Source of the DNA: an uncultured Pseudomonadales bacterium
GTDB lineage: Bacteria; Patescibacteriota; Microgenomatia; UBA1400; UBA1396
Reading direction: 5' to 3'
Length of the DNA: 64,000 bases
Assembly: GCA_964603945.1 (NCBI GenBank)
Contig: CAZRWP010000003.1
Coordinates: 6,830-70,829, forward strand
The position numbers were made by a program, and so were the translations under genes. Positions 1 to 64,000 of this stretch are shown piece after piece (within the stretch, counting starts at the first letter, position 1; each line of letters opens with the position of its first letter). Below the pieces are notes generated by a model, which was given only the letters and a program-made list of their open reading frames with translations, did not search any database and was not told the origin of the DNA.

Positions 1-253
1 CCATGGCCATACCCACGCCAGATCGGCAAAGCAGAATTCCCATAACGGTTGGGTCTTGGGTTGGGCTTTCTGCCTGATCAGAAATTGGCTGACTGACCCG
101 CTTAGCGAACTCAGGATAATCATCTTCTGGATTCAATTCGGTCGCCCCACAATCCGTAATTGAAAAGTTTTCCTGACGCAACCAATCAGCTAAATTTTGT
201 TTAAGTTCAAACCCGCCATGGTCACTGCCTATATAAATGTGTGTAATCTTCAT
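1..253 (-). CDS. rpiB: ribose-5-phosphate isomerase B (RpiB/LacAB family), C-terminally truncated by window edge
   Basis: Reverse-strand translation from ATG at 253..251 gives MKITHIYIGSDHGGFELKQNLADWLR...ILLCRSGVGMA, matching the RpiB N-terminal IGSDHxGxELK and CxxGxGM signatures; ATGA overlap with the upstream gene stop. Not in the ORF track because it runs off the window. Confidence 0.7.
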   Translation of the reverse strand, partial: MKITHIYIGSDHGGFELKQNLADWLRQENFSITDCGATELNPEDDYPEFAKRVSQPISDQAESPTQDPTVMGILLCRSGVGMAM

Positions 254-663
254 TTATTCCCTTCTGTAGAATTTGAGTTAATCTGAGATTGAACTGCACC
301 AAGTTGTTCAGCTCGATTTGGGTTAATAAGACCAGCTTGACTCATGCCTGGCTGGCCAAGTTTATTTTCTCCAAACTGGCCGACCGGTGAAAATATTCCC
401 TCCCATTCTCTAGTCTGAAATCCCAAGGCCTTCGCCTCTTCTGATCTGGCTGAGGCAGAACCAGCAAGCGTCAGAACCGGCAACTTGAGAATTGCCCGGG
501 GATCTTCCTGCCAAGCTCTCATTAACTGCCAGAGTTGATCGACGCGGTTTTTGTTGGCTGGATGATCAAGATTAACCTCAGTAAATTCAATAGACCGCTT
601 GGTTAAAAAGTGACTGGCCATTACACCGCGCGGACAAGTATCAGAAGTGTACAAGGTATACAT
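250..663 (-). CDS. ArsC/Spx-family thioredoxin-fold protein (possible)
   Basis: N-terminus MYTLYTSDTCPRG...IEFTEVNLDHP resembles the Spx/ArsC-family start (LYTSxxC...); 137 aa; the second Cys of the CxxC motif is absent (CPRG). Confidence 0.4.
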   Translation of the reverse strand: MYTLYTSDTCPRGVMASHFLTKRSIEFTEVNLDHPANKNRVDQLWQLMRAWQEDPRAILKLPVLTLAGSASARSEEAKALGFQTREWEGIFSPVGQFGENKLGQPGMSQAGLINPNRAEQLGAVQSQINSNSTEGNK

Positions 664-723
664 TTAGTTTATTCTAGGGTTCTAACTTGATTGAGTCTAG
701 TTGTGGGTAATAGTTGATAGAGC

Positions 724-1071
724 TTAAAACCCGAGCTCAGCGCGCGCTGACTCACTCATTGACTCAAGGCTCCAAGGCGGGTCAAAGGTTAATTCAAGTG
801 AAATGTCGGTGTTGGGGTCAAATGCTTGGGCGGGATCATCATTGGCCAAATCAGCTAAGGCAGATCTAATCATATACTGAAAGGATCCGGCCAGCGGGCA
901 TCCAGGCGTGGTTAGGGTATAACGGATTTGCACCATTACGTGGCCATTTTGCGTTTGATCAGGCGTCAAAACTTTAACGTCATAAATTAGGCCCATAGCC
1001 ACCAAACTAAGATTTGTTTCCGGATCCATAACCTGGTTTAGCCGCTCGTAAATTTGTTCGGTGGTAATCAT
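724..1071 (-). CDS. DUF59/MIP18-like Fe-S cluster assembly protein (SufT-like)
   Basis: 115 aa; the MITTEQIYERLNQVMDPE...GCPLAG pattern is typical of DUF59 metal-sulfur cluster biosynthesis proteins. Confidence 0.5.
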   Translation of the reverse strand: MITTEQIYERLNQVMDPETNLSLVAMGLIYDVKVLTPDQTQNGHVMVQIRYTLTTPGCPLAGSFQYMIRSALADLANDDPAQAFDPNTDISLELTFDPPWSLESMSESARAELGF

Positions 1072-1093
1072 ATGTTGATAAATCTCAGTGCGA

Positions 1094-2911
1094 TTAGGCG
1101 ACTTTTATTTTTTCCATTTCGGCTAGCGTGGTGATTTGCTCAACTGACTTGTCATCGCGAAACTTTACCAGACGAGGAAACCGTAAGGCCAAACCGGCGG
1201 TGTGCGTAGGAGATTGGGTAATTTCATCGGCGGCTACTTCTACCACAATTCCGGGCGGTAGCATAACGTCTGGCGTTAATAGATCGGGGATTTCTACTGA
1301 TAAATTGGCTGTATTGGCGGAGACACTTCCGCGCTCAGCCAGCACATCATCAGCACGCTGTTTCATCTCTCGCCATTGATCGTCGGTCAAGCCGGTGCCA
1401 ATCTTGGCAATAGTTACCAGGTGATCTGATTTTTCATTCTGAATGGCGATTAAAAATGCCCCTAAACCAAAAGCCGTCCGCTTGCCGCGACCATAATAAT
1501 AACCAACCACCACGGCATCAATGGTGTCGGAAAGTTTAGCGGTTGTTCCTTCAGCTTCCTTAAATTTAACCCAATTGAAAGCTTTGCGACCGGCCTCATA
1601 ATTGCCCTGCAGTTTTTTAACCACTACCCCTTCATAACCATTTAACAACTGCTCTGTATGAAACTCACGGAGTTCAACCGGATCACTAGTTTTGATATAA
1701 GGCGACAACACCAAATCAGCCGAGCGAACTGAACTCAAAATACTTTTTAGCTTGGCTTTTCGTTCTTCCAGCGGGAAACGGAGAAGTGATTTTCCATCCA
1801 GATACAATAGATCAAACACAAAAAAGCGCAAAGGAATTTCCGCCATTACAGCCTCAATATCATGCTTGCGCTTGCGTTTAATTGTCTGCTGAAAAACCAC
1901 CAAGCCGTTGGTGGCCGGATCGTAACCGACAGCTTCGCAGTCCAAAATTACACTTTGCGCATTTATATCCTCCAGCAAGCGCTTGAGCTCCGGAAACATT
2001 AAGGTGTTTTCTTCCAAATTACGGGTAAAGGTGTGCAGTTCTTGCTTGTCAGCGTCCCAATGAATTTGCACGCGCGTACCATCGTACTTAGGTTCTACAA
2101 AAACCTCACCCATCTTGGCGATCATTTCCTGAGAGGTTTTTAACCTATCCGCCAACGCAGGAATTACTGGCACACCCAAAGTTACGTCGAGTTGGGCGGC
2201 GGCTTCCAGGCCGCCGCCTACCACCTTTTCCGCAATAGCGCCGATATCTGGATGCCGCTGGTAAGTTTGATCCAGCACCGCCCGATGCGATTTGTCGCCA
2301 GATAGATACCAAGACAGTGCGTCTAACCAGGTTTTGTCAGAAAATCCGAGCCGCAAATTGCCTAAAACAATGCGCGAAACAAACCGCGACGACAGCGGAT
2401 CTATTTGTTTGAACAATTGCGCCAATTGGTACACTTTTTCTTCCTGACTCCCCTCGCCTGAAGTTTGTGTCAGCTCAATCAAAAAGTTAAAAACTTCTAA
2501 AACATCTAGATTCGATTTTTCAGAATTATCCGCATAACTTTGGTTAGTAAATTGCTCTTTTACCTCCTGAGCCAAACTTCCAATGTCTCCCAACTGTTTA
2601 TAACGCTTACTTAGTCGCTTGAGTTCGGTGGGATCGGCGCCAGCATCACCAAATAATGATTGCCCTTCACTGGGATGTAATTGAGCCAGCGCTCTTAACA
2701 TAAAAGCAATTCCGACATTAGTCTGCGGATTAGCATAGACCGGACCCAGCTGACCCAAGCTTAGATATAGGTAAGGTTTTACTTCTGATGGCTCCGCCAA
2801 ATCAGGCTGAAGTTGTTTTAAAAATTCCGCCAGCAGAGCTGTTTGTTCCAACTTACTACTTGTAGCCTCTAGCGGCTTTAATAGTTTTTGAGAGAATTCT
2901 GAAAAAGTCAT
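1094..2911 (-). CDS. ATP-dependent DNA ligase
   Basis: 605 aa; adenylation motif I EPKYDGTRVQIH (KxDGxR) and overall ligase I-type layout. Confidence 0.85.
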   Translation of the reverse strand: MTFSEFSQKLLKPLEATSSKLEQTALLAEFLKQLQPDLAEPSEVKPYLYLSLGQLGPVYANPQTNVGIAFMLRALAQLHPSEGQSLFGDAGADPTELKRLSKRYKQLGDIGSLAQEVKEQFTNQSYADNSEKSNLDVLEVFNFLIELTQTSGEGSQEEKVYQLAQLFKQIDPLSSRFVSRIVLGNLRLGFSDKTWLDALSWYLSGDKSHRAVLDQTYQRHPDIGAIAEKVVGGGLEAAAQLDVTLGVPVIPALADRLKTSQEMIAKMGEVFVEPKYDGTRVQIHWDADKQELHTFTRNLEENTLMFPELKRLLEDINAQSVILDCEAVGYDPATNGLVVFQQTIKRKRKHDIEAVMAEIPLRFFVFDLLYLDGKSLLRFPLEERKAKLKSILSSVRSADLVLSPYIKTSDPVELREFHTEQLLNGYEGVVVKKLQGNYEAGRKAFNWVKFKEAEGTTAKLSDTIDAVVVGYYYGRGKRTAFGLGAFLIAIQNEKSDHLVTIAKIGTGLTDDQWREMKQRADDVLAERGSVSANTANLSVEIPDLLTPDVMLPPGIVVEVAADEITQSPTHTAGLALRFPRLVKFRDDKSVEQITTLAEMEKIKVA

Positions 2912-2943
2912 ACCGTTAGTATACCTGGAAGGTTGATGAAAGT

Positions 2944-3028
2944 AGGATCATCCTTGCGTTTAGTTTCCTTGAGAAGGATCATCCTAGGATGATCCTTCCA
3001 GGCAAGCGGAGGGGCAAGGATGATCCTT
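2944..3028. repeat. Family A palindromic intergenic repeat element, copy 1
   Basis: Element layout is AAGGATCATCCTTGC – 16-nt spacer – AAGGATCATCCTAGGATGATCCTTC – 16-nt spacer – GCAAGGATGATCCTT (copy 1 begins AGGAT). The three conserved modules are identical in the 4 copies (2944, 8729, 38571, 60466). Confidence 0.9.
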
Positions 3029-3043
3029 CCAGGTTTAAAAAAA

Positions 3044-4165
3044 TTAAACTGCCACATCGGTCAATGAATAAGACACACCCTTGGTCACACCATGTTTGCG
3101 AATTAGGCCCTTATCCATCAGGTCTTTAAGGTCACGTAAAATGGTGTCGGTTGAAACCATCGGCAAAATCTCATTTAAATCAGATGAGGTGACACGACCT
3201 TGCTCTTGCAAGTACTCCATGATAATCAGCTGACGCTCGGTTAAAGCTACCTGCTGGCCAAGCTTCTTTTGCATGCGGAAATCCTGTGACAGTTTTAAAA
3301 CGGACTGCTTAATTCGGTCAAGCTCAATCGCCAAACCATAGGAAAAGTATTCCAACCAGTATGTCATGTCATTATTAGGACTTTCCTGAACTGACTTGAT
3401 CGCTAGGTAATAGTTTTCAATGTCGTTGTCAAAGTATTGCTCCAGAGAGAAAAACCGCTTAACGTCATAGCCTTCGGCATATAACAAGGCCAATGCCATA
3501 GCGCGGGACATGCGGCCATTTCCCTCAATAAACGGATGGATATTCACTAATTCATAATGCATAACCCCAGCTCGAATAATCTTATGCAAACTTAAAGAAC
3601 TAGAATTATTGATCCAGCCCAAAAATTCACTTATTTGCTGAGGAACCTCTTCCGGAGCCGGCGGTCGGTAGGCCACTTGACCACTTTCCACACTGCGAAC
3701 AACTACTCTTTGGGTGCGGTAAACGCCACATTGTTCAGGCGGGACAATTCGGTGCACCGAGATTGAGTGCAAGGTTTTCAGCATGTCTTCGGTGTAGACT
3801 GGCTGACCCTTGAGATTCTTACCCCAGTCATTAATCCAATCCAAAACCGCTCGGTAATTCAGCACTTCCTGAATGTCGCGCTCCTTACCAACTACACCAG
3901 CCTTGCTGGCTACTTCATCTGGGCTTGTCCCCTCAACTGAGAGGACTCTTTCTGCTTGTTCTTCGCTTAATTCATTACCTTCCAGGCGAGTGCCATGATA
4001 AACCGTTCTAACCTTGGCTTCTTGCTGAAATTTCATTTCCCAAGCTGGCACAATTGGCGAGTGACGAATTACTTCGCGAGAGGCCTCGATACTGGAAATG
4101 TATTGAAGAAGATTGTGTGATATCTGAAATTTTGGTTGATACATGGGTATATTTTCCTCCTGCAA
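3044..4165 (-). CDS. Fic family protein (AMPylation/phosphocholination domain) with C-terminal winged-helix region
   Basis: Fic motif HPFIEGNGRMSRA (HPFx[DE]GNGR); 373 aa. Confidence 0.85.
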   Translation of the reverse strand: MQEENIPMYQPKFQISHNLLQYISSIEASREVIRHSPIVPAWEMKFQQEAKVRTVYHGTRLEGNELSEEQAERVLSVEGTSPDEVASKAGVVGKERDIQEVLNYRAVLDWINDWGKNLKGQPVYTEDMLKTLHSISVHRIVPPEQCGVYRTQRVVVRSVESGQVAYRPPAPEEVPQQISEFLGWINNSSSLSLHKIIRAGVMHYELVNIHPFIEGNGRMSRAMALALLYAEGYDVKRFFSLEQYFDNDIENYYLAIKSVQESPNNDMTYWLEYFSYGLAIELDRIKQSVLKLSQDFRMQKKLGQQVALTERQLIIMEYLQEQGRVTSSDLNEILPMVSTDTILRDLKDLMDKGLIRKHGVTKGVSYSLTDVAV

Positions 4166-4315
4166 GAGAATATTTTAAGTCCTGATGTGAAGGTGGTCGG
4201 CGATCACATTAGGTCTTCGGGTTAAGTATCACCTTTTATTGCAGAAATTGCAAGGAAGAGTTGATTCATGCCGGAATAAATCAAGAATAGATTTGGCAAT
4301 TTGATAAAAATTGGA

Positions 4316-5329
4316 TTAAGTTTTATTCACTGACGACATTAAATTAGCCCAACTTAGGGGCAGCTGATTAACTAAATCCGAGGTGTTGTACATCGCTCTA
4401 CTCTGGGTATATAGCTGATGACCAGCTAATTTACAAAGATAACTACCCACAACCGCCGAAGCAAATGGCTCTGATTTGGCGGCCAAGCCTGCCACCAAGC
4501 CAGCTAGAACATCGCCAGTACCACCCTTGGCCATGCCGGCATTTCCGCCGACCACCGCCACAATCTGCTGATTATTCCAGATCAAATCAGCCTGTCCTTT
4601 AATTATTAGATTGGCGTTGTTTAGTTTGACCGAGACCGCCAACATCAAATCCGCTAAATCTGATGGGAGAAATTTATTTAAATCTTTCCGCTCAACCAGC
4701 ACTGGCTCCAGCGACTGCTCTTTGCCAAATGCCCACACTCCCAATTCTGACTGCACTTCTTTAAGCTGATCAGCAAAATTTGCCAAGGAAGGCGAAAGTC
4801 TTTTAGTTAAATCGGCTAATTCCCGCTGATGAGGTGTCAAAACACTATTAGGTGGTAACCAGCTAGGCCGAACAACTTGCAAGGCGCCGGCATCAATTAC
4901 CCAATGCTTATCAGGAAAATGCTTAAGCACTACCGCTGTAACAGCCTGAGTATCAAACTCCCAGTCCAGCTCATTAAGATCTTCCCAGCGCAAACTGCTC
5001 ATCTTTTCCAGCTTGAATCTGGAACGAAAATCGCGGCGCATACCTGGACCCAACAAAACGCTGTCAGCTTCCTGCAAATAATTAGACAAATCCAATCGCC
5101 TAACCACCACTCCATCCTGAATCCCGATTTTTGCCTCCTGAATGATTTCATTATTTTCCGCCACTGAACTGTAAAACGTCATGTCAACAATGCGCGAGAT
5201 AACTTGAAAGCTCCACTGACTGGCGGCGTGGAACAGATCGCTCCCGCCAATTATTAGAGTGCGACCATTGACTCCCTTATGAGAATCGGCTGGCGGTTCG
5301 TAAATCTGTGCAAGATAAGTTTGAATCAC
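4316..5329 (-). CDS. YjeF C-terminal domain protein, ADP-dependent NAD(P)H-hydrate dehydratase-like
   Basis: N-terminal KGVNGRTLIIGGS and later GGNAGMAKGGTGDVLAGLVAGL match YjeF-C/carbohydrate kinase fold motifs. Confidence 0.6.
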   Translation of the reverse strand: MIQTYLAQIYEPPADSHKGVNGRTLIIGGSDLFHAASQWSFQVISRIVDMTFYSSVAENNEIIQEAKIGIQDGVVVRRLDLSNYLQEADSVLLGPGMRRDFRSRFKLEKMSSLRWEDLNELDWEFDTQAVTAVVLKHFPDKHWVIDAGALQVVRPSWLPPNSVLTPHQRELADLTKRLSPSLANFADQLKEVQSELGVWAFGKEQSLEPVLVERKDLNKFLPSDLADLMLAVSVKLNNANLIIKGQADLIWNNQQIVAVVGGNAGMAKGGTGDVLAGLVAGLAAKSEPFASAVVGSYLCKLAGHQLYTQSRAMYNTSDLVNQLPLSWANLMSSVNKT

Positions 5330-5389
5330 CTAACTAGTATAAGTACAAAACCGAAGAAGTTCTACGTAGGGCTGAGTTTGGGGGGATGA

Positions 5390-5580
5390 GTTTTTTGTGG
5401 AGGGGTAAATTTGGATCGGTTGATTTTGAGGGGACTGAGTTTGTGGGTTGATTTGGGCGAGTTGATTTTGAGGGGACTGAGTTTGTGGGTTGGCTGAATT
5501 TGAAGTCTGAATTTGGCTTGGCTGATTTAGGATTGGCTGATTTAGGGTTGACTAATTTAGGATTGGCTGATTAGGCTGTT
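5390..5580. repeat. G/T-rich tandem repeat tract (two ~42-bp units, then ~5 units of ~15 bp TTGGCTGATTTAGGA), with multiple G-runs
   Basis: GTTGATTTTGAGGGGACTGAGTTTGTGGGTTG occurs twice (5419 and 5461), followed by GGCTGATTTAGGATTGGCTGATTTAGGGTTGACTAATTTAGGATTGGCTGATT; lies between the recF stop and the YjeF-C gene start. Confidence 0.85.
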
Positions 5581-6641
5581 TTGGCTTGGTTGAGGATTTC
5601 TACATCTAGACTCACTTGTTCAGGCACTTCTTGCCCGGGGACAGTCGTAACAATTGCCTGAATTCCCTTGGTAGCTTTCAAAAGGTAGCGACAATTTTCA
5701 TCATCCAATTCTGAAAAAACATCATCTAGAAGCAAAATCGGATCTTCACCAAGTTTTTCCCGCAAATACTCCACTTCTCTTAATTTAAACCAAAGCAAGC
5801 TGAGGCGTTGTTCACCCCTTGAACCAAATGTAGTAATGTCGCGCCAATCGTCGTTGCGCTCAATCATAATTCGCCAGTCATCTTTATGCGGACCTACTAA
5901 TGTGTGTCCAGCCGCCACTTCCTGATTGGCATACTGACGCAGACGGGCTTCAGAAATTATGGAGTGATCATACTCAAGCTGATATTTTTCACGAATCCCC
6001 GGATCAAGCTGGAGCCAGTTGAGATAAGTTTGGCGCTGATCATGAAGGTAGGTGCCGTTTTGGATTAGCAATCTATCCCAGTAAAAAAAGTCCTGACGAG
6101 TGGCTTCATGGTCGCGTAGTTGAAGGATTAGCTTGTTGCGGCGGCGCAGAGCTTGCTCATACTGCGTGAGCGCACGACGGTATTTGGGATCCGTTTGAGT
6201 GAGAATATCGTCCAGGAGCTCGCGGCGTGCCGCTGGCCCCACCTGAAAAATCAACATATCCTCTGGCGTGAACAGCACAGTCGCCATCTCGCCGACAATG
6301 TCGGCGCGCCGCTTCCCTACCCCGTTAATTTTGTAGGTGCGTCGGGCAGTTTTCTTGCCTTGCAGTTGGCCGTGAGTCAGGACTTGCTCCAGCTCCACCT
6401 TCTCACCGCTCTCATGAAGAGAGGTCGATTTGAGGCGCGCCAGGTCAGCTTGCCATTCAATCAGCTCCTCGGTTTTGCCCGTGCGCCAACTTTTACCGGT
6501 AGACAATAAGCGAATCGCTTCGATTAAATTAGATTTACCAGAACCATTGGGCGCAACAAAAACATTGAGGCCCGGCTTGAACTGCCAGACCTGTTCCTCA
6601 ATTGATCGAAAATGCTGAAGCCACAGCCCTTTAATAAGCAT
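5571..6641 (-). CDS. recF: DNA replication and repair protein RecF
   Basis: Walker A PNGSGKSNLIEAI and N-terminal MLIKGLWLQHFRS. Start chosen at the internal Met (6641); the ORF track start at 6680 lies inside the inverted repeat of the adjacent element. Confidence 0.85.
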   Translation of the reverse strand: MLIKGLWLQHFRSIEEQVWQFKPGLNVFVAPNGSGKSNLIEAIRLLSTGKSWRTGKTEELIEWQADLARLKSTSLHESGEKVELEQVLTHGQLQGKKTARRTYKINGVGKRRADIVGEMATVLFTPEDMLIFQVGPAARRELLDDILTQTDPKYRRALTQYEQALRRRNKLILQLRDHEATRQDFFYWDRLLIQNGTYLHDQRQTYLNWLQLDPGIREKYQLEYDHSIISEARLRQYANQEVAAGHTLVGPHKDDWRIMIERNDDWRDITTFGSRGEQRLSLLWFKLREVEYLREKLGEDPILLLDDVFSELDDENCRYLLKATKGIQAIVTTVPGQEVPEQVSLDVEILNQAKTA

Positions 6642-6665
6642 CTGGGCATAAGATATCACACCTGG

Positions 6666-6851
6666 CATTGTTCGCCTCAATCTGGATATAACAGCTATGC
6701 CCAGATCACACCCTTGTCTTTTATTAGTTTTTAGACCCTAAACTTGCCCTAATTTAACCAAAAAAACTAACAAAAAATCTTGAAATATTAGAATTTTGAC
6801 AAGGGTTCAATCTGGAGATAATCACTATATCCAGATTGAGGCGAACTTGTT
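6666..6851. mobile_element. Family C MITE-like element, ~185 bp with ~48-bp imperfect terminal inverted repeats
   Basis: Left arm TTCGCCTCAATCTGGATATAACAGCTATGCCCAGATCACACCCTTGTC and right arm GACAAGGGTTCAATCTGGAGATAATCACTATATCCAGATTGAGGCGAA (ends perfect for 20 bp) flank an AT-rich ~80-bp core. Confidence 0.7.
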
Positions 6852-8635
6852 TAACGCTTAAGCACGGCCATGAAAGCCGATTGCGGAATCTGCACCTGTC
6901 CGATTTCTTTCATGCGCTGCTTGCCGGCCTTCTGCTTTTTGAGCAGTTTTTCGCGTCGGGTTTTGTCGCCACCATATAGCTTGGCGGTCACATCTTTACG
7001 GTAGGACTTAACGGTTTCCCGGGCGATAATCTTGCCACCGATGGCGGCTTGGATCGGGATCTCAAATTGCTGGCGGGGAATTGTTTCTTTGAGTCGCTTC
7101 GTGATGGCGCGTGCAATCCTATCAGCTTGTTCGCGGACCACGATTTGCGACAAAGCCTCTACTTCTTCGCCATGAACCATAATGTTTAATTTAACGGCGC
7201 TTACGGACTCGTAGCCGGTAATGACATATTCCAAAGAGGCAAAACCGGAGGAAACCGACTTCAGTTGATCATGGAAATTCACAATTAGCTCCATTAAGGG
7301 AATTTTGAATACGGCTTTTACGCGGGTGCCGACATCAGCAACTTCCTGCAAGCGGCCGCGATGATCTTCAACTAACTGCATAACCGTGCCCAAATACTGG
7401 CGAGGCGTAAAGATCGTGGCCTTAGTGATTGGCTCACGCAGTTCTAGAACCTGACTGGGATCCGGATATTCACTGGCATGATGAATTGTTTCAATTTCAT
7501 GATTGGTCAACTCTACTTCGTAAGGCACCGATGGCGCGGTTGCCACTAGATCTAAATCGAATTCTCGCTCCAGGCGCTCTTGAACAATTTCTGCATGCAA
7601 AACTCCTAAAAAGCCGACCCTCATGCCATTTCCCAGGGCAGTTGAGTGAGTACCGGTGAATTGTAAGGCCGCGTCATGCAGGCGCAGTTTGTTAATCGCT
7701 TCTTGAAGCAATATAAATTCATCACCGTTGGTTGGATACAAATCCAAATAGACCATTGGTTGAGGAATCTTGTAGCCCGGCAGTGGTTTTACCTTATCCG
7801 CGTTGGAAGCCTGGGTGATGGTGTCGCCAACCTGCACCATGGCGACATCCTTGAGTCCGGTAGCAATATAGCCAACTTCCCCAGCCTTGAGCGACTCAAC
7901 CGAACGGCGGTCTGGGCCAAAAAAACCAATTTCGGTGGGGGAAAATTTGTGATGATTGGCCAAGAGGGAGAGAGGCGCGCGCCGCAGTTCGCCTTCGATG
8001 ACCCGCACGTAAGCTATCACGCCCTGATGGACATCATAAAGCGAGGTGAAAACCAGGGCGCGCGCCGCCTGGTCCACCGGCTCTGGCGCCTCAGGAATTT
8101 TATCGACTATCACTTCAAGTAGGCGGTCAACATTGAGGCCTGACTTAGCTGACACCTCAACCATATCGCTTTCATCAAAGCCAAATGTCTCCATTAGTTC
8201 TAGCGTCACACTTTCCACGTCGGCGGCCGGCAGATCAATCTTGTTAACAACCGGAATAACTTTTAGGTTTAGCGCCTTAGCTTTTTCATAATTAGCCAGC
8301 GTTTGGGCTTGAATACCTTGAGTCGCATCAACCACCAACAAGACTCCCTCGGCGGCGGCCAGCGAACGCGACACTTCGTAACTAAAGTCAACATGTCCTG
8401 GTGTATCAATTAAATTTAACTGATATCGCTTATTTGTCCGAGGATCCTGCCAATTCATGCGAACCGGCGCCATCTTAATAGTGATGCCGCGCTCCTGTTC
8501 AATCGGATTTGAATCCATTAGGCGCTCGGAAAATTCACGTACGCCAATCGTGCTGGTCGCCTGCAACAGGCGATCCGTCAGCGTCGTTTTGCCATGATCA
8601 ATATGAGCGATAATCGAAAAGTTACGGATTGACAT
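6851..8635 (-). CDS. lepA: Elongation factor 4 (LepA)
   Basis: MSIRNFSIIAHIDHGKTTLTDRLL G-domain and 594-aa LepA layout. Confidence 0.95.
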   Translation of the reverse strand: MSIRNFSIIAHIDHGKTTLTDRLLQATSTIGVREFSERLMDSNPIEQERGITIKMAPVRMNWQDPRTNKRYQLNLIDTPGHVDFSYEVSRSLAAAEGVLLVVDATQGIQAQTLANYEKAKALNLKVIPVVNKIDLPAADVESVTLELMETFGFDESDMVEVSAKSGLNVDRLLEVIVDKIPEAPEPVDQAARALVFTSLYDVHQGVIAYVRVIEGELRRAPLSLLANHHKFSPTEIGFFGPDRRSVESLKAGEVGYIATGLKDVAMVQVGDTITQASNADKVKPLPGYKIPQPMVYLDLYPTNGDEFILLQEAINKLRLHDAALQFTGTHSTALGNGMRVGFLGVLHAEIVQERLEREFDLDLVATAPSVPYEVELTNHEIETIHHASEYPDPSQVLELREPITKATIFTPRQYLGTVMQLVEDHRGRLQEVADVGTRVKAVFKIPLMELIVNFHDQLKSVSSGFASLEYVITGYESVSAVKLNIMVHGEEVEALSQIVVREQADRIARAITKRLKETIPRQQFEIPIQAAIGGKIIARETVKSYRKDVTAKLYGGDKTRREKLLKKQKAGKQRMKEIGQVQIPQSAFMAVLKR

Positions 8636-8728
8636 GATTTGCTTGATATTCTTTTAGTTTTTCCCGATATTTATATTAATACTTCCAGAATCACCGATTA
8701 TACCTTGAGTAATGATTATGAGATAACA

Positions 8729-8814
8729 AAGGATCATCCTTGCGCTTGGTTTCCTCAAGAAGGATCATCCTAGGATGATCCTTCCAGGCAAAAGGAGGGG
8801 CAAGGATGATCCTT
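8729..8814. repeat. Family A palindromic intergenic repeat element, copy 2
   Basis: Same three conserved modules as copy 1; lies between the divergent lepA and pilin-like genes. Confidence 0.9.
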
Positions 8815-8837
8815 GTCCATTATTATGACGCGAATGA

Positions 8838-9293
8838 ATGATACAATTTCCGCAGACTATGACTTTGTCAAAATTCATCCGCCGATCAACTTTAACCGCA
8901 ACTGCCTTAACTTCATTGCTAACTGCCTCGCCTGCTTGGGCGCAAGGCGCTTGGGAACAGGGTCGCTGTGTTACTACGGTTCAAATGGGCGAGAGTGCAA
9001 ATGCTGTAACAAAAGAAGTCGCCACCTTTAGAGGAATTGAGTGCTTGCTCGCCAATGTTTTAAATGTGGCCGTCACTTTTGTTGGTCTAGCCGCTTTTGT
9101 CATGATTATTTATGGTGCCTTTTTATATTTAACCAGCGGCGGCAGTAGCAAGGGCACTGAGGCCGGCAAGCAAGCCCTGACTTACGCCATCATTGGTATT
9201 GTCGTGGCTTTAATGGCCTTCTGGATACTCAATCTTATTGCTACTTTCACCGGTGTCAGCGGCATTTTAAACTTTAGTTTGTCTCTAGATTGA
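8838..9293 (+). CDS. VirB2/TrbC-like type IV secretion pilin-like small membrane protein (inferred)
   Basis: Sec-type signal peptide ending AWA|QG, then two hydrophobic helices separated by the short loop TSGGSSKGTEAGKQ; this topology and size are typical of T4SS pilins. No family-specific motif verified. Confidence 0.35.
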   Translation: MIQFPQTMTLSKFIRRSTLTATALTSLLTASPAWAQGAWEQGRCVTTVQMGESANAVTKEVATFRGIECLLANVLNVAVTFVGLAAFVMIIYGAFLYLTSGGSSKGTEAGKQALTYAIIGIVVALMAFWILNLIATFTGVSGILNFSLSLD

Positions 9294-9365
9294 GACTTAA
9301 ATTAATCAGCCATTGTCCACCTCGCTCTCTTGTGTCTCTCGAGATTTCACGTACAATAGTTTTAC

Positions 9366-11252
9366 ATGTACCGGTGGCTATTTAAGACCATTTCCTTTTT
9401 ATTGGCCGTCACTTGGCTGGCGACAAATTTGCTAACTCCGGTGGCAGTTTTGGCACAGGCTGATCCAGAAGACGATGAAACAACTGAAATCGGAGGCGCC
9501 ACCTTCAGTCGAGATGACTTTGAAGCCGCCATCAACTCACCTACTCCTAACCTGGCAAATACAACTGCTTATGTATTAACCACGATCAGTGTAATGTTGG
9601 TAAATTCAGTTAGCCCATCAAAGTTGGTGCAAAACCCAGATGGCGCAGCAATACCAGGAAGTACCCACTACGCCTCCTCCACTCCAAGAACTCTCGACAA
9701 CGCTCTTAATAATGGAGGTTTAATAGGCGGTGTCGCTTTTCTAACCGCCGAGTTGGTTCGCAATCCTCCAGCTTCTGGTTCAGAATACATCGCATACATC
9801 ATGCACGAATCTCCACTGATTCCGCAAACAGCTTACGCTCAGGGGTTTGGAGTTGGCTTTGGCGCTCTAAGTCCTATTCTTAGTACTTGGGCGGCTTTTA
9901 GAGATGTAGCTTACTTTTTATTAACTCTGATTTTCTTGACGATTGGTATTTTGATTATTTTCCGCAAAAAAGTCAGTGGCAATGTAGCCGTAACGGTGCA
10001 AAGTGCCCTCCCCCGTCTGATTATTACCTTAATCTTAATTACTTTTTCCTACGCTATTGCCGGCTTCATTGTCGACCTGATGTTCTGGGCTATTTATTTT
10101 GTGGTGATAATTTTTAGTAGTTTACTGAATGAACCAATAGATTTTAAAATCGCCAGCGACCCTACACTACGAGAATTTGCCCTAGACACCAATTTATTTA
10201 CCATTTTATTCCAATATGTAATTGCTGGAGGAGCCGGTAATGCGGCAAATGCTCTATCAACAATAGTAATGAAAGCTTTAACGGGCATTCCTTTCCTTGG
10301 TGGAGATCCAGGATCGTGGCTAGGAAGTATTCTTAGTTTTGGTTTAGACATTTTATTTACCCTAATAATTGGTGTCGCCATCCTAATTCAATCATTCCGA
10401 GTCTTCTTTCAGCTTCTAATGTCCTACGCTGGATTTGTAATTAATGTCGTACTGAGCCCATTTGTCCTTCTCCAAGGTGCAATCCCTGGCAAAGACCCCT
10501 TTATGAAGTGGTTAAAAAATCTAATTGCCGGCTTAGCTCCCTTTGTCGTGGTGGTGTTTATGCTATTTATGGCCTTCACCTTGTCTGGTAAAAACACTAA
10601 GCCTGGTGTTGGCTATGATGTAAACAACCCCAGCACAGCAGGCCTGCGACTACCACTTCTATTAACTGGTGATGTCTCAGGCAATGGCATCATGGGACTC
10701 TTAGCCATTGGCTTTATCATGCTATTACCAGAAGCCGTAAATATGACCAAGAAAGCTCTCGGCGCCTCCGGCGGACCGCTTGATGAGTTCAAAGACAAAG
10801 CTGTAGGGAACTTCAAGCAAGGTTGGGAAGGAAATAAGTACGTTCCAGGAGCTAAAACAGGTCTGCGCAATATGGCCGCTGGAGCTGGCGCCGGCATGGC
10901 GGGTGGTTTCGTAGCAGGCGACAAATTGTCTCAAGATCGTAGTCGACCGGTCAGGTGGGCTGCAAAAGGTGCCGGTGCTATACTTGGTACTGGCCTCGGC
11001 GGGGCATTCGGAGGAGCATACACAGCTGCCTCTCCGCCTTTAAAAGTGATTAATGAAAAGATTTTAAAACCAGTAACGCCAGTTGTTTCTCGCGTCAACA
11101 AAGAAGGCGTTAGGGTTAATGAGTTTATTGAGCAACAAAGAGCAAGAAAGCAGCTTGAGAGAGACGGCGAGCGACAGGAGGCTTCCACAAACAGAACCAG
11201 TAGTGGTGAGCCCGTTAATCCTTCACAGGGAGGTGGGGCTGTTGCTCCATAA
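9366..11252 (+). CDS. VirB6/TrbL-like polytopic membrane protein (inferred)
   Basis: 628 aa; N-terminal signal/TM, ~140-aa extracytoplasmic loop, 6 or more TM helices, and a Gly/Ala-rich hydrophilic C-terminal tail. AT-rich coding sequence. Confidence 0.35.
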   Translation: MYRWLFKTISFLLAVTWLATNLLTPVAVLAQADPEDDETTEIGGATFSRDDFEAAINSPTPNLANTTAYVLTTISVMLVNSVSPSKLVQNPDGAAIPGSTHYASSTPRTLDNALNNGGLIGGVAFLTAELVRNPPASGSEYIAYIMHESPLIPQTAYAQGFGVGFGALSPILSTWAAFRDVAYFLLTLIFLTIGILIIFRKKVSGNVAVTVQSALPRLIITLILITFSYAIAGFIVDLMFWAIYFVVIIFSSLLNEPIDFKIASDPTLREFALDTNLFTILFQYVIAGGAGNAANALSTIVMKALTGIPFLGGDPGSWLGSILSFGLDILFTLIIGVAILIQSFRVFFQLLMSYAGFVINVVLSPFVLLQGAIPGKDPFMKWLKNLIAGLAPFVVVVFMLFMAFTLSGKNTKPGVGYDVNNPSTAGLRLPLLLTGDVSGNGIMGLLAIGFIMLLPEAVNMTKKALGASGGPLDEFKDKAVGNFKQGWEGNKYVPGAKTGLRNMAAGAGAGMAGGFVAGDKLSQDRSRPVRWAAKGAGAILGTGLGGAFGGAYTAASPPLKVINEKILKPVTPVVSRVNKEGVRVNEFIEQQRARKQLERDGERQEASTNRTSSGEPVNPSQGGGAVAP

Positions 11253-11288
11253 CCATTTAATTAAATTTGAAACTTTTTTATAACCTAA

Positions 11289-14200
11289 TTATTTTTCTGA
11301 CTGAAACAAACCCATTAAGGTCTTTCCTGAATTAAATAGCTCTCCCCATGTGTATTTAACACCCATAAGCTTGAGAAGTTTCATAAATTGAGCCTTGGTA
11401 AATAAGTTTTGTCCCTCGATGTGTGGAAGTTCTTTCTCAACTGAGTCAATCCAGCCCTCTTTGTGAGCAACTCTCAATATTTTCTTAAATCCAGTCACCA
11501 GGGGACCCACCAGCACACCATCAAAATTACGATTACGATACATCTCTCGAATTTCAGCAGAAACTATAATACCAAGTAATAGATAGTCTTCTGGACTTAA
11601 CTTTTCGATAACATCCCCCTCATACGAAGCCATTGTCATCACTTGTGTAAATTTATGCTTAACTAACAAATCTTTTGGATTAACTATTGGACCACCATTT
11701 GGCGGAACAACTGTAAATACCATTTCTTTAACCCCATCATCTGCTACATGAAGAGCTGAAGAATTATACCTCTTGTCCCTCTTCATCTCATCTGGTATCC
11801 AATAAGCCAGATCTACTGGTTCCATTTGAATAAACAAGTGAGAGCGTACGAGTAGTTCTTTATAATCACCATCTCCAGATGAATTTGTAGCACCTGGTTT
11901 TTTCACAATTATTCTTACAAACTGGCCGGATTTCAAAGCTTCCTCTTTAGACACACCCGGATTAATTGGTTCTCCGGCTTCATCATACATCATCCAGTAA
12001 GTGTCAATTTTTCTGATCGTATCAATTACTTCAGCTGCAAATCGCCCATTAACTTTAGCCGGCTGATTCGTTTTAAAATCCAAAGATCCCAACTCAAGCA
12101 GATTTCCTGATGAAAAACCATTCATGCAGCGCTTAGCCAAGGCAAACATATGCTTCATATGTCCAAGCCATTGATAAGTAGCATCCGGAGGTAATTGATC
12201 AAATGGAATGTCAGCCCAACTACGAGCATGAGTAATATGATCTTTAAGAGTTCTTACTACACCATGCCTATTTTTTAGGACAAAATAGTCAAAAAAGGTT
12301 AAAAAGAAGGATTGCATTAAAATTAGAGACTCATTAATAGAACCAGTTTTTTCATCTCTTTCACCATTTAGATACTTCAAGGCGGCAAGAATCGGATTCA
12401 TCAAAATCTGCATTCTTTCAACACCTTCTGGAGATCCAAAGTTTTGTTTTTTTCCTTTTAGTCTCGCATCTTGAAAGTCTGCTTCTAATCCCAACTCACA
12501 CATCCACTCAGCAAAGTACATGGCAATTGTTGAAAACGGATACATTGCCTCCATTGCACTTGAGGATAGTGCTTCTGCGACTCCTTTCTTAATAGATGGA
12601 TCAAATTGATCATTAAAAGCTTTGGCTTCTTCATTGTTGAGACTTTCATTTTTAGCATCTAAGAATTGGTTTAAAGTACCCATAACGCTAGAACCATTTG
12701 GTTCCGATAATCCCCTTGACTCAATCTCAGTAATTTTCCTTTCCACTGACTCACGAATCTTCTCAGGCAATAATTGTGTAATAACTAAATTTCTTCTTGC
12801 CAAAGCCCTGGCAAAAGAATCTGATATCACGCTTGAAGTAGGTAAAACAGACCTCTTTAAACGCTTAGTTACCAATTGTTTAACACTATGAGTACCAAAC
12901 CTGAAACCCGGTCTTAAGCTCGAAGGAATACTAGGTTCAATTATTGTATATTGATCTGAATAAGGAATTGCCATGTCAGGTGGTAAGCCCTGATCATTAC
13001 GAATTTTTTGTTCACGCTTTTCTAGTTCATCAACACTGTTATATCCCCTCCCTCTAAGAAATACTTGTTGCAAAGCTATGCGTATTTGCTCGCCGATTGG
13101 CAAATTATCAGGTCCAAACTCTGACCCTTCTACCCAGCGATTTTGACTCTCAATATGGAGGGGCAATAAGAATCTATCATCAGCAAGTTCTGCCAACAAT
13201 TTCCAAACAATTGGATGAAACCATTTATTCTCTCTTGCGTCAGAAGAATAAAATTCTTCATACTGTTCAACAGTTTTTGACCCCATTGCCCTAGTACCAT
13301 CGGTTGCTAGAAGATCAAGCATCCACAAATACCCATTTAGCATTTCATCTTTAGCTATAAGTGCCGCTCCTCTAAATTCTGGGTCAACTTGCAAGTCATA
13401 TGCTTCAATAACTTGCTTAAGCGTCATTTGCTGAGATGGAATGGCGCTAGCATCGACAGTTTCTGTAAGTGCAAATGCTATACCTCCAATAGGGGGTATA
13501 ACACCTCTTTCAGGATCTCTCTGTCCAAAAGCCTTCTCCATTGCTAATGAAATAAGATGTCTATTAATAACTTCATACCGCTCAACCGGATCTTTTATTT
13601 CTAAAATATACTCAGCCCCATTTTGAACCAGAATATTTATAGCCGGATTGCTCATTTCGCGGTTTTTGCGCTCTTTTAACTTTGCCGCTTCTGCGTCTAA
13701 TTTATCTGCTGCTTTTTTAGCAGCTCTTTCCGCGCGCTTAGCAAGAAGATCTGTTCTACGTTCATCGTAAAGTGCAGCCTTAATTGCTTCTATATCATTG
13801 GTATGAGCGGCATTATTGATAATCTCTAACAGCTGACGTTCTAAATTTAACTTATCTACATCATCAATAATTTTCTGTAGTCTTACCTCCAAGTCTGAAT
13901 CTGTTATTCCAACGAGATCATTGGCTGCCCTCTGCTTTTCCAGGGACTTTTTTTCTGTGTCAAAGGTCAGTAGCTGATCATCAATCTCATTAATTCTTGA
14001 CTCTGTGAGAGAAATGATTATCCTAACTTGATTGAGTTGTTCAGCCTGATCAATTGTCCTGTTTTCTATGTCAACAATTGTTTGTCGCAATAGTTCATCA
14101 ATTTCCTTAAATTCAGGACTTAAATCTATGCTTCCTGCAGCTTTTCTCTTTGGTATGAACTTATCAGCCCACTCTTCAAATGATCTATTGACAAATAAAT

Positions 14201-14591
14201 CTTCATCGTTCATTAGTTCGAGCAACTGATTTAAAAGTTTTTCCTCAATCAACATTTTTTCTTCTTCATCCTTAGAAATTCCAGGAACCGCCTTTTCGAC
14301 CGAAATGTCTTTTATTCGCTGTCTAGTGGTTTCCCTGATTGTATTTAGCCTTACTAATTGATTATTTTCACTTAAAGCTCCTGACCTGGCCTGGTGAATT
14401 AATAATGCTAAATTATCAGTAATTATTCTAAAAGGCGTTCCTGCCTTCAAAATACCTGGGTGAAAATCAGGTGAAGCAATTCCACTTGCATCATAAGCAG
14501 CTTTATTCATTGCGATATCGCGCAGAAATTTAAATGAGGGGTTTATACTTTCAATCTGCGACATAATCAAGTTTATTTTAACATCAATCAA
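11289..14591 (-). CDS. Large (1100 aa) coiled-coil-rich hypothetical protein; no recognisable catalytic motif
   Basis: Long uninterrupted ORF 6 nt downstream of the 435-aa gene on the same strand; central charged heptad-like segments (RAERAAKKAADKLDAEAAKLKERK); no Walker A and no TM. Very AT-rich codon usage. Confidence 0.6.
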   Translation of the reverse strand: MIDVKINLIMSQIESINPSFKFLRDIAMNKAAYDASGIASPDFHPGILKAGTPFRIITDNLALLIHQARSGALSENNQLVRLNTIRETTRQRIKDISVEKAVPGISKDEEEKMLIEEKLLNQLLELMNDEDLFVNRSFEEWADKFIPKRKAAGSIDLSPEFKEIDELLRQTIVDIENRTIDQAEQLNQVRIIISLTESRINEIDDQLLTFDTEKKSLEKQRAANDLVGITDSDLEVRLQKIIDDVDKLNLERQLLEIINNAAHTNDIEAIKAALYDERRTDLLAKRAERAAKKAADKLDAEAAKLKERKNREMSNPAINILVQNGAEYILEIKDPVERYEVINRHLISLAMEKAFGQRDPERGVIPPIGGIAFALTETVDASAIPSQQMTLKQVIEAYDLQVDPEFRGAALIAKDEMLNGYLWMLDLLATDGTRAMGSKTVEQYEEFYSSDARENKWFHPIVWKLLAELADDRFLLPLHIESQNRWVEGSEFGPDNLPIGEQIRIALQQVFLRGRGYNSVDELEKREQKIRNDQGLPPDMAIPYSDQYTIIEPSIPSSLRPGFRFGTHSVKQLVTKRLKRSVLPTSSVISDSFARALARRNLVITQLLPEKIRESVERKITEIESRGLSEPNGSSVMGTLNQFLDAKNESLNNEEAKAFNDQFDPSIKKGVAEALSSSAMEAMYPFSTIAMYFAEWMCELGLEADFQDARLKGKKQNFGSPEGVERMQILMNPILAALKYLNGERDEKTGSINESLILMQSFFLTFFDYFVLKNRHGVVRTLKDHITHARSWADIPFDQLPPDATYQWLGHMKHMFALAKRCMNGFSSGNLLELGSLDFKTNQPAKVNGRFAAEVIDTIRKIDTYWMMYDEAGEPINPGVSKEEALKSGQFVRIIVKKPGATNSSGDGDYKELLVRSHLFIQMEPVDLAYWIPDEMKRDKRYNSSALHVADDGVKEMVFTVVPPNGGPIVNPKDLLVKHKFTQVMTMASYEGDVIEKLSPEDYLLLGIIVSAEIREMYRNRNFDGVLVGPLVTGFKKILRVAHKEGWIDSVEKELPHIEGQNLFTKAQFMKLLKLMGVKYTWGELFNSGKTLMGLFQSEK

Positions 14592-14597
14592 CCAACA

Positions 14598-15905
14598 CTA
14601 ATCTTCTTTCTTAAAAGTAACTCTCGCGGACTGTTCCAAAAGATACTGAATTACTTCAGCAGACAAATTTATTGATTTTTTGTCAGGCAAATCCGATTTT
14701 TTGCCTTCAAGATTTTTTTTGATTGCATAAGCAACTCTTTCCTTAATGTCCTCAATAAGTTTGACTTTTTCTTCAGGATCCTCTGCCTTTTTAGGAGCGG
14801 ATAGAAGATCTCGTACTTCAGTCTGCAAGTTGATCTCTTCAATTTTCTTTTCTTCTTTAAACAAATAAAGGTAAAACTTTTTTTTATCTTCTTCACTTTC
14901 CATTGAGGCTTTCAAGAATTCCATTGTTGTGTCTTCCAAATCATTTTTGGCTTCAACTCCATCTCTATATAACCTGTCTCCGTAGCCAAATCCTGATTTA
15001 TCAACTGCAAATATTAATGAAATAAAATCACTTACACCGGGAATTCCCTCCGACCAGTCATCAACGCCTTTTTGCATATCTTTAAATGAAGAAAAAAATG
15101 AGGCTTGCTTTTCACTATCCCATTTTTCTGACAACCCCTGTCGAGCCACACTATCCTCAATCTGCAGATAAACTTCTAGCAAATGAGATGTCGTCTCATA
15201 CTTAGATAAAAACCAGGCTGAGTGCTCTGAAAACAATTTTTTATCATTTTGAAGCTCCTCCCAAGAAAGTTGATCGTCTTGAGAGCCTGTTAAAAACAGT
15301 CTTTCGAGCTCGGCATGATCTTGAAAGCTTGTTAAAAAAGCCAAAGTATCTAAAGTTTGGTTTTTAAATTTTTCAACCTCAATATCCTCGGTTTCAAGCA
15401 GCATTGTTTTTGTTTGTTCTTGAATAATGGAAGAAATGCGATATTTTAATCTTCGAATGTTGTCTATTTTTTTATTGACATCCTCAGTTTTTCCTGAATC
15501 ATCACTTTTTTCAACCTTTTGAAGATCGCTTTTAAATCTACTCTCAACTTTGTCTAAAAGCTGAGTAAATTCTGCTAGAGGGGGATTATCGCCGTCAAAG
15601 TGCTCTTTTAATAAGAGATTAACACGCCTTTCCAGTTTAAATTCTTCATCATCTCTTTTTATTCCCTCAACTAATTGCTCAATATTAAAATTCCCTACAA
15701 ATTGCTCTGAATTTTCTTCCAAATCCTGGTTCTGAGGAAGATTGTTTTCATTTTCAGACCCAGTCGCTAAGTTGTCAGCACCTTTATCATTTCCATCATT
15801 CTGATTTTCAGGCTGAACCCGAGTTTCCTCTGCTTTTGCTCTAATGTCATCCATCGACATATTTTCACCAGCTATTAAAATCGAAGATTGATTGACTTCT
15901 GCCAT
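14598..15905 (-). CDS. Acidic, low-complexity/coiled-coil hypothetical protein (435 aa), first gene of a two-gene operon divergent from dnaA
   Basis: The ORF starts 217 bp from the dnaA start on the opposite strand; the N-terminal 70 aa are Asn/Glu/Asp/Gln-rich; AT-rich. Confidence 0.55.
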   Translation of the reverse strand: MAEVNQSSILIAGENMSMDDIRAKAEETRVQPENQNDGNDKGADNLATGSENENNLPQNQDLEENSEQFVGNFNIEQLVEGIKRDDEEFKLERRVNLLLKEHFDGDNPPLAEFTQLLDKVESRFKSDLQKVEKSDDSGKTEDVNKKIDNIRRLKYRISSIIQEQTKTMLLETEDIEVEKFKNQTLDTLAFLTSFQDHAELERLFLTGSQDDQLSWEELQNDKKLFSEHSAWFLSKYETTSHLLEVYLQIEDSVARQGLSEKWDSEKQASFFSSFKDMQKGVDDWSEGIPGVSDFISLIFAVDKSGFGYGDRLYRDGVEAKNDLEDTTMEFLKASMESEEDKKKFYLYLFKEEKKIEEINLQTEVRDLLSAPKKAEDPEEKVKLIEDIKERVAYAIKKNLEGKKSDLPDKKSINLSAEVIQYLLEQSARVTFKKED

Positions 15906-15986
15906 ACTTACACAGATTAGTATGGTTTTTGCTTATATGCAACTTTAATAACCGAGATTTTCTCCCCCTTGCCAACCCAACCCGAT

Positions 15987-16006
15987 TGTGGATATATTGT
16001 GGATAA
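15987..16006. promoter_or_regulatory. Two tandem DnaA boxes upstream of dnaA (TGTGGATAT, TGTGGATAA)
   Basis: TGTGGATAA is the exact reverse complement of the consensus TTATCCACA; likely dnaA autoregulation/origin flank. Confidence 0.6.
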
Positions 16007-16122
16007 CTTTACATGGAGGAGCTGAGGGTTTATCTGGAGGAGTGAGTCGCTAAATTCACTCACCTTTTCAACCGGCGACCTCAAGTAATTTTAAAACCAG
16101 CCTGCCTGAATTAGAAATTATT

Positions 16123-17760
16123 ATGACAACTACTGAGCCTCAACTTGTATGGTCCGCAGTCTTACGTGATCTATCCAAATCAATGTCCTCCTCTAGTTTT
16201 TCAACCTGGATTAAGCCATTAAAGATTGAGTCTATTGAGGCAGTGGGAGATGGTCACGCCATAGTTAAAATTTCAGCGGCCAGTCCATATGTGGCTGAGC
16301 AAGCCGAAATGCGCTGTTATGCTCAGTTAAAACAGATCATTGATCGCTCTACGGGGCGTGCTTGCGATTTGACTTTTGATATTAGTGGTGGGGTGGGAAA
16401 TACCGCTGTAAAAGATACTCTGTCAAATGAGAATGGTTCTCAGTCAAATACAATAGATGTTCAGCCAATTGAGGAAGAAGATGATAATCACTCCAATTTT
16501 ATTAACCGCTCTAAAGCTGACAATAAAACCCATCCAACTTATCAAAACGCGCAAATTAATCCCAATATTAGTCATCAAACCGGCCCCAGTAATTCGCCGC
16601 TTTTTAGCCCGGACTCCAGTAGACCATCAAGACCTGGCTCTAAAAAATCCAGCGCAACTAGCGACGCCCCTTCTCTATTTAGTCAGGCTCAAATCCGCAT
16701 TCCCACTGTTGACCGCCACAAGCTGGCGGCCCAAAAAGCCCATCTGCGCGAGGATTATACCTTTGACAGTTTTGCCGTTTCGGGCTCTAATGAAATGGCT
16801 CATGCGGCCGCCAGCGCCGTGGCGGCTAGCCCCGGGCAAGTTTATAACCCGCTGTTTTTGTGGGGCGGAGTTGGTGTTGGCAAAACCCATTTAATGCAGG
16901 CGATTGGCAATACTATTCTCAAAAATGATCCTGACACACCCCTTACTTATTGCATGGGTGAAGAATTTTTAAATGAGATCATTGGGGCAATTCGTAGTAA
17001 GCGTACTTTGGAATTTAAGGAGAAATATCGCCGGCTTAAAGTTTTACTAATTGATGATATTCAGTTTATTGCCGGCAAAGATACGGCTCAGGAAGAGTTC
17101 TTTCACACTTTTAACGCCATTACCCGAAGTGGTGGGCAGGTAATTATGACCTCTGACCGACCACCTTATGAAATTCATCCTTTAGAGGACCGTTTAAGAA
17201 GCCGGTTTGAGGGCGGCCTAACAATTGATATTCAGCAACCGACTTTTGAGCTTAGAACAGCAATTTTACTTATCAAATCGCAGAAAATGGGACTTGATCT
17301 ACCAATGAATTTGGCTCAAATTATTGCCTCGGAGGTGGAGAGCACCCGTAAATTGGAAGGTGTAATTTACAAACTCCACAGCGCTCACCGTTTTCAAAAC
17401 AAACCACTTGATGAACATTTAGTCAGGGAAGTTTTAGGCAATGAAAGCCGGCCGGTAATTTCAAGAAAAAAACTTAAACCATCTGCTATTTTACGGGCGG
17501 TAACGTCACATTTCCACGTCAGCGCCAGCACTCTCCGCGGCCCATCTCGCAAGAAAGACTACGTCACCGCCCGCCACATCGCTATGTACTTACTCAAATC
17601 GGAATTAGATGTTCCCTACGCAGAAATCGGCCATTCCTTTGGCGGGCGCGACCACACTTCAATTATGCACGCCGTTTCTAAAATTGAGAATGAAATGGCC
17701 GATAGCTCAATTATCAATCAGCATGTCAATGCGATCCGGTCTTCGCTGTCGGCAATGTAG
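16123..17760 (+). CDS. dnaA: Chromosomal replication initiator DnaA
   Basis: AAA+ Walker A GGVGVGKTHL, the C-terminal DNA-binding domain and typical position before dnaN. Confidence 0.95.
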   Translation: MTTTEPQLVWSAVLRDLSKSMSSSSFSTWIKPLKIESIEAVGDGHAIVKISAASPYVAEQAEMRCYAQLKQIIDRSTGRACDLTFDISGGVGNTAVKDTLSNENGSQSNTIDVQPIEEEDDNHSNFINRSKADNKTHPTYQNAQINPNISHQTGPSNSPLFSPDSSRPSRPGSKKSSATSDAPSLFSQAQIRIPTVDRHKLAAQKAHLREDYTFDSFAVSGSNEMAHAAASAVAASPGQVYNPLFLWGGVGVGKTHLMQAIGNTILKNDPDTPLTYCMGEEFLNEIIGAIRSKRTLEFKEKYRRLKVLLIDDIQFIAGKDTAQEEFFHTFNAITRSGGQVIMTSDRPPYEIHPLEDRLRSRFEGGLTIDIQQPTFELRTAILLIKSQKMGLDLPMNLAQIIASEVESTRKLEGVIYKLHSAHRFQNKPLDEHLVREVLGNESRPVISRKKLKPSAILRAVTSHFHVSASTLRGPSRKKDYVTARHIAMYLLKSELDVPYAEIGHSFGGRDHTSIMHAVSKIENEMADSSIINQHVNAIRSSLSAM

Positions 17761-17879
17761 TTTTTTTGCCCTGCCCTACTCCACCTCGATTTCCTGTCAA
17801 CTTGATTCTAATTGTTATAAGAATGTTTGTTTTACCTGGCAAAATCACATCAAATTAGTAAAAAGCAATGGATATTGAA

Positions 17880-18160
17880 CAACTCGGAGGATAACTAATT
17901 TTACAAAAAAGAAAGGGTGTCCAGATAAAAAATCGCATTTTACTCAATTGCCATAAGTTATTTTTCCACAACTTATGCACAATTGTGAATAAATTCGGTG
18001 GATATCCTGTGAGTAACCGCGGTAAAACTTATCCACTTCTCCCCATCAGCCATCATCCAAGAAAAAGTTATTCGCTTTTTAAATAAGTTATCCCTACTCC
18101 TCCACAAAAGTATCCACTGTCTGATAGAGTACACTCACACACGAAACAAAAACGAACTAG
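17880..18160. promoter_or_regulatory. Putative oriC in the dnaA–dnaN spacer: AT-rich tract plus a cluster of DnaA-box-like 9-mers
   Basis: TTTTCCACA (17962), GTGGATATC (17998), TTATCCAC (18029), AGTTATCCC (18087) and AGTATCCAC (18111), plus an AT-rich stretch at 17880–17960. Confidence 0.55.
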
Positions 18161-18229
18161 TTGAGCGGCGCCGGCGGAGTTTTACACTTGTTCGCACGCC
18201 TACTACTACTTCTACTAGAATATATATAC

Positions 18230-19339
18230 ATGAAGTTAATAATCGAACAATCCAACTTAGTTACTAAGCTTAATTCAGCAAGTAGGTTTACAGCTAATAA
18301 AAGCTCGTCTCCTCTTTTAAGCGGATACTACCTGTCAGCTTTAAAGGATAATCAATTAATTATTAGAACCAGTTCTGGCTCAGTTGTTTATGAAAGTCGC
18401 GTGGAGGCAAAAGTTGAGTCAGTTGGCTCCTGCGCAGTTCCGGCAGGTCTAATGCTCTCAATTATTAAATCTTTAGAAGCTGGAGAAATTGAGTTTAATC
18501 TAACTGAGGATAGCTTGGAAATCGTTCAAAAAAGATCCCGTTCACAAATTTCCATTATGTTGGCTGATAATTTTCCAGATCTTCATCGGGATCAACTTAA
18601 AGAAAAACTGGTTTTGCCAGTTGAGGAATTCGTTAAATATGGCCAGCGCGTTCTGATCGCCGCTAGTACAGATGAAACTAAACCGGTTTTAACATCCTTA
18701 GCGATGGAAATGTCTCAGCCGAATGCTTTAGTTACAACTGATGGATTTAGACTCTATCGAAATCAAGTTGACTTATCTCTGGACGAGGAAGGTCGGTTTT
18801 TGTTGCCGGCCAGAGTCCTCAAAGATTTCTTTGCCATTTTAGAAAAAGATTCAGCATCAACTATTACTTGCTGGACCGATTCGGATCGGCAAGAAATCTT
18901 ATTTGACCTTGGTGAAACAGCTTTGCAGGTTAGCGCGATTCAGGGAGAGTTCCCACCATATCAGTCAATTATTCCGGATAACGTTGCTTTTTCACTGCAA
19001 GTTGATAAAGAATCTCTGGTTCAGCGTGTCAATCAGGCCATGATTTTTGCCCGCGAATTTTCATCCATTATTGTTTTTGACATGGATAAAAAAGACTTGG
19101 TAATTTCATCTCAAACTAATACTAAGGGGAAAACGGAATCTAGATTAACTTGTAACTCAATTGAGGGTGAACCGGTTCGTTTTGCTTGTAATGGCAAGTA
19201 CGTCCAGGATTATTTAAACGCTACGGAAGCTGAAGAAATCAGGATTCAGGGTAACGAATCGTTAAAACCAGTTTTGTTTTCTGATGCTGAAAGCGACCGC
19301 GAGCTTTATCTGATTATGCCTTTTAAATTACAGGAGTAA
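18230..19339 (+). CDS. dnaN: DNA polymerase III beta subunit (sliding clamp)
   Basis: Start at MKLIIEQSNL (internal Met of the ORF-track entry beginning 18161); ~370 aa; position after dnaA. Confidence 0.85.
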   Translation: MKLIIEQSNLVTKLNSASRFTANKSSSPLLSGYYLSALKDNQLIIRTSSGSVVYESRVEAKVESVGSCAVPAGLMLSIIKSLEAGEIEFNLTEDSLEIVQKRSRSQISIMLADNFPDLHRDQLKEKLVLPVEEFVKYGQRVLIAASTDETKPVLTSLAMEMSQPNALVTTDGFRLYRNQVDLSLDEEGRFLLPARVLKDFFAILEKDSASTITCWTDSDRQEILFDLGETALQVSAIQGEFPPYQSIIPDNVAFSLQVDKESLVQRVNQAMIFAREFSSIIVFDMDKKDLVISSQTNTKGKTESRLTCNSIEGEPVRFACNGKYVQDYLNATEAEEIRIQGNESLKPVLFSDAESDRELYLIMPFKLQE

Positions 19340-19430
19340 TTAGGTATTTGGTTAAACTCTCAATTAATCTCTAATTAATCTCTAAACCAGATATTAGAAC
19401 TTAAATTTCCCATGATATAATTCCACCTCT

Positions 19431-19568
19431 ATGTCAAAACGCACTTATCAACCAAAGAAAGCTCGCCGAGCCAGACGCCATGGCTTTTTTAGCCGGATGG
19501 CAACAAGAGCTGGTCGAGCTGTACTCAAGCGCCGCCGCCAAAAAGGCCGTCAGCGCTTGGCCGCTTAA
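19431..19568 (+). CDS. rpmH: 50S ribosomal protein L34
   Basis: [45 protein letters not shown]; 45 aa, below the ORF-track cutoff; lies before rnpA. Confidence 0.9.
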
Positions 19569-19761
19569 TATCAATATTTTTAGTTCATTTGTTTAATTTG
19601 TGTCTGCTTAATTGTCTAGTGACCGGGAATTTTAATTGTGAATAATGTCTAGAAAATTAAGAAGTTAATAGCCGGACAACCCATTTTATTTACTAGACTT
19701 AATTTAGCCTGAGTCAGTCAAAAAAAAATAAATTAGAAGCGCTATACTCAATACTCAGATT

Positions 19762-20121
19762 ATGTTACCTAAAAACAGCCGCCCAAATTTGCGACAGAAT
19801 ACAGATTTTTTTAAAGAAGCTGAATCTTTGTCTAGCCGTCATTTGAGACTTTTGTTTAGACGGAATCCGGATGAGCAAAAACTTAAACTAGCCTTTATTG
19901 TTTCTAAACGTCACGGTGGAGCGGTTCAGCGCGTCAAAACAAAGCGTCAGCTGAGGCATGCGTCTATGGCTATCAAACAAGAACTTCCGGCACTTTTTGC
20001 CCTACCCTACTCTTCAGCCATATTAGTAAAAGGTCGTCCGCAAGATTATCAGCTATATAAACAGGAAATAGAACAGCTTTTAAGTAAACTGCAGAATTAT
20101 TACTTAAAAAACACTGTCTAA
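19762..20121 (+). CDS. rnpA: Ribonuclease P protein component
   Basis: 119 aa basic protein following rpmH; the RLRLLFRR motif region. Confidence 0.8.
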   Translation: MLPKNSRPNLRQNTDFFKEAESLSSRHLRLLFRRNPDEQKLKLAFIVSKRHGGAVQRVKTKRQLRHASMAIKQELPALFALPYSSAILVKGRPQDYQLYKQEIEQLLSKLQNYYLKNTV

Positions 20122-20160
20122 TTTTAAATTCCGAAAAAAAAAGACAACTAATCAAAAATT

Positions 20161-20418
20161 ATGACAAATAAAACTATCTCTGAGCAAACAACTAATAAAG
20201 CTAATAAAACTAACAATTTCTTAAAACTATTTATTCGTGGCTATCGCCGGATTCGTCAATTAATTTTAGATCCACTACTCCACTCGGCTTTTGGCGCGGT
20301 GAGTCAATGCAAATATGATGAGAGTTGTTCTCATTACGCTGAGCGAATGTTGGGTGAGCATGCTACAATTCCGGCACTAGGAAAAATTGTGCGGCGTATC
20401 TGGAGTTGCCACAGCTAA
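20161..20418 (+). CDS. yidD: Membrane protein insertion efficiency factor YidD
   Basis: CKYDESCSHYAERMLGEH matches the YidD Cx(4)CSxYxxE signature; lies between rnpA and yidC. Confidence 0.7.
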   Translation: MTNKTISEQTTNKANKTNNFLKLFIRGYRRIRQLILDPLLHSAFGAVSQCKYDESCSHYAERMLGEHATIPALGKIVRRIWSCHS

Positions 20419-20466
20419 TTCTTCTCTTCTCCAAGCGTCAAAAAGTCAGAAAGCGAGTTAACGCAT

Positions 20467-21570
20467 ATGAATATCATTACAGAACCTCTGGTATGGTTAT
20501 TATTTGAGCTGAATAACATTACGGGCAATATGGGATTAGCCATTATCGCCCTGACTTTAATGATTAGAGCCGCCCTACTCCCCCTGACTTTACCAGCAAT
20601 GAAGTCGCAAAATAAAATTCGCGAGCTTCAGCCTCAATTGAATGCTCTCAAGGGTAAATTTGGCGATGACAAAATAGCTTTAGCCCAAGCCCAGCAAGCG
20701 CTTTATAAGGAAAATAAGATTAATCCACTTAGTGGTTGTTTACCCTACTTACTGCAATTTGCGGTTTTAATTGCACTTTACCAGGTGTTAAGACAATTTT
20801 TGGGCGACGACGCCAATGGCTTAACTAACAACACTTACTTTTTGGGATTAGATCTAACTCAGCGCGACACAACTTATATTCTGCCTGTTTTAGCCGCTGG
20901 AACGCAGTTCTTACTCTCTATGATGATTATGCCTGGCGCCAATACCAGGAATATCATTCCTGATGAGAGTAAATCTAAAAAAGCCAGAAAAGCCAATGAA
21001 AAAGAAGAAAGCATGGCTGACATGGCTGGCATGATGCAAAAACAGATGATGTATGTAATGCCGGTTATGACCGGCGTATTTGCCGCCACCTTCCCAGCTG
21101 GATTAGCCGTTTACTGGGTGACAACTACTGTTTTTAGTGTTGTTCAGCAATACTTTATCAGTGGGCTAGGGGGTTTGGCCAAATATATTCCGGGTCATAA
21201 AGAAAAGGATTTCACCGTTGAAACATTGGAAGCTGTAGCTGAAGAAAACAAATTGGCTGATAAATCAAAGGATAAAGCTGAATCTAAAGTTAAATCTAAG
21301 TCAAAAACTAGTGGCAAAAGCAAATTATTTAAACTCCCTAAAAAGTCATCCGGCAAGAGTGAGGTTGAAGCAGATTTCGCCTCTGCCTTTATGAAGGTTG
21401 CTGATACTAGTTCAAAGGGCAGTGGTGTTAAAACTAAGACAGAATCAGCGGTTGAGGCTGAAATTGTTGAAAGAGCGCCAGTGAAAACAAAGCCAAAAAC
21501 CTCAACTAAATCAAAGAAAAAGACTGCTAGAAAAAGCAAGAAAAACAAGCGCAAGAACCGCAAGAAGTAA
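20467..21570 (+). CDS. yidC: YidC/Oxa1-family membrane protein insertase with a long Lys-rich C-terminal tail
   Basis: Short-form YidC core (ALTLMIRAALLPLTLPAMKSQ...) followed by a ~150-aa K/S-rich tail (KSKKKTARKSKKNKRKNRKK). Confidence 0.85.
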   Translation: MNIITEPLVWLLFELNNITGNMGLAIIALTLMIRAALLPLTLPAMKSQNKIRELQPQLNALKGKFGDDKIALAQAQQALYKENKINPLSGCLPYLLQFAVLIALYQVLRQFLGDDANGLTNNTYFLGLDLTQRDTTYILPVLAAGTQFLLSMMIMPGANTRNIIPDESKSKKARKANEKEESMADMAGMMQKQMMYVMPVMTGVFAATFPAGLAVYWVTTTVFSVVQQYFISGLGGLAKYIPGHKEKDFTVETLEAVAEENKLADKSKDKAESKVKSKSKTSGKSKLFKLPKKSSGKSEVEADFASAFMKVADTSSKGSGVKTKTESAVEAEIVERAPVKTKPKTSTKSKKKTARKSKKNKRKNRKK

Positions 21571-21583
21571 GCAAAAGGAGTTT

Positions 21584-22042
21584 ATGACAGTACAGGAATA
21601 TACCGATCAACTATTAGATCTATTACGAATCCAGCCTGAAAAAGTCGAGATCGTTGAAGAAGAGGGATATATTTTTGTGATGGTTGACGTCATTGAAGAT
21701 GACGCTGGCAAAATGATTGGTAATAAAGGCGAAACTCTGTATTCACTTGGCCAGATAATGTCACTGACTTTTCAGGATCAGCTGGATGATAAGCGTATTG
21801 TGGTTGACGTTAATGACTACAAGGGCAAGCGAGAAGAGCGGGCAACCGAGATTGGTTATGAGGCCGCCGAGCGCGCGCGCCAAGAGCAGAGACCAATAGA
21901 TTTGCCACCGCTGGCGGCCTATGAGCGCCGCGTAATTCATCAGGCTTTATCTGAAGAAGAAGGCATTTTTACCCGCAGTGAAGGCGAGGGTAGAGACCGA
22001 CGCTTGGTAGTTTATCCAGACAGCTATAAGATAGACGCATGA
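21584..22042 (+). CDS. Jag/KhpB-like R3H RNA-binding protein
   Basis: R3H motif ERRVIHQALSEEEGIFTRSEGEG; conserved position after yidC. Confidence 0.75.
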   Translation: MTVQEYTDQLLDLLRIQPEKVEIVEEEGYIFVMVDVIEDDAGKMIGNKGETLYSLGQIMSLTFQDQLDDKRIVVDVNDYKGKREERATEIGYEAAERARQEQRPIDLPPLAAYERRVIHQALSEEEGIFTRSEGEGRDRRLVVYPDSYKIDA

Positions 22043-22455
22043 AGCTAATTATTCACACCGACGGCGGAAGTCGCGGCAATCCCGGACCAGGCGCCAGCGG
22101 ATTTGTATTTCTTGATGACAATGGAGATATTGTCTTAGATGACGGTGAATTTCTTGGTTCAACTACCAACAACGAAGCCGAATACAAAGCCTTGATTATG
22201 GCCCTGGAAACTCTGCTTACCTTTAATAATTTATCCAAGGTAGAAAGTCTAATTGTTAAACTAGATTCTAAATTGGTGGTGGAGCAGGTGCTTGGCAACT
22301 GGAAGGTTAAAGAGGAGAGATTGAAACCATTAGTGGACAAGGTAAGGTTATTGTTAGTTAAATTGCCGTTTCCTTATCAGTTGAAACATGTGCCGCGCGC
22401 TGAAAACCACCTGGCTGACGCAAAAGTTAATGAAATTCTTGATTCCGTAGAATAA
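22039..22455 (+). CDS. rnhA: Ribonuclease HI
   Basis: MKLIIHTDGGSRGNPGPGASGFVF...NNEAEYKALI catalytic DEDD layout; ATGA overlap with the upstream gene. Confidence 0.85.
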   Translation: MKLIIHTDGGSRGNPGPGASGFVFLDDNGDIVLDDGEFLGSTTNNEAEYKALIMALETLLTFNNLSKVESLIVKLDSKLVVEQVLGNWKVKEERLKPLVDKVRLLLVKLPFPYQLKHVPRAENHLADAKVNEILDSVE

Positions 22456-22512
22456 ATGCTATTAAATTCTCGTTAAGCTAGAACAGCATATTGCATTTTA
22501 GGGCATAGAACG

Positions 22513-22541
22513 TGAAATAGTTATTGACAATTCGGATTTTA
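22513..22541 (+). promoter_or_regulatory. Candidate sigma70-type promoter (TTGACA-17-TAGTAT) upstream of the 888-aa gene
   Basis: Read directly from the sequence; no expression data. Confidence 0.3.
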
Positions 22542-22684
22542 TTTGGTAGTATTACAATTCGTTATTCAAAGACCCTTATCTGGACACATCGGGCAAAATT
22601 CTCCAAAAATTAACTAAAAAAAACTCAAAATGTTTTCACACAATGGTAATTGTTGTTTTTTAATGTTTTGAGGTTTTTAGGGCC

Positions 22685-25351
22685 TTGCTTAACAATTGTC
22701 CCCACAACCCCTACACTGTACCTATGCGCCGCTACTTAGTGCAGGTAGTGGATGAAGAAGATTCTGCCAACGAGTCTTCTAAGTCCGGTGAAACGAAGAT
22801 ATTCAGTCCACAGCCTGTTCAATCTGCCCAGCCGGTGTCATCTGACACATCTAGCTCGTCCGGAAACAAGACTTCCCCGAGGCGATTTGTGGTAGAAACT
22901 GTCCGAGATAAACCACCTGAGCCAGCGCGGCCTAAACCGCCTCAAGTTAAATATCGGGTGGAGACGGAACAGGCGCCGGCGATTACGCAAGAAATCAATT
23001 CCAGATCCAAATCTAAATCTAAATCATTGGAAAATAATCTGAGTGATGAAAGTCGAGTAGTAGCTGATAAGTCACCTCAAATAGGCCCGCCATTCCCAAG
23101 CACACATCCATCTGATTTACCACCTACTGACTCACCAAATGCTGATTCACCAAATACTGATTCGCCACCTAATGATTTACCGCCCACTGATTTACCACTT
23201 ACTAAAACGCCCGCCTCAGCTTCCAAACCCAAACAATCTCCATCCCCAGTCTCTGAGCCACCAGATTATTGGGAGTCGCGTCAGTCGGCGCTTAATAAAC
23301 TTTGGCGTCAAGACAGGATTCGGGGGCTACCCGAGTCGCCAGCGGTTAAGAGGCCACGGCATGAAAGAGAAAATGATGTTAAACAAAGTTTCAAAAAGAT
23401 CTCGCCGTCTAAGGCCATAAAATTGCAAAATGTTGAGCGTATTGAAAGGTTCTACCAAAATAGGGTAAAGCCAGCTGTTTTAAAGGCCTCAGCGCCTTCA
23501 AAGCCTGCTTTATGGCAAAGGCATCGTTGGTTGATTGGACTAAGTGCGGCGGTAATTTTTATTGGCGGTTCAATTTGGTTGTCAGTGATGGCTGTTAAAG
23601 CTGAAGTTTCCACGGTGACGGTTCAGGTTGAGTCATTGGCTGAGGATCTACGCCAGAATCGCCTTGTTTCAGCCAATGAGCGATATCAGATTCTTGATAA
23701 AAAGCTGGATCAGTATCAGCAAATTTACCGATTTATTAGACCGGCAGTAGCGGTGACTCAGGGATCAGAAAAAACGACTCACATTGATCGCCTACTCGAG
23801 GTTTCCGATCAGTCGCTGGAGATTGTTAACTCTGGCCTGGTTTTGTACGCCGATTTGGATCGCGGTTATCGTCAGTTTGTTGGCGAGGCCGAAGGCGAGA
23901 GTGTGGAAACCTTCACCCATTTGTCTGGTCAATTTGAGGGTTTGTTTACCCAGTTAGCCAAACTGCAGACCGAGCTATCTCAGCTAGGAAATCCGTATGA
24001 ATTGGAATTGTTATCTAAATTAGATCATCAGATAAAACAAGAGTTGCCAGATTTGCGTAAAAGCGTATTAACTGCTCAAAAAGTTAGTATGGTTTTACCG
24101 GAGTTATTGGGTGAGGACTCAACTAAAACCTATTTAGTTTTATTGCAAAACAACGCTGAGCTGAGACCGACCGGCGGCTTTATCGGCTCTTTTGCCTTGC
24201 TCACGATTAAGGATGGAAAACTACTTGATTTTAAGGTTGAGGATGTCTACGAAGCAGATGGTCAATTAAATGGATTTGTGACACCGCCAGAGGAAATTGT
24301 TCAATATTTGGGTGAAGAGCAGTGGTTTTTACGCGACGTCAACTGGAGTCCGGACTTTCCAACAGTGGCTCAGCGCGCCAGCTGGTTTTTGGACAAATCC
24401 ATAGGTGTTGAAGTTGATGGGGTAGTGGCAATTAATTTAAATGTGGCTCAAAGGTTGATGGAGGTGACGGGGCCGCTTCAGGTGGTAGATTACAACGAGG
24501 TCATCACGGCTGATAACTTGTATGAGCAGGCACAAAAACACTCCGAGATTAATTTTTTCCCAGGTTCCAATGGTAAAAAAGACTTTTTAAGTGCGGTTTC
24601 AACTCAGATTCTAAACCAGGTGTTTTATGGTGATACTAATAAAATTAAGCTGGTACAGGCGCTGGTTGATTCAGCAGAATCAGCCGAGTTATTTTTGAGT
24701 TTTTCCCAAGCTGATCTAGAAGAAACCTTTTCAACCCTGGGCTGGAACGGAGAATTGCGCACACCAGCCTGTCCGGCCGTCTTTAGTCCAGAAAATTGTT
24801 TTGTTGACACCGTTATGCAAGTTGAGGCGAATGTTGGCGTGAATAAAGCTAATCAGTTTGTTAGTCGGACGATAGATCATCAGGTTGAAATCTTGGGCGA
24901 CCGCGCCAGGCATACCCGCACCATTAGTCTGCAAAATTCTTCCCAGAGCGAAGCCTGGCCGGCGGGCAAGTACAAAACTTACTTGAGGCTTTATGTAAGT
25001 CGGGGGGGCGAATTGCGGTCATTATCAGTTGGTGGCCAGCCGGTGAACTTGCAGACGGTTAGATCCTTTGAGGAAGAGGGTAAACAGGTGTTTGGTCATT
25101 ACGTAGAAGTTCCAATTAAAGGTGAGGTAGTAGTTACCGCTTTTTATGAAGTGCCACTTTCACCTCAACTAAAAACCTATGCCTTATTTGAACAAAAGCA
25201 GTCCGGCACATCTGGCGATGAGGTGGTTCATGTGATTGATGTGGGTGAGCGATCGGTTAGCACGGTGGCGCCGGAACCACAAATTGATAACCGTCAGCTA
25301 AGGTTTAGCTCAGATCACTCAGCTCACCAGTTCATTGGGGTTGAGTTTTAA
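22685..25351 (+). CDS. Large membrane-anchored extracytoplasmic protein (Pro/Ser-rich N-terminal region, single TM, ~580-aa C-terminal domain); resembles DUF4012-type proteins of small-genome bacteria (unverified)
   Basis: TM helix WLIGLSAAVIFIGGSIWLSVMAV after a low-complexity PTDSPN repeat region; long uninterrupted ORF. Confidence 0.5.
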   Translation: MLNNCPHNPYTVPMRRYLVQVVDEEDSANESSKSGETKIFSPQPVQSAQPVSSDTSSSSGNKTSPRRFVVETVRDKPPEPARPKPPQVKYRVETEQAPAITQEINSRSKSKSKSLENNLSDESRVVADKSPQIGPPFPSTHPSDLPPTDSPNADSPNTDSPPNDLPPTDLPLTKTPASASKPKQSPSPVSEPPDYWESRQSALNKLWRQDRIRGLPESPAVKRPRHERENDVKQSFKKISPSKAIKLQNVERIERFYQNRVKPAVLKASAPSKPALWQRHRWLIGLSAAVIFIGGSIWLSVMAVKAEVSTVTVQVESLAEDLRQNRLVSANERYQILDKKLDQYQQIYRFIRPAVAVTQGSEKTTHIDRLLEVSDQSLEIVNSGLVLYADLDRGYRQFVGEAEGESVETFTHLSGQFEGLFTQLAKLQTELSQLGNPYELELLSKLDHQIKQELPDLRKSVLTAQKVSMVLPELLGEDSTKTYLVLLQNNAELRPTGGFIGSFALLTIKDGKLLDFKVEDVYEADGQLNGFVTPPEEIVQYLGEEQWFLRDVNWSPDFPTVAQRASWFLDKSIGVEVDGVVAINLNVAQRLMEVTGPLQVVDYNEVITADNLYEQAQKHSEINFFPGSNGKKDFLSAVSTQILNQVFYGDTNKIKLVQALVDSAESAELFLSFSQADLEETFSTLGWNGELRTPACPAVFSPENCFVDTVMQVEANVGVNKANQFVSRTIDHQVEILGDRARHTRTISLQNSSQSEAWPAGKYKTYLRLYVSRGGELRSLSVGGQPVNLQTVRSFEEEGKQVFGHYVEVPIKGEVVVTAFYEVPLSPQLKTYALFEQKQSGTSGDEVVHVIDVGERSVSTVAPEPQIDNRQLRFSSDHSAHQFIGVEF

Positions 25352-25532
25352 TTTCTCTGTTTGAAGTTAGAGATCGTTTTTTATTTAGAGTTTTTTTGTC
25401 ATTGATTTTAGTGGCGACTTGGTCAACTTGCTTATAGGTTTAAATAATCAAAGTTTTCAGTCTCAATTTTTAAAAATTAATAACAACTCGAAATTCAAAA
25501 TTTAAAGTCGCGCTGGCGTTTATCTTGAAAAA

Positions 25533-27899
25533 CTATGAATTTTTAGGCCACGCCGATAAAGCTAATGACTCATCACCTGGCCGTAAATATTGCCAAACTG
25601 CTTCGGTTACAAACGGCATAAAAGGGTGGAGAAGTTGTAAGCAGGTCAGATAAATTTTGGTTATGACAGCTAAATAAACATGTTTGTCGGTGCGGTTTTT
25701 GTTTTCTTCTAGATAGGTGTTGGCTAATTCATTCCAGATGAAATCATACAAACCAAGGGCGGCGTCGCTAAAGCGGAAAGCTTCAAGGAATTCGGTGGTT
25801 TGGGCAATAATCTCATTGAGTCTGCTTAAAATTTGCTGATCTGATTCCGGTAGTTCAACCGCTGATTGTTCATTAATTTCAAATAGCGACTCGTTGAGTT
25901 CAGCTGTCTGAAGGTCAATAAATCGACCGATATTCCAGATCTTATTAGCAAAGTTGCGATAGCCTTTTACCTTAGGTTCACTCAAAGCAATGGGGTTTCC
26001 TGGTGCCGAGCTAGCCACCATCGAAATACGTAGGGCATCGGCTCCATATTTGTCGACCAATTCCAAAGGATTAATAACATTACCCTTGGATTTGCTCATT
26101 TTGGCGCCTTTAGCGTCGGTCACCATGGAGTGCAGATAAACCGTTTTAAATGGAGCTATGCCATTAGGATTGGTGGTGGAGCGGGTGAGGTATTTGCTCA
26201 GCATAATCATGCGGGCAATCCAGAAAAACAGAATATCCCACATGCTGTCGAGTACTGAGGTAGGGTAGAAAGTTTTGAAGTCGTCGCCATCTGGAAAGTT
26301 GGTTGTAAGTAGCGGCCACTGGCCACTGCTAAACCAGGTATCAAAGGTATCGGTTTCTTGTAGATAATTATCACCCGGCTGAGTTTTACTGACTGTGTAA
26401 TCGGCTGTCATGGGCGCGGTTAGTGACTGTAATCCTTGGGAAATTTCCTCGATGGTAAAACCTTGTTCCAAGGCTTGACCGGTCAGTAAGTTTTGCCGCT
26501 CACCGTTTTTGTCTAAAAAGGAAACAAAGATATCTGAGTGTTTAGTAATGTCATACCAAACTGGCAAGCGAATTCCCCAAACAATCTGGCGGGAAATTGG
26601 CCAGTCGCGGATATTGTTGAGCCAATCAAAATACTGTTTATTAAAGCGTTTAGGAATAAGGTTGACTTCGCCGTCATTGACGGCTTGTTTGCCCAATTCG
26701 GCTAGCTCGTCCATGTGCAGGAACCAGTTGGGATAGGGTAATGGCTCAATTGGGTGGTCGCCTTTATAACTGACCGCAACGCGATTTTGATAGTTTTCAT
26801 CAATTTTAGTAATGGCATTTTCTGCCTGCAGTAATTGAACCACGGCTGGACGGCCATGAAAAACGCTCAGGCCGTGGAATTGCTCGCGGAGCTCGTTGGC
26901 GCGGCTTTTTAACGGTTCAGTTTCTGGCCGCCACCAATCCAGCGTAATTTTGCCAAAAGTATCGATAGTAGAGTGGATGGGTAGGTCGTGGCGTCGGCCA
27001 ATTGCGAAATCCGCGTGGTCATGAGCGGGTGTAATTTTTAGCAGACCGGTGCCAAATTCGGGATCAACATCAGGGTCTGTGATAACTGGAATCGGAGCGC
27101 GAGTTAGGGGATTGAGAACGTATTCGCCAGCTAGTGATTGCGCACGTGGGTCGTCAGGATGAATAGCCAAAGCCACGTCAGCAAAAATAGTTTCCGGGCG
27201 GACGGTAGCGATCTCCAAATAGGGAATTTCTTGGCCATTAATGACGCGCGGCTCACCATCGCTAAATAAATAGCGGACATAGTAGAGCGGAGTAGTTTGT
27301 TCTTTATAAACTACTTCTAAATCGGCAAAAGTTGTACCAAGCTTAGGGCAATAATTGACGATGTAATTGTCGCGGTAAACTTTACCCTCATTTTCCAGTT
27401 TGATAAATGTGTCAAGGACGGTATCAACTACTTTTGGATCCAATGAGTAAGTTGTGCGGCTCCAGTCAGCGGAAAAACCCAGGCGTTTCATCTGTTCAAG
27501 CATTTGACCGGAGTTGTCTTTAACAAATTCAGCAATATCTTGATACAGCGTCTCGCGATCAAACTGAAAACGCGACTTTCCCTGCTTTTTTAAATGATTT
27601 TCATAAACGTACTGCGATTCAAAACCGGCGTGATCCAGACCTGGAAACCAAACGGTGGGGTGACCCTGCATGCGTTTAAAACGGATAAGGATGTCCTCAA
27701 CCACGTACATGGCATGACCGACGTGTAATGAAGCATTGGCGTTGGGGGGTGGCATCAAAATAGAGAAGGGTTCTTTGTCTTGATTAGTATTAGCTGGATG
27801 ATTAAAACGAGGTTTACCCAGTTCTAATTCATCCCATTTTTGCCGGATATCGGCTTCGGCTGATTGGTGTTGAAAGGCTTTGGGAAGGGCGGAGGACAT
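25533..27899 (-). CDS. valS: Valyl-tRNA synthetase (compact form)
   Basis: HIGH-region PPPNANASLHVGHA and KMSKSKGN; the region after HIGH matches the ValRS pattern (QGxxxxWxPGxDHAG). Confidence 0.8.
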   Translation of the reverse strand: MSSALPKAFQHQSAEADIRQKWDELELGKPRFNHPANTNQDKEPFSILMPPPNANASLHVGHAMYVVEDILIRFKRMQGHPTVWFPGLDHAGFESQYVYENHLKKQGKSRFQFDRETLYQDIAEFVKDNSGQMLEQMKRLGFSADWSRTTYSLDPKVVDTVLDTFIKLENEGKVYRDNYIVNYCPKLGTTFADLEVVYKEQTTPLYYVRYLFSDGEPRVINGQEIPYLEIATVRPETIFADVALAIHPDDPRAQSLAGEYVLNPLTRAPIPVITDPDVDPEFGTGLLKITPAHDHADFAIGRRHDLPIHSTIDTFGKITLDWWRPETEPLKSRANELREQFHGLSVFHGRPAVVQLLQAENAITKIDENYQNRVAVSYKGDHPIEPLPYPNWFLHMDELAELGKQAVNDGEVNLIPKRFNKQYFDWLNNIRDWPISRQIVWGIRLPVWYDITKHSDIFVSFLDKNGERQNLLTGQALEQGFTIEEISQGLQSLTAPMTADYTVSKTQPGDNYLQETDTFDTWFSSGQWPLLTTNFPDGDDFKTFYPTSVLDSMWDILFFWIARMIMLSKYLTRSTTNPNGIAPFKTVYLHSMVTDAKGAKMSKSKGNVINPLELVDKYGADALRISMVASSAPGNPIALSEPKVKGYRNFANKIWNIGRFIDLQTAELNESLFEINEQSAVELPESDQQILSRLNEIIAQTTEFLEAFRFSDAALGLYDFIWNELANTYLEENKNRTDKHVYLAVITKIYLTCLQLLHPFMPFVTEAVWQYLRPGDESLALSAWPKNS

Positions 27900-27916
27900 G
27901 ATGGGTGGAATCTAAG

Positions 27917-28291
27917 TTATTGTTGTTTGGCGGACTTCACTTGACTATTAATGCTATTTTGTGGGTATAAGTGGGCTTCTCGCTGTAGAGCTAGGACAGC
28001 TTCTTGAATTTTTTTAATAGTATCCTTGTCAATTTTTTCTGCTACAACCGGACTGCCCAAATAGTCATTTAGCTGTCTAGCGAAGTGTGCAGGGGAGGTG
28101 GTGAGTTTTCCATCGGATGCCAGGAGTAAGTCCTGGACGTAGCCTTTTATTTGCAGAGATATGTTTTTAGGAAGGCTGTCTAGTTGTTTAAATAAACCAC
28201 CCAATCGCGTGTCTTCTTGTTTAGTTTCAAGGCTTCCATAGATAATTTTATCTAATTGATGCCTAGTATCCTCTGTTATTGGCTTTGCCAT
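27917..28291 (-). CDS. hypothetical protein
   Basis: 124-aa ORF with tight spacing to valS; no motif recognised. Confidence 0.35.
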   Translation of the reverse strand: MAKPITEDTRHQLDKIIYGSLETKQEDTRLGGLFKQLDSLPKNISLQIKGYVQDLLLASDGKLTTSPAHFARQLNDYLGSPVVAEKIDKDTIKKIQEAVLALQREAHLYPQNSINSQVKSAKQQ

Positions 28292-28453
28292 ATCTATTCC
28301 CGCACTTTCCTGGCGCTATTTCGGAAGAGTATATAAAACTGCATCAAATTGTCTCAAGTTCAGCGGAGAAATTAACCGCCAGTTACAGCTTTTTGTCTCT
28401 TTCGGCTTTTCTGAGCCTTGTCGCCATAGCCTATTATACGGTAGTTTGAACCT

Positions 28454-29044
28454 GTGCGTCATGTCTTTCTCGATGTCGAGACTCAGAAATCATTTGAAGA
28501 AGTAGGAGGCTTTCTACCTCAGGAGCTGAAGGTGAGTTTTGTTGGCATTTGCGTGCGTGATGGTTTTACTGGACCCGGAGAATTTCAAGGATATTTTGAA
28601 AAAGATCTGCCAAAACTATGGCCAATCTTGGAAACCGCCGATGTAATTGTGGGTTACAACATTCTGGGCTTTGATAACGAGGCTTTGCGTCCATATTACT
28701 CAGGTAATCCGGACAACTGGAACGTTTTGGATTTAATGCTTAGGTTCAAGGAATCTACAGGGCACCGCATTAAGCTCGACGCGATTGCTCAAGAAACACT
28801 TGGTTTGGGGAAGATTGGCAACGGTTTACAAGCGATTGAGTATTATCGCCGCGGCCAATTTAGAGAGTTGGCCCGCTATTGTCTGCATGACGTGGCAATT
28901 ACCAGAGATATTTATGATTATGGACGTCAGCATAGACAGGTGAAGTATGTCAATAAATGGAACCGGAAAATTGAAGCTGAGGTAGATTTTTCTTATACGC
29001 CAGAGAATGCAGGTGGTGTTCAAATGACCTTAATGGGAGCTTAA
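28454..29044 (+). CDS. DEDDh-family 3'-5' exonuclease (DnaQ/RNase T-like fold)
   Basis: Exo I FLDVETQ, Exo II GYNILGFDNEAL and Exo III YCLHDVAITRDIY (H-x4-D). Confidence 0.6.
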   Translation: MRHVFLDVETQKSFEEVGGFLPQELKVSFVGICVRDGFTGPGEFQGYFEKDLPKLWPILETADVIVGYNILGFDNEALRPYYSGNPDNWNVLDLMLRFKESTGHRIKLDAIAQETLGLGKIGNGLQAIEYYRRGQFRELARYCLHDVAITRDIYDYGRQHRQVKYVNKWNRKIEAEVDFSYTPENAGGVQMTLMGA

Positions 29045-29072
29045 GATTACGCGGCGGGGACCAAATTTTATT

Positions 29073-30125
29073 GTGTGGAGACCTGATTTCACTCTGGCGT
29101 GCTACAATTTCTTTATGTCACCTACGATTTTTAGCGCCTCTGATGTTCAGCAAAAATCCAGACGGCGCGAACTAGAAGAAGAACTTAAAAAAATTACCCA
29201 AGCAAACAAAAATAATGGCGAAGATTTAAGTCAGTCAGCGGAGCGAACCGCAGAGCATCCAACAGGCGAATCCACAAATGTTTCGGCGAAACAGTCAACT
29301 TTAGATTCAGAAGAAAAACCAATCAGAAATCCATATCTTGAAGAAAGTAGACAAGAAGAACCAACGCTCGACGACAATCCCTTTACCGATACAACAGAAG
29401 TTTCAGCTGAGGTGACACCAAATAAGTTGGGCTCATCCGTGGCGTCTGCCTCAAAAACTGAAGATTCTCAATCCGCCCCCAGCCCAGAGGAACCATCGGT
29501 AGAGCCCATAAAATCAAATGAGCCCGAAGACTATAGCGACGTAATGCGTAATGAAAAACCTACCACCAACCCGCTGGCGTCGTTTGTGGTCCGGCCCCCA
29601 GGTGTTAGTTTTGTAAATCAGCATTCAAAAGAAAAGATTTTACTGGTTTTGCGTCAGCATCCGATTGTAAATTTCAAGTGGGTTGTTATCTCAGTATTCC
29701 TGATTTTAGCGCCATTTTTAGTTTTTCCTTTACTGCCCCTATTTGACTTTTTGGCCAGCGAATTTAAGTTTTTTACTATGGTTGGCTGGTACCTTTTGGT
29801 CTCGGCTTATGTGATTGAACATCTTTTATATTGGTATTACAACATTTATTTGATAACCGATGAACGGATAATCGATATTGATTTTATTTCATTAATTTAT
29901 CGCCGAGTTTCTGAGGCTAAAATCGACAAAATTGAGGATGTAACATCCGCAACCACAGGCTTGTTTGCTGGCATTTTTAATTATGGAAACGTGACAATTC
30001 AGACCGCAGCCGAAAAGCGCGAGTTCGAATTTTTAGCCGTGCCTCAGCCAGAAAAAGTTACAAGACTCCTTAATGAACTTGTTTTAGAAGAAGAGCGCGA
30101 GAAAAATGAAGGGAGGGTAATGTGA
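29073..30125 (+). CDS. Membrane protein with acidic N-terminal region and bacterial PH-like (YdbT-type) C-terminal domain (tentative)
   Basis: Two TM helices (FKWVVISVFLILAPFLVF / FTMVGWYLLVSAYVIEH) followed by a ~90-aa domain; the layout resembles bPH_2 proteins. Confidence 0.4.
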   Translation: MWRPDFTLACYNFFMSPTIFSASDVQQKSRRRELEEELKKITQANKNNGEDLSQSAERTAEHPTGESTNVSAKQSTLDSEEKPIRNPYLEESRQEEPTLDDNPFTDTTEVSAEVTPNKLGSSVASASKTEDSQSAPSPEEPSVEPIKSNEPEDYSDVMRNEKPTTNPLASFVVRPPGVSFVNQHSKEKILLVLRQHPIVNFKWVVISVFLILAPFLVFPLLPLFDFLASEFKFFTMVGWYLLVSAYVIEHLLYWYYNIYLITDERIIDIDFISLIYRRVSEAKIDKIEDVTSATTGLFAGIFNYGNVTIQTAAEKREFEFLAVPQPEKVTRLLNELVLEEEREKNEGRVM

Positions 30126-30379
30126 ACGGAAACGGCCTCTTACCCGATTTGAATTTATTTTCTCCCGCCGGCGCCAGCTCAATCCTGGAAATGTTTTTAA
30201 AAGTGCTATTTATATCCGCCTTTTTTATTTTCATGGTTTTTTCTTTTATGGTGATACGCCAGACAGTTTTGATGGAAAAAACTTATAAAACAACCCTGGG
30301 ACCGATGATAAAACTATTTGCCGTTGCTTATTTTTTAGTGTCGGTTGGAATATTTGCCTTAGTCATCATTATTTTGTAA
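30122..30379 (+). CDS. Small two-TM membrane protein, translationally coupled (4-nt overlap, GTG start)
   Basis: 85 aa with two hydrophobic helices; overlap ATGTGA with the upstream gene. Confidence 0.35.
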   Translation: MNGNGLLPDLNLFSPAGASSILEMFLKVLFISAFFIFMVFSFMVIRQTVLMEKTYKTTLGPMIKLFAVAYFLVSVGIFALVIIIL

Positions 30380-30398
30380 TGGTTCACAAAAAATTGCT

Positions 30399-32414
30399 AT
30401 GATAGAAGACATGCCCATGCAGATGGCTTCGGCCGTCGGTATACCGTCGAAAACCTCTTGGTCGACGACCGCCCTGCGTCGATCCGCTGGCGGTGTGATT
30501 TATGTGGCGGCTGGCTTCTCTGGCGACGAACAAACACCTGGCCAGGGTCGGGAGTTTGTCCACTGGCTGGAAGACCGGAATTTTGAAAGTCCAGCTCAAC
30601 TTTATCAATTAGTTCGTAATTATTGGCAAGAGGTGAGTGGCAGTACGGCCGCCTCAATCGCTTTAGTTTTTCAGCAGGACACTCACATTACTGTAATGAG
30701 TTTTGGCTTTGCCATGATTGGCTTGCTGCGCGGTGAAGAAAGTCGCTGGTTAATCGACGGGCAGGGTGAGGAACAGGTGCTGGAGGGTAGTCTGCAGTCT
30801 GGCGACAGATTGTTGTTGGCTACCGCTCGGGCGCGCGATATTTCTCCAAGCTTAGAAATTTGGCAGAATGCTACCGCTGACGATATCGCCAGCGATTTGT
30901 TTGGCCGGATAAGTTCACATCCAAATTCTGGCGAGTTAGCTTACAACGTGCTGGAGTGGAGGGATCAGTCGCCAGTTCACTCAGCTAATGTTGAAGAAGA
31001 TGCAGGTGATTATTCCGATTTAGATAAAAATTCCCCTGCTGATGAAGCTCAATTTGAGATAAACCAGGGACAGGCGGGAAATGAAAAGTATTTGGATGAT
31101 CAGTCAGGTGTGAGCGGCCAAGATCTTGAAGAAAAAGGGCAGACAGCGCCAGGTGCTAGTCACACGTTTACTGCCGATTCACGCCCATCAGTGCCAAAGA
31201 GTCCGGTTGGATCTTCTCACTTAATTGCCCCCGAAAAAATAGCGGCGGGTATTGTGGCTACTCAGCAGGAACAAGTGCAGAAGGTAGAAAAGCAAAGGCT
31301 GAGCGATCGCTGGGTGGGAATTATTGCTCGATTGCAAAGTTTGAGCTGGCTCCGTCTGGTGGTCGCGATTGTTTTAATTGGCGGTGTGGTTGGCGGCGTA
31401 ATGATTTGGCGCGAGTTAAACATTCGTCAGGAAAATCGCGACGTAATTGTGCCGCTAGAGCAGGAAGTGGAGGCACTACAAACAATTCCGGAAGAGCAAC
31501 GGTTAGAACAGCGCGACAGCGCTAAGTCGCTGTTGGAGCGTTTGCAGGCTACGCGCGTAAATTCACGTTCCAATCGCACTCGTTTAATCGAATTGACAAC
31601 ACAGGTAGAGCAAATTTATCAAACCGTTTCTGGTGAGCGAGACGTGGTAAATCTGCCGATTTTTTACGATTTTAGGCTGGTGGTGGCCAACTTCCTGGCA
31701 ACCAAGGCCGATCGATTTGAAGATCAAGCGGTGTTTTTGGATGCCAATGAAAAGAAGTTAATAAATCTTAATTTACAGTCAAAAAATAACCGCACAGTTT
31801 CTCAGGAAGCTTTAGCAGACAGTCGCGATATTGTGGCTGACGCCTTACGGGCAGTTGTTTTAAAGCAGGAAACGGTTGAGGAAATGCCTTATAGCGGTGA
31901 TGCGCCAACCGTTATTTCAAATTTAAGTGATATGACTGAACCGGCTCTATTGGATGAATTTGGCACAAATTTATATGTTTTAGACAAGGGCAGGCAACAA
32001 CTTTGGCGGATAAATCAGGAAAATGAATCTGCTAGTCCTTCGGCTTGGATTAGATCGGCGCCTGGCGTGGATTTTGCCTCGACTACGAGTTTGAGCATCG
32101 ATGGCGACATCTGGCTGGGAACAAATCAGGGCAACATTTATCGATTAAGACGCGGCGAGCGCTTGGAATTTTTAGTTGAAGGTTTGTTGGAGCCATTCAC
32201 CTCAACCTTGTTGCTAGCTACTACCGAAGATGGAAATAAATTAGCCGTAGTTGAGCCGGCACAAAACCGCCTGGTTGTGTTAAGTAAAGACGGCGTATAC
32301 CAATTACAGATGAAGTCCGAACAAATTGGCGGCGTGACCGACATATTTTTAAGCCAAGATGAGCGTTATGCCTACCTGGTGGCAGGTAGTGTGGTTTACC
32401 AAGTTGAGATTTAG
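30399..32414 (+). CDS. Hypothetical bitopic membrane protein (cytoplasmic ~300-aa N-domain, one TM, ~330-aa extracytoplasmic C-domain)
   Basis: TM LRLVVAIVLIGGVVGGVMIW at ~aa 320; no recognised motifs. Confidence 0.5.
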   Translation: MIEDMPMQMASAVGIPSKTSWSTTALRRSAGGVIYVAAGFSGDEQTPGQGREFVHWLEDRNFESPAQLYQLVRNYWQEVSGSTAASIALVFQQDTHITVMSFGFAMIGLLRGEESRWLIDGQGEEQVLEGSLQSGDRLLLATARARDISPSLEIWQNATADDIASDLFGRISSHPNSGELAYNVLEWRDQSPVHSANVEEDAGDYSDLDKNSPADEAQFEINQGQAGNEKYLDDQSGVSGQDLEEKGQTAPGASHTFTADSRPSVPKSPVGSSHLIAPEKIAAGIVATQQEQVQKVEKQRLSDRWVGIIARLQSLSWLRLVVAIVLIGGVVGGVMIWRELNIRQENRDVIVPLEQEVEALQTIPEEQRLEQRDSAKSLLERLQATRVNSRSNRTRLIELTTQVEQIYQTVSGERDVVNLPIFYDFRLVVANFLATKADRFEDQAVFLDANEKKLINLNLQSKNNRTVSQEALADSRDIVADALRAVVLKQETVEEMPYSGDAPTVISNLSDMTEPALLDEFGTNLYVLDKGRQQLWRINQENESASPSAWIRSAPGVDFASTTSLSIDGDIWLGTNQGNIYRLRRGERLEFLVEGLLEPFTSTLLLATTEDGNKLAVVEPAQNRLVVLSKDGVYQLQMKSEQIGGVTDIFLSQDERYAYLVAGSVVYQVEI

Positions 32415-32573
32415 TTTTTAGGGATCTATAGTCTGAAAATTTTTGTCGCTTTTCTGATTTGTTCTGATATTATTCTGCCGAATAATTAATGTTTTTTCGG
32501 CAACTTTTATCATCTCTAGAAAATCAAGGGTTGATTCTATGACTAATGTTATTTAAGGTATAGAACTATTGCT

Positions 32574-33113
32574 ATGAGTAACGAGCGAAATACAGAAATA
32601 CCACCGCTTCTTCATCGATTGCAAACCGAATCAAATGAAGTCGGAGATAAAGATTTAGGGAGTCCTTCTGGCGAAGATCAGCTGGAAATGTTGTTGGATG
32701 AGCTAAGTGCCATGGCTAATCCGCTTGGAAATTTAGCCCAGCCAGATTTGAGCCCAAAACAACAGGTGGCAGTAAGCGGATTTTATGATGAAGTGGATAA
32801 AAAAGAGCTGGAGGTAATGGAAAATATTAAAAGGGCAATTAGTACAGCCGCCGATCTGGATGAGTTGTTTAGGAATCTAAAACCTCTTAAACGTCATCTC
32901 AAAACTTTGATTGAAAATAATGAAAACAGCAATGACAGACAGCATGAAATTGTGGTTGAGACAGTTATTGGGCCGTTACTGGCTAATGAAAAATTAAAAC
33001 CTTGGCACCGCAAAGTTATTTCAGCACTGGCTAATACTGATCTGTTAAGTCAATTAAATACAAGGTTTTTAGATAGTGGTCGTCTAGATGATTACTTGTC
33101 TAATCAATCTTGA
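32574..33113 (+). CDS. hypothetical protein
   Basis: 179-aa ORF; no motif recognised. Confidence 0.35.
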   Translation: MSNERNTEIPPLLHRLQTESNEVGDKDLGSPSGEDQLEMLLDELSAMANPLGNLAQPDLSPKQQVAVSGFYDEVDKKELEVMENIKRAISTAADLDELFRNLKPLKRHLKTLIENNENSNDRQHEIVVETVIGPLLANEKLKPWHRKVISALANTDLLSQLNTRFLDSGRLDDYLSNQS

Positions 33114-35578
33114 GTTGTATTTTTGTCTTCAAATCCCGATTGCCCAACTGATCTAGCTTGCCACTGACTGGCTTCATACATTTGTTCAACCGAGACAACA
33201 TATCTTTCTGGGGTTGCTGGTGCTTGAGCCTGCTCGCCTTCAGGCGGATTTTCTTCTCCCTCTTGAGGTGTGCTGACACGCTGGCAGTCATAACAATAGT
33301 CGCGTGTAAATGGGTCGGTTAGCAAAACGTGCTCTTCGAGTTTTAATTTGTCGGTGGGGTCGCCTTCACGGGCGGGCAATCCGGTTTGTTCAGCAATCCA
33401 AGTTTGATGCCAGACATTTTCAGGGGCATCTGGTTGAGTGCCTTGCCAAAAGTAATCGGTGGTCATTTCGCAGGCCGGTCCAGCCGGATTGGGCAGGGCG
33501 CCAGAGCGGCGGCAGAATGAAGCTTGGACAACTTGTTCCGGCTGGGCCGGCCACTCACTTGGTTCTCCTTCATGATAATTCTCCAAAAGATAACTCATAA
33601 TGCCGTTCCAAATTGGGGCGGCTCCGGTGATTCCAGAAACTAAGTAAGGGTTCATAGCAGTGTTATTGTTGTTGCCCACCCAAGTAGCCACGACATAATC
33701 TGGATTGTAACCTATAGTCCAGTTATCGCGCAGGTCATTGGTGGTGCCGGTTTTGGCGGCGACTTTATAGCCAGGCAAGTAGAGGTTGGAGCGGGAGCCA
33801 AAAGCTGAGGAGCGAGCTTGGTTGTCAGTCAGAATATCATTCATGAGCCAGGCTACTTCGCGGTCCAAGACTCGTTTGATGTTGTCGGGGTCATTACTAG
33901 CGGCCGCCGCAAAATCTGGCTGAGGTCGGTCGGTGGCGTCGCCGTCTGGAGTTAAAAATAGCTGTTTTTCTACTTCCTGACGACGCTGGTCGGGGTCAAT
34001 TTCATACAAAACATTGCCTTTATAATCTTCAACTCTTAAAAGGGAGGTGAGCGGGACCTTGACACCCTCATTAGCCATAACGCCATAGGCGGTAGCCATT
34101 TCGGTCATGGGAATTTCGGCGGCGCCCAGGCCAAGTGAAACACCATAGTTTTCAGCGGTTCTAAAAGTGGTAATGCCCATGGCTGAGCCAACTTCAATTA
34201 AGCCGGGCACAGTATTAATGGCTGTAACTTTCACAGCTGGCAAATTATATGAATTAGCTAGTGCTTGGCGCATGGTGACTGGCCCATGATAACTGCCGTC
34301 ATAGTTGCGGGGACAATATGTGCTACTTCCGGCGGCTTCAAAACAAGTAGGAATATCTAACAGCATTGATCCAGGCGTGAGCTTGCGCAATTGAAAGGCG
34401 GTGGCCAGATTAATTGGCTTCATGGATGAACCAGGCTGGCGCGGGCGTACGGTCATGTTGATTTTACCTTCTGAGGTGGCGTTGAAATAATCGCGGGAAC
34501 CTACCATCGCTAAAATTTCGCCGGTACCTGGCCGAGTCACTAACGCTGAGCCATTGCTTATTTTGTGGCGCTCTAAATTATCAATTTCAGCTGACACTGT
34601 GGCCTGAACAACTTCCTGTAAATCTAAGTCCAAAGTGGTTGTAACGCGCAAGCCGCCGCGCTCCACAACAGCTTGTCCATACTCTTCAATCAGCTGGTCG
34701 CGGACGTAAAACACAAAGTGTGGCGCCTTGATATCAATTCGGGGCTGAGCAAAATTAAGCTCCTCTAGCTTAGCCGCCTCTGCTTCCTCTTTTGTTATGA
34801 ATTTTTCCTTGGCCATACGGTCTAAAACGGTAGCTTGGCGCGCCTTACCCATTTCTGGAGAACTGCCAAAAGGTGAGTAGCGAGTTGGTGATTGGGGCAG
34901 TCCGGCTAGATAAGCCGCTTCGGCCAGGGTTAGATCTTTAGCTGATTTATCAAAGTAAGTTTGGGCCGCCGCCTCGATTCCCCAGGCGGTGCCGCCATAA
35001 GGAACGTAGTTTAAATACATCTCTAAAATATCGTCTTTGGAATAGCGGATTTCGGTGAAGGTGGTTAAAACCGCTTCTTTAATTTTTCGCTCAAAAGTTC
35101 GCTCACGTGTTAATAAAGAAACTTTAACTAATTGCTGGGTAATGGTTGAGCCACCTTGCAGGCTTTCACCGCGAAGATTATTGTAAAAAGCACGCAAAAT
35201 ACCAACATAATCCAAGCCAAGGTGACGATAAAAATTTTGATCTTCAATGGCAATTGTCGCCTGAACTAGATAGGGAGGTAGACTTTCCAACTCAACCGGC
35301 GTGCGGTTAGTATCAGCAAAAATCTCATACAAAAGCTTGTTATTACGGTCAAAAATTTGGGTGCTGACAGCAAAGCCTTCATTAGTTTCCAGTTTGTTAA
35401 CTGACGGCAAGTCCTTAATAAAAGTAATAGTCACAACCAATAATCCAATTAAAGTTGAGATCGCAACCAAACCCAAAGTTTTTACCAGCATTGATTGGTG
35501 GTTCCACTGAGTTAAGAAATACCGGCCAGCCTTTCTCGGCTGACGGATTGAGCGATTGAGTTGTTTCCACCACTTCAT
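33104..35578 (-). CDS. Class A penicillin-binding protein (PBP1A-type transglycosylase/transpeptidase)
   Basis: N-terminal TM anchor; GT51 motif region QATIAIEDQNFYRHLGLD; SxxK transpeptidase SSMKP; C-terminal low-complexity tail. Confidence 0.85.
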   Translation of the reverse strand: MKWWKQLNRSIRQPRKAGRYFLTQWNHQSMLVKTLGLVAISTLIGLLVVTITFIKDLPSVNKLETNEGFAVSTQIFDRNNKLLYEIFADTNRTPVELESLPPYLVQATIAIEDQNFYRHLGLDYVGILRAFYNNLRGESLQGGSTITQQLVKVSLLTRERTFERKIKEAVLTTFTEIRYSKDDILEMYLNYVPYGGTAWGIEAAAQTYFDKSAKDLTLAEAAYLAGLPQSPTRYSPFGSSPEMGKARQATVLDRMAKEKFITKEEAEAAKLEELNFAQPRIDIKAPHFVFYVRDQLIEEYGQAVVERGGLRVTTTLDLDLQEVVQATVSAEIDNLERHKISNGSALVTRPGTGEILAMVGSRDYFNATSEGKINMTVRPRQPGSSMKPINLATAFQLRKLTPGSMLLDIPTCFEAAGSSTYCPRNYDGSYHGPVTMRQALANSYNLPAVKVTAINTVPGLIEVGSAMGITTFRTAENYGVSLGLGAAEIPMTEMATAYGVMANEGVKVPLTSLLRVEDYKGNVLYEIDPDQRRQEVEKQLFLTPDGDATDRPQPDFAAAASNDPDNIKRVLDREVAWLMNDILTDNQARSSAFGSRSNLYLPGYKVAAKTGTTNDLRDNWTIGYNPDYVVATWVGNNNNTAMNPYLVSGITGAAPIWNGIMSYLLENYHEGEPSEWPAQPEQVVQASFCRRSGALPNPAGPACEMTTDYFWQGTQPDAPENVWHQTWIAEQTGLPAREGDPTDKLKLEEHVLLTDPFTRDYCYDCQRVSTPQEGEENPPEGEQAQAPATPERYVVSVEQMYEASQWQARSVGQSGFEDKNTTQD

Positions 35579-35772
35579 AGTTTAATTTGATTTATTATAC
35601 TCGGGTGTTGATATTATCATTGTTTGCTTTTGATTTTTGTAAGGGAGCATTTTAGCGATACAAAAACATTTTTTAACAATAACCATTTGGCTACAGAATA
35701 AGGTGTCTCAACTCCTGATAAGTGATAGCCGGTCTTTAACCTTTGGTAAAAAAACGTTAGGCTGTATTAGTC

Positions 35773-36330
35773 ATGCAATACAAAACTCCCTTTGCTCTTA
35801 CGCCTGCCCTGCGACGTTTTTTGGAACCGGAATTAGTCGATCATATTCAGGACAGTTTGACTTTAGTTCATCAGATGGAGGAGCCGGATCACTATAGTAC
35901 GTATTACGATTACGCCTTTATGGTTTTTCCAATTGCCAAAGCGTATGAAGGGTTTTTAAAACAATATTTTGTTAAATTGGGCGTGATAGATCAAGACAGC
36001 TACCGCGATCGTCATTTTAGAGTGGGGCGCAGTTTTAATCCCGACTTGCCCAATCGCCTTAAAGATAATGTTTGGATTTATGATGATGTCCGTGCGTTTT
36101 GCGGAGAAAAAACCACCAGATCTTTATGGAATATGTGGGTGGATGGGCGAAATCACACTTTTCATTACTTTTCTGACAACCGCAACCGGCTTAATTATGC
36201 CCAAGCCAAGCGTTTAGTTGAGCGATTTTTAGAATCAATGGAGTTAGCTATGGTTTGTCATTTGCAGAGATCTGCCCCTAAAGCAAAGCAGAGCTTAAGT
36301 ACAAAGGCGGAAGTTCAAACTTCGGCATAA
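35773..36330 (+). CDS. hypothetical protein
   Basis: 185-aa ORF. Confidence 0.35.
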   Translation: MQYKTPFALTPALRRFLEPELVDHIQDSLTLVHQMEEPDHYSTYYDYAFMVFPIAKAYEGFLKQYFVKLGVIDQDSYRDRHFRVGRSFNPDLPNRLKDNVWIYDDVRAFCGEKTTRSLWNMWVDGRNHTFHYFSDNRNRLNYAQAKRLVERFLESMELAMVCHLQRSAPKAKQSLSTKAEVQTSA

Positions 36331-36455
36331 TGGCTTTGCAATCTAAAAAACTTCTTAATTCAAGACTAATTTTTACTTAAGACTAACTAATTCTTCCCTC
36401 AACTTTAGCTGACATAATAGGTGACATAGTCGAGAGAATACTTTACAATCCATTC

Positions 36456-37157
36456 ATGCAAAGCCCAAGCGCCCGCGATTCCCAAACTCCAATTAATACT
36501 GATCAAAATTCGCTAATTCGCAACATCACTATATCTGGCCTGCCAGGCAGTGGTTCGACCACCTTACTTCAGGAGTTAAAGAATAAATTGCAATTTCATG
36601 GTTGGCGGGGATTTTCCGGTGGGGAATTTATGCGTTCCTACGCTGAAGAAAATGGATTTATTGATCCAGCCACAGGCAAGCTCCATCACGATGCTACTGT
36701 TTATGGTGAAGATTTTGACCGCCAAGTTGACTATGGCATGCGTGAGCGTTTGGAAAGTGAATCGGGCTGGATTCTGGAGTCCTGGCTTTCCGGATTTTTA
36801 GCGCAAAATGTTCCAGGTGTATTAAAAATCCTACTGGTTTGCTCCGATGACGCTGTGCGGATTGACCGGATCGTCAATCGCGACGAGGTAAGTGTGGAGG
36901 AGGCCAAACATCACTTATTAGACAGAGCAAATAAAAACTTAACCAAATGGAGCGCCATGTACGCCAAGGAGTGGCAGGACTGGGTGGTGGCAGTTGGCAA
37001 AGCCAAATCGGATGAAGAAATTGATTTCTATAAACCAGAGCTCTACGATATAGTAGTAGATACCTACTCTACGAACAAAAATGACACCCTAGAGATAGTA
37101 CTCAAAGCCATTTATGCCTCGCGACCAGAGCTCCAGCCGCCGCCTACATCAGCTTAA
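36456..37157 (+). CDS. P-loop nucleoside/nucleotide kinase-like protein (cytidylate kinase-like family)
   Basis: Walker A ISGLPGSGSTT near the N-terminus; ~230 aa. Confidence 0.45.
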   Translation: MQSPSARDSQTPINTDQNSLIRNITISGLPGSGSTTLLQELKNKLQFHGWRGFSGGEFMRSYAEENGFIDPATGKLHHDATVYGEDFDRQVDYGMRERLESESGWILESWLSGFLAQNVPGVLKILLVCSDDAVRIDRIVNRDEVSVEEAKHHLLDRANKNLTKWSAMYAKEWQDWVVAVGKAKSDEEIDFYKPELYDIVVDTYSTNKNDTLEIVLKAIYASRPELQPPPTSA

Positions 37158-37284
37158 AACTAAGCATGGTGATGGTACAGCGCGTCAAAAAAAGTCGCTG
37201 GCGGCTGTAAGTTCGCTGGCTCCACCAGGCGGGAAAAAGTCCAAAAAGCTTTCAGCGCAAACTTTTTCAACTACTTTTGATACC

Positions 37285-37956
37285 ATGACGCCGTCTGGCC
37301 ACCGACAAGTTTTTGGTCAATTGTATTCTTTCTTTTTCTTCATGCTGACGCTTTTATTAGTCTGGGTAGGTTACCGATCCTTTTTTCAGGGCTTGCCGGT
37401 TTGGTTCGACGAAGGCGTCGCTAAAGCCTTAATTTTTGGCGTGCCGGTAGTGTGGTTCGCTAGCCAGTCGCGGTTTATTGCCAATGAACTTGGCTTGAAT
37501 GAAGATCAGTTCTTGCCTGGAATGTTTTTGGGCATCGCGGTGGGCGGGCTTTATGGCTTTGCCGGCTTGTTGATTCAAGTAGCCGCTGGCCAGGAGGTGG
37601 TTGAAGGCGCGCTATTTGCCAGTACCGGTTTTTGGTGGTTGGCCTTCCTGGCTTTGCTAACAGCCTGGTGGGAGTCGCTATTTTTCTTTGGACTGCCGAT
37701 TCAGTATGTGCGCAGTATTGCACCTTGGTTTTCTGAAACCTTGCTGGCGGTGTTTGTAATTGGCATCTTTTTACTCTTCCACGCGCCATTGCGAGTGCTG
37801 GTAACTGGCATTCAGCCGCAGTTTTTAATTCAGATGGGATTACTGGCATTATTTGCGGTGGGACAATTCATTTTCTATATGAGAACTAAGAATATGTATG
37901 CTCTGATTCTGTCCCATATGCTGTGGGGATTGGTAATCGAGATCTACGCAGTGTAA
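37285..37956 (+). CDS. CPBP-family (CAAX protease-like) intramembrane protein (tentative)
   Basis: Start at the internal Met (MTPSGH...) to avoid a 44-nt overlap; multiple TM helices; the WESLFFFG...FHAP motifs resemble CPBP EExxxR/FxxxH motifs. Confidence 0.4.
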   Translation: MTPSGHRQVFGQLYSFFFFMLTLLLVWVGYRSFFQGLPVWFDEGVAKALIFGVPVVWFASQSRFIANELGLNEDQFLPGMFLGIAVGGLYGFAGLLIQVAAGQEVVEGALFASTGFWWLAFLALLTAWWESLFFFGLPIQYVRSIAPWFSETLLAVFVIGIFLLFHAPLRVLVTGIQPQFLIQMGLLALFAVGQFIFYMRTKNMYALILSHMLWGLVIEIYAV

Positions 37957-37975
37957 GATATCAACTTCGCTGTTT

Positions 37976-38503
37976 ATGAAATGGCCTTGGAAAATAAGTC
38001 TTGTTTTGCTGGTGCTCGGCTTGATTGTGGTGTTTTTCTCTTTGCAATCACTGCAGAGCAAGGCGGTGGCGCAGGAGTTAGCGATGAGTGATCGGCCAGA
38101 ACACAAAGATTATTTGTTGGAACATATGTTTGATACTCAGATGCCTGGTTCCTTGTCTTATCAGGTTGAGCGGGGCACAGAAAAGCTGAAGCTCATGTCT
38201 GAGTCCGGTGAAAACCGCACTAACGAGCAGTTGGCTAGGGCAAAACACCGCCTGGAGGCTAGTCAGTATGCCTGGCAGCACGATCACACTTCTGAGGCGA
38301 TCCAGACCCTAAACAAGGCCTTTATTTATCTTTCCCATACTACCGAATCAGCTAATCATTTGGCTCAAAAAACTGAGTTAGCTGATGAAATGGTCAAGAC
38401 CATAGACGAGTGGACTCAATCAGGTGCGTCTGATTCGGAAAAATGTTTACTGAATGAGTTGTCCGCACAATTGCAGGCAGTGCGTCAGCACTATCATTTT
38501 TAG
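37976..38503 (+). CDS. N-terminally membrane-anchored hypothetical protein
   Basis: Signal/TM MKWPWKISLVLLVLGLIVVFFSL. Confidence 0.4.
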   Translation: MKWPWKISLVLLVLGLIVVFFSLQSLQSKAVAQELAMSDRPEHKDYLLEHMFDTQMPGSLSYQVERGTEKLKLMSESGENRTNEQLARAKHRLEASQYAWQHDHTSEAIQTLNKAFIYLSHTTESANHLAQKTELADEMVKTIDEWTQSGASDSEKCLLNELSAQLQAVRQHYHF

Positions 38504-38570
38504 AGGCTTTCCAGCCAGTCAATTGTTTTCCCAAATCACTAATTTTTTACTTATTCTCTTTTGACGAGAG

Positions 38571-38656
38571 AAGGATCATCCTTGCCGTTAGTTTCCTCAA
38601 GAAGGATCATCCTAGGATGATCCTTCCAGGCAAGCGGATGGGCAAGGATGATCCTT
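38571..38656. repeat. Family A palindromic intergenic repeat element, copy 3
   Basis: Same three conserved modules as copy 1; lies upstream of nrdR. Confidence 0.9.
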
Positions 38657-38835
38657 CGTCTTTTAAACTTTCTTCCTTCTCCTTCTCCAACAAACCTCTT
38701 ACCAAACATCCCCTTTACAACCCCCCTCCATAGTGTTTTACTGATTCTCCGACCGCTACCAGTAGCGTTTTGGACCTTAACAATAAGATTGATGGATGCA
38801 CCCAAAGATCCGTCGAAAATGAACACATAAAGTCT

Positions 38836-39333
38836 ATGCAATGTCCATATTGTGGCAAACAACAAAGCTCAGTTTTAGAGAGCCGATTAGCCGAAGATAA
38901 CCGTGCTATTCGCCGGCGTCGTGTTTGTGAATTCTGCGAGAAACGTTTTACCACTTATGAGCGTGTTGAGGGTGTCGATTTGGTCGTCACTAAGAAAAAT
39001 GGCGTTAGTGAATCTTTTGACCGTGAAAAAATCCGCAAGGGAATCGTTAAAGCCACCTGGAAGCGACCGATCGCCATGTCAGATATTGATGAATTAATTG
39101 ATGACGTGGAGCGCCGCTTGCGACAGCGCAAAAACACTAAGGTAAAAAGCTGGGAAATCGGCAATTTGGTCATGAATCGCCTGCGCAAGCTGGATGCAGT
39201 GGCCTATCTGTTATTTGCTTCGGTTTATAAAGATTTCCAGTCATTTGAGGATTTTGAAGAAGAAATCAGTCGTCTCCGCACCGGGAGCGACCAGGACTCT
39301 AATTCACCAGAAATAGGAAAGGGTACGGCATGA
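38836..39333 (+). CDS. nrdR: Transcriptional repressor NrdR
   Basis: MQCPYCGKQQSSVLESR...CEFCEKRFTTYE zinc ribbon plus ATP-cone; start at the internal Met of the longer ORF-track entry. Confidence 0.85.
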   Translation: MQCPYCGKQQSSVLESRLAEDNRAIRRRRVCEFCEKRFTTYERVEGVDLVVTKKNGVSESFDREKIRKGIVKATWKRPIAMSDIDELIDDVERRLRQRKNTKVKSWEIGNLVMNRLRKLDAVAYLLFASVYKDFQSFEDFEEEISRLRTGSDQDSNSPEIGKGTA

Positions 39334-42300
39334 TTCAGAAGGCTACAGCTAAAACCAAAAAAACATCATCTGTTGAGACCGGGCGAAAGGCAAAGGTCAA
39401 GCAGACCCGCCGCAATCAAAACACTCAAAAAACAGCCGTTAATGGTCGGACAAGCAATGGTCAGCTGAGTAAAAGTCAGGCAAAAAATGGTCATTTAAGT
39501 AGCGGACACTCGGCCAATGGCCACTTAACCAAAGCTCAACTTACTAATGGTCACGTCAAGCAGGCTACAACTGAAGTAAATCTAGATTCAGCTGTGTCGC
39601 CACGTCCATACCGCCAAAAAATGAAGTTCACGGAGCGCCAGCTGGATCCCGGCATGGGAATGGCGGTGGCGCGCCGCACCTATCTGCGCAAGAAAGAAGA
39701 TAAAAATGGCAAGGAAAAATGGGAAACCTGGGGTGAGGTAGCTGAGCGCGTCGCGCGCGGGAACACCGCCTTGCTGGGCAAGAAAAAACTTCAGCACCAA
39801 AAAGATGAATACAAGTTGCTCAAAAAACACATCGCCAACGGCTCAATTTTAATGTCCGGCCGCCACCTACAACACGGCGACGAGACTCAGCCAGGACGCA
39901 ACATGGAGGTTTTTACTAATTGTCTAGAAAAAAACACCAAGATTCTCACTCAAGAATATGGTCCAATTGAAATTGGCAAGTTGGCTGGCAAAACAATTAC
40001 CGTCAAAGCGGCTGATGGTGAATGGCGTCAAGCGGAAGCAAAGTCCTATGGAAAGCAAAAACTTTACAAAATTACCTTTGTCCCAAAAACTGGAACAAGC
40101 AATTACTCACACACTGTAGTTGCCACTAGAAATCACCGTTGGTTTTTAGAAGATGGCTCTGTTACTGATAATCTACAAGTTGATGATAGCCTGGATGTAG
40201 CTCCACAGCTCGAAGCTGAAGCTCCTGAAGGAATTCAGCATGGACTAATTTTTGGCGATGGTTCAGCTCACAAAAGCAGAAAAGATTATCCGGTGGAAAT
40301 GGTTTCTCAAGGAAGGGAATATCCAGCCATTCGATTGTGTGGAGCAGATAAGAAATACTTAGAATACTTTGAAGATGAATCAGTTAGTTATCCCCCGCAT
40401 GCCAATGGAGACCCTGTTGTTTACGTTGGCAGAAAATCATTCCTTAAAGATTTGCCATACACACTTGATTCAAGTTATATTGCTGGCTTTATAAAAGGCT
40501 GGTGGATGGCTGGCGGTTCTAAGACATTGACCAATACACAAAGCATCGAGATTTCTACCGTCCGCGAAGATGCCATTGCTTGGCTAGAAGATTACGCCGC
40601 TTATGCTGGCTACATAATCACGTCTCACCGGATTATAGAAAGAAAAGAGCAAGATGGCAGTTATAAAAATGGGAAGCCCTTGCATTGCATTCGACTATCT
40701 CAGACCGCAATTAGAAAAGTTGCCTCCATCGAACCTTTTGGTGAAGATGAGGTTTATTGTGTTGAAGAACCGGTGACAACGGGGTTTGTATTGGCCAATG
40801 GATTATTGACTGGTAACTGCTCCACCGCCTCCAATTCCTACCTTTTGTTTTATTTGTTAATGAACGGTTCCGGCGTCGGTCGCGCCTATGACGACGATAT
40901 GTGCATTGTGGACTGGGATAACATGCCCAATCTGCGCTGTGTTTTGTCGGATGAACACCCGGATTTTGAGTGGGGTAAAGATGAAAGTGTCCGTGACGCC
41001 GAGCACAAATACGGTCACGGTGACACCATTCATTGGTTTGAGGTGCCGGATAGCCGCGAAGGCTGGGCGCAAGCCGTTGAATTGTTAGAGGTAATGGCTT
41101 TTGAGAAAAAATTCAAAAATGACCTGGTGATACTAGACTTTTCTAAGGTTAGAGCCAAGGGCGCGCCGATTCACGGTATGCAGGATCGGCCGGCCTCTGG
41201 GCCTAAACCATTAATGAACGCCATTGAGCGGGTGGCCACCGTTAAAGGAGCTGGCATGTCCGCCTGGAAGCAAGCTATTTTTGTTGACCACTATCTAGCC
41301 GAATGTGTGTTGGTGGGTGGCGCGCGCCGGAGCGCGCGCATCGCGACCAAGGTGTGGACCGATCCGGAAGTTTTGGAATTTATTAACATCAAGCGAGGCG
41401 GCTTTTTGTGGAGTGCCAACAATTCTGTGGCCGTAGATGAAAAATTCTGGGAGCAAAAGACCGCGCACGCCCGAAAAGTTCTTAAAACAATTTTAGAGGC
41501 CAGTTACCATGATGGTACGGGTGAGCCCGGTTTTGTTAATCAGCACATGCTGGTCCAAAATGACGACGGCTACAGCGGTTACAGCGACGGTAAATACGCC
41601 GAGAGCAAAAAATACAAACCAATGGCGCGCACGGAAAAACTTTTAGCCAAGGTTGCCCGCAACGCCGGCGCTAAGGTCTATCACCAAATCCCCAATCCCT
41701 GCGGCGAAATTACCCTTAACATGCTGGGTGGCTACTGCGTGATTGGCGATGTGGTACCATTTTTCGCCCCTAGCTTGGATGCGGCCGAAGAAGCTTTCCG
41801 TGCCGTAACCCGCGCTTTAATTCGCGTCAACTTAATGGACTCTTTGTATAATCGTGAAGTTAAACGCACCAACCGAATTGGTGTCGGCATGACTGGTATT
41901 CACGAGTTTGCTTGGAATGCTTTTGGTTACGACTTCAACGATCTAATTGATGAAGACAAATCTAAAGATTTTTGGCTGACCCTTAATCGCTTTAAACGGG
42001 CAGTTGATGAAGAGGCGACCAAATACGCCAAGACAATTGGTGTTAATGTGCCTCACACCAACACTACCATCAAGCCATCCGGAACAGTTTCCAAGCTATT
42101 TGCCCTGACTGAGGGCGCTCACTTACCCAGTATGCGCGAGTATATTCGTTGGGTGCAGTATCGGTCTGATGACGCCTCGCTCGACTCTTACCGCGAGCAA
42201 GGCTATCCAGTCAAAGAGCTTAAAAGCTATACTGGTTCATCAGTGGTAGGTTTCCCCACTCAACCGATGATCTGCCGCTTGGGCATGGAAGACCGCTTGG

Positions 42301-42686
42301 TCACCGCCGCCGAGGCTTCACCGGAAGACCAATACAAATGGCTGATGTTACTTGAAAAATACTGGATTGTTGGCGTGGATGATGAGGGAAATCCGCTGGA
42401 AGATACTGGTAATCAGGTGTCTTATACTCTCAAGTACAATCCACAAAAAGTGACCTTTGAGGAGTACGCTGACATGGTCAAAAAATACCAAAGTCAGGTC
42501 AAATGCTGCTCAGTTATGCCTCAGCAGGACAATACCGCTTATGAATATCAGCCGGAACAGCCAGTCACCAGTTCAGAATTCATGAAGATCATCCGCGAAA
42601 TTGAGAAGGCCGCCGATGCTGGCGACCTCCACGAGGACATCGACTACGAACACCTGAAATGTTCCACCGGCGCCTGCCCGATTTAA
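39330..42686 (+). CDS. Ribonucleotide reductase catalytic subunit (probably class II/NrdJ-like) containing an intein and an N-terminal NGHL-repeat extension
   Basis: Active-site NPCGEI (VYHQIPNPCGEITL); no NrdB nearby; ATGA overlap with nrdR; a 299-aa insertion is bounded by Cys198 and Asn496|Cys497. Confidence 0.75.
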   Translation: MIQKATAKTKKTSSVETGRKAKVKQTRRNQNTQKTAVNGRTSNGQLSKSQAKNGHLSSGHSANGHLTKAQLTNGHVKQATTEVNLDSAVSPRPYRQKMKFTERQLDPGMGMAVARRTYLRKKEDKNGKEKWETWGEVAERVARGNTALLGKKKLQHQKDEYKLLKKHIANGSILMSGRHLQHGDETQPGRNMEVFTNCLEKNTKILTQEYGPIEIGKLAGKTITVKAADGEWRQAEAKSYGKQKLYKITFVPKTGTSNYSHTVVATRNHRWFLEDGSVTDNLQVDDSLDVAPQLEAEAPEGIQHGLIFGDGSAHKSRKDYPVEMVSQGREYPAIRLCGADKKYLEYFEDESVSYPPHANGDPVVYVGRKSFLKDLPYTLDSSYIAGFIKGWWMAGGSKTLTNTQSIEISTVREDAIAWLEDYAAYAGYIITSHRIIERKEQDGSYKNGKPLHCIRLSQTAIRKVASIEPFGEDEVYCVEEPVTTGFVLANGLLTGNCSTASNSYLLFYLLMNGSGVGRAYDDDMCIVDWDNMPNLRCVLSDEHPDFEWGKDESVRDAEHKYGHGDTIHWFEVPDSREGWAQAVELLEVMAFEKKFKNDLVILDFSKVRAKGAPIHGMQDRPASGPKPLMNAIERVATVKGAGMSAWKQAIFVDHYLAECVLVGGARRSARIATKVWTDPEVLEFINIKRGGFLWSANNSVAVDEKFWEQKTAHARKVLKTILEASYHDGTGEPGFVNQHMLVQNDDGYSGYSDGKYAESKKYKPMARTEKLLAKVARNAGAKVYHQIPNPCGEITLNMLGGYCVIGDVVPFFAPSLDAAEEAFRAVTRALIRVNLMDSLYNREVKRTNRIGVGMTGIHEFAWNAFGYDFNDLIDEDKSKDFWLTLNRFKRAVDEEATKYAKTIGVNVPHTNTTIKPSGTVSKLFALTEGAHLPSMREYIRWVQYRSDDASLDSYREQGYPVKELKSYTGSSVVGFPTQPMICRLGMEDRLVTAAEASPEDQYKWLMLLEKYWIVGVDDEGNPLEDTGNQVSYTLKYNPQKVTFEEYADMVKKYQSQVKCCSVMPQQDNTAYEYQPEQPVTSSEFMKIIREIEKAADAGDLHEDIDYEHLKCSTGACPI
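39921..40817 (+). mobile_element. Intein with LAGLIDADG-type homing endonuclease motifs inside the ribonucleotide reductase gene
   Basis: Begins at CLEKNTKIL (Cys1), ends ...LLTGN followed by the extein Cys; internal motifs GLIFGDGSAHKS and AGFIKGWWMAGGS (LAGLIDADG-like). The penultimate residue is Gly rather than the usual His. Confidence 0.6.
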
Positions 42687-42739
42687 AGAGTTAAGTGCCA
42701 GTTTTGGTGTTAAGAAATTGCCATCCCAAACAGGCTATA

Positions 42740-45700
42740 ATGCTGATTGTGAGACGTTTGATAAAGCCTCTGTTATTGGCCTTGGCATTTTTGTTGTCGA
42801 TTCCCTCGGTGGCGCAAGCCGCTTGTGGCGAAGGCCAAATTGATTTGCTGGAATACTGGATGCCCAAGGGCAATACCTCTTACAACATGCTGTACTGCAC
42901 CACTTGGCCGGGCTTGCCCGCTAGCGGCCAGACAGTGGGTGGGACGCAGCGAATGCCGGATGCATTGTGGCAGCAGTATCGGGCGCAGGGAGCACCAGGC
43001 GATGGCGCTTTCATGCTGGATGGCGGCACGGATACCAATGGCAATCCTCAGTATTTTGTCTATTCTTATGACGCCAATAATATTTACTTTTTAGAAGACC
43101 AAGTTTGGGGTGGCCAATCCTGTACTGACGGTGGTGGTCCGGCTTTTTACCGAGTTATGAACGCCAGTAATGGTACATGGGGCTCGCCCTATCCCCGCTG
43201 TGTTACACCTGGCGAAACTTTTTCTACCAATGAACAAGCGGTGGCTTATTCCAAAGCTTCCTATAGCGAAGGTTTTAAAACTGCTTTAACAGGCGGAGCT
43301 TTGCCCCGGCCAGTTGCCTGTGAGAATCCTTTGGCTGGTGCTTCCACGCCATCTAAAGCCGTTGAGTTAGTCGATAATATTGGTTCTTCTGAAGCGGGTG
43401 TGCAGTGCTTGGATGAACCTTCGATTGCCTTTAAAGCAGTTGGTGGTTCTGGCTCTGGCGAAACAATGTATTTCACTAAAGGTTTTGGCATGACGGCTTT
43501 TGTGGCTAAAGAAGGCAGTGCTACTACTTTTCATTCGGCTTACCATGATCCAAGTTGTGCCTTTCCGCCAGATTTAAGTTGTAGTGAGGATGAGACTGGC
43601 AAGGCGCCGCTATTCATTTATCCGCAAAATAATAATCCAACTGACTGGAATAAATACCTGGCCAATTCTCAGGTTTATTGTGCGCCTGGTCAGGTAAATT
43701 GGCCTAAACTAGAAGGAACTTCGCCAAATCTGCAAAACTGTACACCTGCCAGTGGATCGGAGGTCGATCCCTTGGGTCAAGGAGTTATCAATACTGATGG
43801 TAGTGCCTGTGAACCTCAGGAATATCCGGTGGTTGATTTTGTGGAGTCTTATAATTTGCAGAATTTTACTTTGCCTTTGTTCCGTAATCAGTCGGGTGGA
43901 ATTAGTATTGAGTCTGATTTGTCCCGCGTGAATCCGGAAGATACCCTAGCTCAAGCCATCAAGCGGAATGCTCGGCCTGATTACGCACCCCAGTTTTTCC
44001 TGTCTTCGCCGCAGATGCAGTGTTTGAATGCGGTTCGTTATGTTAATTACGTTAATGATTTATGTGCCGAATATGGGCCTGAAAGCGAGGAGTGCTCAGC
44101 TAAAAAAGTCGTGAATTTGCCAGGTGGTGGCTTCCGCAACTGGGAGGCTGTGACCGCTCTGCTCACTGAAGATAAATGCCTGAACTTCACGCCGGAAATG
44201 GAACAAAACACCGATGTGGCTCAAATTGTCCGTAGCTTGCAAACTTATACTCCCAGCGCTTACAAGATGGGGTTTTTAGTTCAGCATAATTACCTGTTTG
44301 ATGGTGGGGCTAATAGTCTGCTTGGTCGCGGTCAATACTTGGTCAAATCAATTGCGGCTTGGTTAAAGGGCGACACCCAGCCAGATCCGCGGATTAAAGA
44401 ACACTTAGTAGTGGTGCCGGTTTGGTATCAATCAGGAATTACGACTAATGAATATAATCGAGACCAAATTGCCCCTTATCCAATCGATCCAGAGACCGTT
44501 GATCTGGAAAACGTCAAAGTCAGCGAAGACAATTTTAAGGGACCATTTTGGCAAACGTACGCGCCGGTTTTGCCTTTGAATATTCAGGAGGCAATCTTCA
44601 AAACCAAAGCTAAAACAGTTAAGGAAAATTATGAACTATTGATTGAGCGAGTCCGGCGGACCGATCCCAATGATATTTTGCCCTGTGAAGGCGATGAATG
44701 CATCCGAATTGACTCAGAATATCTGGAAGAATTAAAACAGTCTTTCCCGGCTAGTTTCTTCAAAGATCAAAGTAATGAGCAAGTTTATGGATTTTTGATT
44801 GCCTTGCAGAGATCCATTGTCGCTCGGATCAATTCTGGCATTCAAGAAACTGAGGAATATATTCCGCTAGACGAGCGTCCAGATGACTACGATGAGCCTC
44901 CGGGACCGTTGTCAGCACGAAGCTTTAATCGCTGTGAGGTTGATCCCAAAAACATCAAGTTCGGTGAGAGCGAAACTGCCAGTGATATTAATTACCAAGC
45001 TCTTCAGCCGTTAGCCAATGAAGATGAAGACCCGGCCTTAGTTGCTAAAGCCATTGACGCAATTCGCAATGAGTTTCGAGCCAAGATTCTTTGGCAAGAT
45101 CCTGACTTGGAACACCAATTTCCCAAAAGTTATAGCTACATAATTTTGCCCGATGAATCAATCGATATCGACATTGCTCAAGCCTATGTCACCCCAATGT
45201 TTTTGAGTCCGCAGATGTATGACTCTATTATGAGTGGCGAGAATCCGCTCTACCCGTGGAAAACCGATGGCGGTGTAGATGGCGGCATGGGTGGTGCAGG
45301 CAGTGGTGATTCAGCCGATTATCTGTCGGCCTTTTTGCGAACTAGTGGCTATGACCGTCAATATTCATCAGAAGAGCGAGGGTACGTTAAGATGGAACGG
45401 ATTATCACTCAGTACGGCTCAACTTGTACAACTGCCCCGCCAGGCGGAGCCATCTCAATTGATCCAACTGAACCAGTCTGTACCTGCAATATGGAACGCG
45501 TGGCCGACCCAATTATTGAGGACATGGGCTGGGAAGAGTATCCATCAATTCATGACAGCGAAGAGCCGACCATTACCAATGGCTGTCGCAAAGTAGAGTA
45601 CATTCAAAAAGAAAAAAGCACCGTCAAAGCGATTGATAGTTTGCCGGAGGATAATCCCGATTCTAATTTACAAGTACCAGGGAAAACAATGGCCCTGCAT

Positions 45701-46636
45701 GAATATTTGCGACGCATGGCTTTTACACCTCACTATTTAATTCAAAAGTATGAAGGCTTGGAACAGTTTTACCAAAATGGCGTGCCGATTCCGGAATTTC
45801 TCAAAAAGTCTCTGGACAAGCTGAGCGGATATTTTGCCCAGCTCCAAAATATGTCTAGTACTTATGGCGAGGCAAACTCAGCTGGCACTTGTGGCACAGT
45901 TTATGTCAATAGGAGCAAAGCCCAGCAGTACGCTGATGAAATTCGTCAGCTAATGAGTGCAGAAATGAAAGCAGATATGTTGACCCAGTACCCACGAGCC
46001 CAGTTGTATGGCGAGTGCGGTGGTCAGGATTGTGTTGAATTTATCTTGAACACTGTTTTGGAGTATCCAATTTGCAATGGCGATAGGTACGTAAATCCAT
46101 ATATGGCGATTGCGATTGGCATGACTGAGACCGGCGGTCTGCAAGGGATTGGCGAAAATAATACCGGCTTTCACTTTGGTTGCAGTCCAATTGCTTTTTC
46201 GGCTTATAAGCCTGGTGCAACTCACAATGGACTCCAGTGTGTAGTGGAAAACGCCACGCCAAATCAGGTAATTAATCCACTGCTTGTGTGGAATGAGGAT
46301 GTCTTAAATTCTTGTGTTGATGTTAGCGGTGGCGCGGTGCCAACTTACGGCACGGTTCGGCGGGAGCAGACAGTTGAGGATGGTCTAGCCTGTATGGTGG
46401 CCACGTTCCATCGCTACTGCCAGAGCATTGAAGGTGACAATATCGATGTTTACGCGATTCAGGGTGATCCCAATGTAGCTGAAGACATGTATGGTTACGG
46501 TTCTTTCCCAGGTCCTTTGGTCAGCAGATTTAATGAATTGATTGTTTTAGCCCAAAGATCCGGTACCATGACTCCAGCCTTGGAAGCCAGAATTAAAACA
46601 TCAATTACCGAGATGACTTCTGGGTGTACTAATTAA
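42740..46636 (+). CDS. Giant secreted/cell-surface Cys-rich protein (~1298 aa mature precursor), function unknown
   Basis: Sec signal peptide MLIVRRLIKPLLLALAFLLSIPSVAQA|ACGEG; many Cys residues throughout; no catalytic motif recognised. The ORF-track start at 42695 is a GTG upstream of this ATG. Confidence 0.6.
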   Translation: MLIVRRLIKPLLLALAFLLSIPSVAQAACGEGQIDLLEYWMPKGNTSYNMLYCTTWPGLPASGQTVGGTQRMPDALWQQYRAQGAPGDGAFMLDGGTDTNGNPQYFVYSYDANNIYFLEDQVWGGQSCTDGGGPAFYRVMNASNGTWGSPYPRCVTPGETFSTNEQAVAYSKASYSEGFKTALTGGALPRPVACENPLAGASTPSKAVELVDNIGSSEAGVQCLDEPSIAFKAVGGSGSGETMYFTKGFGMTAFVAKEGSATTFHSAYHDPSCAFPPDLSCSEDETGKAPLFIYPQNNNPTDWNKYLANSQVYCAPGQVNWPKLEGTSPNLQNCTPASGSEVDPLGQGVINTDGSACEPQEYPVVDFVESYNLQNFTLPLFRNQSGGISIESDLSRVNPEDTLAQAIKRNARPDYAPQFFLSSPQMQCLNAVRYVNYVNDLCAEYGPESEECSAKKVVNLPGGGFRNWEAVTALLTEDKCLNFTPEMEQNTDVAQIVRSLQTYTPSAYKMGFLVQHNYLFDGGANSLLGRGQYLVKSIAAWLKGDTQPDPRIKEHLVVVPVWYQSGITTNEYNRDQIAPYPIDPETVDLENVKVSEDNFKGPFWQTYAPVLPLNIQEAIFKTKAKTVKENYELLIERVRRTDPNDILPCEGDECIRIDSEYLEELKQSFPASFFKDQSNEQVYGFLIALQRSIVARINSGIQETEEYIPLDERPDDYDEPPGPLSARSFNRCEVDPKNIKFGESETASDINYQALQPLANEDEDPALVAKAIDAIRNEFRAKILWQDPDLEHQFPKSYSYIILPDESIDIDIAQAYVTPMFLSPQMYDSIMSGENPLYPWKTDGGVDGGMGGAGSGDSADYLSAFLRTSGYDRQYSSEERGYVKMERIITQYGSTCTTAPPGGAISIDPTEPVCTCNMERVADPIIEDMGWEEYPSIHDSEEPTITNGCRKVEYIQKEKSTVKAIDSLPEDNPDSNLQVPGKTMALHEYLRRMAFTPHYLIQKYEGLEQFYQNGVPIPEFLKKSLDKLSGYFAQLQNMSSTYGEANSAGTCGTVYVNRSKAQQYADEIRQLMSAEMKADMLTQYPRAQLYGECGGQDCVEFILNTVLEYPICNGDRYVNPYMAIAIGMTETGGLQGIGENNTGFHFGCSPIAFSAYKPGATHNGLQCVVENATPNQVINPLLVWNEDVLNSCVDVSGGAVPTYGTVRREQTVEDGLACMVATFHRYCQSIEGDNIDVYAIQGDPNVAEDMYGYGSFPGPLVSRFNELIVLAQRSGTMTPALEARIKTSITEMTSGCTN

Positions 46637-46697
46637 TTTGATTCTATAAATCAGCTAGCTTGTTCTAAATATTTAGCCAGCTACAATAGAAAGAGAT

Positions 46698-47084
46698 ATG
46701 ACATTATTAAATAAATTAGCCAGTCCTTTTCAGGCTGGCGACAAGGGCAAAGTAATTGGCGTTGTTGAGCCGATTTCGATTCGTCGTCAGGACGGCTCAG
46801 AAGAAGAGGGGGTTTTGGCCAAAGTTGACACAGGTGAAGACTACTCTCAAATTGATAAAAAATTAGCTCAGGAGTTAGGTTTATATAGTGCCGAGTTGGT
46901 GGTTGATCGGATTACCACTGAGATTGATGGTCGCGAGCGACTAGTTGAACAAATTGAGGTTAGCTTCACGATAGATGGCGATTGGTTGAACTCCCGTTGG
47001 TTGGTCTTAGATTTAGCCGATGAAAAACAGTTAGTGGTGCTGGGGAAAGAGGACTTAAGAGGGTATTTGGTAAGAATTCCGTAG
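46698..47084 (+). CDS. Retropepsin-like aspartic peptidase fold protein (COG4067/RimB-like)
   Basis: AKVDTGEDYS (D-T-G) and C-terminal VVLGKEDLRGYLV resemble the LLGRxxLxG ending of this family. Confidence 0.45.
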   Translation: MTLLNKLASPFQAGDKGKVIGVVEPISIRRQDGSEEEGVLAKVDTGEDYSQIDKKLAQELGLYSAELVVDRITTEIDGRERLVEQIEVSFTIDGDWLNSRWLVLDLADEKQLVVLGKEDLRGYLVRIP

Positions 47085-47085
47085 C

Positions 47086-47200
47086 GTTTTACATTCTCCA
47101 TTTGATCAAGTAGCCGCCCGTCACTTGATTACATTCTCCATTTACTCAAGGCATGAGCCGTCACCAGATTATAGTCTCTCCCTCTGATAAACTACAGCCT
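47086..47200. repeat. Family C-related degenerate repeat segment (tandem ACATTCTCCATTT...TCAAG units; ends in the ATAGTCTCTCCCT motif)
   Basis: Shares GCCCGTCACTTGA and CCAGATTATAGTCTCTCCCT with the arms of the element at 61992–62178. Confidence 0.6.
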
Positions 47201-47210
47201 GGAGATAAAA

Positions 47211-48392
47211 ATGACACTCGATCATAATGGCACTAAAAAGAAAGTAGCGCTGGGATTGTCCGGCGGTGTTGACTCGGCCGTTTCAGCTCACTTACTAAAA
47301 TCTGCTGGTTATGAAGTGACCGGCGTATTTTTGCAGTGCTGGCGCGCCCCTGGCTGCCGCGCCGAAGATGACCGCAAGGACGCCTTAGCAGTGGCGCTAG
47401 ACCTAGACATTCCTTTTGAAGTATTGGATTTTGTGGAGGCTTACCGCAATCAAGTGGTGGAACAATTTTTTGAAGATTATCGGCGCGGTCTGACACCTAA
47501 CCCAGATGTCTGGTGCAACACCGCCATTAAATTTGGCCTGTTTTATGACTGGGCAATGGCCAACGGCTTCGACGCTGTGGCCACTGGTCACTACGCTCAG
47601 ATTGGCGAGCATGATGGGTCACTTGCTCTCGTGCGTGGCGCCGACGCCAAAAAAGACCAGTCTTACTTTTTATACCGCACGCGCCAGGATCAGCTGGACC
47701 ACATCATGTTCCCAATTGGTCATCTGCAAAAATCAGAAGTGCGCCAGGCCGCCCAAGACCGCAATATTGCTGTGGCCGACAAGCCGGATTCTCAAGGCAT
47801 TTGTTTTATCGGCGACATTAATGTGCGGGAGTTTTTGCGTGATAATTTAGGCGAAAAACCAGGCGACGTTTTGGACACCGACGGCAATGTGATCGGCCGA
47901 CACCAGGGTGTATGGTTTTACACCATTGGCCAGCGCCATGGATTTGACCTTTTTCCCAAATTCCGCGCCCAAAACAATGAATGGAAACACGTGTTGCCAC
48001 CCATGTATGTTATCAGTAAAAATGCTGATGAAAACACTATTATTGTAGGTTATGGCGTAGAAACAACGCGCAGTGAAATAGAGGTGCGTGATGTATTTTG
48101 GCGAAATCAGAACTTGAGCAATTTTAATTTACAGAATCCTCAAAAAGAGCATCAGCAGAATCTTCATAATGAACATCAATCGACTGACAATTCCAAACCA
48201 ACACCAATTAAGGCTCGCATCCGCCACGGCGGCGAGCTCTACCAAGCTGATTTTATCTGGACAGATCCAAATAAATCCAGTGGTAAATTAAAATTTGCCG
48301 AGCCAGTCAAAGGCCTGGCTCCTGGCCAAGCGGTAGTGTTTTATGACAACCAGGACGACTCAGTGTGCCTTGGCGGCGCGCAGTTGGGGTAG
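47211..48392 (+). CDS. mnmA: tRNA-specific 2-thiouridylase MnmA
   Basis: PP-loop LGLSGGVDSAV; catalytic Cys region CFIGD; ~390 aa with a low-complexity insertion near aa 300–330. Confidence 0.85.
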   Translation: MTLDHNGTKKKVALGLSGGVDSAVSAHLLKSAGYEVTGVFLQCWRAPGCRAEDDRKDALAVALDLDIPFEVLDFVEAYRNQVVEQFFEDYRRGLTPNPDVWCNTAIKFGLFYDWAMANGFDAVATGHYAQIGEHDGSLALVRGADAKKDQSYFLYRTRQDQLDHIMFPIGHLQKSEVRQAAQDRNIAVADKPDSQGICFIGDINVREFLRDNLGEKPGDVLDTDGNVIGRHQGVWFYTIGQRHGFDLFPKFRAQNNEWKHVLPPMYVISKNADENTIIVGYGVETTRSEIEVRDVFWRNQNLSNFNLQNPQKEHQQNLHNEHQSTDNSKPTPIKARIRHGGELYQADFIWTDPNKSSGKLKFAEPVKGLAPGQAVVFYDNQDDSVCLGGAQLG

Positions 48393-48523
48393 GTGCACAG
48401 ACTTAAAACAATATTTACTGGAAAAATGTCAGATTAGTTGTAAGAAGCTACGCCTTACGTCCTTCCTGCCTGTTAATTATGGTGCTGACTGCTTATACTA
48501 AGAAATGAATCAGGAGGATATTT

Positions 48524-48913
48524 ATGGTAGAAACTGTTGGAACAATTGAGACTGTTAAACCAGCGACTGCTGAGCAACCAATAAAACTCGGACATCTTTC
48601 CCCAGAGGAGTTGGCAACAATGGACTCAGCTAAATTAGTACTTGAGCTTATGGATAGAGTTAAGCAGGCTGAAGCTGACTACGAGGCTGAACAAAAAGAG
48701 GCTGACAGGAAGTCAAAAGAAAATGGAGATCGCAAACAAATTGGCCACGTGATTAATTATCTCAGAAAAAATGGGGCGTTTGCTATTAAAGATGAGCTCA
48801 AGCGGCGCGAACAGGAAAAATCTAAAGAGGGCTCAGACAAACATGATTCTACAATAAAGGAAGTGGGCTCGGAAAATTCTCTAGATGTATCCGGCAACGA
48901 TAACTCTCAGTAA
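48524..48913 (+). CDS. hypothetical protein
   Basis: 129-aa charged ORF. Confidence 0.35.
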   Translation: MVETVGTIETVKPATAEQPIKLGHLSPEELATMDSAKLVLELMDRVKQAEADYEAEQKEADRKSKENGDRKQIGHVINYLRKNGAFAIKDELKRREQEKSKEGSDKHDSTIKEVGSENSLDVSGNDNSQ

Positions 48914-48930
48914 TTTCAAGTAAAACAAAA

Positions 48931-49716
48931 ATGCCCAATTTTGATGTCTCTGCTCATATTGATCAAATTAGAATTTTGGCTTATAGAAATTCGCTAAATT
49001 GTACTTTGCTGGGGTTAGTGCGGGATTTTCCGCTACTACTACTGACTCCAAAGCTCATGGATCCGAACTTGCCAAATCTCTTAATTGCTACTGGTTTTCA
49101 TGGTGATGAGCCGGCTGGTTGTTTGGCTATCAAAGAGATTTTGGAAAACGAATTGGGTGAGTTTGCAGAATTGACTCAGTTTGCCAATTTGTCTTTTCTA
49201 CCAATCGTTAACCCGACCGGCATTGAGGCTGGAATCAGAACCAATTATCTGGGTCAGGATCCTAATCGCGGATTTTACGCTTTGCCCGGTTTTCCAAATA
49301 GTCCTTCCATTGAGGGCGAAATTTTGCTTAAAAATCAGACAAAATTAAAATATTTAGCTAAAGACGGCTTTTTGTCCCTCCATGAGGATGTAGATTTATC
49401 TGACACTTTTTATTTATATACATTTGAAAGTTTGCGGGCGCCAGGTCCTTTTTCTTATGCCATGCAGCTGGTTGCGGCGCGTCATTTTTCCCCGCCGTCT
49501 GACGGAATTTGGGAGGGCGCCCGCGTAAAAAACGGAATCATATATCGACACTCCGACACCTCGTTGGAAGACTATCTATTTAAGTGTGGCATACCACTGA
49601 CGGCCAGCGCCGAGGTGCCAGCGCAAAATTCGTTAGACAAGCGCGTTGCTTTGTGCACTAGCTACATCAAAGCTTTTGCGGAATATTTTCAAACTCAGCC
49701 GAGCGTTTTAATGTGA
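48931..49716 (+). CDS. Zinc carboxypeptidase/deacylase-fold protein (M14 / AstE-AspA family-like)
   Basis: LIATGFHGDEPAG resembles the HGNE zinc-binding motif of this superfamily. Confidence 0.45.
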   Translation: MPNFDVSAHIDQIRILAYRNSLNCTLLGLVRDFPLLLLTPKLMDPNLPNLLIATGFHGDEPAGCLAIKEILENELGEFAELTQFANLSFLPIVNPTGIEAGIRTNYLGQDPNRGFYALPGFPNSPSIEGEILLKNQTKLKYLAKDGFLSLHEDVDLSDTFYLYTFESLRAPGPFSYAMQLVAARHFSPPSDGIWEGARVKNGIIYRHSDTSLEDYLFKCGIPLTASAEVPAQNSLDKRVALCTSYIKAFAEYFQTQPSVLM

Positions 49717-49740
49717 ATGAAAGTACTAACAAAATGTCTT

Positions 49741-49830
49741 TGTAAGCCTCACTTACACAATGTTCACCTCAAGGAAGCCTCACCCGGGTGAGGCTTCCTT
49801 GAGGAAGTGTGAATGTAAGCCTCGCTTACA
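49741..49830. repeat. Family B long-hairpin element copy 1 (38-bp perfect palindrome CCTCAAGGAAGCCTCACCCGGGTGAGGCTTCCTTGAGG at 49767–49804 with flanking TGTAAGCCTCRCTTACA repeats)
   Basis: Read directly; sits immediately upstream of the -35 of the rRNA promoter. Confidence 0.9.
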
Positions 49831-49842
49831 ATTCCTCCCTCC

Positions 49843-49870
49843 TTGACACCTGGCGGACCCCATGTACAAT
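49843..49870 (+). promoter_or_regulatory. Strong sigma70-type promoter TTGACA-16-TACAAT, likely the 16S rRNA promoter
   Basis: Consensus -35 and near-consensus -10 about 430 nt upstream of the mature 16S 5' end. Confidence 0.55.
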
Positions 49871-50232
49871 ACAAACTCCGAGACCACATTTTTCTGTGGT
49901 ATTTCTACTCGTGAAGCTAAAAAGCAGTTTGTCCAACTTTCAGTTGGCCGCCTGCAGATAGATAGCGATCAGCTCGGAAACGCTCGTGAACAAGTAAAAG
50001 ATTACAGCAGTGTGATTGAAGATTGGTCAGCCGACTCAAAGTTGATTGCAAATTTTAGAATGATTCAATTTTATTATTGAATCGCTAACTTTGAATTTCC
50101 CTTTTGAGTCAGCCAAAAATCTTTAGTTATACAAGGAATTCGGTCAAGACACTTTTGCAGGGTCTGTGACCGATCCAATACAATACAAGAACTTTCTAAG
50201 TCCCATCGGGCTTAGAAAGAGAAGATAGACAT

Positions 50233-50250
50233 TACACAAACTGACAGGAT
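50233..50250 (+). other. 5' half of the 16S precursor processing stem (pairs perfectly with 51892–51909)
   Basis: ACACAAACTGACAGGATG is the exact reverse complement of CATCCTGTCAGTTTGTGT downstream of the 16S. Confidence 0.7.
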
Positions 50251-50299
50251 GCTCTGACGAGGAATATCTTGTCATTTGTGATAAGTTATTCCGTCAATT

Positions 50300-51799
<1,500 letters not shown>

Positions 51800-51891
51800 T
51801 AAGGAGTTTGAGGTGGAGACTCACGCCTCTTTCCTCGCTCGACAGCAATGTCAGCAAAAACTCCAAGACCCGTGGACATAATTGCCCGGGC

Positions 51892-51909
51892 CATCCTGTC
51901 AGTTTGTGT
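51892..51909 (+). other. 3' half of the 16S precursor processing stem
   Basis: See the 5' half-stem feature (50233–50250). Confidence 0.7.
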
Positions 51910-51956
51910 GGTGTTTATTGATAAACGCTGTGATCTTTTACTTTTTAAAATTGATG

Positions 51957-51986
51957 AAAAGCGCTCTAGGGGCGCTTTTTTCATAA
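51957..51986 (+). terminator. Intrinsic terminator after the 16S rRNA (AAAAGCGC-TCTAGGG-GCGCTTTTTT)
   Basis: GC stem with T-tract ~160 nt after the 16S 3' end; implies the 16S is not co-transcribed with a 23S. Confidence 0.6.
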
Positions 51987-52089
51987 TTATTTTGCCAGAA
52001 TTTTAATTTGTTATTGATGATTATGCTTAAATTCTAACCATAGCTGATGAAATCAGTGATATCATAGGGGCAAATTAGAGAGGGCGAAT

Positions 52090-52449
52090 ATGGGAGAAGG
52101 TTTAGGAGATGGCGGTGGGGCCAGTCAGCGACGAGAAAGAGCTGAGAGAGATAAAAAACTAATTAATGTACGCGTTCAGTTTCCAAACAGAGACAGATTG
52201 TCGACGATGATATTTGGTCATGGCATAATTGAAAGTAACCCGCAGGCGCTTGTTCTAATTGATAGAATTGGAGGCCAATTACTTTCCGCTGAGCAATTTG
52301 TTGATGTCTGGATTGAAGTATTTAACGGTAATCAAAGGCAAGATCTAAATAATATTATGGGATTGTTTGAACTTGGTCAGCCTTTTCAACAAGAAGTTCG
52401 GAAAATACTCGGGCAAAAATTGATGGATTCTTACCTATCCACCCGTTAA
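52090..52449 (+). CDS. hypothetical protein
   Basis: 119-aa ORF between the 16S and the HD-domain gene; weak support. Confidence 0.3.
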   Translation: MGEGLGDGGGASQRRERAERDKKLINVRVQFPNRDRLSTMIFGHGIIESNPQALVLIDRIGGQLLSAEQFVDVWIEVFNGNQRQDLNNIMGLFELGQPFQQEVRKILGQKLMDSYLSTR

Positions 52450-52496
52450 ATAATTGGGGTAATTAAGTTGTTTTTAATTTAGTCTCGTTATTTGTT

Positions 52497-53027
52497 TTAA
52501 CGGTTAAACACTTCAATTAAAAAACCGACGTGCTCGGCTAATGGTTTGTCGATGAGTTGAGCGCCTTGCTCAATGTCGTCGCGGCTGACATTAGCGGCAA
52601 AACTTTTGTTTTTGAGTTTTTTATTAACGGATGACCATTTCATGCCGGCAAATTTGGCCGGTCGCACCTTGGCTACCGCGTCTAAAAAGCCGCAAATTTC
52701 ATCACAGGCAAACAAATAGCGTTCAATTTGGGTGTCGGGTTGTTGGCCGGTGCGGTCAGGCGCGTGGGCGGTGATGGCCGCAATGATTTCAGCTGGAACG
52801 TCAGCTTGGGGCAAAATGTCGTTAACAGCTTTATTGGGGTGTTCATCCGGAAACTGTTCCCAATCAAGATCATGCAAAAGGCCGGCGATATACCAGGAGT
52901 CAGTATCCTGATTAAGATTATTAGCGTAGGCTTCCATGGCCTGAGCCACCATCTGACAGTGCCGGCGAAGCGAGGGATTTGCAATGTATTTTTCCATGAG
53001 TTGCTGAGCTTCTTGACGGGAGATCAT
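52497..53027 (-). CDS. HD-domain metal-dependent phosphohydrolase
   Basis: The H...HD motif (IAGLLHDLDWEQ) and downstream D; 176 aa. Confidence 0.6.
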   Translation of the reverse strand: MISRQEAQQLMEKYIANPSLRRHCQMVAQAMEAYANNLNQDTDSWYIAGLLHDLDWEQFPDEHPNKAVNDILPQADVPAEIIAAITAHAPDRTGQQPDTQIERYLFACDEICGFLDAVAKVRPAKFAGMKWSSVNKKLKNKSFAANVSRDDIEQGAQLIDKPLAEHVGFLIEVFNR

Positions 53028-53233
53028 AGGGGTTAGGATAAACCCTAAAGACTAATAGCTCAAGAGCGACTAATAGTGATTAATTTATCTGCTTTGTGCA
53101 ATTGAGCGCAATCGGCCCAAGGGTTTATATGGATACTTTTGCAATTACAATGGCCCGATATTCCTTTTAGGCAAAGTTTTGTTACAATACGCTGTATGCT
53201 TGCAAGCCTGGTCGTGGCTAGTTTGCAACCCAA

Positions 53234-53307
53234 GAGAGTATAGCTCAGTTGGTTAGAGCGCAGTCCTGATAAGACTGAGGCCCCTGGTTCGAGTCCAGGT
53301 ACTCTCA
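53234..53307 (+). tRNA. tRNA-Ile (anticodon GAT)
   Basis: Acceptor GAGAGTA/TACTCTC, D-arm AGCTCAGTTGGTTAGAGC, anticodon loop CTGATAA, T-arm GGTTCGAGTCC; no encoded CCA. Confidence 0.9.
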
Positions 53308-53527
53308 CATCCTTCTTTCCCCTTTTGCTCCACAAGGAAGGCTAAAGCCTTGGCTTTCGTCGCAAAAGGCAAAAGAAGTTTCTAGGTTTATTTCTGAGTT
53401 GGTCTAGAGTCCAATTGGCTAGAATGCTAAAAACATTTCTGCTTTTTTGTATGTCTCATAAAATATGGTATTACTAAATTATTAAAGCGTAGCGGCAATC
53501 TCCCCTGATATAATAACCTTCTTAGCG

Positions 53528-53603
53528 GGCCCATAGCTCAGTTGGCTAGAGCGCTTCATTTGCAATGAAGAGGTCAGGAGTTCGAGTCTCCTTGGGTCCA
53601 CCA
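53528..53603 (+). tRNA. tRNA-Ala (anticodon TGC) with encoded CCA
   Basis: Acceptor GGGCCCA/TGGGTCC with the G3:U70 Ala identity pair, anticodon loop TTTGCAA, T-arm GAGTTCGAGTCTC, 3' CCA. Confidence 0.9.
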
Positions 53604-53682
53604 ACAATTTTTACTAGATAAAGCTGATATTGGAAGGTATAAATTTGTAAAAATTTGAATTTTGTTGATAGTTAAAATTAAA

Positions 53683-53946
53683 TTATCTTATCTCACGGAG
53701 GCCAATTTCATTTACATCTGCCGGAACAGCGCCGGAATTAAGGGGTGGCAAAGCATCGCCGGCTTTATCTACTAATTTTCCAAAGCCAACGCCGGTTGAA
53801 ATAGCCAGAATAATCATGGTAATGATGGCTAGCGAGGAAGCTTTATGAGGCTCGTCTTCATTGGCAGGAAGACAATTACTGATAAAATCTTTTAATTTTC
53901 TGGATAGATTGGGGCTTGTTGTTTCTGCTGAAGAATTAATGGCCAT
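53683..53946 (-). CDS. small hypothetical membrane protein
   Basis: 87 aa with one TM helix (LAIITMIILAISTGVGF). Confidence 0.3.
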   Translation of the reverse strand: MAINSSAETTSPNLSRKLKDFISNCLPANEDEPHKASSLAIITMIILAISTGVGFGKLVDKAGDALPPLNSGAVPADVNEIGLREIR

Positions 53947-54017
53947 GCTTATCCGTAGTCTAACACAATTACTTTTCAGGCCGGAAAACTTGCACTTTGA
54001 ACTGTTTGGCAGCTTGT

Positions 54018-54269
54018 TTAATTGTCAGGACCAAAACGAATACTCGACCCCTGATTGTAAACCTTGGCTACTTGCTCGGATGAGAGGGCGTAGTTGTAGA
54101 TTTGCACGTCGTCGAGCTGGCCGATATGTGGATATAAATTATTGGCGGTTTTGCCTATGCTTAGGCCTGATTCATTTACTATACTTCCAGAAGCGCTAGT
54201 TGTTCCTACCTCTTTTCCGTCGAAATATATCTTGATGTCTGATCCGTTATAGGCGCCTGTTACACTAGT
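54018..54269 (-). pseudogene. Start-less C-terminal fragment of a LamG/concanavalin-A-like lectin-domain protein (gene remnant)
   Basis: An 83-codon open frame bounded upstream by a stop, with no Met or alternative start; it translates to TSVTGAYNGSDIKIYFDGKEVGTT...GQLDDVQIYNYALSSEQVAKVYNQG, the characteristic LamG C-terminal strand motif (DDVRIYNRALSxxEI). Absent from the ORF track because it lacks a start. Confidence 0.5.
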
Positions 54270-54287
54270 TTAAGTCGACGTCACAGC

Positions 54288-55031
54288 TTACGCCAACACG
54301 GTCTCGACGTCAGTGGCGATCAAGGTGCCGACTTCTTCTCCCTGGCAGGCGCGCAGTAAATTGTCACCCTCAAACAGTTTAAAGATCTGGATTGGCATGT
54401 TGTTTTCCATCGACATAGAAAGGCCGGCTGTGTCCATGACCTGAATTTCCGGTTGCGTAATGGCGTCGCGGTAGGTCATGGTTTTATAGCGCTTGGCGTC
54501 AGGATATTTCATGGGATCCTTGTCATAAATACCGTCGACCTTGGTGGCTTTCATGACGACTTCACAATGAAGTTCCAAGGCGTGCAGAGTGGCGCCGGTG
54601 TCGGTGGTAACGTAGGGATTGCCGGTGCCGGCCGTTAGGATGAGTAAACGGTTTTTCTCCAGATGACGCAGAGCTTTGTTGCGGATGAAGGGCTCGGCCA
54701 CTTCAGGCATGCTGAGTGCAGTTTGGACGCGGGTAGGGACTTCAAGTTGAATAAGCGCGTCTTGCAGGGCTAAGCCATTCATGACGGTGGCTAACATGCC
54801 CATGTAATCTGCGGTGGCGCGGTCAAAACCGCTTCGGCTAGCTGATAATCCGCGGAAAATATTGCCGCCGCCAACCACAACTGCCACCTGAATTCCCATG
54901 TCATGAACTTCTTTAAGTTTTAGTCCGACTTCGGTCGCCGCCTCATTAGAGATTCCATATTCGCGGTCACCCATTAATGACTCGCCGCCCACCTTGATCA
55001 TGACTCGCTTGTAGCCAGTAGAATTTTTCAT
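54288..55031 (-). CDS. pyrH: UMP kinase
   Basis: MIKVGGESLMG...VAVVVGGGNIFRG and the amino acid kinase fold. Confidence 0.9.
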   Translation of the reverse strand: MKNSTGYKRVMIKVGGESLMGDREYGISNEAATEVGLKLKEVHDMGIQVAVVVGGGNIFRGLSASRSGFDRATADYMGMLATVMNGLALQDALIQLEVPTRVQTALSMPEVAEPFIRNKALRHLEKNRLLILTAGTGNPYVTTDTGATLHALELHCEVVMKATKVDGIYDKDPMKYPDAKRYKTMTYRDAITQPEIQVMDTAGLSMSMENNMPIQIFKLFEGDNLLRACQGEEVGTLIATDVETVLA

Positions 55032-55094
55032 ATTTCCCTTTCTTTCAAGTTAGGCCTGCAGTACTTGGATTGCGACCGTTTGCTCTGGCTGTCT

Positions 55095-55195
55095 GGCGAG
55101 CTGAGGTTCAGATTGAACTCACCTGCTGTCGAGCTGATGTTCATCTTGAGCTCAGATTCCAGCGAGCTGAGTCTGACACTTGTGGCCAGTTTACA
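55095..55195. repeat. Three imperfect ~33-bp direct repeats beginning CGAGCTGA in the pyrH–pgk intergenic region
   Basis: GGCGAGCTGAGGTTCAGATTGAACTCACCTGCTGT / CGAGCTGATGTTCATCTTGAGCTCAGATTCCAG / CGAGCTGAGTCTGACACTTGTGG; overlapped by a low-complexity 99-aa minus-strand ORF of doubtful reality. Confidence 0.6.
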
Positions 55196-55310
55196 GCAAT
55201 CGCTTTTAGCCGAGGCATTGTCACGGGCTAGTTGAGGCGAACCAACCCTCCGGGAAATCCGGATATTGCCGGTATTGTAACGGTTTGCCCGGCTGAAAGG
55301 CAAGGAGGAG

Positions 55311-55427
55311 GGAATTGTAAGCGTCACTTACAAACACTCTTCCTCAAGTAAGCCTCACCCGGGTGAGGCTTACTTGAGGTGCACCTTGTGTAAGTGAGGC
55401 TTACAATTAAGTGACGCTTACAATTCC
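55311..55427. repeat. Family B long-hairpin element copy 2 (38-bp perfect palindrome CCTCAAGTAAGCCTCACCCGGGTGAGGCTTACTTGAGG at 55342–55379 nested inside a 23-bp outer inverted repeat GGAATTGTAAGCGTCACTTACAA)
   Basis: Read directly; lies ~45 bp upstream of the pgk start. Confidence 0.9.
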
Positions 55428-55471
55428 CAATTCCCACCACTCCTGCCGGAAACATCCGCTATAATACCCCC

Positions 55472-56488
55472 ATGTATTATCTCAAGTCCCTCGATCTGCG
55501 TGAAAAAAAAGTTCTGCTTCGACTGGATCTGGATTTACCGGAAAATCAGGATGGTTTTGACCAGACGCGTCTGGATTATGGTTTGCCGACACTTCAGACG
55601 ATTCTCAAAAAACATATCGACAGTGTTCACATAATTGGTCATCGTGGTCGCCCCAATGGCAAAAATTCAAAAAAATACTCATTAAAACCAATTGAGAAAC
55701 TCATTTTGGATAAAATTGATGCCAAATTTCACGACAAAATCAGCTTTGGTGAAAATCTGCGCTTTGACCCGGGTGAAGAAAAAAATACTAAGACATTTGC
55801 CAAACAATTAGCCAAAGGATTTGATGTATACGTCAATGATGCCTTTGCTACCGCCCATCGCGAGCACGCTTCGGTGGTGCAATTGCCTTATTTATTGCCA
55901 ACCGTGATGGGTCGTCAGTTTGAAAAAGAAATCAAAGTATTACGCCAAATTGTGTACGCGCCTAAGCGTCCGCTAACTTTGATACTCGGCGGAGCCAAGC
56001 CAGAAAAACTGGAATATATCGACAAATTATTTGATCACTTTAACGTGTTTTTAGTCGGCGGCAAATTAGCTGAAGACAACAAGCACCTAGAAGAAACAAA
56101 CCGCAAGTTGATTGTGGCCAATTTAACTGAAGACGGGCTCGATATGGATGTCGACAGTACTGAGCAATTTGACCGGTTTATCAAAGCTTCTGAAACAGTT
56201 GTTTGGAATGGTCCACTGGGTAAATACGAAGATGGCGAGCACCACCTGGCGACTGAATTTATTGCCAACTCCATGGCGCGATCCAAGGTTTACAGTTACG
56301 TGTGCGGCGGCGATACCGAGGCCGCGTTGGATCACCTGGGATTTGAACACAAGAATTTCAATCATGTGTCTACTGGCGGCGGCGCGGTGATGGAATACCT
56401 GGCTAACGGAACTTTGCCGGGTCAGAAAGCCATAGAAGAAAGCCAAAAACAGTTTGAATGGGACGAACTACTTGAATTTGTAGCCTAG
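55472..56488 (+). CDS. pgk: Phosphoglycerate kinase (compact, 338 aa)
   Basis: RLDLDLP, IGHRGRPNG, NDAFATAHREHAS, WNGPLGKYE and STGGGA motifs. Confidence 0.9.
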   Translation: MYYLKSLDLREKKVLLRLDLDLPENQDGFDQTRLDYGLPTLQTILKKHIDSVHIIGHRGRPNGKNSKKYSLKPIEKLILDKIDAKFHDKISFGENLRFDPGEEKNTKTFAKQLAKGFDVYVNDAFATAHREHASVVQLPYLLPTVMGRQFEKEIKVLRQIVYAPKRPLTLILGGAKPEKLEYIDKLFDHFNVFLVGGKLAEDNKHLEETNRKLIVANLTEDGLDMDVDSTEQFDRFIKASETVVWNGPLGKYEDGEHHLATEFIANSMARSKVYSYVCGGDTEAALDHLGFEHKNFNHVSTGGGAVMEYLANGTLPGQKAIEESQKQFEWDELLEFVA

Positions 56489-56591
56489 ACACCTTTTTAC
56501 TAAAATCGTAGAGTAACTTCTCGCTTGAATTAAGTCTAATATCACTGGTTTATCCTAAAAAGTAGATATATCTCAAAACTAAGGTGTCTCC

Positions 56592-58007
56592 CTAAATAAC
56601 TGTAAAATAGGACGCCTCTTGGCTGTAGGCAATGGGATCAAACAATAAAATTGCTGCGATACTCGCCAAAATTACTAAACTGAGTATTATCCATTGCGAT
56701 CTAATCCACCAACGGTTAGGCAAGAAGCTAACTGCGCCAATAACACCCAAAATCCCCAAGACTAACCAATCTGGCAAACCGCCATTACCTAAGGTTGCCA
56801 AGCCGGTGTAAAGATAAATTAATCTAAATTGCAATATTAAAAATAAATTTATAATAAACAAGAAAACACGTTTTCTTTGAGTAATAGATTCGGTCCAAAG
56901 ATAACCCAAGGAAGCAAAAAATAGCGGAAATAGTGGATACCAGTACCAACCATAACTACCATGTCCTCCAGAGGTATTTGGGGCTTGAACCCATTCACCG
57001 ACCGTGGCAGCTAAAAATATCAGATAAACCGAAGCAAAAACATACATGCGTTTAACGGCTATTTTTTTAGGCAGATTAAAGGCCAAGACGATAAAAGAGA
57101 GTTTGGCCGCAATCAATAATCCGTCAAAAAATATTGTATCTATTGCCTTGGGCTTACCAAAAAAGCCAAGTAGGATAGTTAAAAATGTGGTATGTCGATA
57201 AGATCCTTGCAAAAGCTGAATGTTGAGAAATTGCTCTAAGTCAAATATGGAAGCATAGGCAATTAAAAGACTTATACCAATCAGGGCACCGGCAATGACA
57301 CCAATCATTTCTCGCCAACGTTTTTCCATCATTAAAACCAAAGTGTGTGCAAGCACCATCGCTAAGCCAGCAATTTTTATTAGTGGGTAGAGAAAATTTA
57401 TAAATTCCGATTCAAGCCCTCTAATTTTTTGGTTAAATTTTGGCTCAAGTAATATTAATTGGCCCAGCATTAGCGGTGTCAGTAAGTTTTCAGCTAAAAT
57501 CATTCTATTGCCCAATATTGCAGAGGGCGCAACAGCATACAAAACTAGAGTAGTTAATGAGGCGGTTCGATTCATCCAAGATCTTGACCAGGCGTAAAGC
57601 AACCACATTGTTAAGCCGCTCAGCAAAACCATGGGAAGTCGTAATATTCCTAGTGATATCGGATTTTGCCAAGTATTTCCGCTCAAAGTTTGAATTGTTC
57701 CAGGCAAAAGACTAAAAAGAGGCGGATGATCCATAAATGGACTGACAATCGGGAAATAATGGCCGGCAATGATTGTATTATCAACTTGAGGATAAGGAAA
57801 ATATGACCAACCTACCGGCACTTGATTTTGTATCAGTGAGCTTCCCATAAAAATCCAAGCATATTCATCGGCGGTTTCTCCAGGGGACGGTATCTCGCCA
57901 AGCTGATAGAGACGCAGGCTAAGACCTAATAGGATAATTATTATGGCTAAGATTGACGAGGTTTGTTTGGATAATACTAATTCACGCCATTTGACTTGAA
58001 ATTTCAT
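56592..58007 (-). CDS. GT-C fold membrane glycosyltransferase (GT39/GT83, PMT/ArnT-like)
   Basis: About 11 TM helices; first-loop acidic motif GETADEYAW (DE motif). Confidence 0.5.
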   Translation of the reverse strand: MKFQVKWRELVLSKQTSSILAIIIILLGLSLRLYQLGEIPSPGETADEYAWIFMGSSLIQNQVPVGWSYFPYPQVDNTIIAGHYFPIVSPFMDHPPLFSLLPGTIQTLSGNTWQNPISLGILRLPMVLLSGLTMWLLYAWSRSWMNRTASLTTLVLYAVAPSAILGNRMILAENLLTPLMLGQLILLEPKFNQKIRGLESEFINFLYPLIKIAGLAMVLAHTLVLMMEKRWREMIGVIAGALIGISLLIAYASIFDLEQFLNIQLLQGSYRHTTFLTILLGFFGKPKAIDTIFFDGLLIAAKLSFIVLAFNLPKKIAVKRMYVFASVYLIFLAATVGEWVQAPNTSGGHGSYGWYWYPLFPLFFASLGYLWTESITQRKRVFLFIINLFLILQFRLIYLYTGLATLGNGGLPDWLVLGILGVIGAVSFLPNRWWIRSQWIILSLVILASIAAILLFDPIAYSQEASYFTVI

Positions 58008-58309
58008 AAGTTTGCAGATGTACCAATAGCATTATATCTGAACAAAATTGTTTTTGTGATTTATTAGTGGTTATTTGCTGATTGTATCTGTCTCATTTAT
58101 TTGCTAACTTTTAATTTGCTGTGGAACATAGTGAAATTCTATGACTGTGCCGCAACGGTGATTCCAAACACGGAAAGTCCGATCTTCAGCAAAAGAGAAA
58201 TCTTGACGAGCATCGAGGAATTATTGTCGGCATATATCTGAAAAATTAGCCGAAAATAATTTAAACAAACGACCTTTATTTTGGACAAACCAAAAATAGG
58301 TCAACCGAT

Positions 58310-58331
58310 GCTCCCTTAAGGGAGCTTTTTT
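58310..58331 (+). terminator. Orphan intrinsic terminator on the + strand (GCTCCC-TTAA-GGGAGC followed by TTTTTTGTTT)
   Basis: Perfect 6-bp GC-rich stem, 4-nt loop and T-tract; no + strand CDS upstream in the 300-bp gap. Confidence 0.55.
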
Positions 58332-58395
58332 GTTTACCACAGCCGATAATTGTTTTGGCTTGAGGGTGTTTTCCAAAAAGTCAGGAGGAATTAAT

Positions 58396-59181
58396 ATGGC
58401 TGGACTTGAAAGTCGAGGTGCCATGAACATGAGGCGAAGGCCAACTGAAATGGCCAAGAGCATTGGAAGTCAGCCGTCGGAGATAAGAAAGAGTTGGCAA
58501 GCTTTAAGAGGGCAAGGTTTGGGGCCGGAATCGGTGGTGCAAGACTTTGAGTCGATAGGCTCAGTTGGAAATTTTGAAAGTCTGCAAAGTCTGATTCAGC
58601 TTGAGCCAGCTTTGGCGACCGGCTTAAATCAATTGCTGGGTCAATTAATTGGCAATGTAATTGAGCAAACAACGGCCAGCGAGTTAATTAGTGCTTTTGG
58701 TGTTCCGGAGTCTTTATTGGCGATGCCAGTATTTTTAGAGTTGCAGGTGATGGAAGTGGAGTCACAAAGAGCGGTGCGTCAGTCAGCTGAAATAGTCAGA
58801 TATCAATGGCAGAAGATGGTGAACCAGATAATTGCTCAGCTAAAGTTATTTCTGGCGGAAAGAATAAACTCACTTGAACAAAAAAGGCAGGCGCATCAGC
58901 ATGCTTGGCGAGACTCGCTCATGGCGGCAGGAAACACTCAGGAATTAAATGGCACGATGGCCACTTTGGATTCTCGTTTTATGTCCGAAATTTCTCAGAT
59001 AGATCAGCAAATTAAGCAGTTGAGGCAGACACTGGGTAATATTGAACAGAAAGTCCAAAAGTATGAATCCACTTGGCTGGCGCCGACGGTACTTAGGGCG
59101 AGCGAGCAGAGGGTTGGGCCGACAATTGTTTTAAACTCGGCGGAAAGGCTTGGAGCGGGCGGAGAAAGTTTAGCTGTCTAG
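58396..59181 (+). CDS. hypothetical protein (coiled-coil-rich)
   Basis: Start chosen at the ATG preceded by a strong SD AGGAGG (58383–58388) rather than the ORF-track start at 58330. Confidence 0.45.
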   Translation: MAGLESRGAMNMRRRPTEMAKSIGSQPSEIRKSWQALRGQGLGPESVVQDFESIGSVGNFESLQSLIQLEPALATGLNQLLGQLIGNVIEQTTASELISAFGVPESLLAMPVFLELQVMEVESQRAVRQSAEIVRYQWQKMVNQIIAQLKLFLAERINSLEQKRQAHQHAWRDSLMAAGNTQELNGTMATLDSRFMSEISQIDQQIKQLRQTLGNIEQKVQKYESTWLAPTVLRASEQRVGPTIVLNSAERLGAGGESLAV

Positions 59182-59235
59182 GTTGTCATGGACAATATTG
59201 GCTAGATGAAAACATGGACGACCTCAAAAATCTAA

Positions 59236-59300
59236 ATGGCCAAAGGGTCCAATTGCCAAATTGCCAAATGGCCAAATGGTCAAATGGCCAAATGGCCACC
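59236..59300. repeat. Octanucleotide microsatellite CAAATGGC/CAAATTGC/CAAATGGT, ~7 tandem copies, upstream of gap
   Basis: CCAAATTGCCAAATGGCCAAATGGTCAAATGGCCAAATGGCC read directly. Confidence 0.85.
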
Positions 59301-59343
59301 AAGTTTCTTAGTATTGCTGGACAGAACTTGCTACACTTAAGTC

Positions 59344-60450
59344 ATGACTAAATTTGCCATCAATGGTTTTGGCCGCATCGGCCGAACCGCCTGCCGTGTT
59401 TGGTATAAAAAACTGATTTCGGGTGAATTGCCAGATCTTGAATTAGTAGCAATTAATACGTCTGGATCAATGGAAGTCGAGGATTGGGCGCATCTTTTAA
59501 AATATGACAGCAACTATGGCGTGTGGATGCCTGAAGTTAAGGTTAATCGCTATCGGGATGTTAAAGAAACCTCAGAAGATTATCCGGAAATCGGTACGAT
59601 TGAGGTTGCCGATACTGATGGTCGAGTTCATATTATTACGGTGACAGCCCAGCGCGATCCCAGTCTGATTCCCTGGCATAGATATGGGGCTGAAGTGGTT
59701 ATTGATTCCACTGGCGTTTTTAACAAAGCTGACAAAGCGGCTCTGCACTTTGCCGGTGGTGTTAAGCACGTGATTTTGTCGGCTCCAGGTAAAAGTGACG
59801 GTATTGCCACTACTGTTTTAGGTGTCGATACTGATGAAATGCTAGCCGCCAAGTTAAATAATCACCCGCAAGGCTCCATTGTGTCTAATGCGTCTTGCAC
59901 GACCAACTGTATTGCGCCGGTCGCCAGGTTAATGGTTGATGCCTATGGTGTGGAGCGCGCTTTACTAACGACCATTCATGCCTACACCGATGACCAAAAT
60001 ATTCAGGATAACTCGCATAAGGATATGCGCCGCGCCCGCGGCGCGGCGCAAAACATCATCCCCACGAGCACCGGCGCGGCCAAGGCCACAGCTTTAGTCA
60101 TTCCGGAGCTCAAAGGTAAATTCGATGGCATCGCCATGCGCGTGCCGGTGCCCACAGGATCAATCTCCGATTTGACTTTTATGGTTACTAAACCGACTTC
60201 TGTTGAAGAAGTTAACACCATGCTAACTGAAGCCGCCAAGCAACCGCGCTGGCAGGGAATTTTAGCGGTGACTAATGAGCCGCTGGTTTCGCATGATCTG
60301 GTTGGTCGTTCTGAGTCGAGCATTGTCGACTTGGGTTTGACTCAAGTGATGGACGGTGCCATGGTCAAAGTTGTTGCCTGGTATGACAACGAATGGGGTT
60401 ATTGCAATCGCTTGATTGAACTCGCCGACAAAGTGGCTCAGTTGGGCTAA
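59344..60450 (+). CDS. gap: Glyceraldehyde-3-phosphate dehydrogenase
   Basis: INGFGRIGR NAD-binding N-terminus and the catalytic SNASCTTNC. Confidence 0.9.
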   Translation: MTKFAINGFGRIGRTACRVWYKKLISGELPDLELVAINTSGSMEVEDWAHLLKYDSNYGVWMPEVKVNRYRDVKETSEDYPEIGTIEVADTDGRVHIITVTAQRDPSLIPWHRYGAEVVIDSTGVFNKADKAALHFAGGVKHVILSAPGKSDGIATTVLGVDTDEMLAAKLNNHPQGSIVSNASCTTNCIAPVARLMVDAYGVERALLTTIHAYTDDQNIQDNSHKDMRRARGAAQNIIPTSTGAAKATALVIPELKGKFDGIAMRVPVPTGSISDLTFMVTKPTSVEEVNTMLTEAAKQPRWQGILAVTNEPLVSHDLVGRSESSIVDLGLTQVMDGAMVKVVAWYDNEWGYCNRLIELADKVAQLG

Positions 60451-60465
60451 TTTTTTTCTGCCTGG

Positions 60466-60551
60466 AAGGATCATCCTTGCCCCTTGTCTAGTCTGGAAGG
60501 ATCATCCTAGGATGATCCTTCTCGAGGAAAATAAAGGCAAGGATGATCCTT
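60466..60551. repeat. Family A palindromic intergenic repeat element, copy 4 (inverted orientation relative to copies 1–3)
   Basis: The modules are identical, and the spacers match copies 1–3 only after reverse complementing. Confidence 0.9.
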
Positions 60552-60587
60552 CTAGGGAAAGCTTTAAAACAATAGGTGTGGGCTCAA

Positions 60588-61985
60588 TTACTTTCCAACT
60601 TTTTTGGCTAATTTCAGGATATTTTGACATCCGTCGGTAAATTCCGGCGGTAGATCCTTTGCTTTTTGCATGGCCATTTCAAGCCAGCTTTTGTTGTCCT
60701 CAATTGGCTCCTGTAAAAATGTCAGTTGTTCAATTAATTGATCAATTTCCGCTGAGCGGGCGATGCCGCGGCGGGTGAAAATTGAGGCGATGTTGTCTTC
60801 CCATTCTCCCCAGGATTTTAATAGTAGCAGAGCACAACCAGCCGCCGCGGCGTCATAAGCCATGTCGCCGGAAGGCTTAGCCAGCACAAGATCTGCCCAA
60901 GGGAAACCGTATTCCACAATCAGTTCATTGGCGGCCACAATGTCATCGCCATACAAAAGTCTCATGGAAGCATTTTTGTCAGATTCACCGCCAAGAATTA
61001 CTTTATGTTTTTTAGTCAGGGCTCGCACCATTTCAGCGTGATCAGAGTTGGTGCCGGCATAGTATATAAGTTGCACAGCCAACGGTGGATTCGCAGTCTC
61101 AGTAGTTTTCTTAGATTTGCTCTTGGTATCAGTTTTCAAAAGCGGGAGAAGTTGCTCCAGCGCCTTCTCAAGCTCAGCTTTATTCGTCCCGACGCCACCG
61201 GTAGTCAGCAAAATCCGTAGCGGACGCTTTTTCCAGGCGGTGGTAGATTTTTCTTCGCCAGCAGTTTTAACTCGAGGATCAATAAAGGGACCAGTTACAA
61301 CAACTTTAGCCGGATCTATATCTTTGCCACGCAAAGTGGCGATTTCTAAAAAGTGCTGACGGGTTGGCTCATCAAATACCACAAAATAAGTGTTAGGCCG
61401 GTCTGCGTAATCGGTGTATTGCTCACGCACATGAGGATCAGTGACAGCCTGAATAATGGTGTGCTTCGTTTCTCGAGCTAGAATATTGCCGAGTTCAACG
61501 TGGAATGAGACAATCGGGCGTTTAATATCTTTGGTTAAATCCAGAAGTGGAGGGGTAATGGTCTCGGCGATGGGCATTTTACTGCGGGCGCGCCGGTCTA
61601 GAACTTCCTTTTTGACCCAAGTTAGCAGTGGGTAGCGGGCTAAAACTTTGCCTACTCGTTCAGTGAAAGCCACCTGAGGCCAATCTTCTGCGCTGACATA
61701 GTTAGTTGGATCCACCAAAACGGCCTGCTTCTCATCTGGATCATCACTTCCCCAGGCACAAATTGCCAGGCCGTAAGCCATAGAATAGTGGGCGCGCGAC
61801 AGCACAATATCAGGGTGATTTATGTCATCAGCCAGGCTATGTTCAGCCTCTACGATATCCCGAAAGCTAGCCGAGAGGGTGACGATTGGCAATTGAGTCG
61901 TCGCCAACCGCTCCTGATCTTCTTTTAAGAGTTTAGCAGTGACGCGATTCTTGAGTGACTTGGCCATACAGTCATTGTATAGCAT
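60588..61985 (-). CDS. GT-B fold glycosyltransferase, MurG/MGDG-synthase-like (GT28-like), tentative
   Basis: C-terminal domain ILLTTGGVGTNKAEL and DLVLAKPSGDMAYDAAAAGCALLLLKSWGEWEDN resemble MurG/MGDG synthase donor-binding motifs. Confidence 0.4.
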   Translation of the reverse strand: MLYNDCMAKSLKNRVTAKLLKEDQERLATTQLPIVTLSASFRDIVEAEHSLADDINHPDIVLSRAHYSMAYGLAICAWGSDDPDEKQAVLVDPTNYVSAEDWPQVAFTERVGKVLARYPLLTWVKKEVLDRRARSKMPIAETITPPLLDLTKDIKRPIVSFHVELGNILARETKHTIIQAVTDPHVREQYTDYADRPNTYFVVFDEPTRQHFLEIATLRGKDIDPAKVVVTGPFIDPRVKTAGEEKSTTAWKKRPLRILLTTGGVGTNKAELEKALEQLLPLLKTDTKSKSKKTTETANPPLAVQLIYYAGTNSDHAEMVRALTKKHKVILGGESDKNASMRLLYGDDIVAANELIVEYGFPWADLVLAKPSGDMAYDAAAAGCALLLLKSWGEWEDNIASIFTRRGIARSAEIDQLIEQLTFLQEPIEDNKSWLEMAMQKAKDLPPEFTDGCQNILKLAKKVGK

Positions 61986-61991
61986 TCATCC

Positions 61992-62178
61992 ATTCTCGCT
62001 ATGATCGAGTGACGAGCCAGCCCCAGATCATAGTCTCTCCCTAAACCGCTGTTTTTTCCAAATTTTAAGCAATAAATAGGTCAAATATTGGTAAAAATTG
62101 GCTAAAATGCTAACAAAAATGCGGTTTAGGGAGAGACTATAGTCAAGTGACGGGCGGGTCCTCGATCATAGCGAGAAT
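61992..62178. mobile_element. Family C MITE-like element (~187 bp; ~57-bp imperfect terminal inverted repeats ATTCTCGCTATGATCGAG...ATAGTCTCTCCCTAAACCGC) abutting the 3' end of tRNA-Tyr
   Basis: Arms read directly; AT-rich core contains CTAACAAAAAT, as in the 6666–6851 element. Confidence 0.7.
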
Positions 62179-62186
62179 ATAAAAAG

Positions 62187-62269
62187 TGCCGGCTGAAGGA
62201 TTCGAACCTACGTAGGCATACGCCAGCAGATTTACAGTCTGCCCCCGTTGACCGCTTGGGTAAGCCGGC
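62187..62269 (-). tRNA. tRNA-Tyr (anticodon GTA), class II with long variable arm
   Basis: Reverse complement: acceptor GCCGGCT/AGCCGGC, D-region TACCCAAGCGGTCAACGGG, anticodon stem-loop GCAGA-CTGTAAA-TCTGC, long variable arm, T-loop TTCGAAT; no encoded CCA. Confidence 0.8.
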
Positions 62270-62380
62270 ACTTGTTGGGAAGAATAATTGATATGCTCCC
62301 TAACGAAGACCTATTGTATCAGAAAGCCAAGCATTTCCGCGATGTTTTAGTCTTTAGTTTATTCAGAAAAATAGCTTCGA

Positions 62381-62650
62381 ATGGGTTTTAATATCGACGA
62401 ACGCAAACTTCGCGTAACTTTACATTTGCATGAATATCATAACGACACTATTCAGCGCCAATTTTGGCATGAGATAACCGGAATTCCTTTAAAACAATAT
62501 CATCGAATACATCGCAAAAATAATTCGGTCAAGAGACGGCGGGAAGGATACCAGGGCTGTGCTAGAATATGTTACTATCACGCCGAAACAGCCCGTAAAA
62601 TTCGGGCTCTGTACTTGACATTTCAAGAACAGTTTAGGGGTGTCGGTTAA
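62381..62650 (+). CDS. hypothetical protein (doubtful; 3' end overlaps tRNA-Trp by 15 nt)
   Basis: 89-aa ORF only. Confidence 0.25.
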   Translation: MGFNIDERKLRVTLHLHEYHNDTIQRQFWHEITGIPLKQYHRIHRKNNSVKRRREGYQGCARICYYHAETARKIRALYLTFQEQFRGVG

Positions 62651-62706
62651 TGGTAAACCACCGCTCTCCAAAAGCGGAACTGGGGGTTCGATTCCCTCCA
62701 CCCCTG
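62636..62706 (+). tRNA. tRNA-Trp (anticodon CCA)
   Basis: Acceptor AGGGGTG/CACCCCT, D-arm GGTT-AATGGTA-AACC, anticodon stem-loop CCGCT-CTCCAAA-AGCGG, T-arm GGGGG-TTCGATT-CCCTC; 71 nt. Confidence 0.8.
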
Positions 62707-62814
62707 CAGTAAGTACTCGAACCTAAATTTCCTCCTTGATTCTGTTATAATTTCTTTCAATGAATCACAGAACACTACTAACTGTGACAGTATCGCTACA
62801 GTAGAGTCAAACTT

Positions 62815-63125
62815 ATGAAAATTGAAAAACTCTCGAGAGAAGATATTCCTTTAATTTTGGAATTAGAAAGTCGAAGTGCTCCTGAAAACCGTATTACTCT
62901 AAGTATGATGATGAGGCTTTGAATTTTATATTTGATAATCCAGATAATTGTGGTGCAGTAGGAATATTTCATGCCAACAGTCTAGTGGGATGGGGAGCAT
63001 ACAGAACAAATTGGAAAAAACATGATAAAGAGGCTGGAAGCTGTGAGGTTAGCTCAATTGTTGTGGATAAAAACTACAGACGAGAGGGTTTAAGTAGTCA
63101 ACTACAGGAAAAGATAATGAATTAA
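62815..63125 (+). pseudogene. GNAT-family N-acetyltransferase (RimI-like) interrupted by a +1/-1 frameshift near 62885–62920
   Basis: Frame A gives MKIEKLSREDIPLILELESRSAPENRITLSMMMRL*; frame B continues ...KYDDEALNFIFDNPDNCGAVGIFHANSLVGWGAYRTNWKKHDKEAGSCEVSSIVVDKNYRREGLSSQLQEKIMN, the typical GNAT acetyl-CoA motif-A region. Confidence 0.5.
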
Positions 63126-63174
63126 AACAACGGCTAAGATTGCTGTTCCTTTAGCTTTGGTTACCACCTGCCGA

Positions 63175-64000
63175 TTAAGCATCATTTTCTTCTGGTTGAG
63201 ATTTTAGCTGAGATTTCGACCGATAATTAAGTTGAGATTTGGTTGGAGATTTCGATTTCTTTGACTTGCTGATCTTATTTGCCGTCTTTTTTACCTGATT
63301 GGCAATCGGTAATGAAAAGCAAAAAGTTGAGCCTTTCCCCAGCTCACTTTCAACCCAGATTTTGCCACGGTGACGTCTAATAATCTCTGCGGAAATATAA
63401 AGACCGAGTCCAAAGCCGGCAAAAGTTTCCTGAATCGGTCCCTCCAGGCGGAAAAAGCGTTCAAAGATCATATCTTGCTTGTTAGGCGGAATACCCGGGC
63501 CAAAATCCTGGACGCAGACCGTAACTTGTCTGGATGTCAAACGCTGGTAAACAATGATTGATTTATTCTCTGGTGAGTATTTAATGGCATTGCTAAGCAG
63601 ATTAACCAGAACCTGGCTGAGACGATCACGGTCAGCTTTAACCAAGACTGACTTGAATTTTTTCATTTTGATTGAGCTGTGTGGTGACGTTAATTGAATC
63701 ATTTCAACTACTTCCTCAGCTAGCTCCCGAAGATCAAAAGTGGTTGAGTTGATTGAGATATCTCCGCCTTCAATTCGGGAAACATCAAGTAGATCACGGA
63801 TCAAATTGGCGAGCTTATTAAGTTGTTGATCCATTTTCTTCATTAGTTCAACTGAAATCTCATCATTTCTCTTAACAAAATATGCCTGAAGATATTGGGC
63901 AAAAACCTTAAGACTGGTAACTGGTGTTTTTAGTTCATGACTGGCAATACTGATGAATTCATCTTTGCGGCGCTCAAGAGCTTGCCGCTCAGTAATATCG
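63175..64000 (-). CDS. Sensor histidine kinase (HisKA + HATPase_c), N-terminally truncated by window edge
   Basis: H-box SHELKTPVTSL is encoded at ~63930–63960 in frame with the track ORF 63175–63843; HATPase_c N/G boxes LVNLLSNAIKYS...GFGLGLYISAEII. Confidence 0.75.
   Translation of the reverse strand, partial: DITERQALERRKDEFISIASHELKTPVTSLKVFAQYLQAYFVKRNDEISVELMKKMDQQLNKLANLIRDLLDVSRIEGGDISINSTTFDLRELAEEVVEMIQLTSPHSSIKMKKFKSVLVKADRDRLSQVLVNLLSNAIKYSPENKSIIVYQRLTSRQVTVCVQDFGPGIPPNKQDMIFERFFRLEGPIQETFAGFGLGLYISAEIIRRHRGKIWVESELGKGSTFCFSLPIANQVKKTANKISKSKKSKSPTKSQLNYRSKSQLKSQPEENDA

Follow-up and report, generated by a model that had tools for sequence, protein, structure and literature searches.

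The gene at positions 42740-46636 (+) of the window, the whole stretch of 64,000 nucleotides that was analysed, encodes a protein of 1298 residues that combines a signal peptide, a variable N-module, a conserved core of about 720 residues and a variable C-module. The gene is modular and carries a signature of recombination, and its core is under purifying selection. Our reading, to which we give roughly even confidence, is that the product is exported by Sec, stabilised by disulfides and modular, and that it works outside the cell, with exchangeable heads directed at external glycans or surfaces. We define the family here as a cysteine-rich secreted protein of about 1300 residues that is linked to a ribonucleotide reductase (RNR) gene in Woesebacteria-like Patescibacteria.

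The open reading frame begins at ATG 42740 and ends with the stop codon at 46634-46636. An upstream extension of 15 codons (42695-42739, +), starting at GTG 42695 with a weak AAAGAG upstream, is possible; the mature protein is identical with either start, and in the 98%-identical homolog P0001 the gene call begins at this same ATG 42740. The original prediction placed this GTG in overlap with the RNR stop, but that stop lies at 42684-42686, which leaves a gap of 8 nt. That the frame might be two genes is contradicted by more than 20 independently assembled homologs of the same length and layout. The Sec signal peptide that had been proposed was recognised in the sequence of residues 1-27 (42740-42820, +). 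It reads MLIVRRLIKPLLLALAFLLSIPSVAQA followed by AC. Its n-region is basic and its h-region hydrophobic, an AxA site is present, and cleavage is predicted after AQA27. Tat export is unlikely because the RR at residues 5-6 is not kept in homologs.

The signal peptide is the only window above 1.5 in the hydropathy scan of the protein; all other 19-residue windows score 0.87 or less (Kyte-Doolittle, whole protein), which means that there are no further hydrophobic segments. A check for anchoring signals had been suggested, and it returned no LPXTG, no C-terminal transmembrane segment and a poor lipobox. The C-terminus (...EMTSGCTN) shows none of the parts of a sortase anchor, namely LPXTG, a hydrophobic stretch and a basic tail, by regular expression and hydropathy scan. 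At the lipobox site the sequence is Q-A-A-C29, whose -3 residue is atypical compared with [LVI][ASTVI][GAS]C. The pattern fits P0005 (LAAC) and P0004 (MAAC), but not P0007, P0010 or any member with a type-B or type-C head. C29 is restricted to members with a type-A head, the type of the present protein, where it occurs together with C53 and C154. Because of this co-occurrence and the even total of cysteines, a disulfide role of C29 is favoured over lipidation.

Cysteine makes up 32 of the 1298 residues (2.5%), compared with 79 of 16060 (0.49%) in the 42 other ORFs of the window. This is a 5-fold excess over the expected number of about 6, with a Poisson P of around 1e-12 by our own arithmetic. 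The count was 24-34 in all 30 aligned full-length family sequences, and the pairs C334/C357, C1112/C1227 and C194/C281 were gained and lost together across homologs. Every cysteine context quoted beforehand was present (CGEG at 29, CTTWPG at 53, CTDGGG at 128, CVTPGE at 154, and CENPLAG at 194). Of the CxxC-like pairs, close pairs do exist as CxxxxC (649/654, 1093/1098) and CxC (914/916), whereas a true CxxC does not occur. The signal peptide, the even cysteine number and the three co-varying pairs support the earlier view of a secreted, disulfide-rich, extracellular protein, in which the cysteines would form disulfides outside the cell.

Daniels et al. (2010, PMC2823432) have described an even-cysteine pattern in exported proteins of monoderms with oxidative folding, the Actinobacteria. 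The present protein resembles these disulfide-bonded proteins in its even and raised cysteine number within an otherwise cysteine-poor proteome. It differs from the monoderm systems in that no DsbA- or VKOR-type oxidase was found in the window; more generally, no disulfide-forming enzyme or thiol oxidoreductase was obvious in these 64 kb. The cysteine density, equal to 16 putative bonds, is also unusually high for a bacterial protein. About 16 putative disulfides imply an oxidative folding pathway so far undescribed in the Patescibacteria group.

The cysteine content also bears on the idea of an S-layer protein or another structural component of the envelope. Such a role would suit a protein that is large, secreted, lineage-specific and without a membrane anchor. 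However, S-layer proteins are typically cysteine-poor, and 32 cysteines were counted here. Moreover, Pfam gave no SLH or other S-layer domain, and the enzyme heads found in orthologs do not suit a lattice protein, so that we consider this explanation very improbable.

The family is very small. An exhaustive profile search recovered 34 representatives among 1.84 billion, of which about 21 are full-length members with the same layout, all of about 1300-1430 residues. Where the flanks were readable, the member genomes were Patescibacteria, labelled Woesebacteria or Patescibacteria group. This lineage, with one relative on a contig of 1.08 Mb, agrees with the original prediction of a small-genome bacterium. 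The present protein gave a full-length match to the core profile of about 750 positions, including the invariant motifs, and its 98%-identical homolog P0001 scored 1004.6 bits (E 3.8e-297).

The family-defining core spans residues ~291-1010 (43610-45769, +), as delimited by alignments and the exhaustive profile search. About 80 of its residues are invariant, including KYLANSQVYCAP, FPLFR..GGISIESDLSR, YKMGFLVQH, VPVWYQSGI and PGKxxALHEYLRRMAFTP. Within it, a sub-region with four cysteines (residues 416-520; 43985-44299, +) reads APQFFLSSPQMQC...LC...C...C...YKMGFLVQH; all 30 sequences have C428, C442, C452 and C480, and this sub-region is the sole part kept in distant relatives of about 1100-1240 residues (hmmsearch alignments, P0039-P0042). 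The most conserved motif block lies at residues 800-839 (45137-45256, +) and reads IILPDESIDIDIAQAYVTPMFLSPQMYDSIMSGENPLYP, with L803, P804, D805 and E806 invariant. Its stretches are the most conserved patterns of the core and form invariant columns in two alignments. The AF2 model of the core is globular (pLDDT 60.6, pTM 0.64). Neither a sequence match in PDB (profile search) nor a fold match (Foldseek vs PDB) was obtained for it.

The protein had been described as having no recognisable domains and belonging to no nameable family, and this description held: the whole protein had no match in Pfam, NCBIfam, PHROGs or PDB (phmmer). Among all 20 aligned members, Pfam and NCBIfam returned only GH5/GH_cc matches, in the heads of relatives. 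Profile searches of PDB with the core, the type-A N-module and both C-types gave nothing. Structure prediction followed by Foldseek, which had been recommended, yielded AF2 models and no supported match in PDB or BFVD. No match reached E 0.001 (core vs PDB; N+C model vs PDB and BFVD), and the best ones had E-values of 0.007-0.1 with TM-scores of about 0.1 or less. A catalytic or binding activity could be assigned to no part of the 1298-residue protein. Because the core and the end modules are without relatives in Pfam, NCBIfam, PDB and BFVD, the core of about 720 residues and both end modules may be new folds.

The N-module, termed type A, covers residues 28-290 (42821-43609, +) and is an all-beta domain with 8 cysteines according to the alignment and the AF2 model m020956e759ca, which has 13 antiparallel strands and two helices at a pLDDT of mostly 80-95. 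Its invariant residues include E38, Y39, E119, D120, W123, R138, R153, E241 and K247. It had no Pfam match even at E ≤ 1 and no PDB profile match, and a metagenome scan for type-A heads in other architectures gave only a 98%-identical strain. Foldseek returned only weak LolA/ependymin-like matches (probability ≤ 0.41, E ≥ 0.02, rmsd 7-20 Å), namely EPDR1 (6jla/6jld/6e7o), LolA (4ki3/2zpc), VioE (2zf3) and OssO (7sfp). The open, 11-stranded beta-barrels of LolA and ependymin (EPDR1) lead the weak matches of its 13-strand model; an assignment to this fold is not supported.

In about half of the relatives, the N-module is a glycosidase of clan GH-A (GH5-type). The type-B heads exceeded the curated Pfam cut-offs for GH5/GH_cc (28.4 vs 23.5 bits; 24.1 vs 21), and matches to these families were also found in P0029 and in the distant relative P0040. 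In the alignment, the GH heads of relatives retain the NEP and GE[IL]G/TEIS (nucleophile-Glu) motifs. Homology to an enzyme family, which the original prediction had named as evidence against itself, is therefore present in N-modules of relatives (GH5-type) and not in the 1298-residue protein. We rejected its own head as a GH-A glycosidase because it had no Pfam match, its model is all-beta and not a (beta/alpha)8 barrel with an acid/base Glu in NEP and a nucleophile Glu on strand 7, and neither NEP nor GE[FI]G occurs in residues 28-290. Type-A and type-B heads are unrelated (hhalign probability 2%), and hhalign found no profile relationship between head types. The assignment of type-C heads to clan GH-A, based on 'GNE...TEFG' seen by eye, was unsupported by Pfam or hhalign.

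The replacement of the N-domain by GH5-type modules in about half of the relatives speaks for a head, enzymatic or binding, that can be exchanged. The family as a whole would act on extracellular glycans, for example the cell wall or matrix of a partner or an environmental polysaccharide, since the N-head of many relatives is a clan GH-A glycosidase with intact NEP and nucleophile Glu. Like modular secreted GH-A hydrolases (GH5, PF00150; Glyco_hydro_cc, PF11790), which carry accessory modules, the family is Sec-exported, extracellular and multi-module, with such heads in about half of its members. In contrast to them, neither the sequence nor the predicted fold of the present protein shows a GH module, no known family of carbohydrate-binding or catalytic domains matches the core or the C-module, and the heads are swapped at a single orthologous locus and not spread over paralogs.

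In line with the host attachment raised in the original prediction, the protein could also be a pure, non-enzymatic adhesin on the surface of an episymbiont; its heads would then serve for binding, and the GH-like ones in relatives would act as lectins. A secreted, large and disulfide-rich protein of a small-genome Patescibacteria lineage is consistent with this, as is the absence of a catalytic signature from its own head; head swapping and the recombination signature would fit diversification of host range or antigens. On the other hand, an anchor, whether covalent or in the membrane, was not found, the protein lacks the repeats or stalk-like regions that adhesins typically have, and the 720-residue core is globular in the model with its roughly 80 invariant residues. 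The catalytic NEP and Glu motifs kept in the GH heads of relatives point to hydrolysis and not to binding alone. On balance, we regard a pure adhesin as unlikely, though worth keeping in view.

At the other end, the type a C-module (residues 1011-1298; 45770-46633, +) is mostly helical and contains 10 cysteines (alignment; AF2 pLDDT mostly 80-92). It carries a nearly invariant E1130 (MTETGG), the motifs DG[LF][AG]C and YGY, and a conserved cysteine two residues before the C-terminus. No Pfam, PDB profile or Foldseek match was found for it. An hhalign comparison with the alternative C-type aligned the FY junction only. Six cysteine columns are common to the two C-types, and we therefore suspect from the sequences that they are divergent homologs. 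An SLT- or lysozyme-like C-module (SLT, PF01464) is unsupported, as no match was obtained in Pfam (E ≤ 10, both C-types), PDB profiles or Foldseek (PDB and BFVD) among the matches listed. Lytic transglycosylases have a catalytic Glu at the end of a helix; in the model, E1130 comes after helix 374-384, a likeness seen by eye only.

The gene is chromosomal, adjoins the RNR gene and lies about 25 kb from dnaA. It is flanked upstream by a class II (B12-dependent) RNR (39330-42686, +) and downstream by the MnmA tRNA 2-thiouridylase (47211-48392, +), which are conserved left and right anchors by Pfam and synteny. Between the gene and MnmA there is a small ORF (46698-47084, +) of 128 residues, without a signal peptide and with a sub-threshold retropepsin-like match. 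The order NrdR-RNR-gene-small ORF-MnmA was found in every locus with readable flanks (L001-L004, L006-L009 and L011), and it holds even in a 34%-identical relative. Presence/absence polymorphism, for which a check had been advised, was thus not seen, as the gene occupied the same position in each of these loci; the polymorphism is one of module content. The neighbouring genes gave no functional hint. We also observed a class A PBP within the window, which indicates peptidoglycan synthesis by the organism.

With its conserved body, its variable ends and a small ORF directly downstream, the gene recalls polymorphic toxins or effectors, in which a variable toxic end is joined to a conserved region for delivery and an immunity gene lies downstream. 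However, the small ORF is present whichever C-module type occurs (128-130 residues, 43-98% identity), which shows no immunity-like co-variation, and on this ground the toxin-immunity arrangement was rejected. The six cysteine columns in both C-types suggest a single domain that has diverged rather than unrelated toxins. No known toxin, Rhs, LXG, CDI or delivery domain was found, and the N-terminus varies no less than the C-terminus. The probability that we would assign to this explanation is close to negligible.

Non-homologous end modules occur on close relatives whose cores are 54-79% identical. Compared with the closest distinct relative (L007), the 3' end of RNR was 94.5% identical, no match existed at 42687-43639, and identity was 79% from 43640 on, which places a recombination boundary at 43640 (+), codon ~301 (blastn vs P0002 contig, L007). 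For this pair, dS was 0.27-0.31 in the flanks (MnmA 0.31), whereas pS in the gene was saturated at 0.75-0.81, with a drop to 0.54 in its interior, and dN/dS in the gene was around 0.07. In a second independent pair the flanks had 0.55-0.63 against a core pS of 0.71-0.82, and in a strain pair a mosaic patch had a dS of 0.14-0.20 against ≤ 0.02 in RNR. The recombination result comes from these two informative pairs and the strain pair, synonymous sites being saturated everywhere in L001/L008, and the higher dS in the gene could partly come from a codon bias weaker than that of RNR. Neither silent cassettes nor paralogs were found near the locus in the window or in the 11 loci.

These patterns also bear on a housekeeping autolysin or wall-remodelling enzyme, which would act on the cell's own peptidoglycan or wall polymers in growth and division. 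A single-copy gene in a position fixed across the lineage, a core under strong purifying selection (dN/dS 0.07), peptidoglycan synthesis in the organism (PBP) and the lytic-transglycosylase-like motifs seen by eye in C-modules of some relatives all accord with it. However, head swaps between close relatives and replacement by alleles of saturated dS inside conserved flanks are abnormal for housekeeping enzymes. Modules that bind PG (LysM, SH3, PG_binding, SLH) were not found, nor did Pfam, PDB profiles or Foldseek give an SLT, lysozyme or amidase match; moreover, GH5 enzymes are not known to be muramidases. An autolysin is therefore improbable in our opinion.

The conserved body with exchangeable, non-homologous ends is reminiscent of phage receptor-binding proteins and tail fibres, polymorphic toxins and variable surface loci, and further likeness to recombining surface or target-recognition loci lies in sharp junction boundaries and allele replacement inside conserved flanks. 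Unlike such proteins, the present one shows no sequence or fold relationship to them, no co-varying immunity gene and no silent cassettes nearby. Because the end modules are repeatedly exchanged by recombination, a variable outside target is suggested. The fixed-position gene appears to have been overwritten repeatedly, wholly or partly, by divergent alleles, with the flanking housekeeping genes as anchors for homologous recombination. This would be expected of a factor, secreted or on the surface, that is under diversifying selection from a variable partner, for instance a host surface or a phage that uses the factor as a receptor.

Taken as an exported protein with exchangeable heads, it would leave the cell by Sec, unanchored and stabilised by roughly 16 disulfides. 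The core would perform the constant part of the job, probably as a scaffold or platform by which the protein is kept at the cell envelope or its heads are positioned, and the heads would set the target. In the present allele, the glycosidase head is replaced by an unrelated cysteine-rich beta-domain, which may bind or cleave a different external ligand. For this allele, both the targeting of glycans or surfaces and the role of the core are what we infer from the comparisons above.

A bolder extension, which we put forward as speculative and rather improbable, is that of a lineage-specific 'interaction device': a chassis of unseen fold, swappable heads that choose the partner cell or substrate, and a polymorphism kept by recombination, with a LolA/ependymin-like ligand binder as the present head. 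If this were true, the head could capture a host lipid or hydrophobic molecule needed by lipid-auxotrophic CPR bacteria, and the protein would be a new kind of determinant of host range or nutrient acquisition. The heads, of about 260-340 residues, are small enough to express, and metagenomes would allow their type to be correlated with the hosts that co-occur. Partner recognition by ultrasmall Patescibacteria, of which very few are cultured, is largely unexplained. The present protein is a concrete candidate for contact with a partner or substrate, as it is single-copy, lineage-wide and secreted, and has a conserved body whose heads, glycosidases among them, are swapped between close relatives.

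The giant Cys-rich protein of the window is encoded by a real reading frame of 1298 aa on the + strand, which opens with ATG at 42740 and closes with a stop codon at 46634–46636. We found the same single long ORF in more than 20 independent assemblies, which excludes a two-gene artefact. As originally predicted, the gene lies downstream of the class II RNR, whose stop codon occupies 42684–42686. The GTG of the longest ORF (42695), which had been thought to overlap this codon, is 8 nt past it; thus, the two genes do not overlap. The mature protein is identical from either start.

The N-terminus, MLIVRRLIKPLLLALAFLLSIPSVAQA/AC, contains the basic, hydrophobic and AxA parts of the Sec signal peptide that had been proposed. 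This is the sole hydrophobic segment; beyond residue 40, the maximum 19-residue Kyte–Doolittle mean is 0.87. A check for anchoring signals had been recommended, and no LPXTG-type motif was found in the protein. The residue directly after the signal peptide is a Cys in a weak lipobox (QAAC). Good lipoboxes occur in two relatives (LAAC, MAAC) and none in most relatives; lipidation, though conceivable, is not a family-wide trait.

The protein contains 32 Cys residues (2.5%) compared with 79 in the 16,060 residues (0.49%) of the 42 other window ORFs, about five times the local background. Every Cys context quoted in the original prediction is present, except that the CxxC-like pairs contain no true CxxC; the spacings are C-x4-C (649/654, 1093/1098) and CxC (914/916). 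Across the 30 full-length sequences that were aligned, comprising the window protein and 29 homologs, the Cys count is 24–34, and 13 Cys columns of the window protein are invariant in 30/30. Three pairs (C334/C357, C1112/C1227, and C194/C281) were gained and lost jointly among the homologs, which is the behaviour expected of putative disulfide partners. Daniels et al. (PMC2823432) have linked an even, raised Cys count in exported proteins of monoderm bacteria to a working disulfide-forming system. Like those bacteria, the organism has an even and elevated Cys count that is restricted to the exported protein. No oxidoreductase candidate for disulfide formation was found within the 64-kb window.

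Searches of the whole protein against Pfam, NCBIfam, PHROGs and, by phmmer, all PDB chains gave zero matches, in line with the claim that it has no recognisable domains. We retrieved 19 homologs, all of 1277–1387 aa, from 5.8 billion clustered proteins. An exhaustive core-profile search of 1.84 billion 50%-identity representatives yielded 34 matches at E ≤ 0.001. About 21 of these are full length (1300–1430 aa) and share the relative placement of the core; the remainder were fragments and four distant relatives of 1100–1240 aa. These counts point to a real family, yet a very small one, because only 34 of 1.84 billion representatives matched. The species-representative genomes that carry a member bear the titles Candidatus Woesebacteria or Patescibacteria group; two third-party assemblies are titled "Pseudomonadales", probably in error. 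One member is located on a 1.08-Mb contig of ERZ27297427. A secreted protein rich in cysteine receives a brief mention for Roizmanbacteria genomes (PMC6509639); we found no published description of the giant-protein family in the literature.

The order NrdR, RNR, giant gene, 128–130-aa ORF, MnmA is constant in every locus with readable flanks, even for relatives that are 31–39% identical. The giant gene is thus a fixed orthologous part of the chromosome of the lineage, not an accessory island. The window itself is core genome (dnaA, LeuRS, LepA, class A penicillin-binding protein, 16S rRNA, GAPDH, PGK). The penicillin-binding protein (33104–35578, −), with transglycosylase and transpeptidase, demonstrates peptidoglycan synthesis by the organism.

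Several other features of the window were recorded. The RNR (1118 aa) has a 299-aa insertion at 39921–40817 (RNR aa 198–496), absent from relatives of 789–849 aa. It lies inside the conserved FTN/CSTA motif, begins with Cys, ends with Asn and is followed by Cys. These are hallmarks of a putative intein; the penultimate residue, Gly instead of His, is atypical, and Pfam detected no intein or endonuclease domain in the insertion. An AdoCbl-II riboswitch (58107–58196) is of note because the RNR is B12-dependent; the 283-aa ORF downstream of it (58330–59181), without a Pfam match, may encode an uncharacterised cobalamin-related transporter or binding protein. The dnaA gene (16123–17760) is at the minimum of the cumulative GC skew (~18–20 kb), which places the probable replication origin within the window, ~25 kb from the giant gene. 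A low-GC stretch (35–38% versus ~45%; ~12000–20000) adjoins dnaA. Its ORFs of 1100 aa (11289–14591, −; two Cys, no Pfam or PHROG match, no signal peptide) and 435 aa (14598–15905, −; no Cys, no Pfam match) form a segment near oriC that may be foreign or fast-evolving. The 16S rRNA gene (50300–51798) is followed by a 1.4-kb gap that includes an opposite-strand HD-domain ORF (52497–53027), and then by tRNA-Ile and tRNA-Ala (region 50300–53603). Neither 23S nor 5S rRNA was detected in the remaining 10 kb of the window; thus, the rRNA genes appear unlinked.

We then considered the architecture of the protein. The core (aa ~291–1010) is strongly conserved, with ~80 invariant residues in an alignment of 20 members. 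It is flanked by an N-module, or head (aa 28–290), and a C-module (aa ~1011–1298), each of which exists in several mutually unalignable forms. BLAST clustering gave head types A (eight members, including the window protein), B (12) and C (five), and C-module types a (18 sequences, including the window protein) and b (14); homolog P0016 stands alone. The type-B heads pass the curated Pfam cut-offs for clan GH-A (PF00150, 28.4 bits, cut-off 23.5; PF11790, 24.1, cut-off 21), and in alignment they keep an NEP acid/base motif and a GE[IL]G or TEIS nucleophile motif. The head of P0029 scores 29.8 as a clan GH-A glycosidase in Pfam. A similar pattern seen by eye in type-C heads ("GNE...TEFG") had no Pfam or hhalign support, and hhalign found no relationship of type A to types B and C. 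The four distant relatives keep solely the four-cysteine sub-region of the core (aa ~416–520), and one has a GH5 head; the head-plus-core design therefore predates the immediate family.

The AlphaFold2 model of the core (18 sequences) was moderate (mean pLDDT 60.6, pTM 0.64), and Foldseek found no credible match in PDB (best E 0.099, TM < 0.1). The N- and C-modules of the window protein, modelled jointly from an alignment in which each homolog piece had its own row, gave a good model (mean pLDDT 79.9). The predicted head is all-beta with 13 strands, mostly at pLDDT 80–95, and the predicted C-module is chiefly helical, mostly at 80–92. Foldseek gave zero significant matches for this model in PDB and BFVD, and module-by-module profile searches against PDB sequences were likewise empty. 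The weak top matches of the head recur on LolA/ependymin-type open barrels (EPDR1, LolA, VioE, OssO; probability ≤ 0.41), a likeness of the model that we take as a lead only. No relatives of the core or of either end module turned up in the libraries searched, and all three may be new folds. The C-modules of some relatives resemble lytic transglycosylases by eye ("LEVEGSP...GAVGPMGI"); every test of this was without support.

In a neighbour-joining tree built from the core, the head types are interleaved. Types A and B meet in the window protein and P0001 versus P0002 (core identity 75–76%), P0003/P0004 versus P0006 (76–79%) and P0005 versus P0008 (59%), and types C and B in P0015 versus P0020 (79%). 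Both modules differ between P0007 (Aa) and P0012 (Bb; 54%), and the C-module between P0024 (b) and P0026 (a; 61%). Against L007, the contig of P0002, DNA identity is 94.5% at the RNR 3' end; similarity is zero over 42687–43639 and returns at 43640 (codon ~301) at 79%. By Nei–Gojobori estimates, this pair has pS 0.225 and dS 0.27 at the RNR 3' end and 0.25 and 0.31 at the MnmA 5' end. Within the giant gene, pS is 0.75–0.81 with saturated dS at aa 301–900, then 0.62 (dS 1.33) at aa 901–1010 and 0.54 (dS 0.94) in the C-module; the small downstream ORF has 0.59 (dS 1.15). Where the giant gene can be aligned, dN/dS is 0.07. A second independent pair, P0015 (contig L006) and P0020 (contig L011), shows this pattern again, with non-homologous heads, core pS 0.71–0.82, and dS 0.55–0.63 in RNR and 0.56 in the small ORF. 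For the strain pair of the window and L009, which carries the 98%-identical P0001, dS is ≤0.02 in RNR and 0.14–0.20 at giant-gene codons ~200–800. In a fourth pair, synonymous sites were saturated everywhere. Taken together, the interleaved heads, the DNA boundary and the dS contrasts indicate that divergent alleles repeatedly replace all or part of the giant gene by recombination anchored in the flanks, with the core under strong purifying selection.

Between the window and L009, the first ~200 codons of MnmA (47211–47810) also have a raised dS (0.15, against 0.03 in the remainder); hence the recombination mosaicism extends past the giant gene. In the P0015/P0020 lineage, an extra 332–336-aa ORF between the small ORF and MnmA (L006 12563–13573; L011 6818–7816), absent from the window, is only 30–37% identical whereas the flanking genes are 92–98% identical; it is therefore a second hypervariable gene at this locus.

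Head divergence within each type mostly follows core divergence, so each head type resembles an old allelic lineage with occasional transfer; a few pairs are discordant, such as P0015/P0016 (0.81 against 0.60). No silent copies of any module were found within the window or the flanks fetched, and the only type-A head detected in a scan of metagenomes belonged to a near-identical strain. A housekeeping autolysin is quite unlikely, because heads are swapped between relatives and both peptidoglycan-binding and muramidase signatures are missing. A polymorphic toxin is hardly credible. The small downstream ORF (46698–47084; 128 aa, cytoplasmic, no signal peptide) comes after the giant gene in every case and is conserved regardless of the C-type upstream of it, so a pairing of toxin and immunity gene is ruled out; its retropepsin-like match is below threshold (PF13650, 22.1 bits, cut-off 24.3).

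The giant protein works most like modular secreted carbohydrate-active or surface-recognition proteins with recombining specificity modules. It falls outside the GH5, SLT/lysozyme, sortase-substrate, S-layer and polymorphic toxin groups because it lacks defining features of each, and an S-layer role is highly improbable. The analysis establishes the export signal, the Cys pattern, membership of the family, the fixed position, the modularity, the glycosidase heads of relatives, the recombination signature and the constraint on the core. On this basis, we regard the following reading as an even bet. The protein would be Sec-exported to the extracellular space and stabilised by disulfides, with the conserved core performing a constant task, for example as a scaffold or by associating with the envelope of the cell itself. 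The heads would determine the external target: many of those in relatives may hydrolyse glycans, and the beta-domain of the window protein may bind another ligand. A purely adhesive role, which we consider unlikely, would make binding the function throughout. The turnover of alleles points to a partner that varies: either the surface of a host or prey, or phages for which the giant protein is a receptor. The family is a concrete, testable candidate for the molecule with which a poorly understood lineage contacts its partner or substrate.
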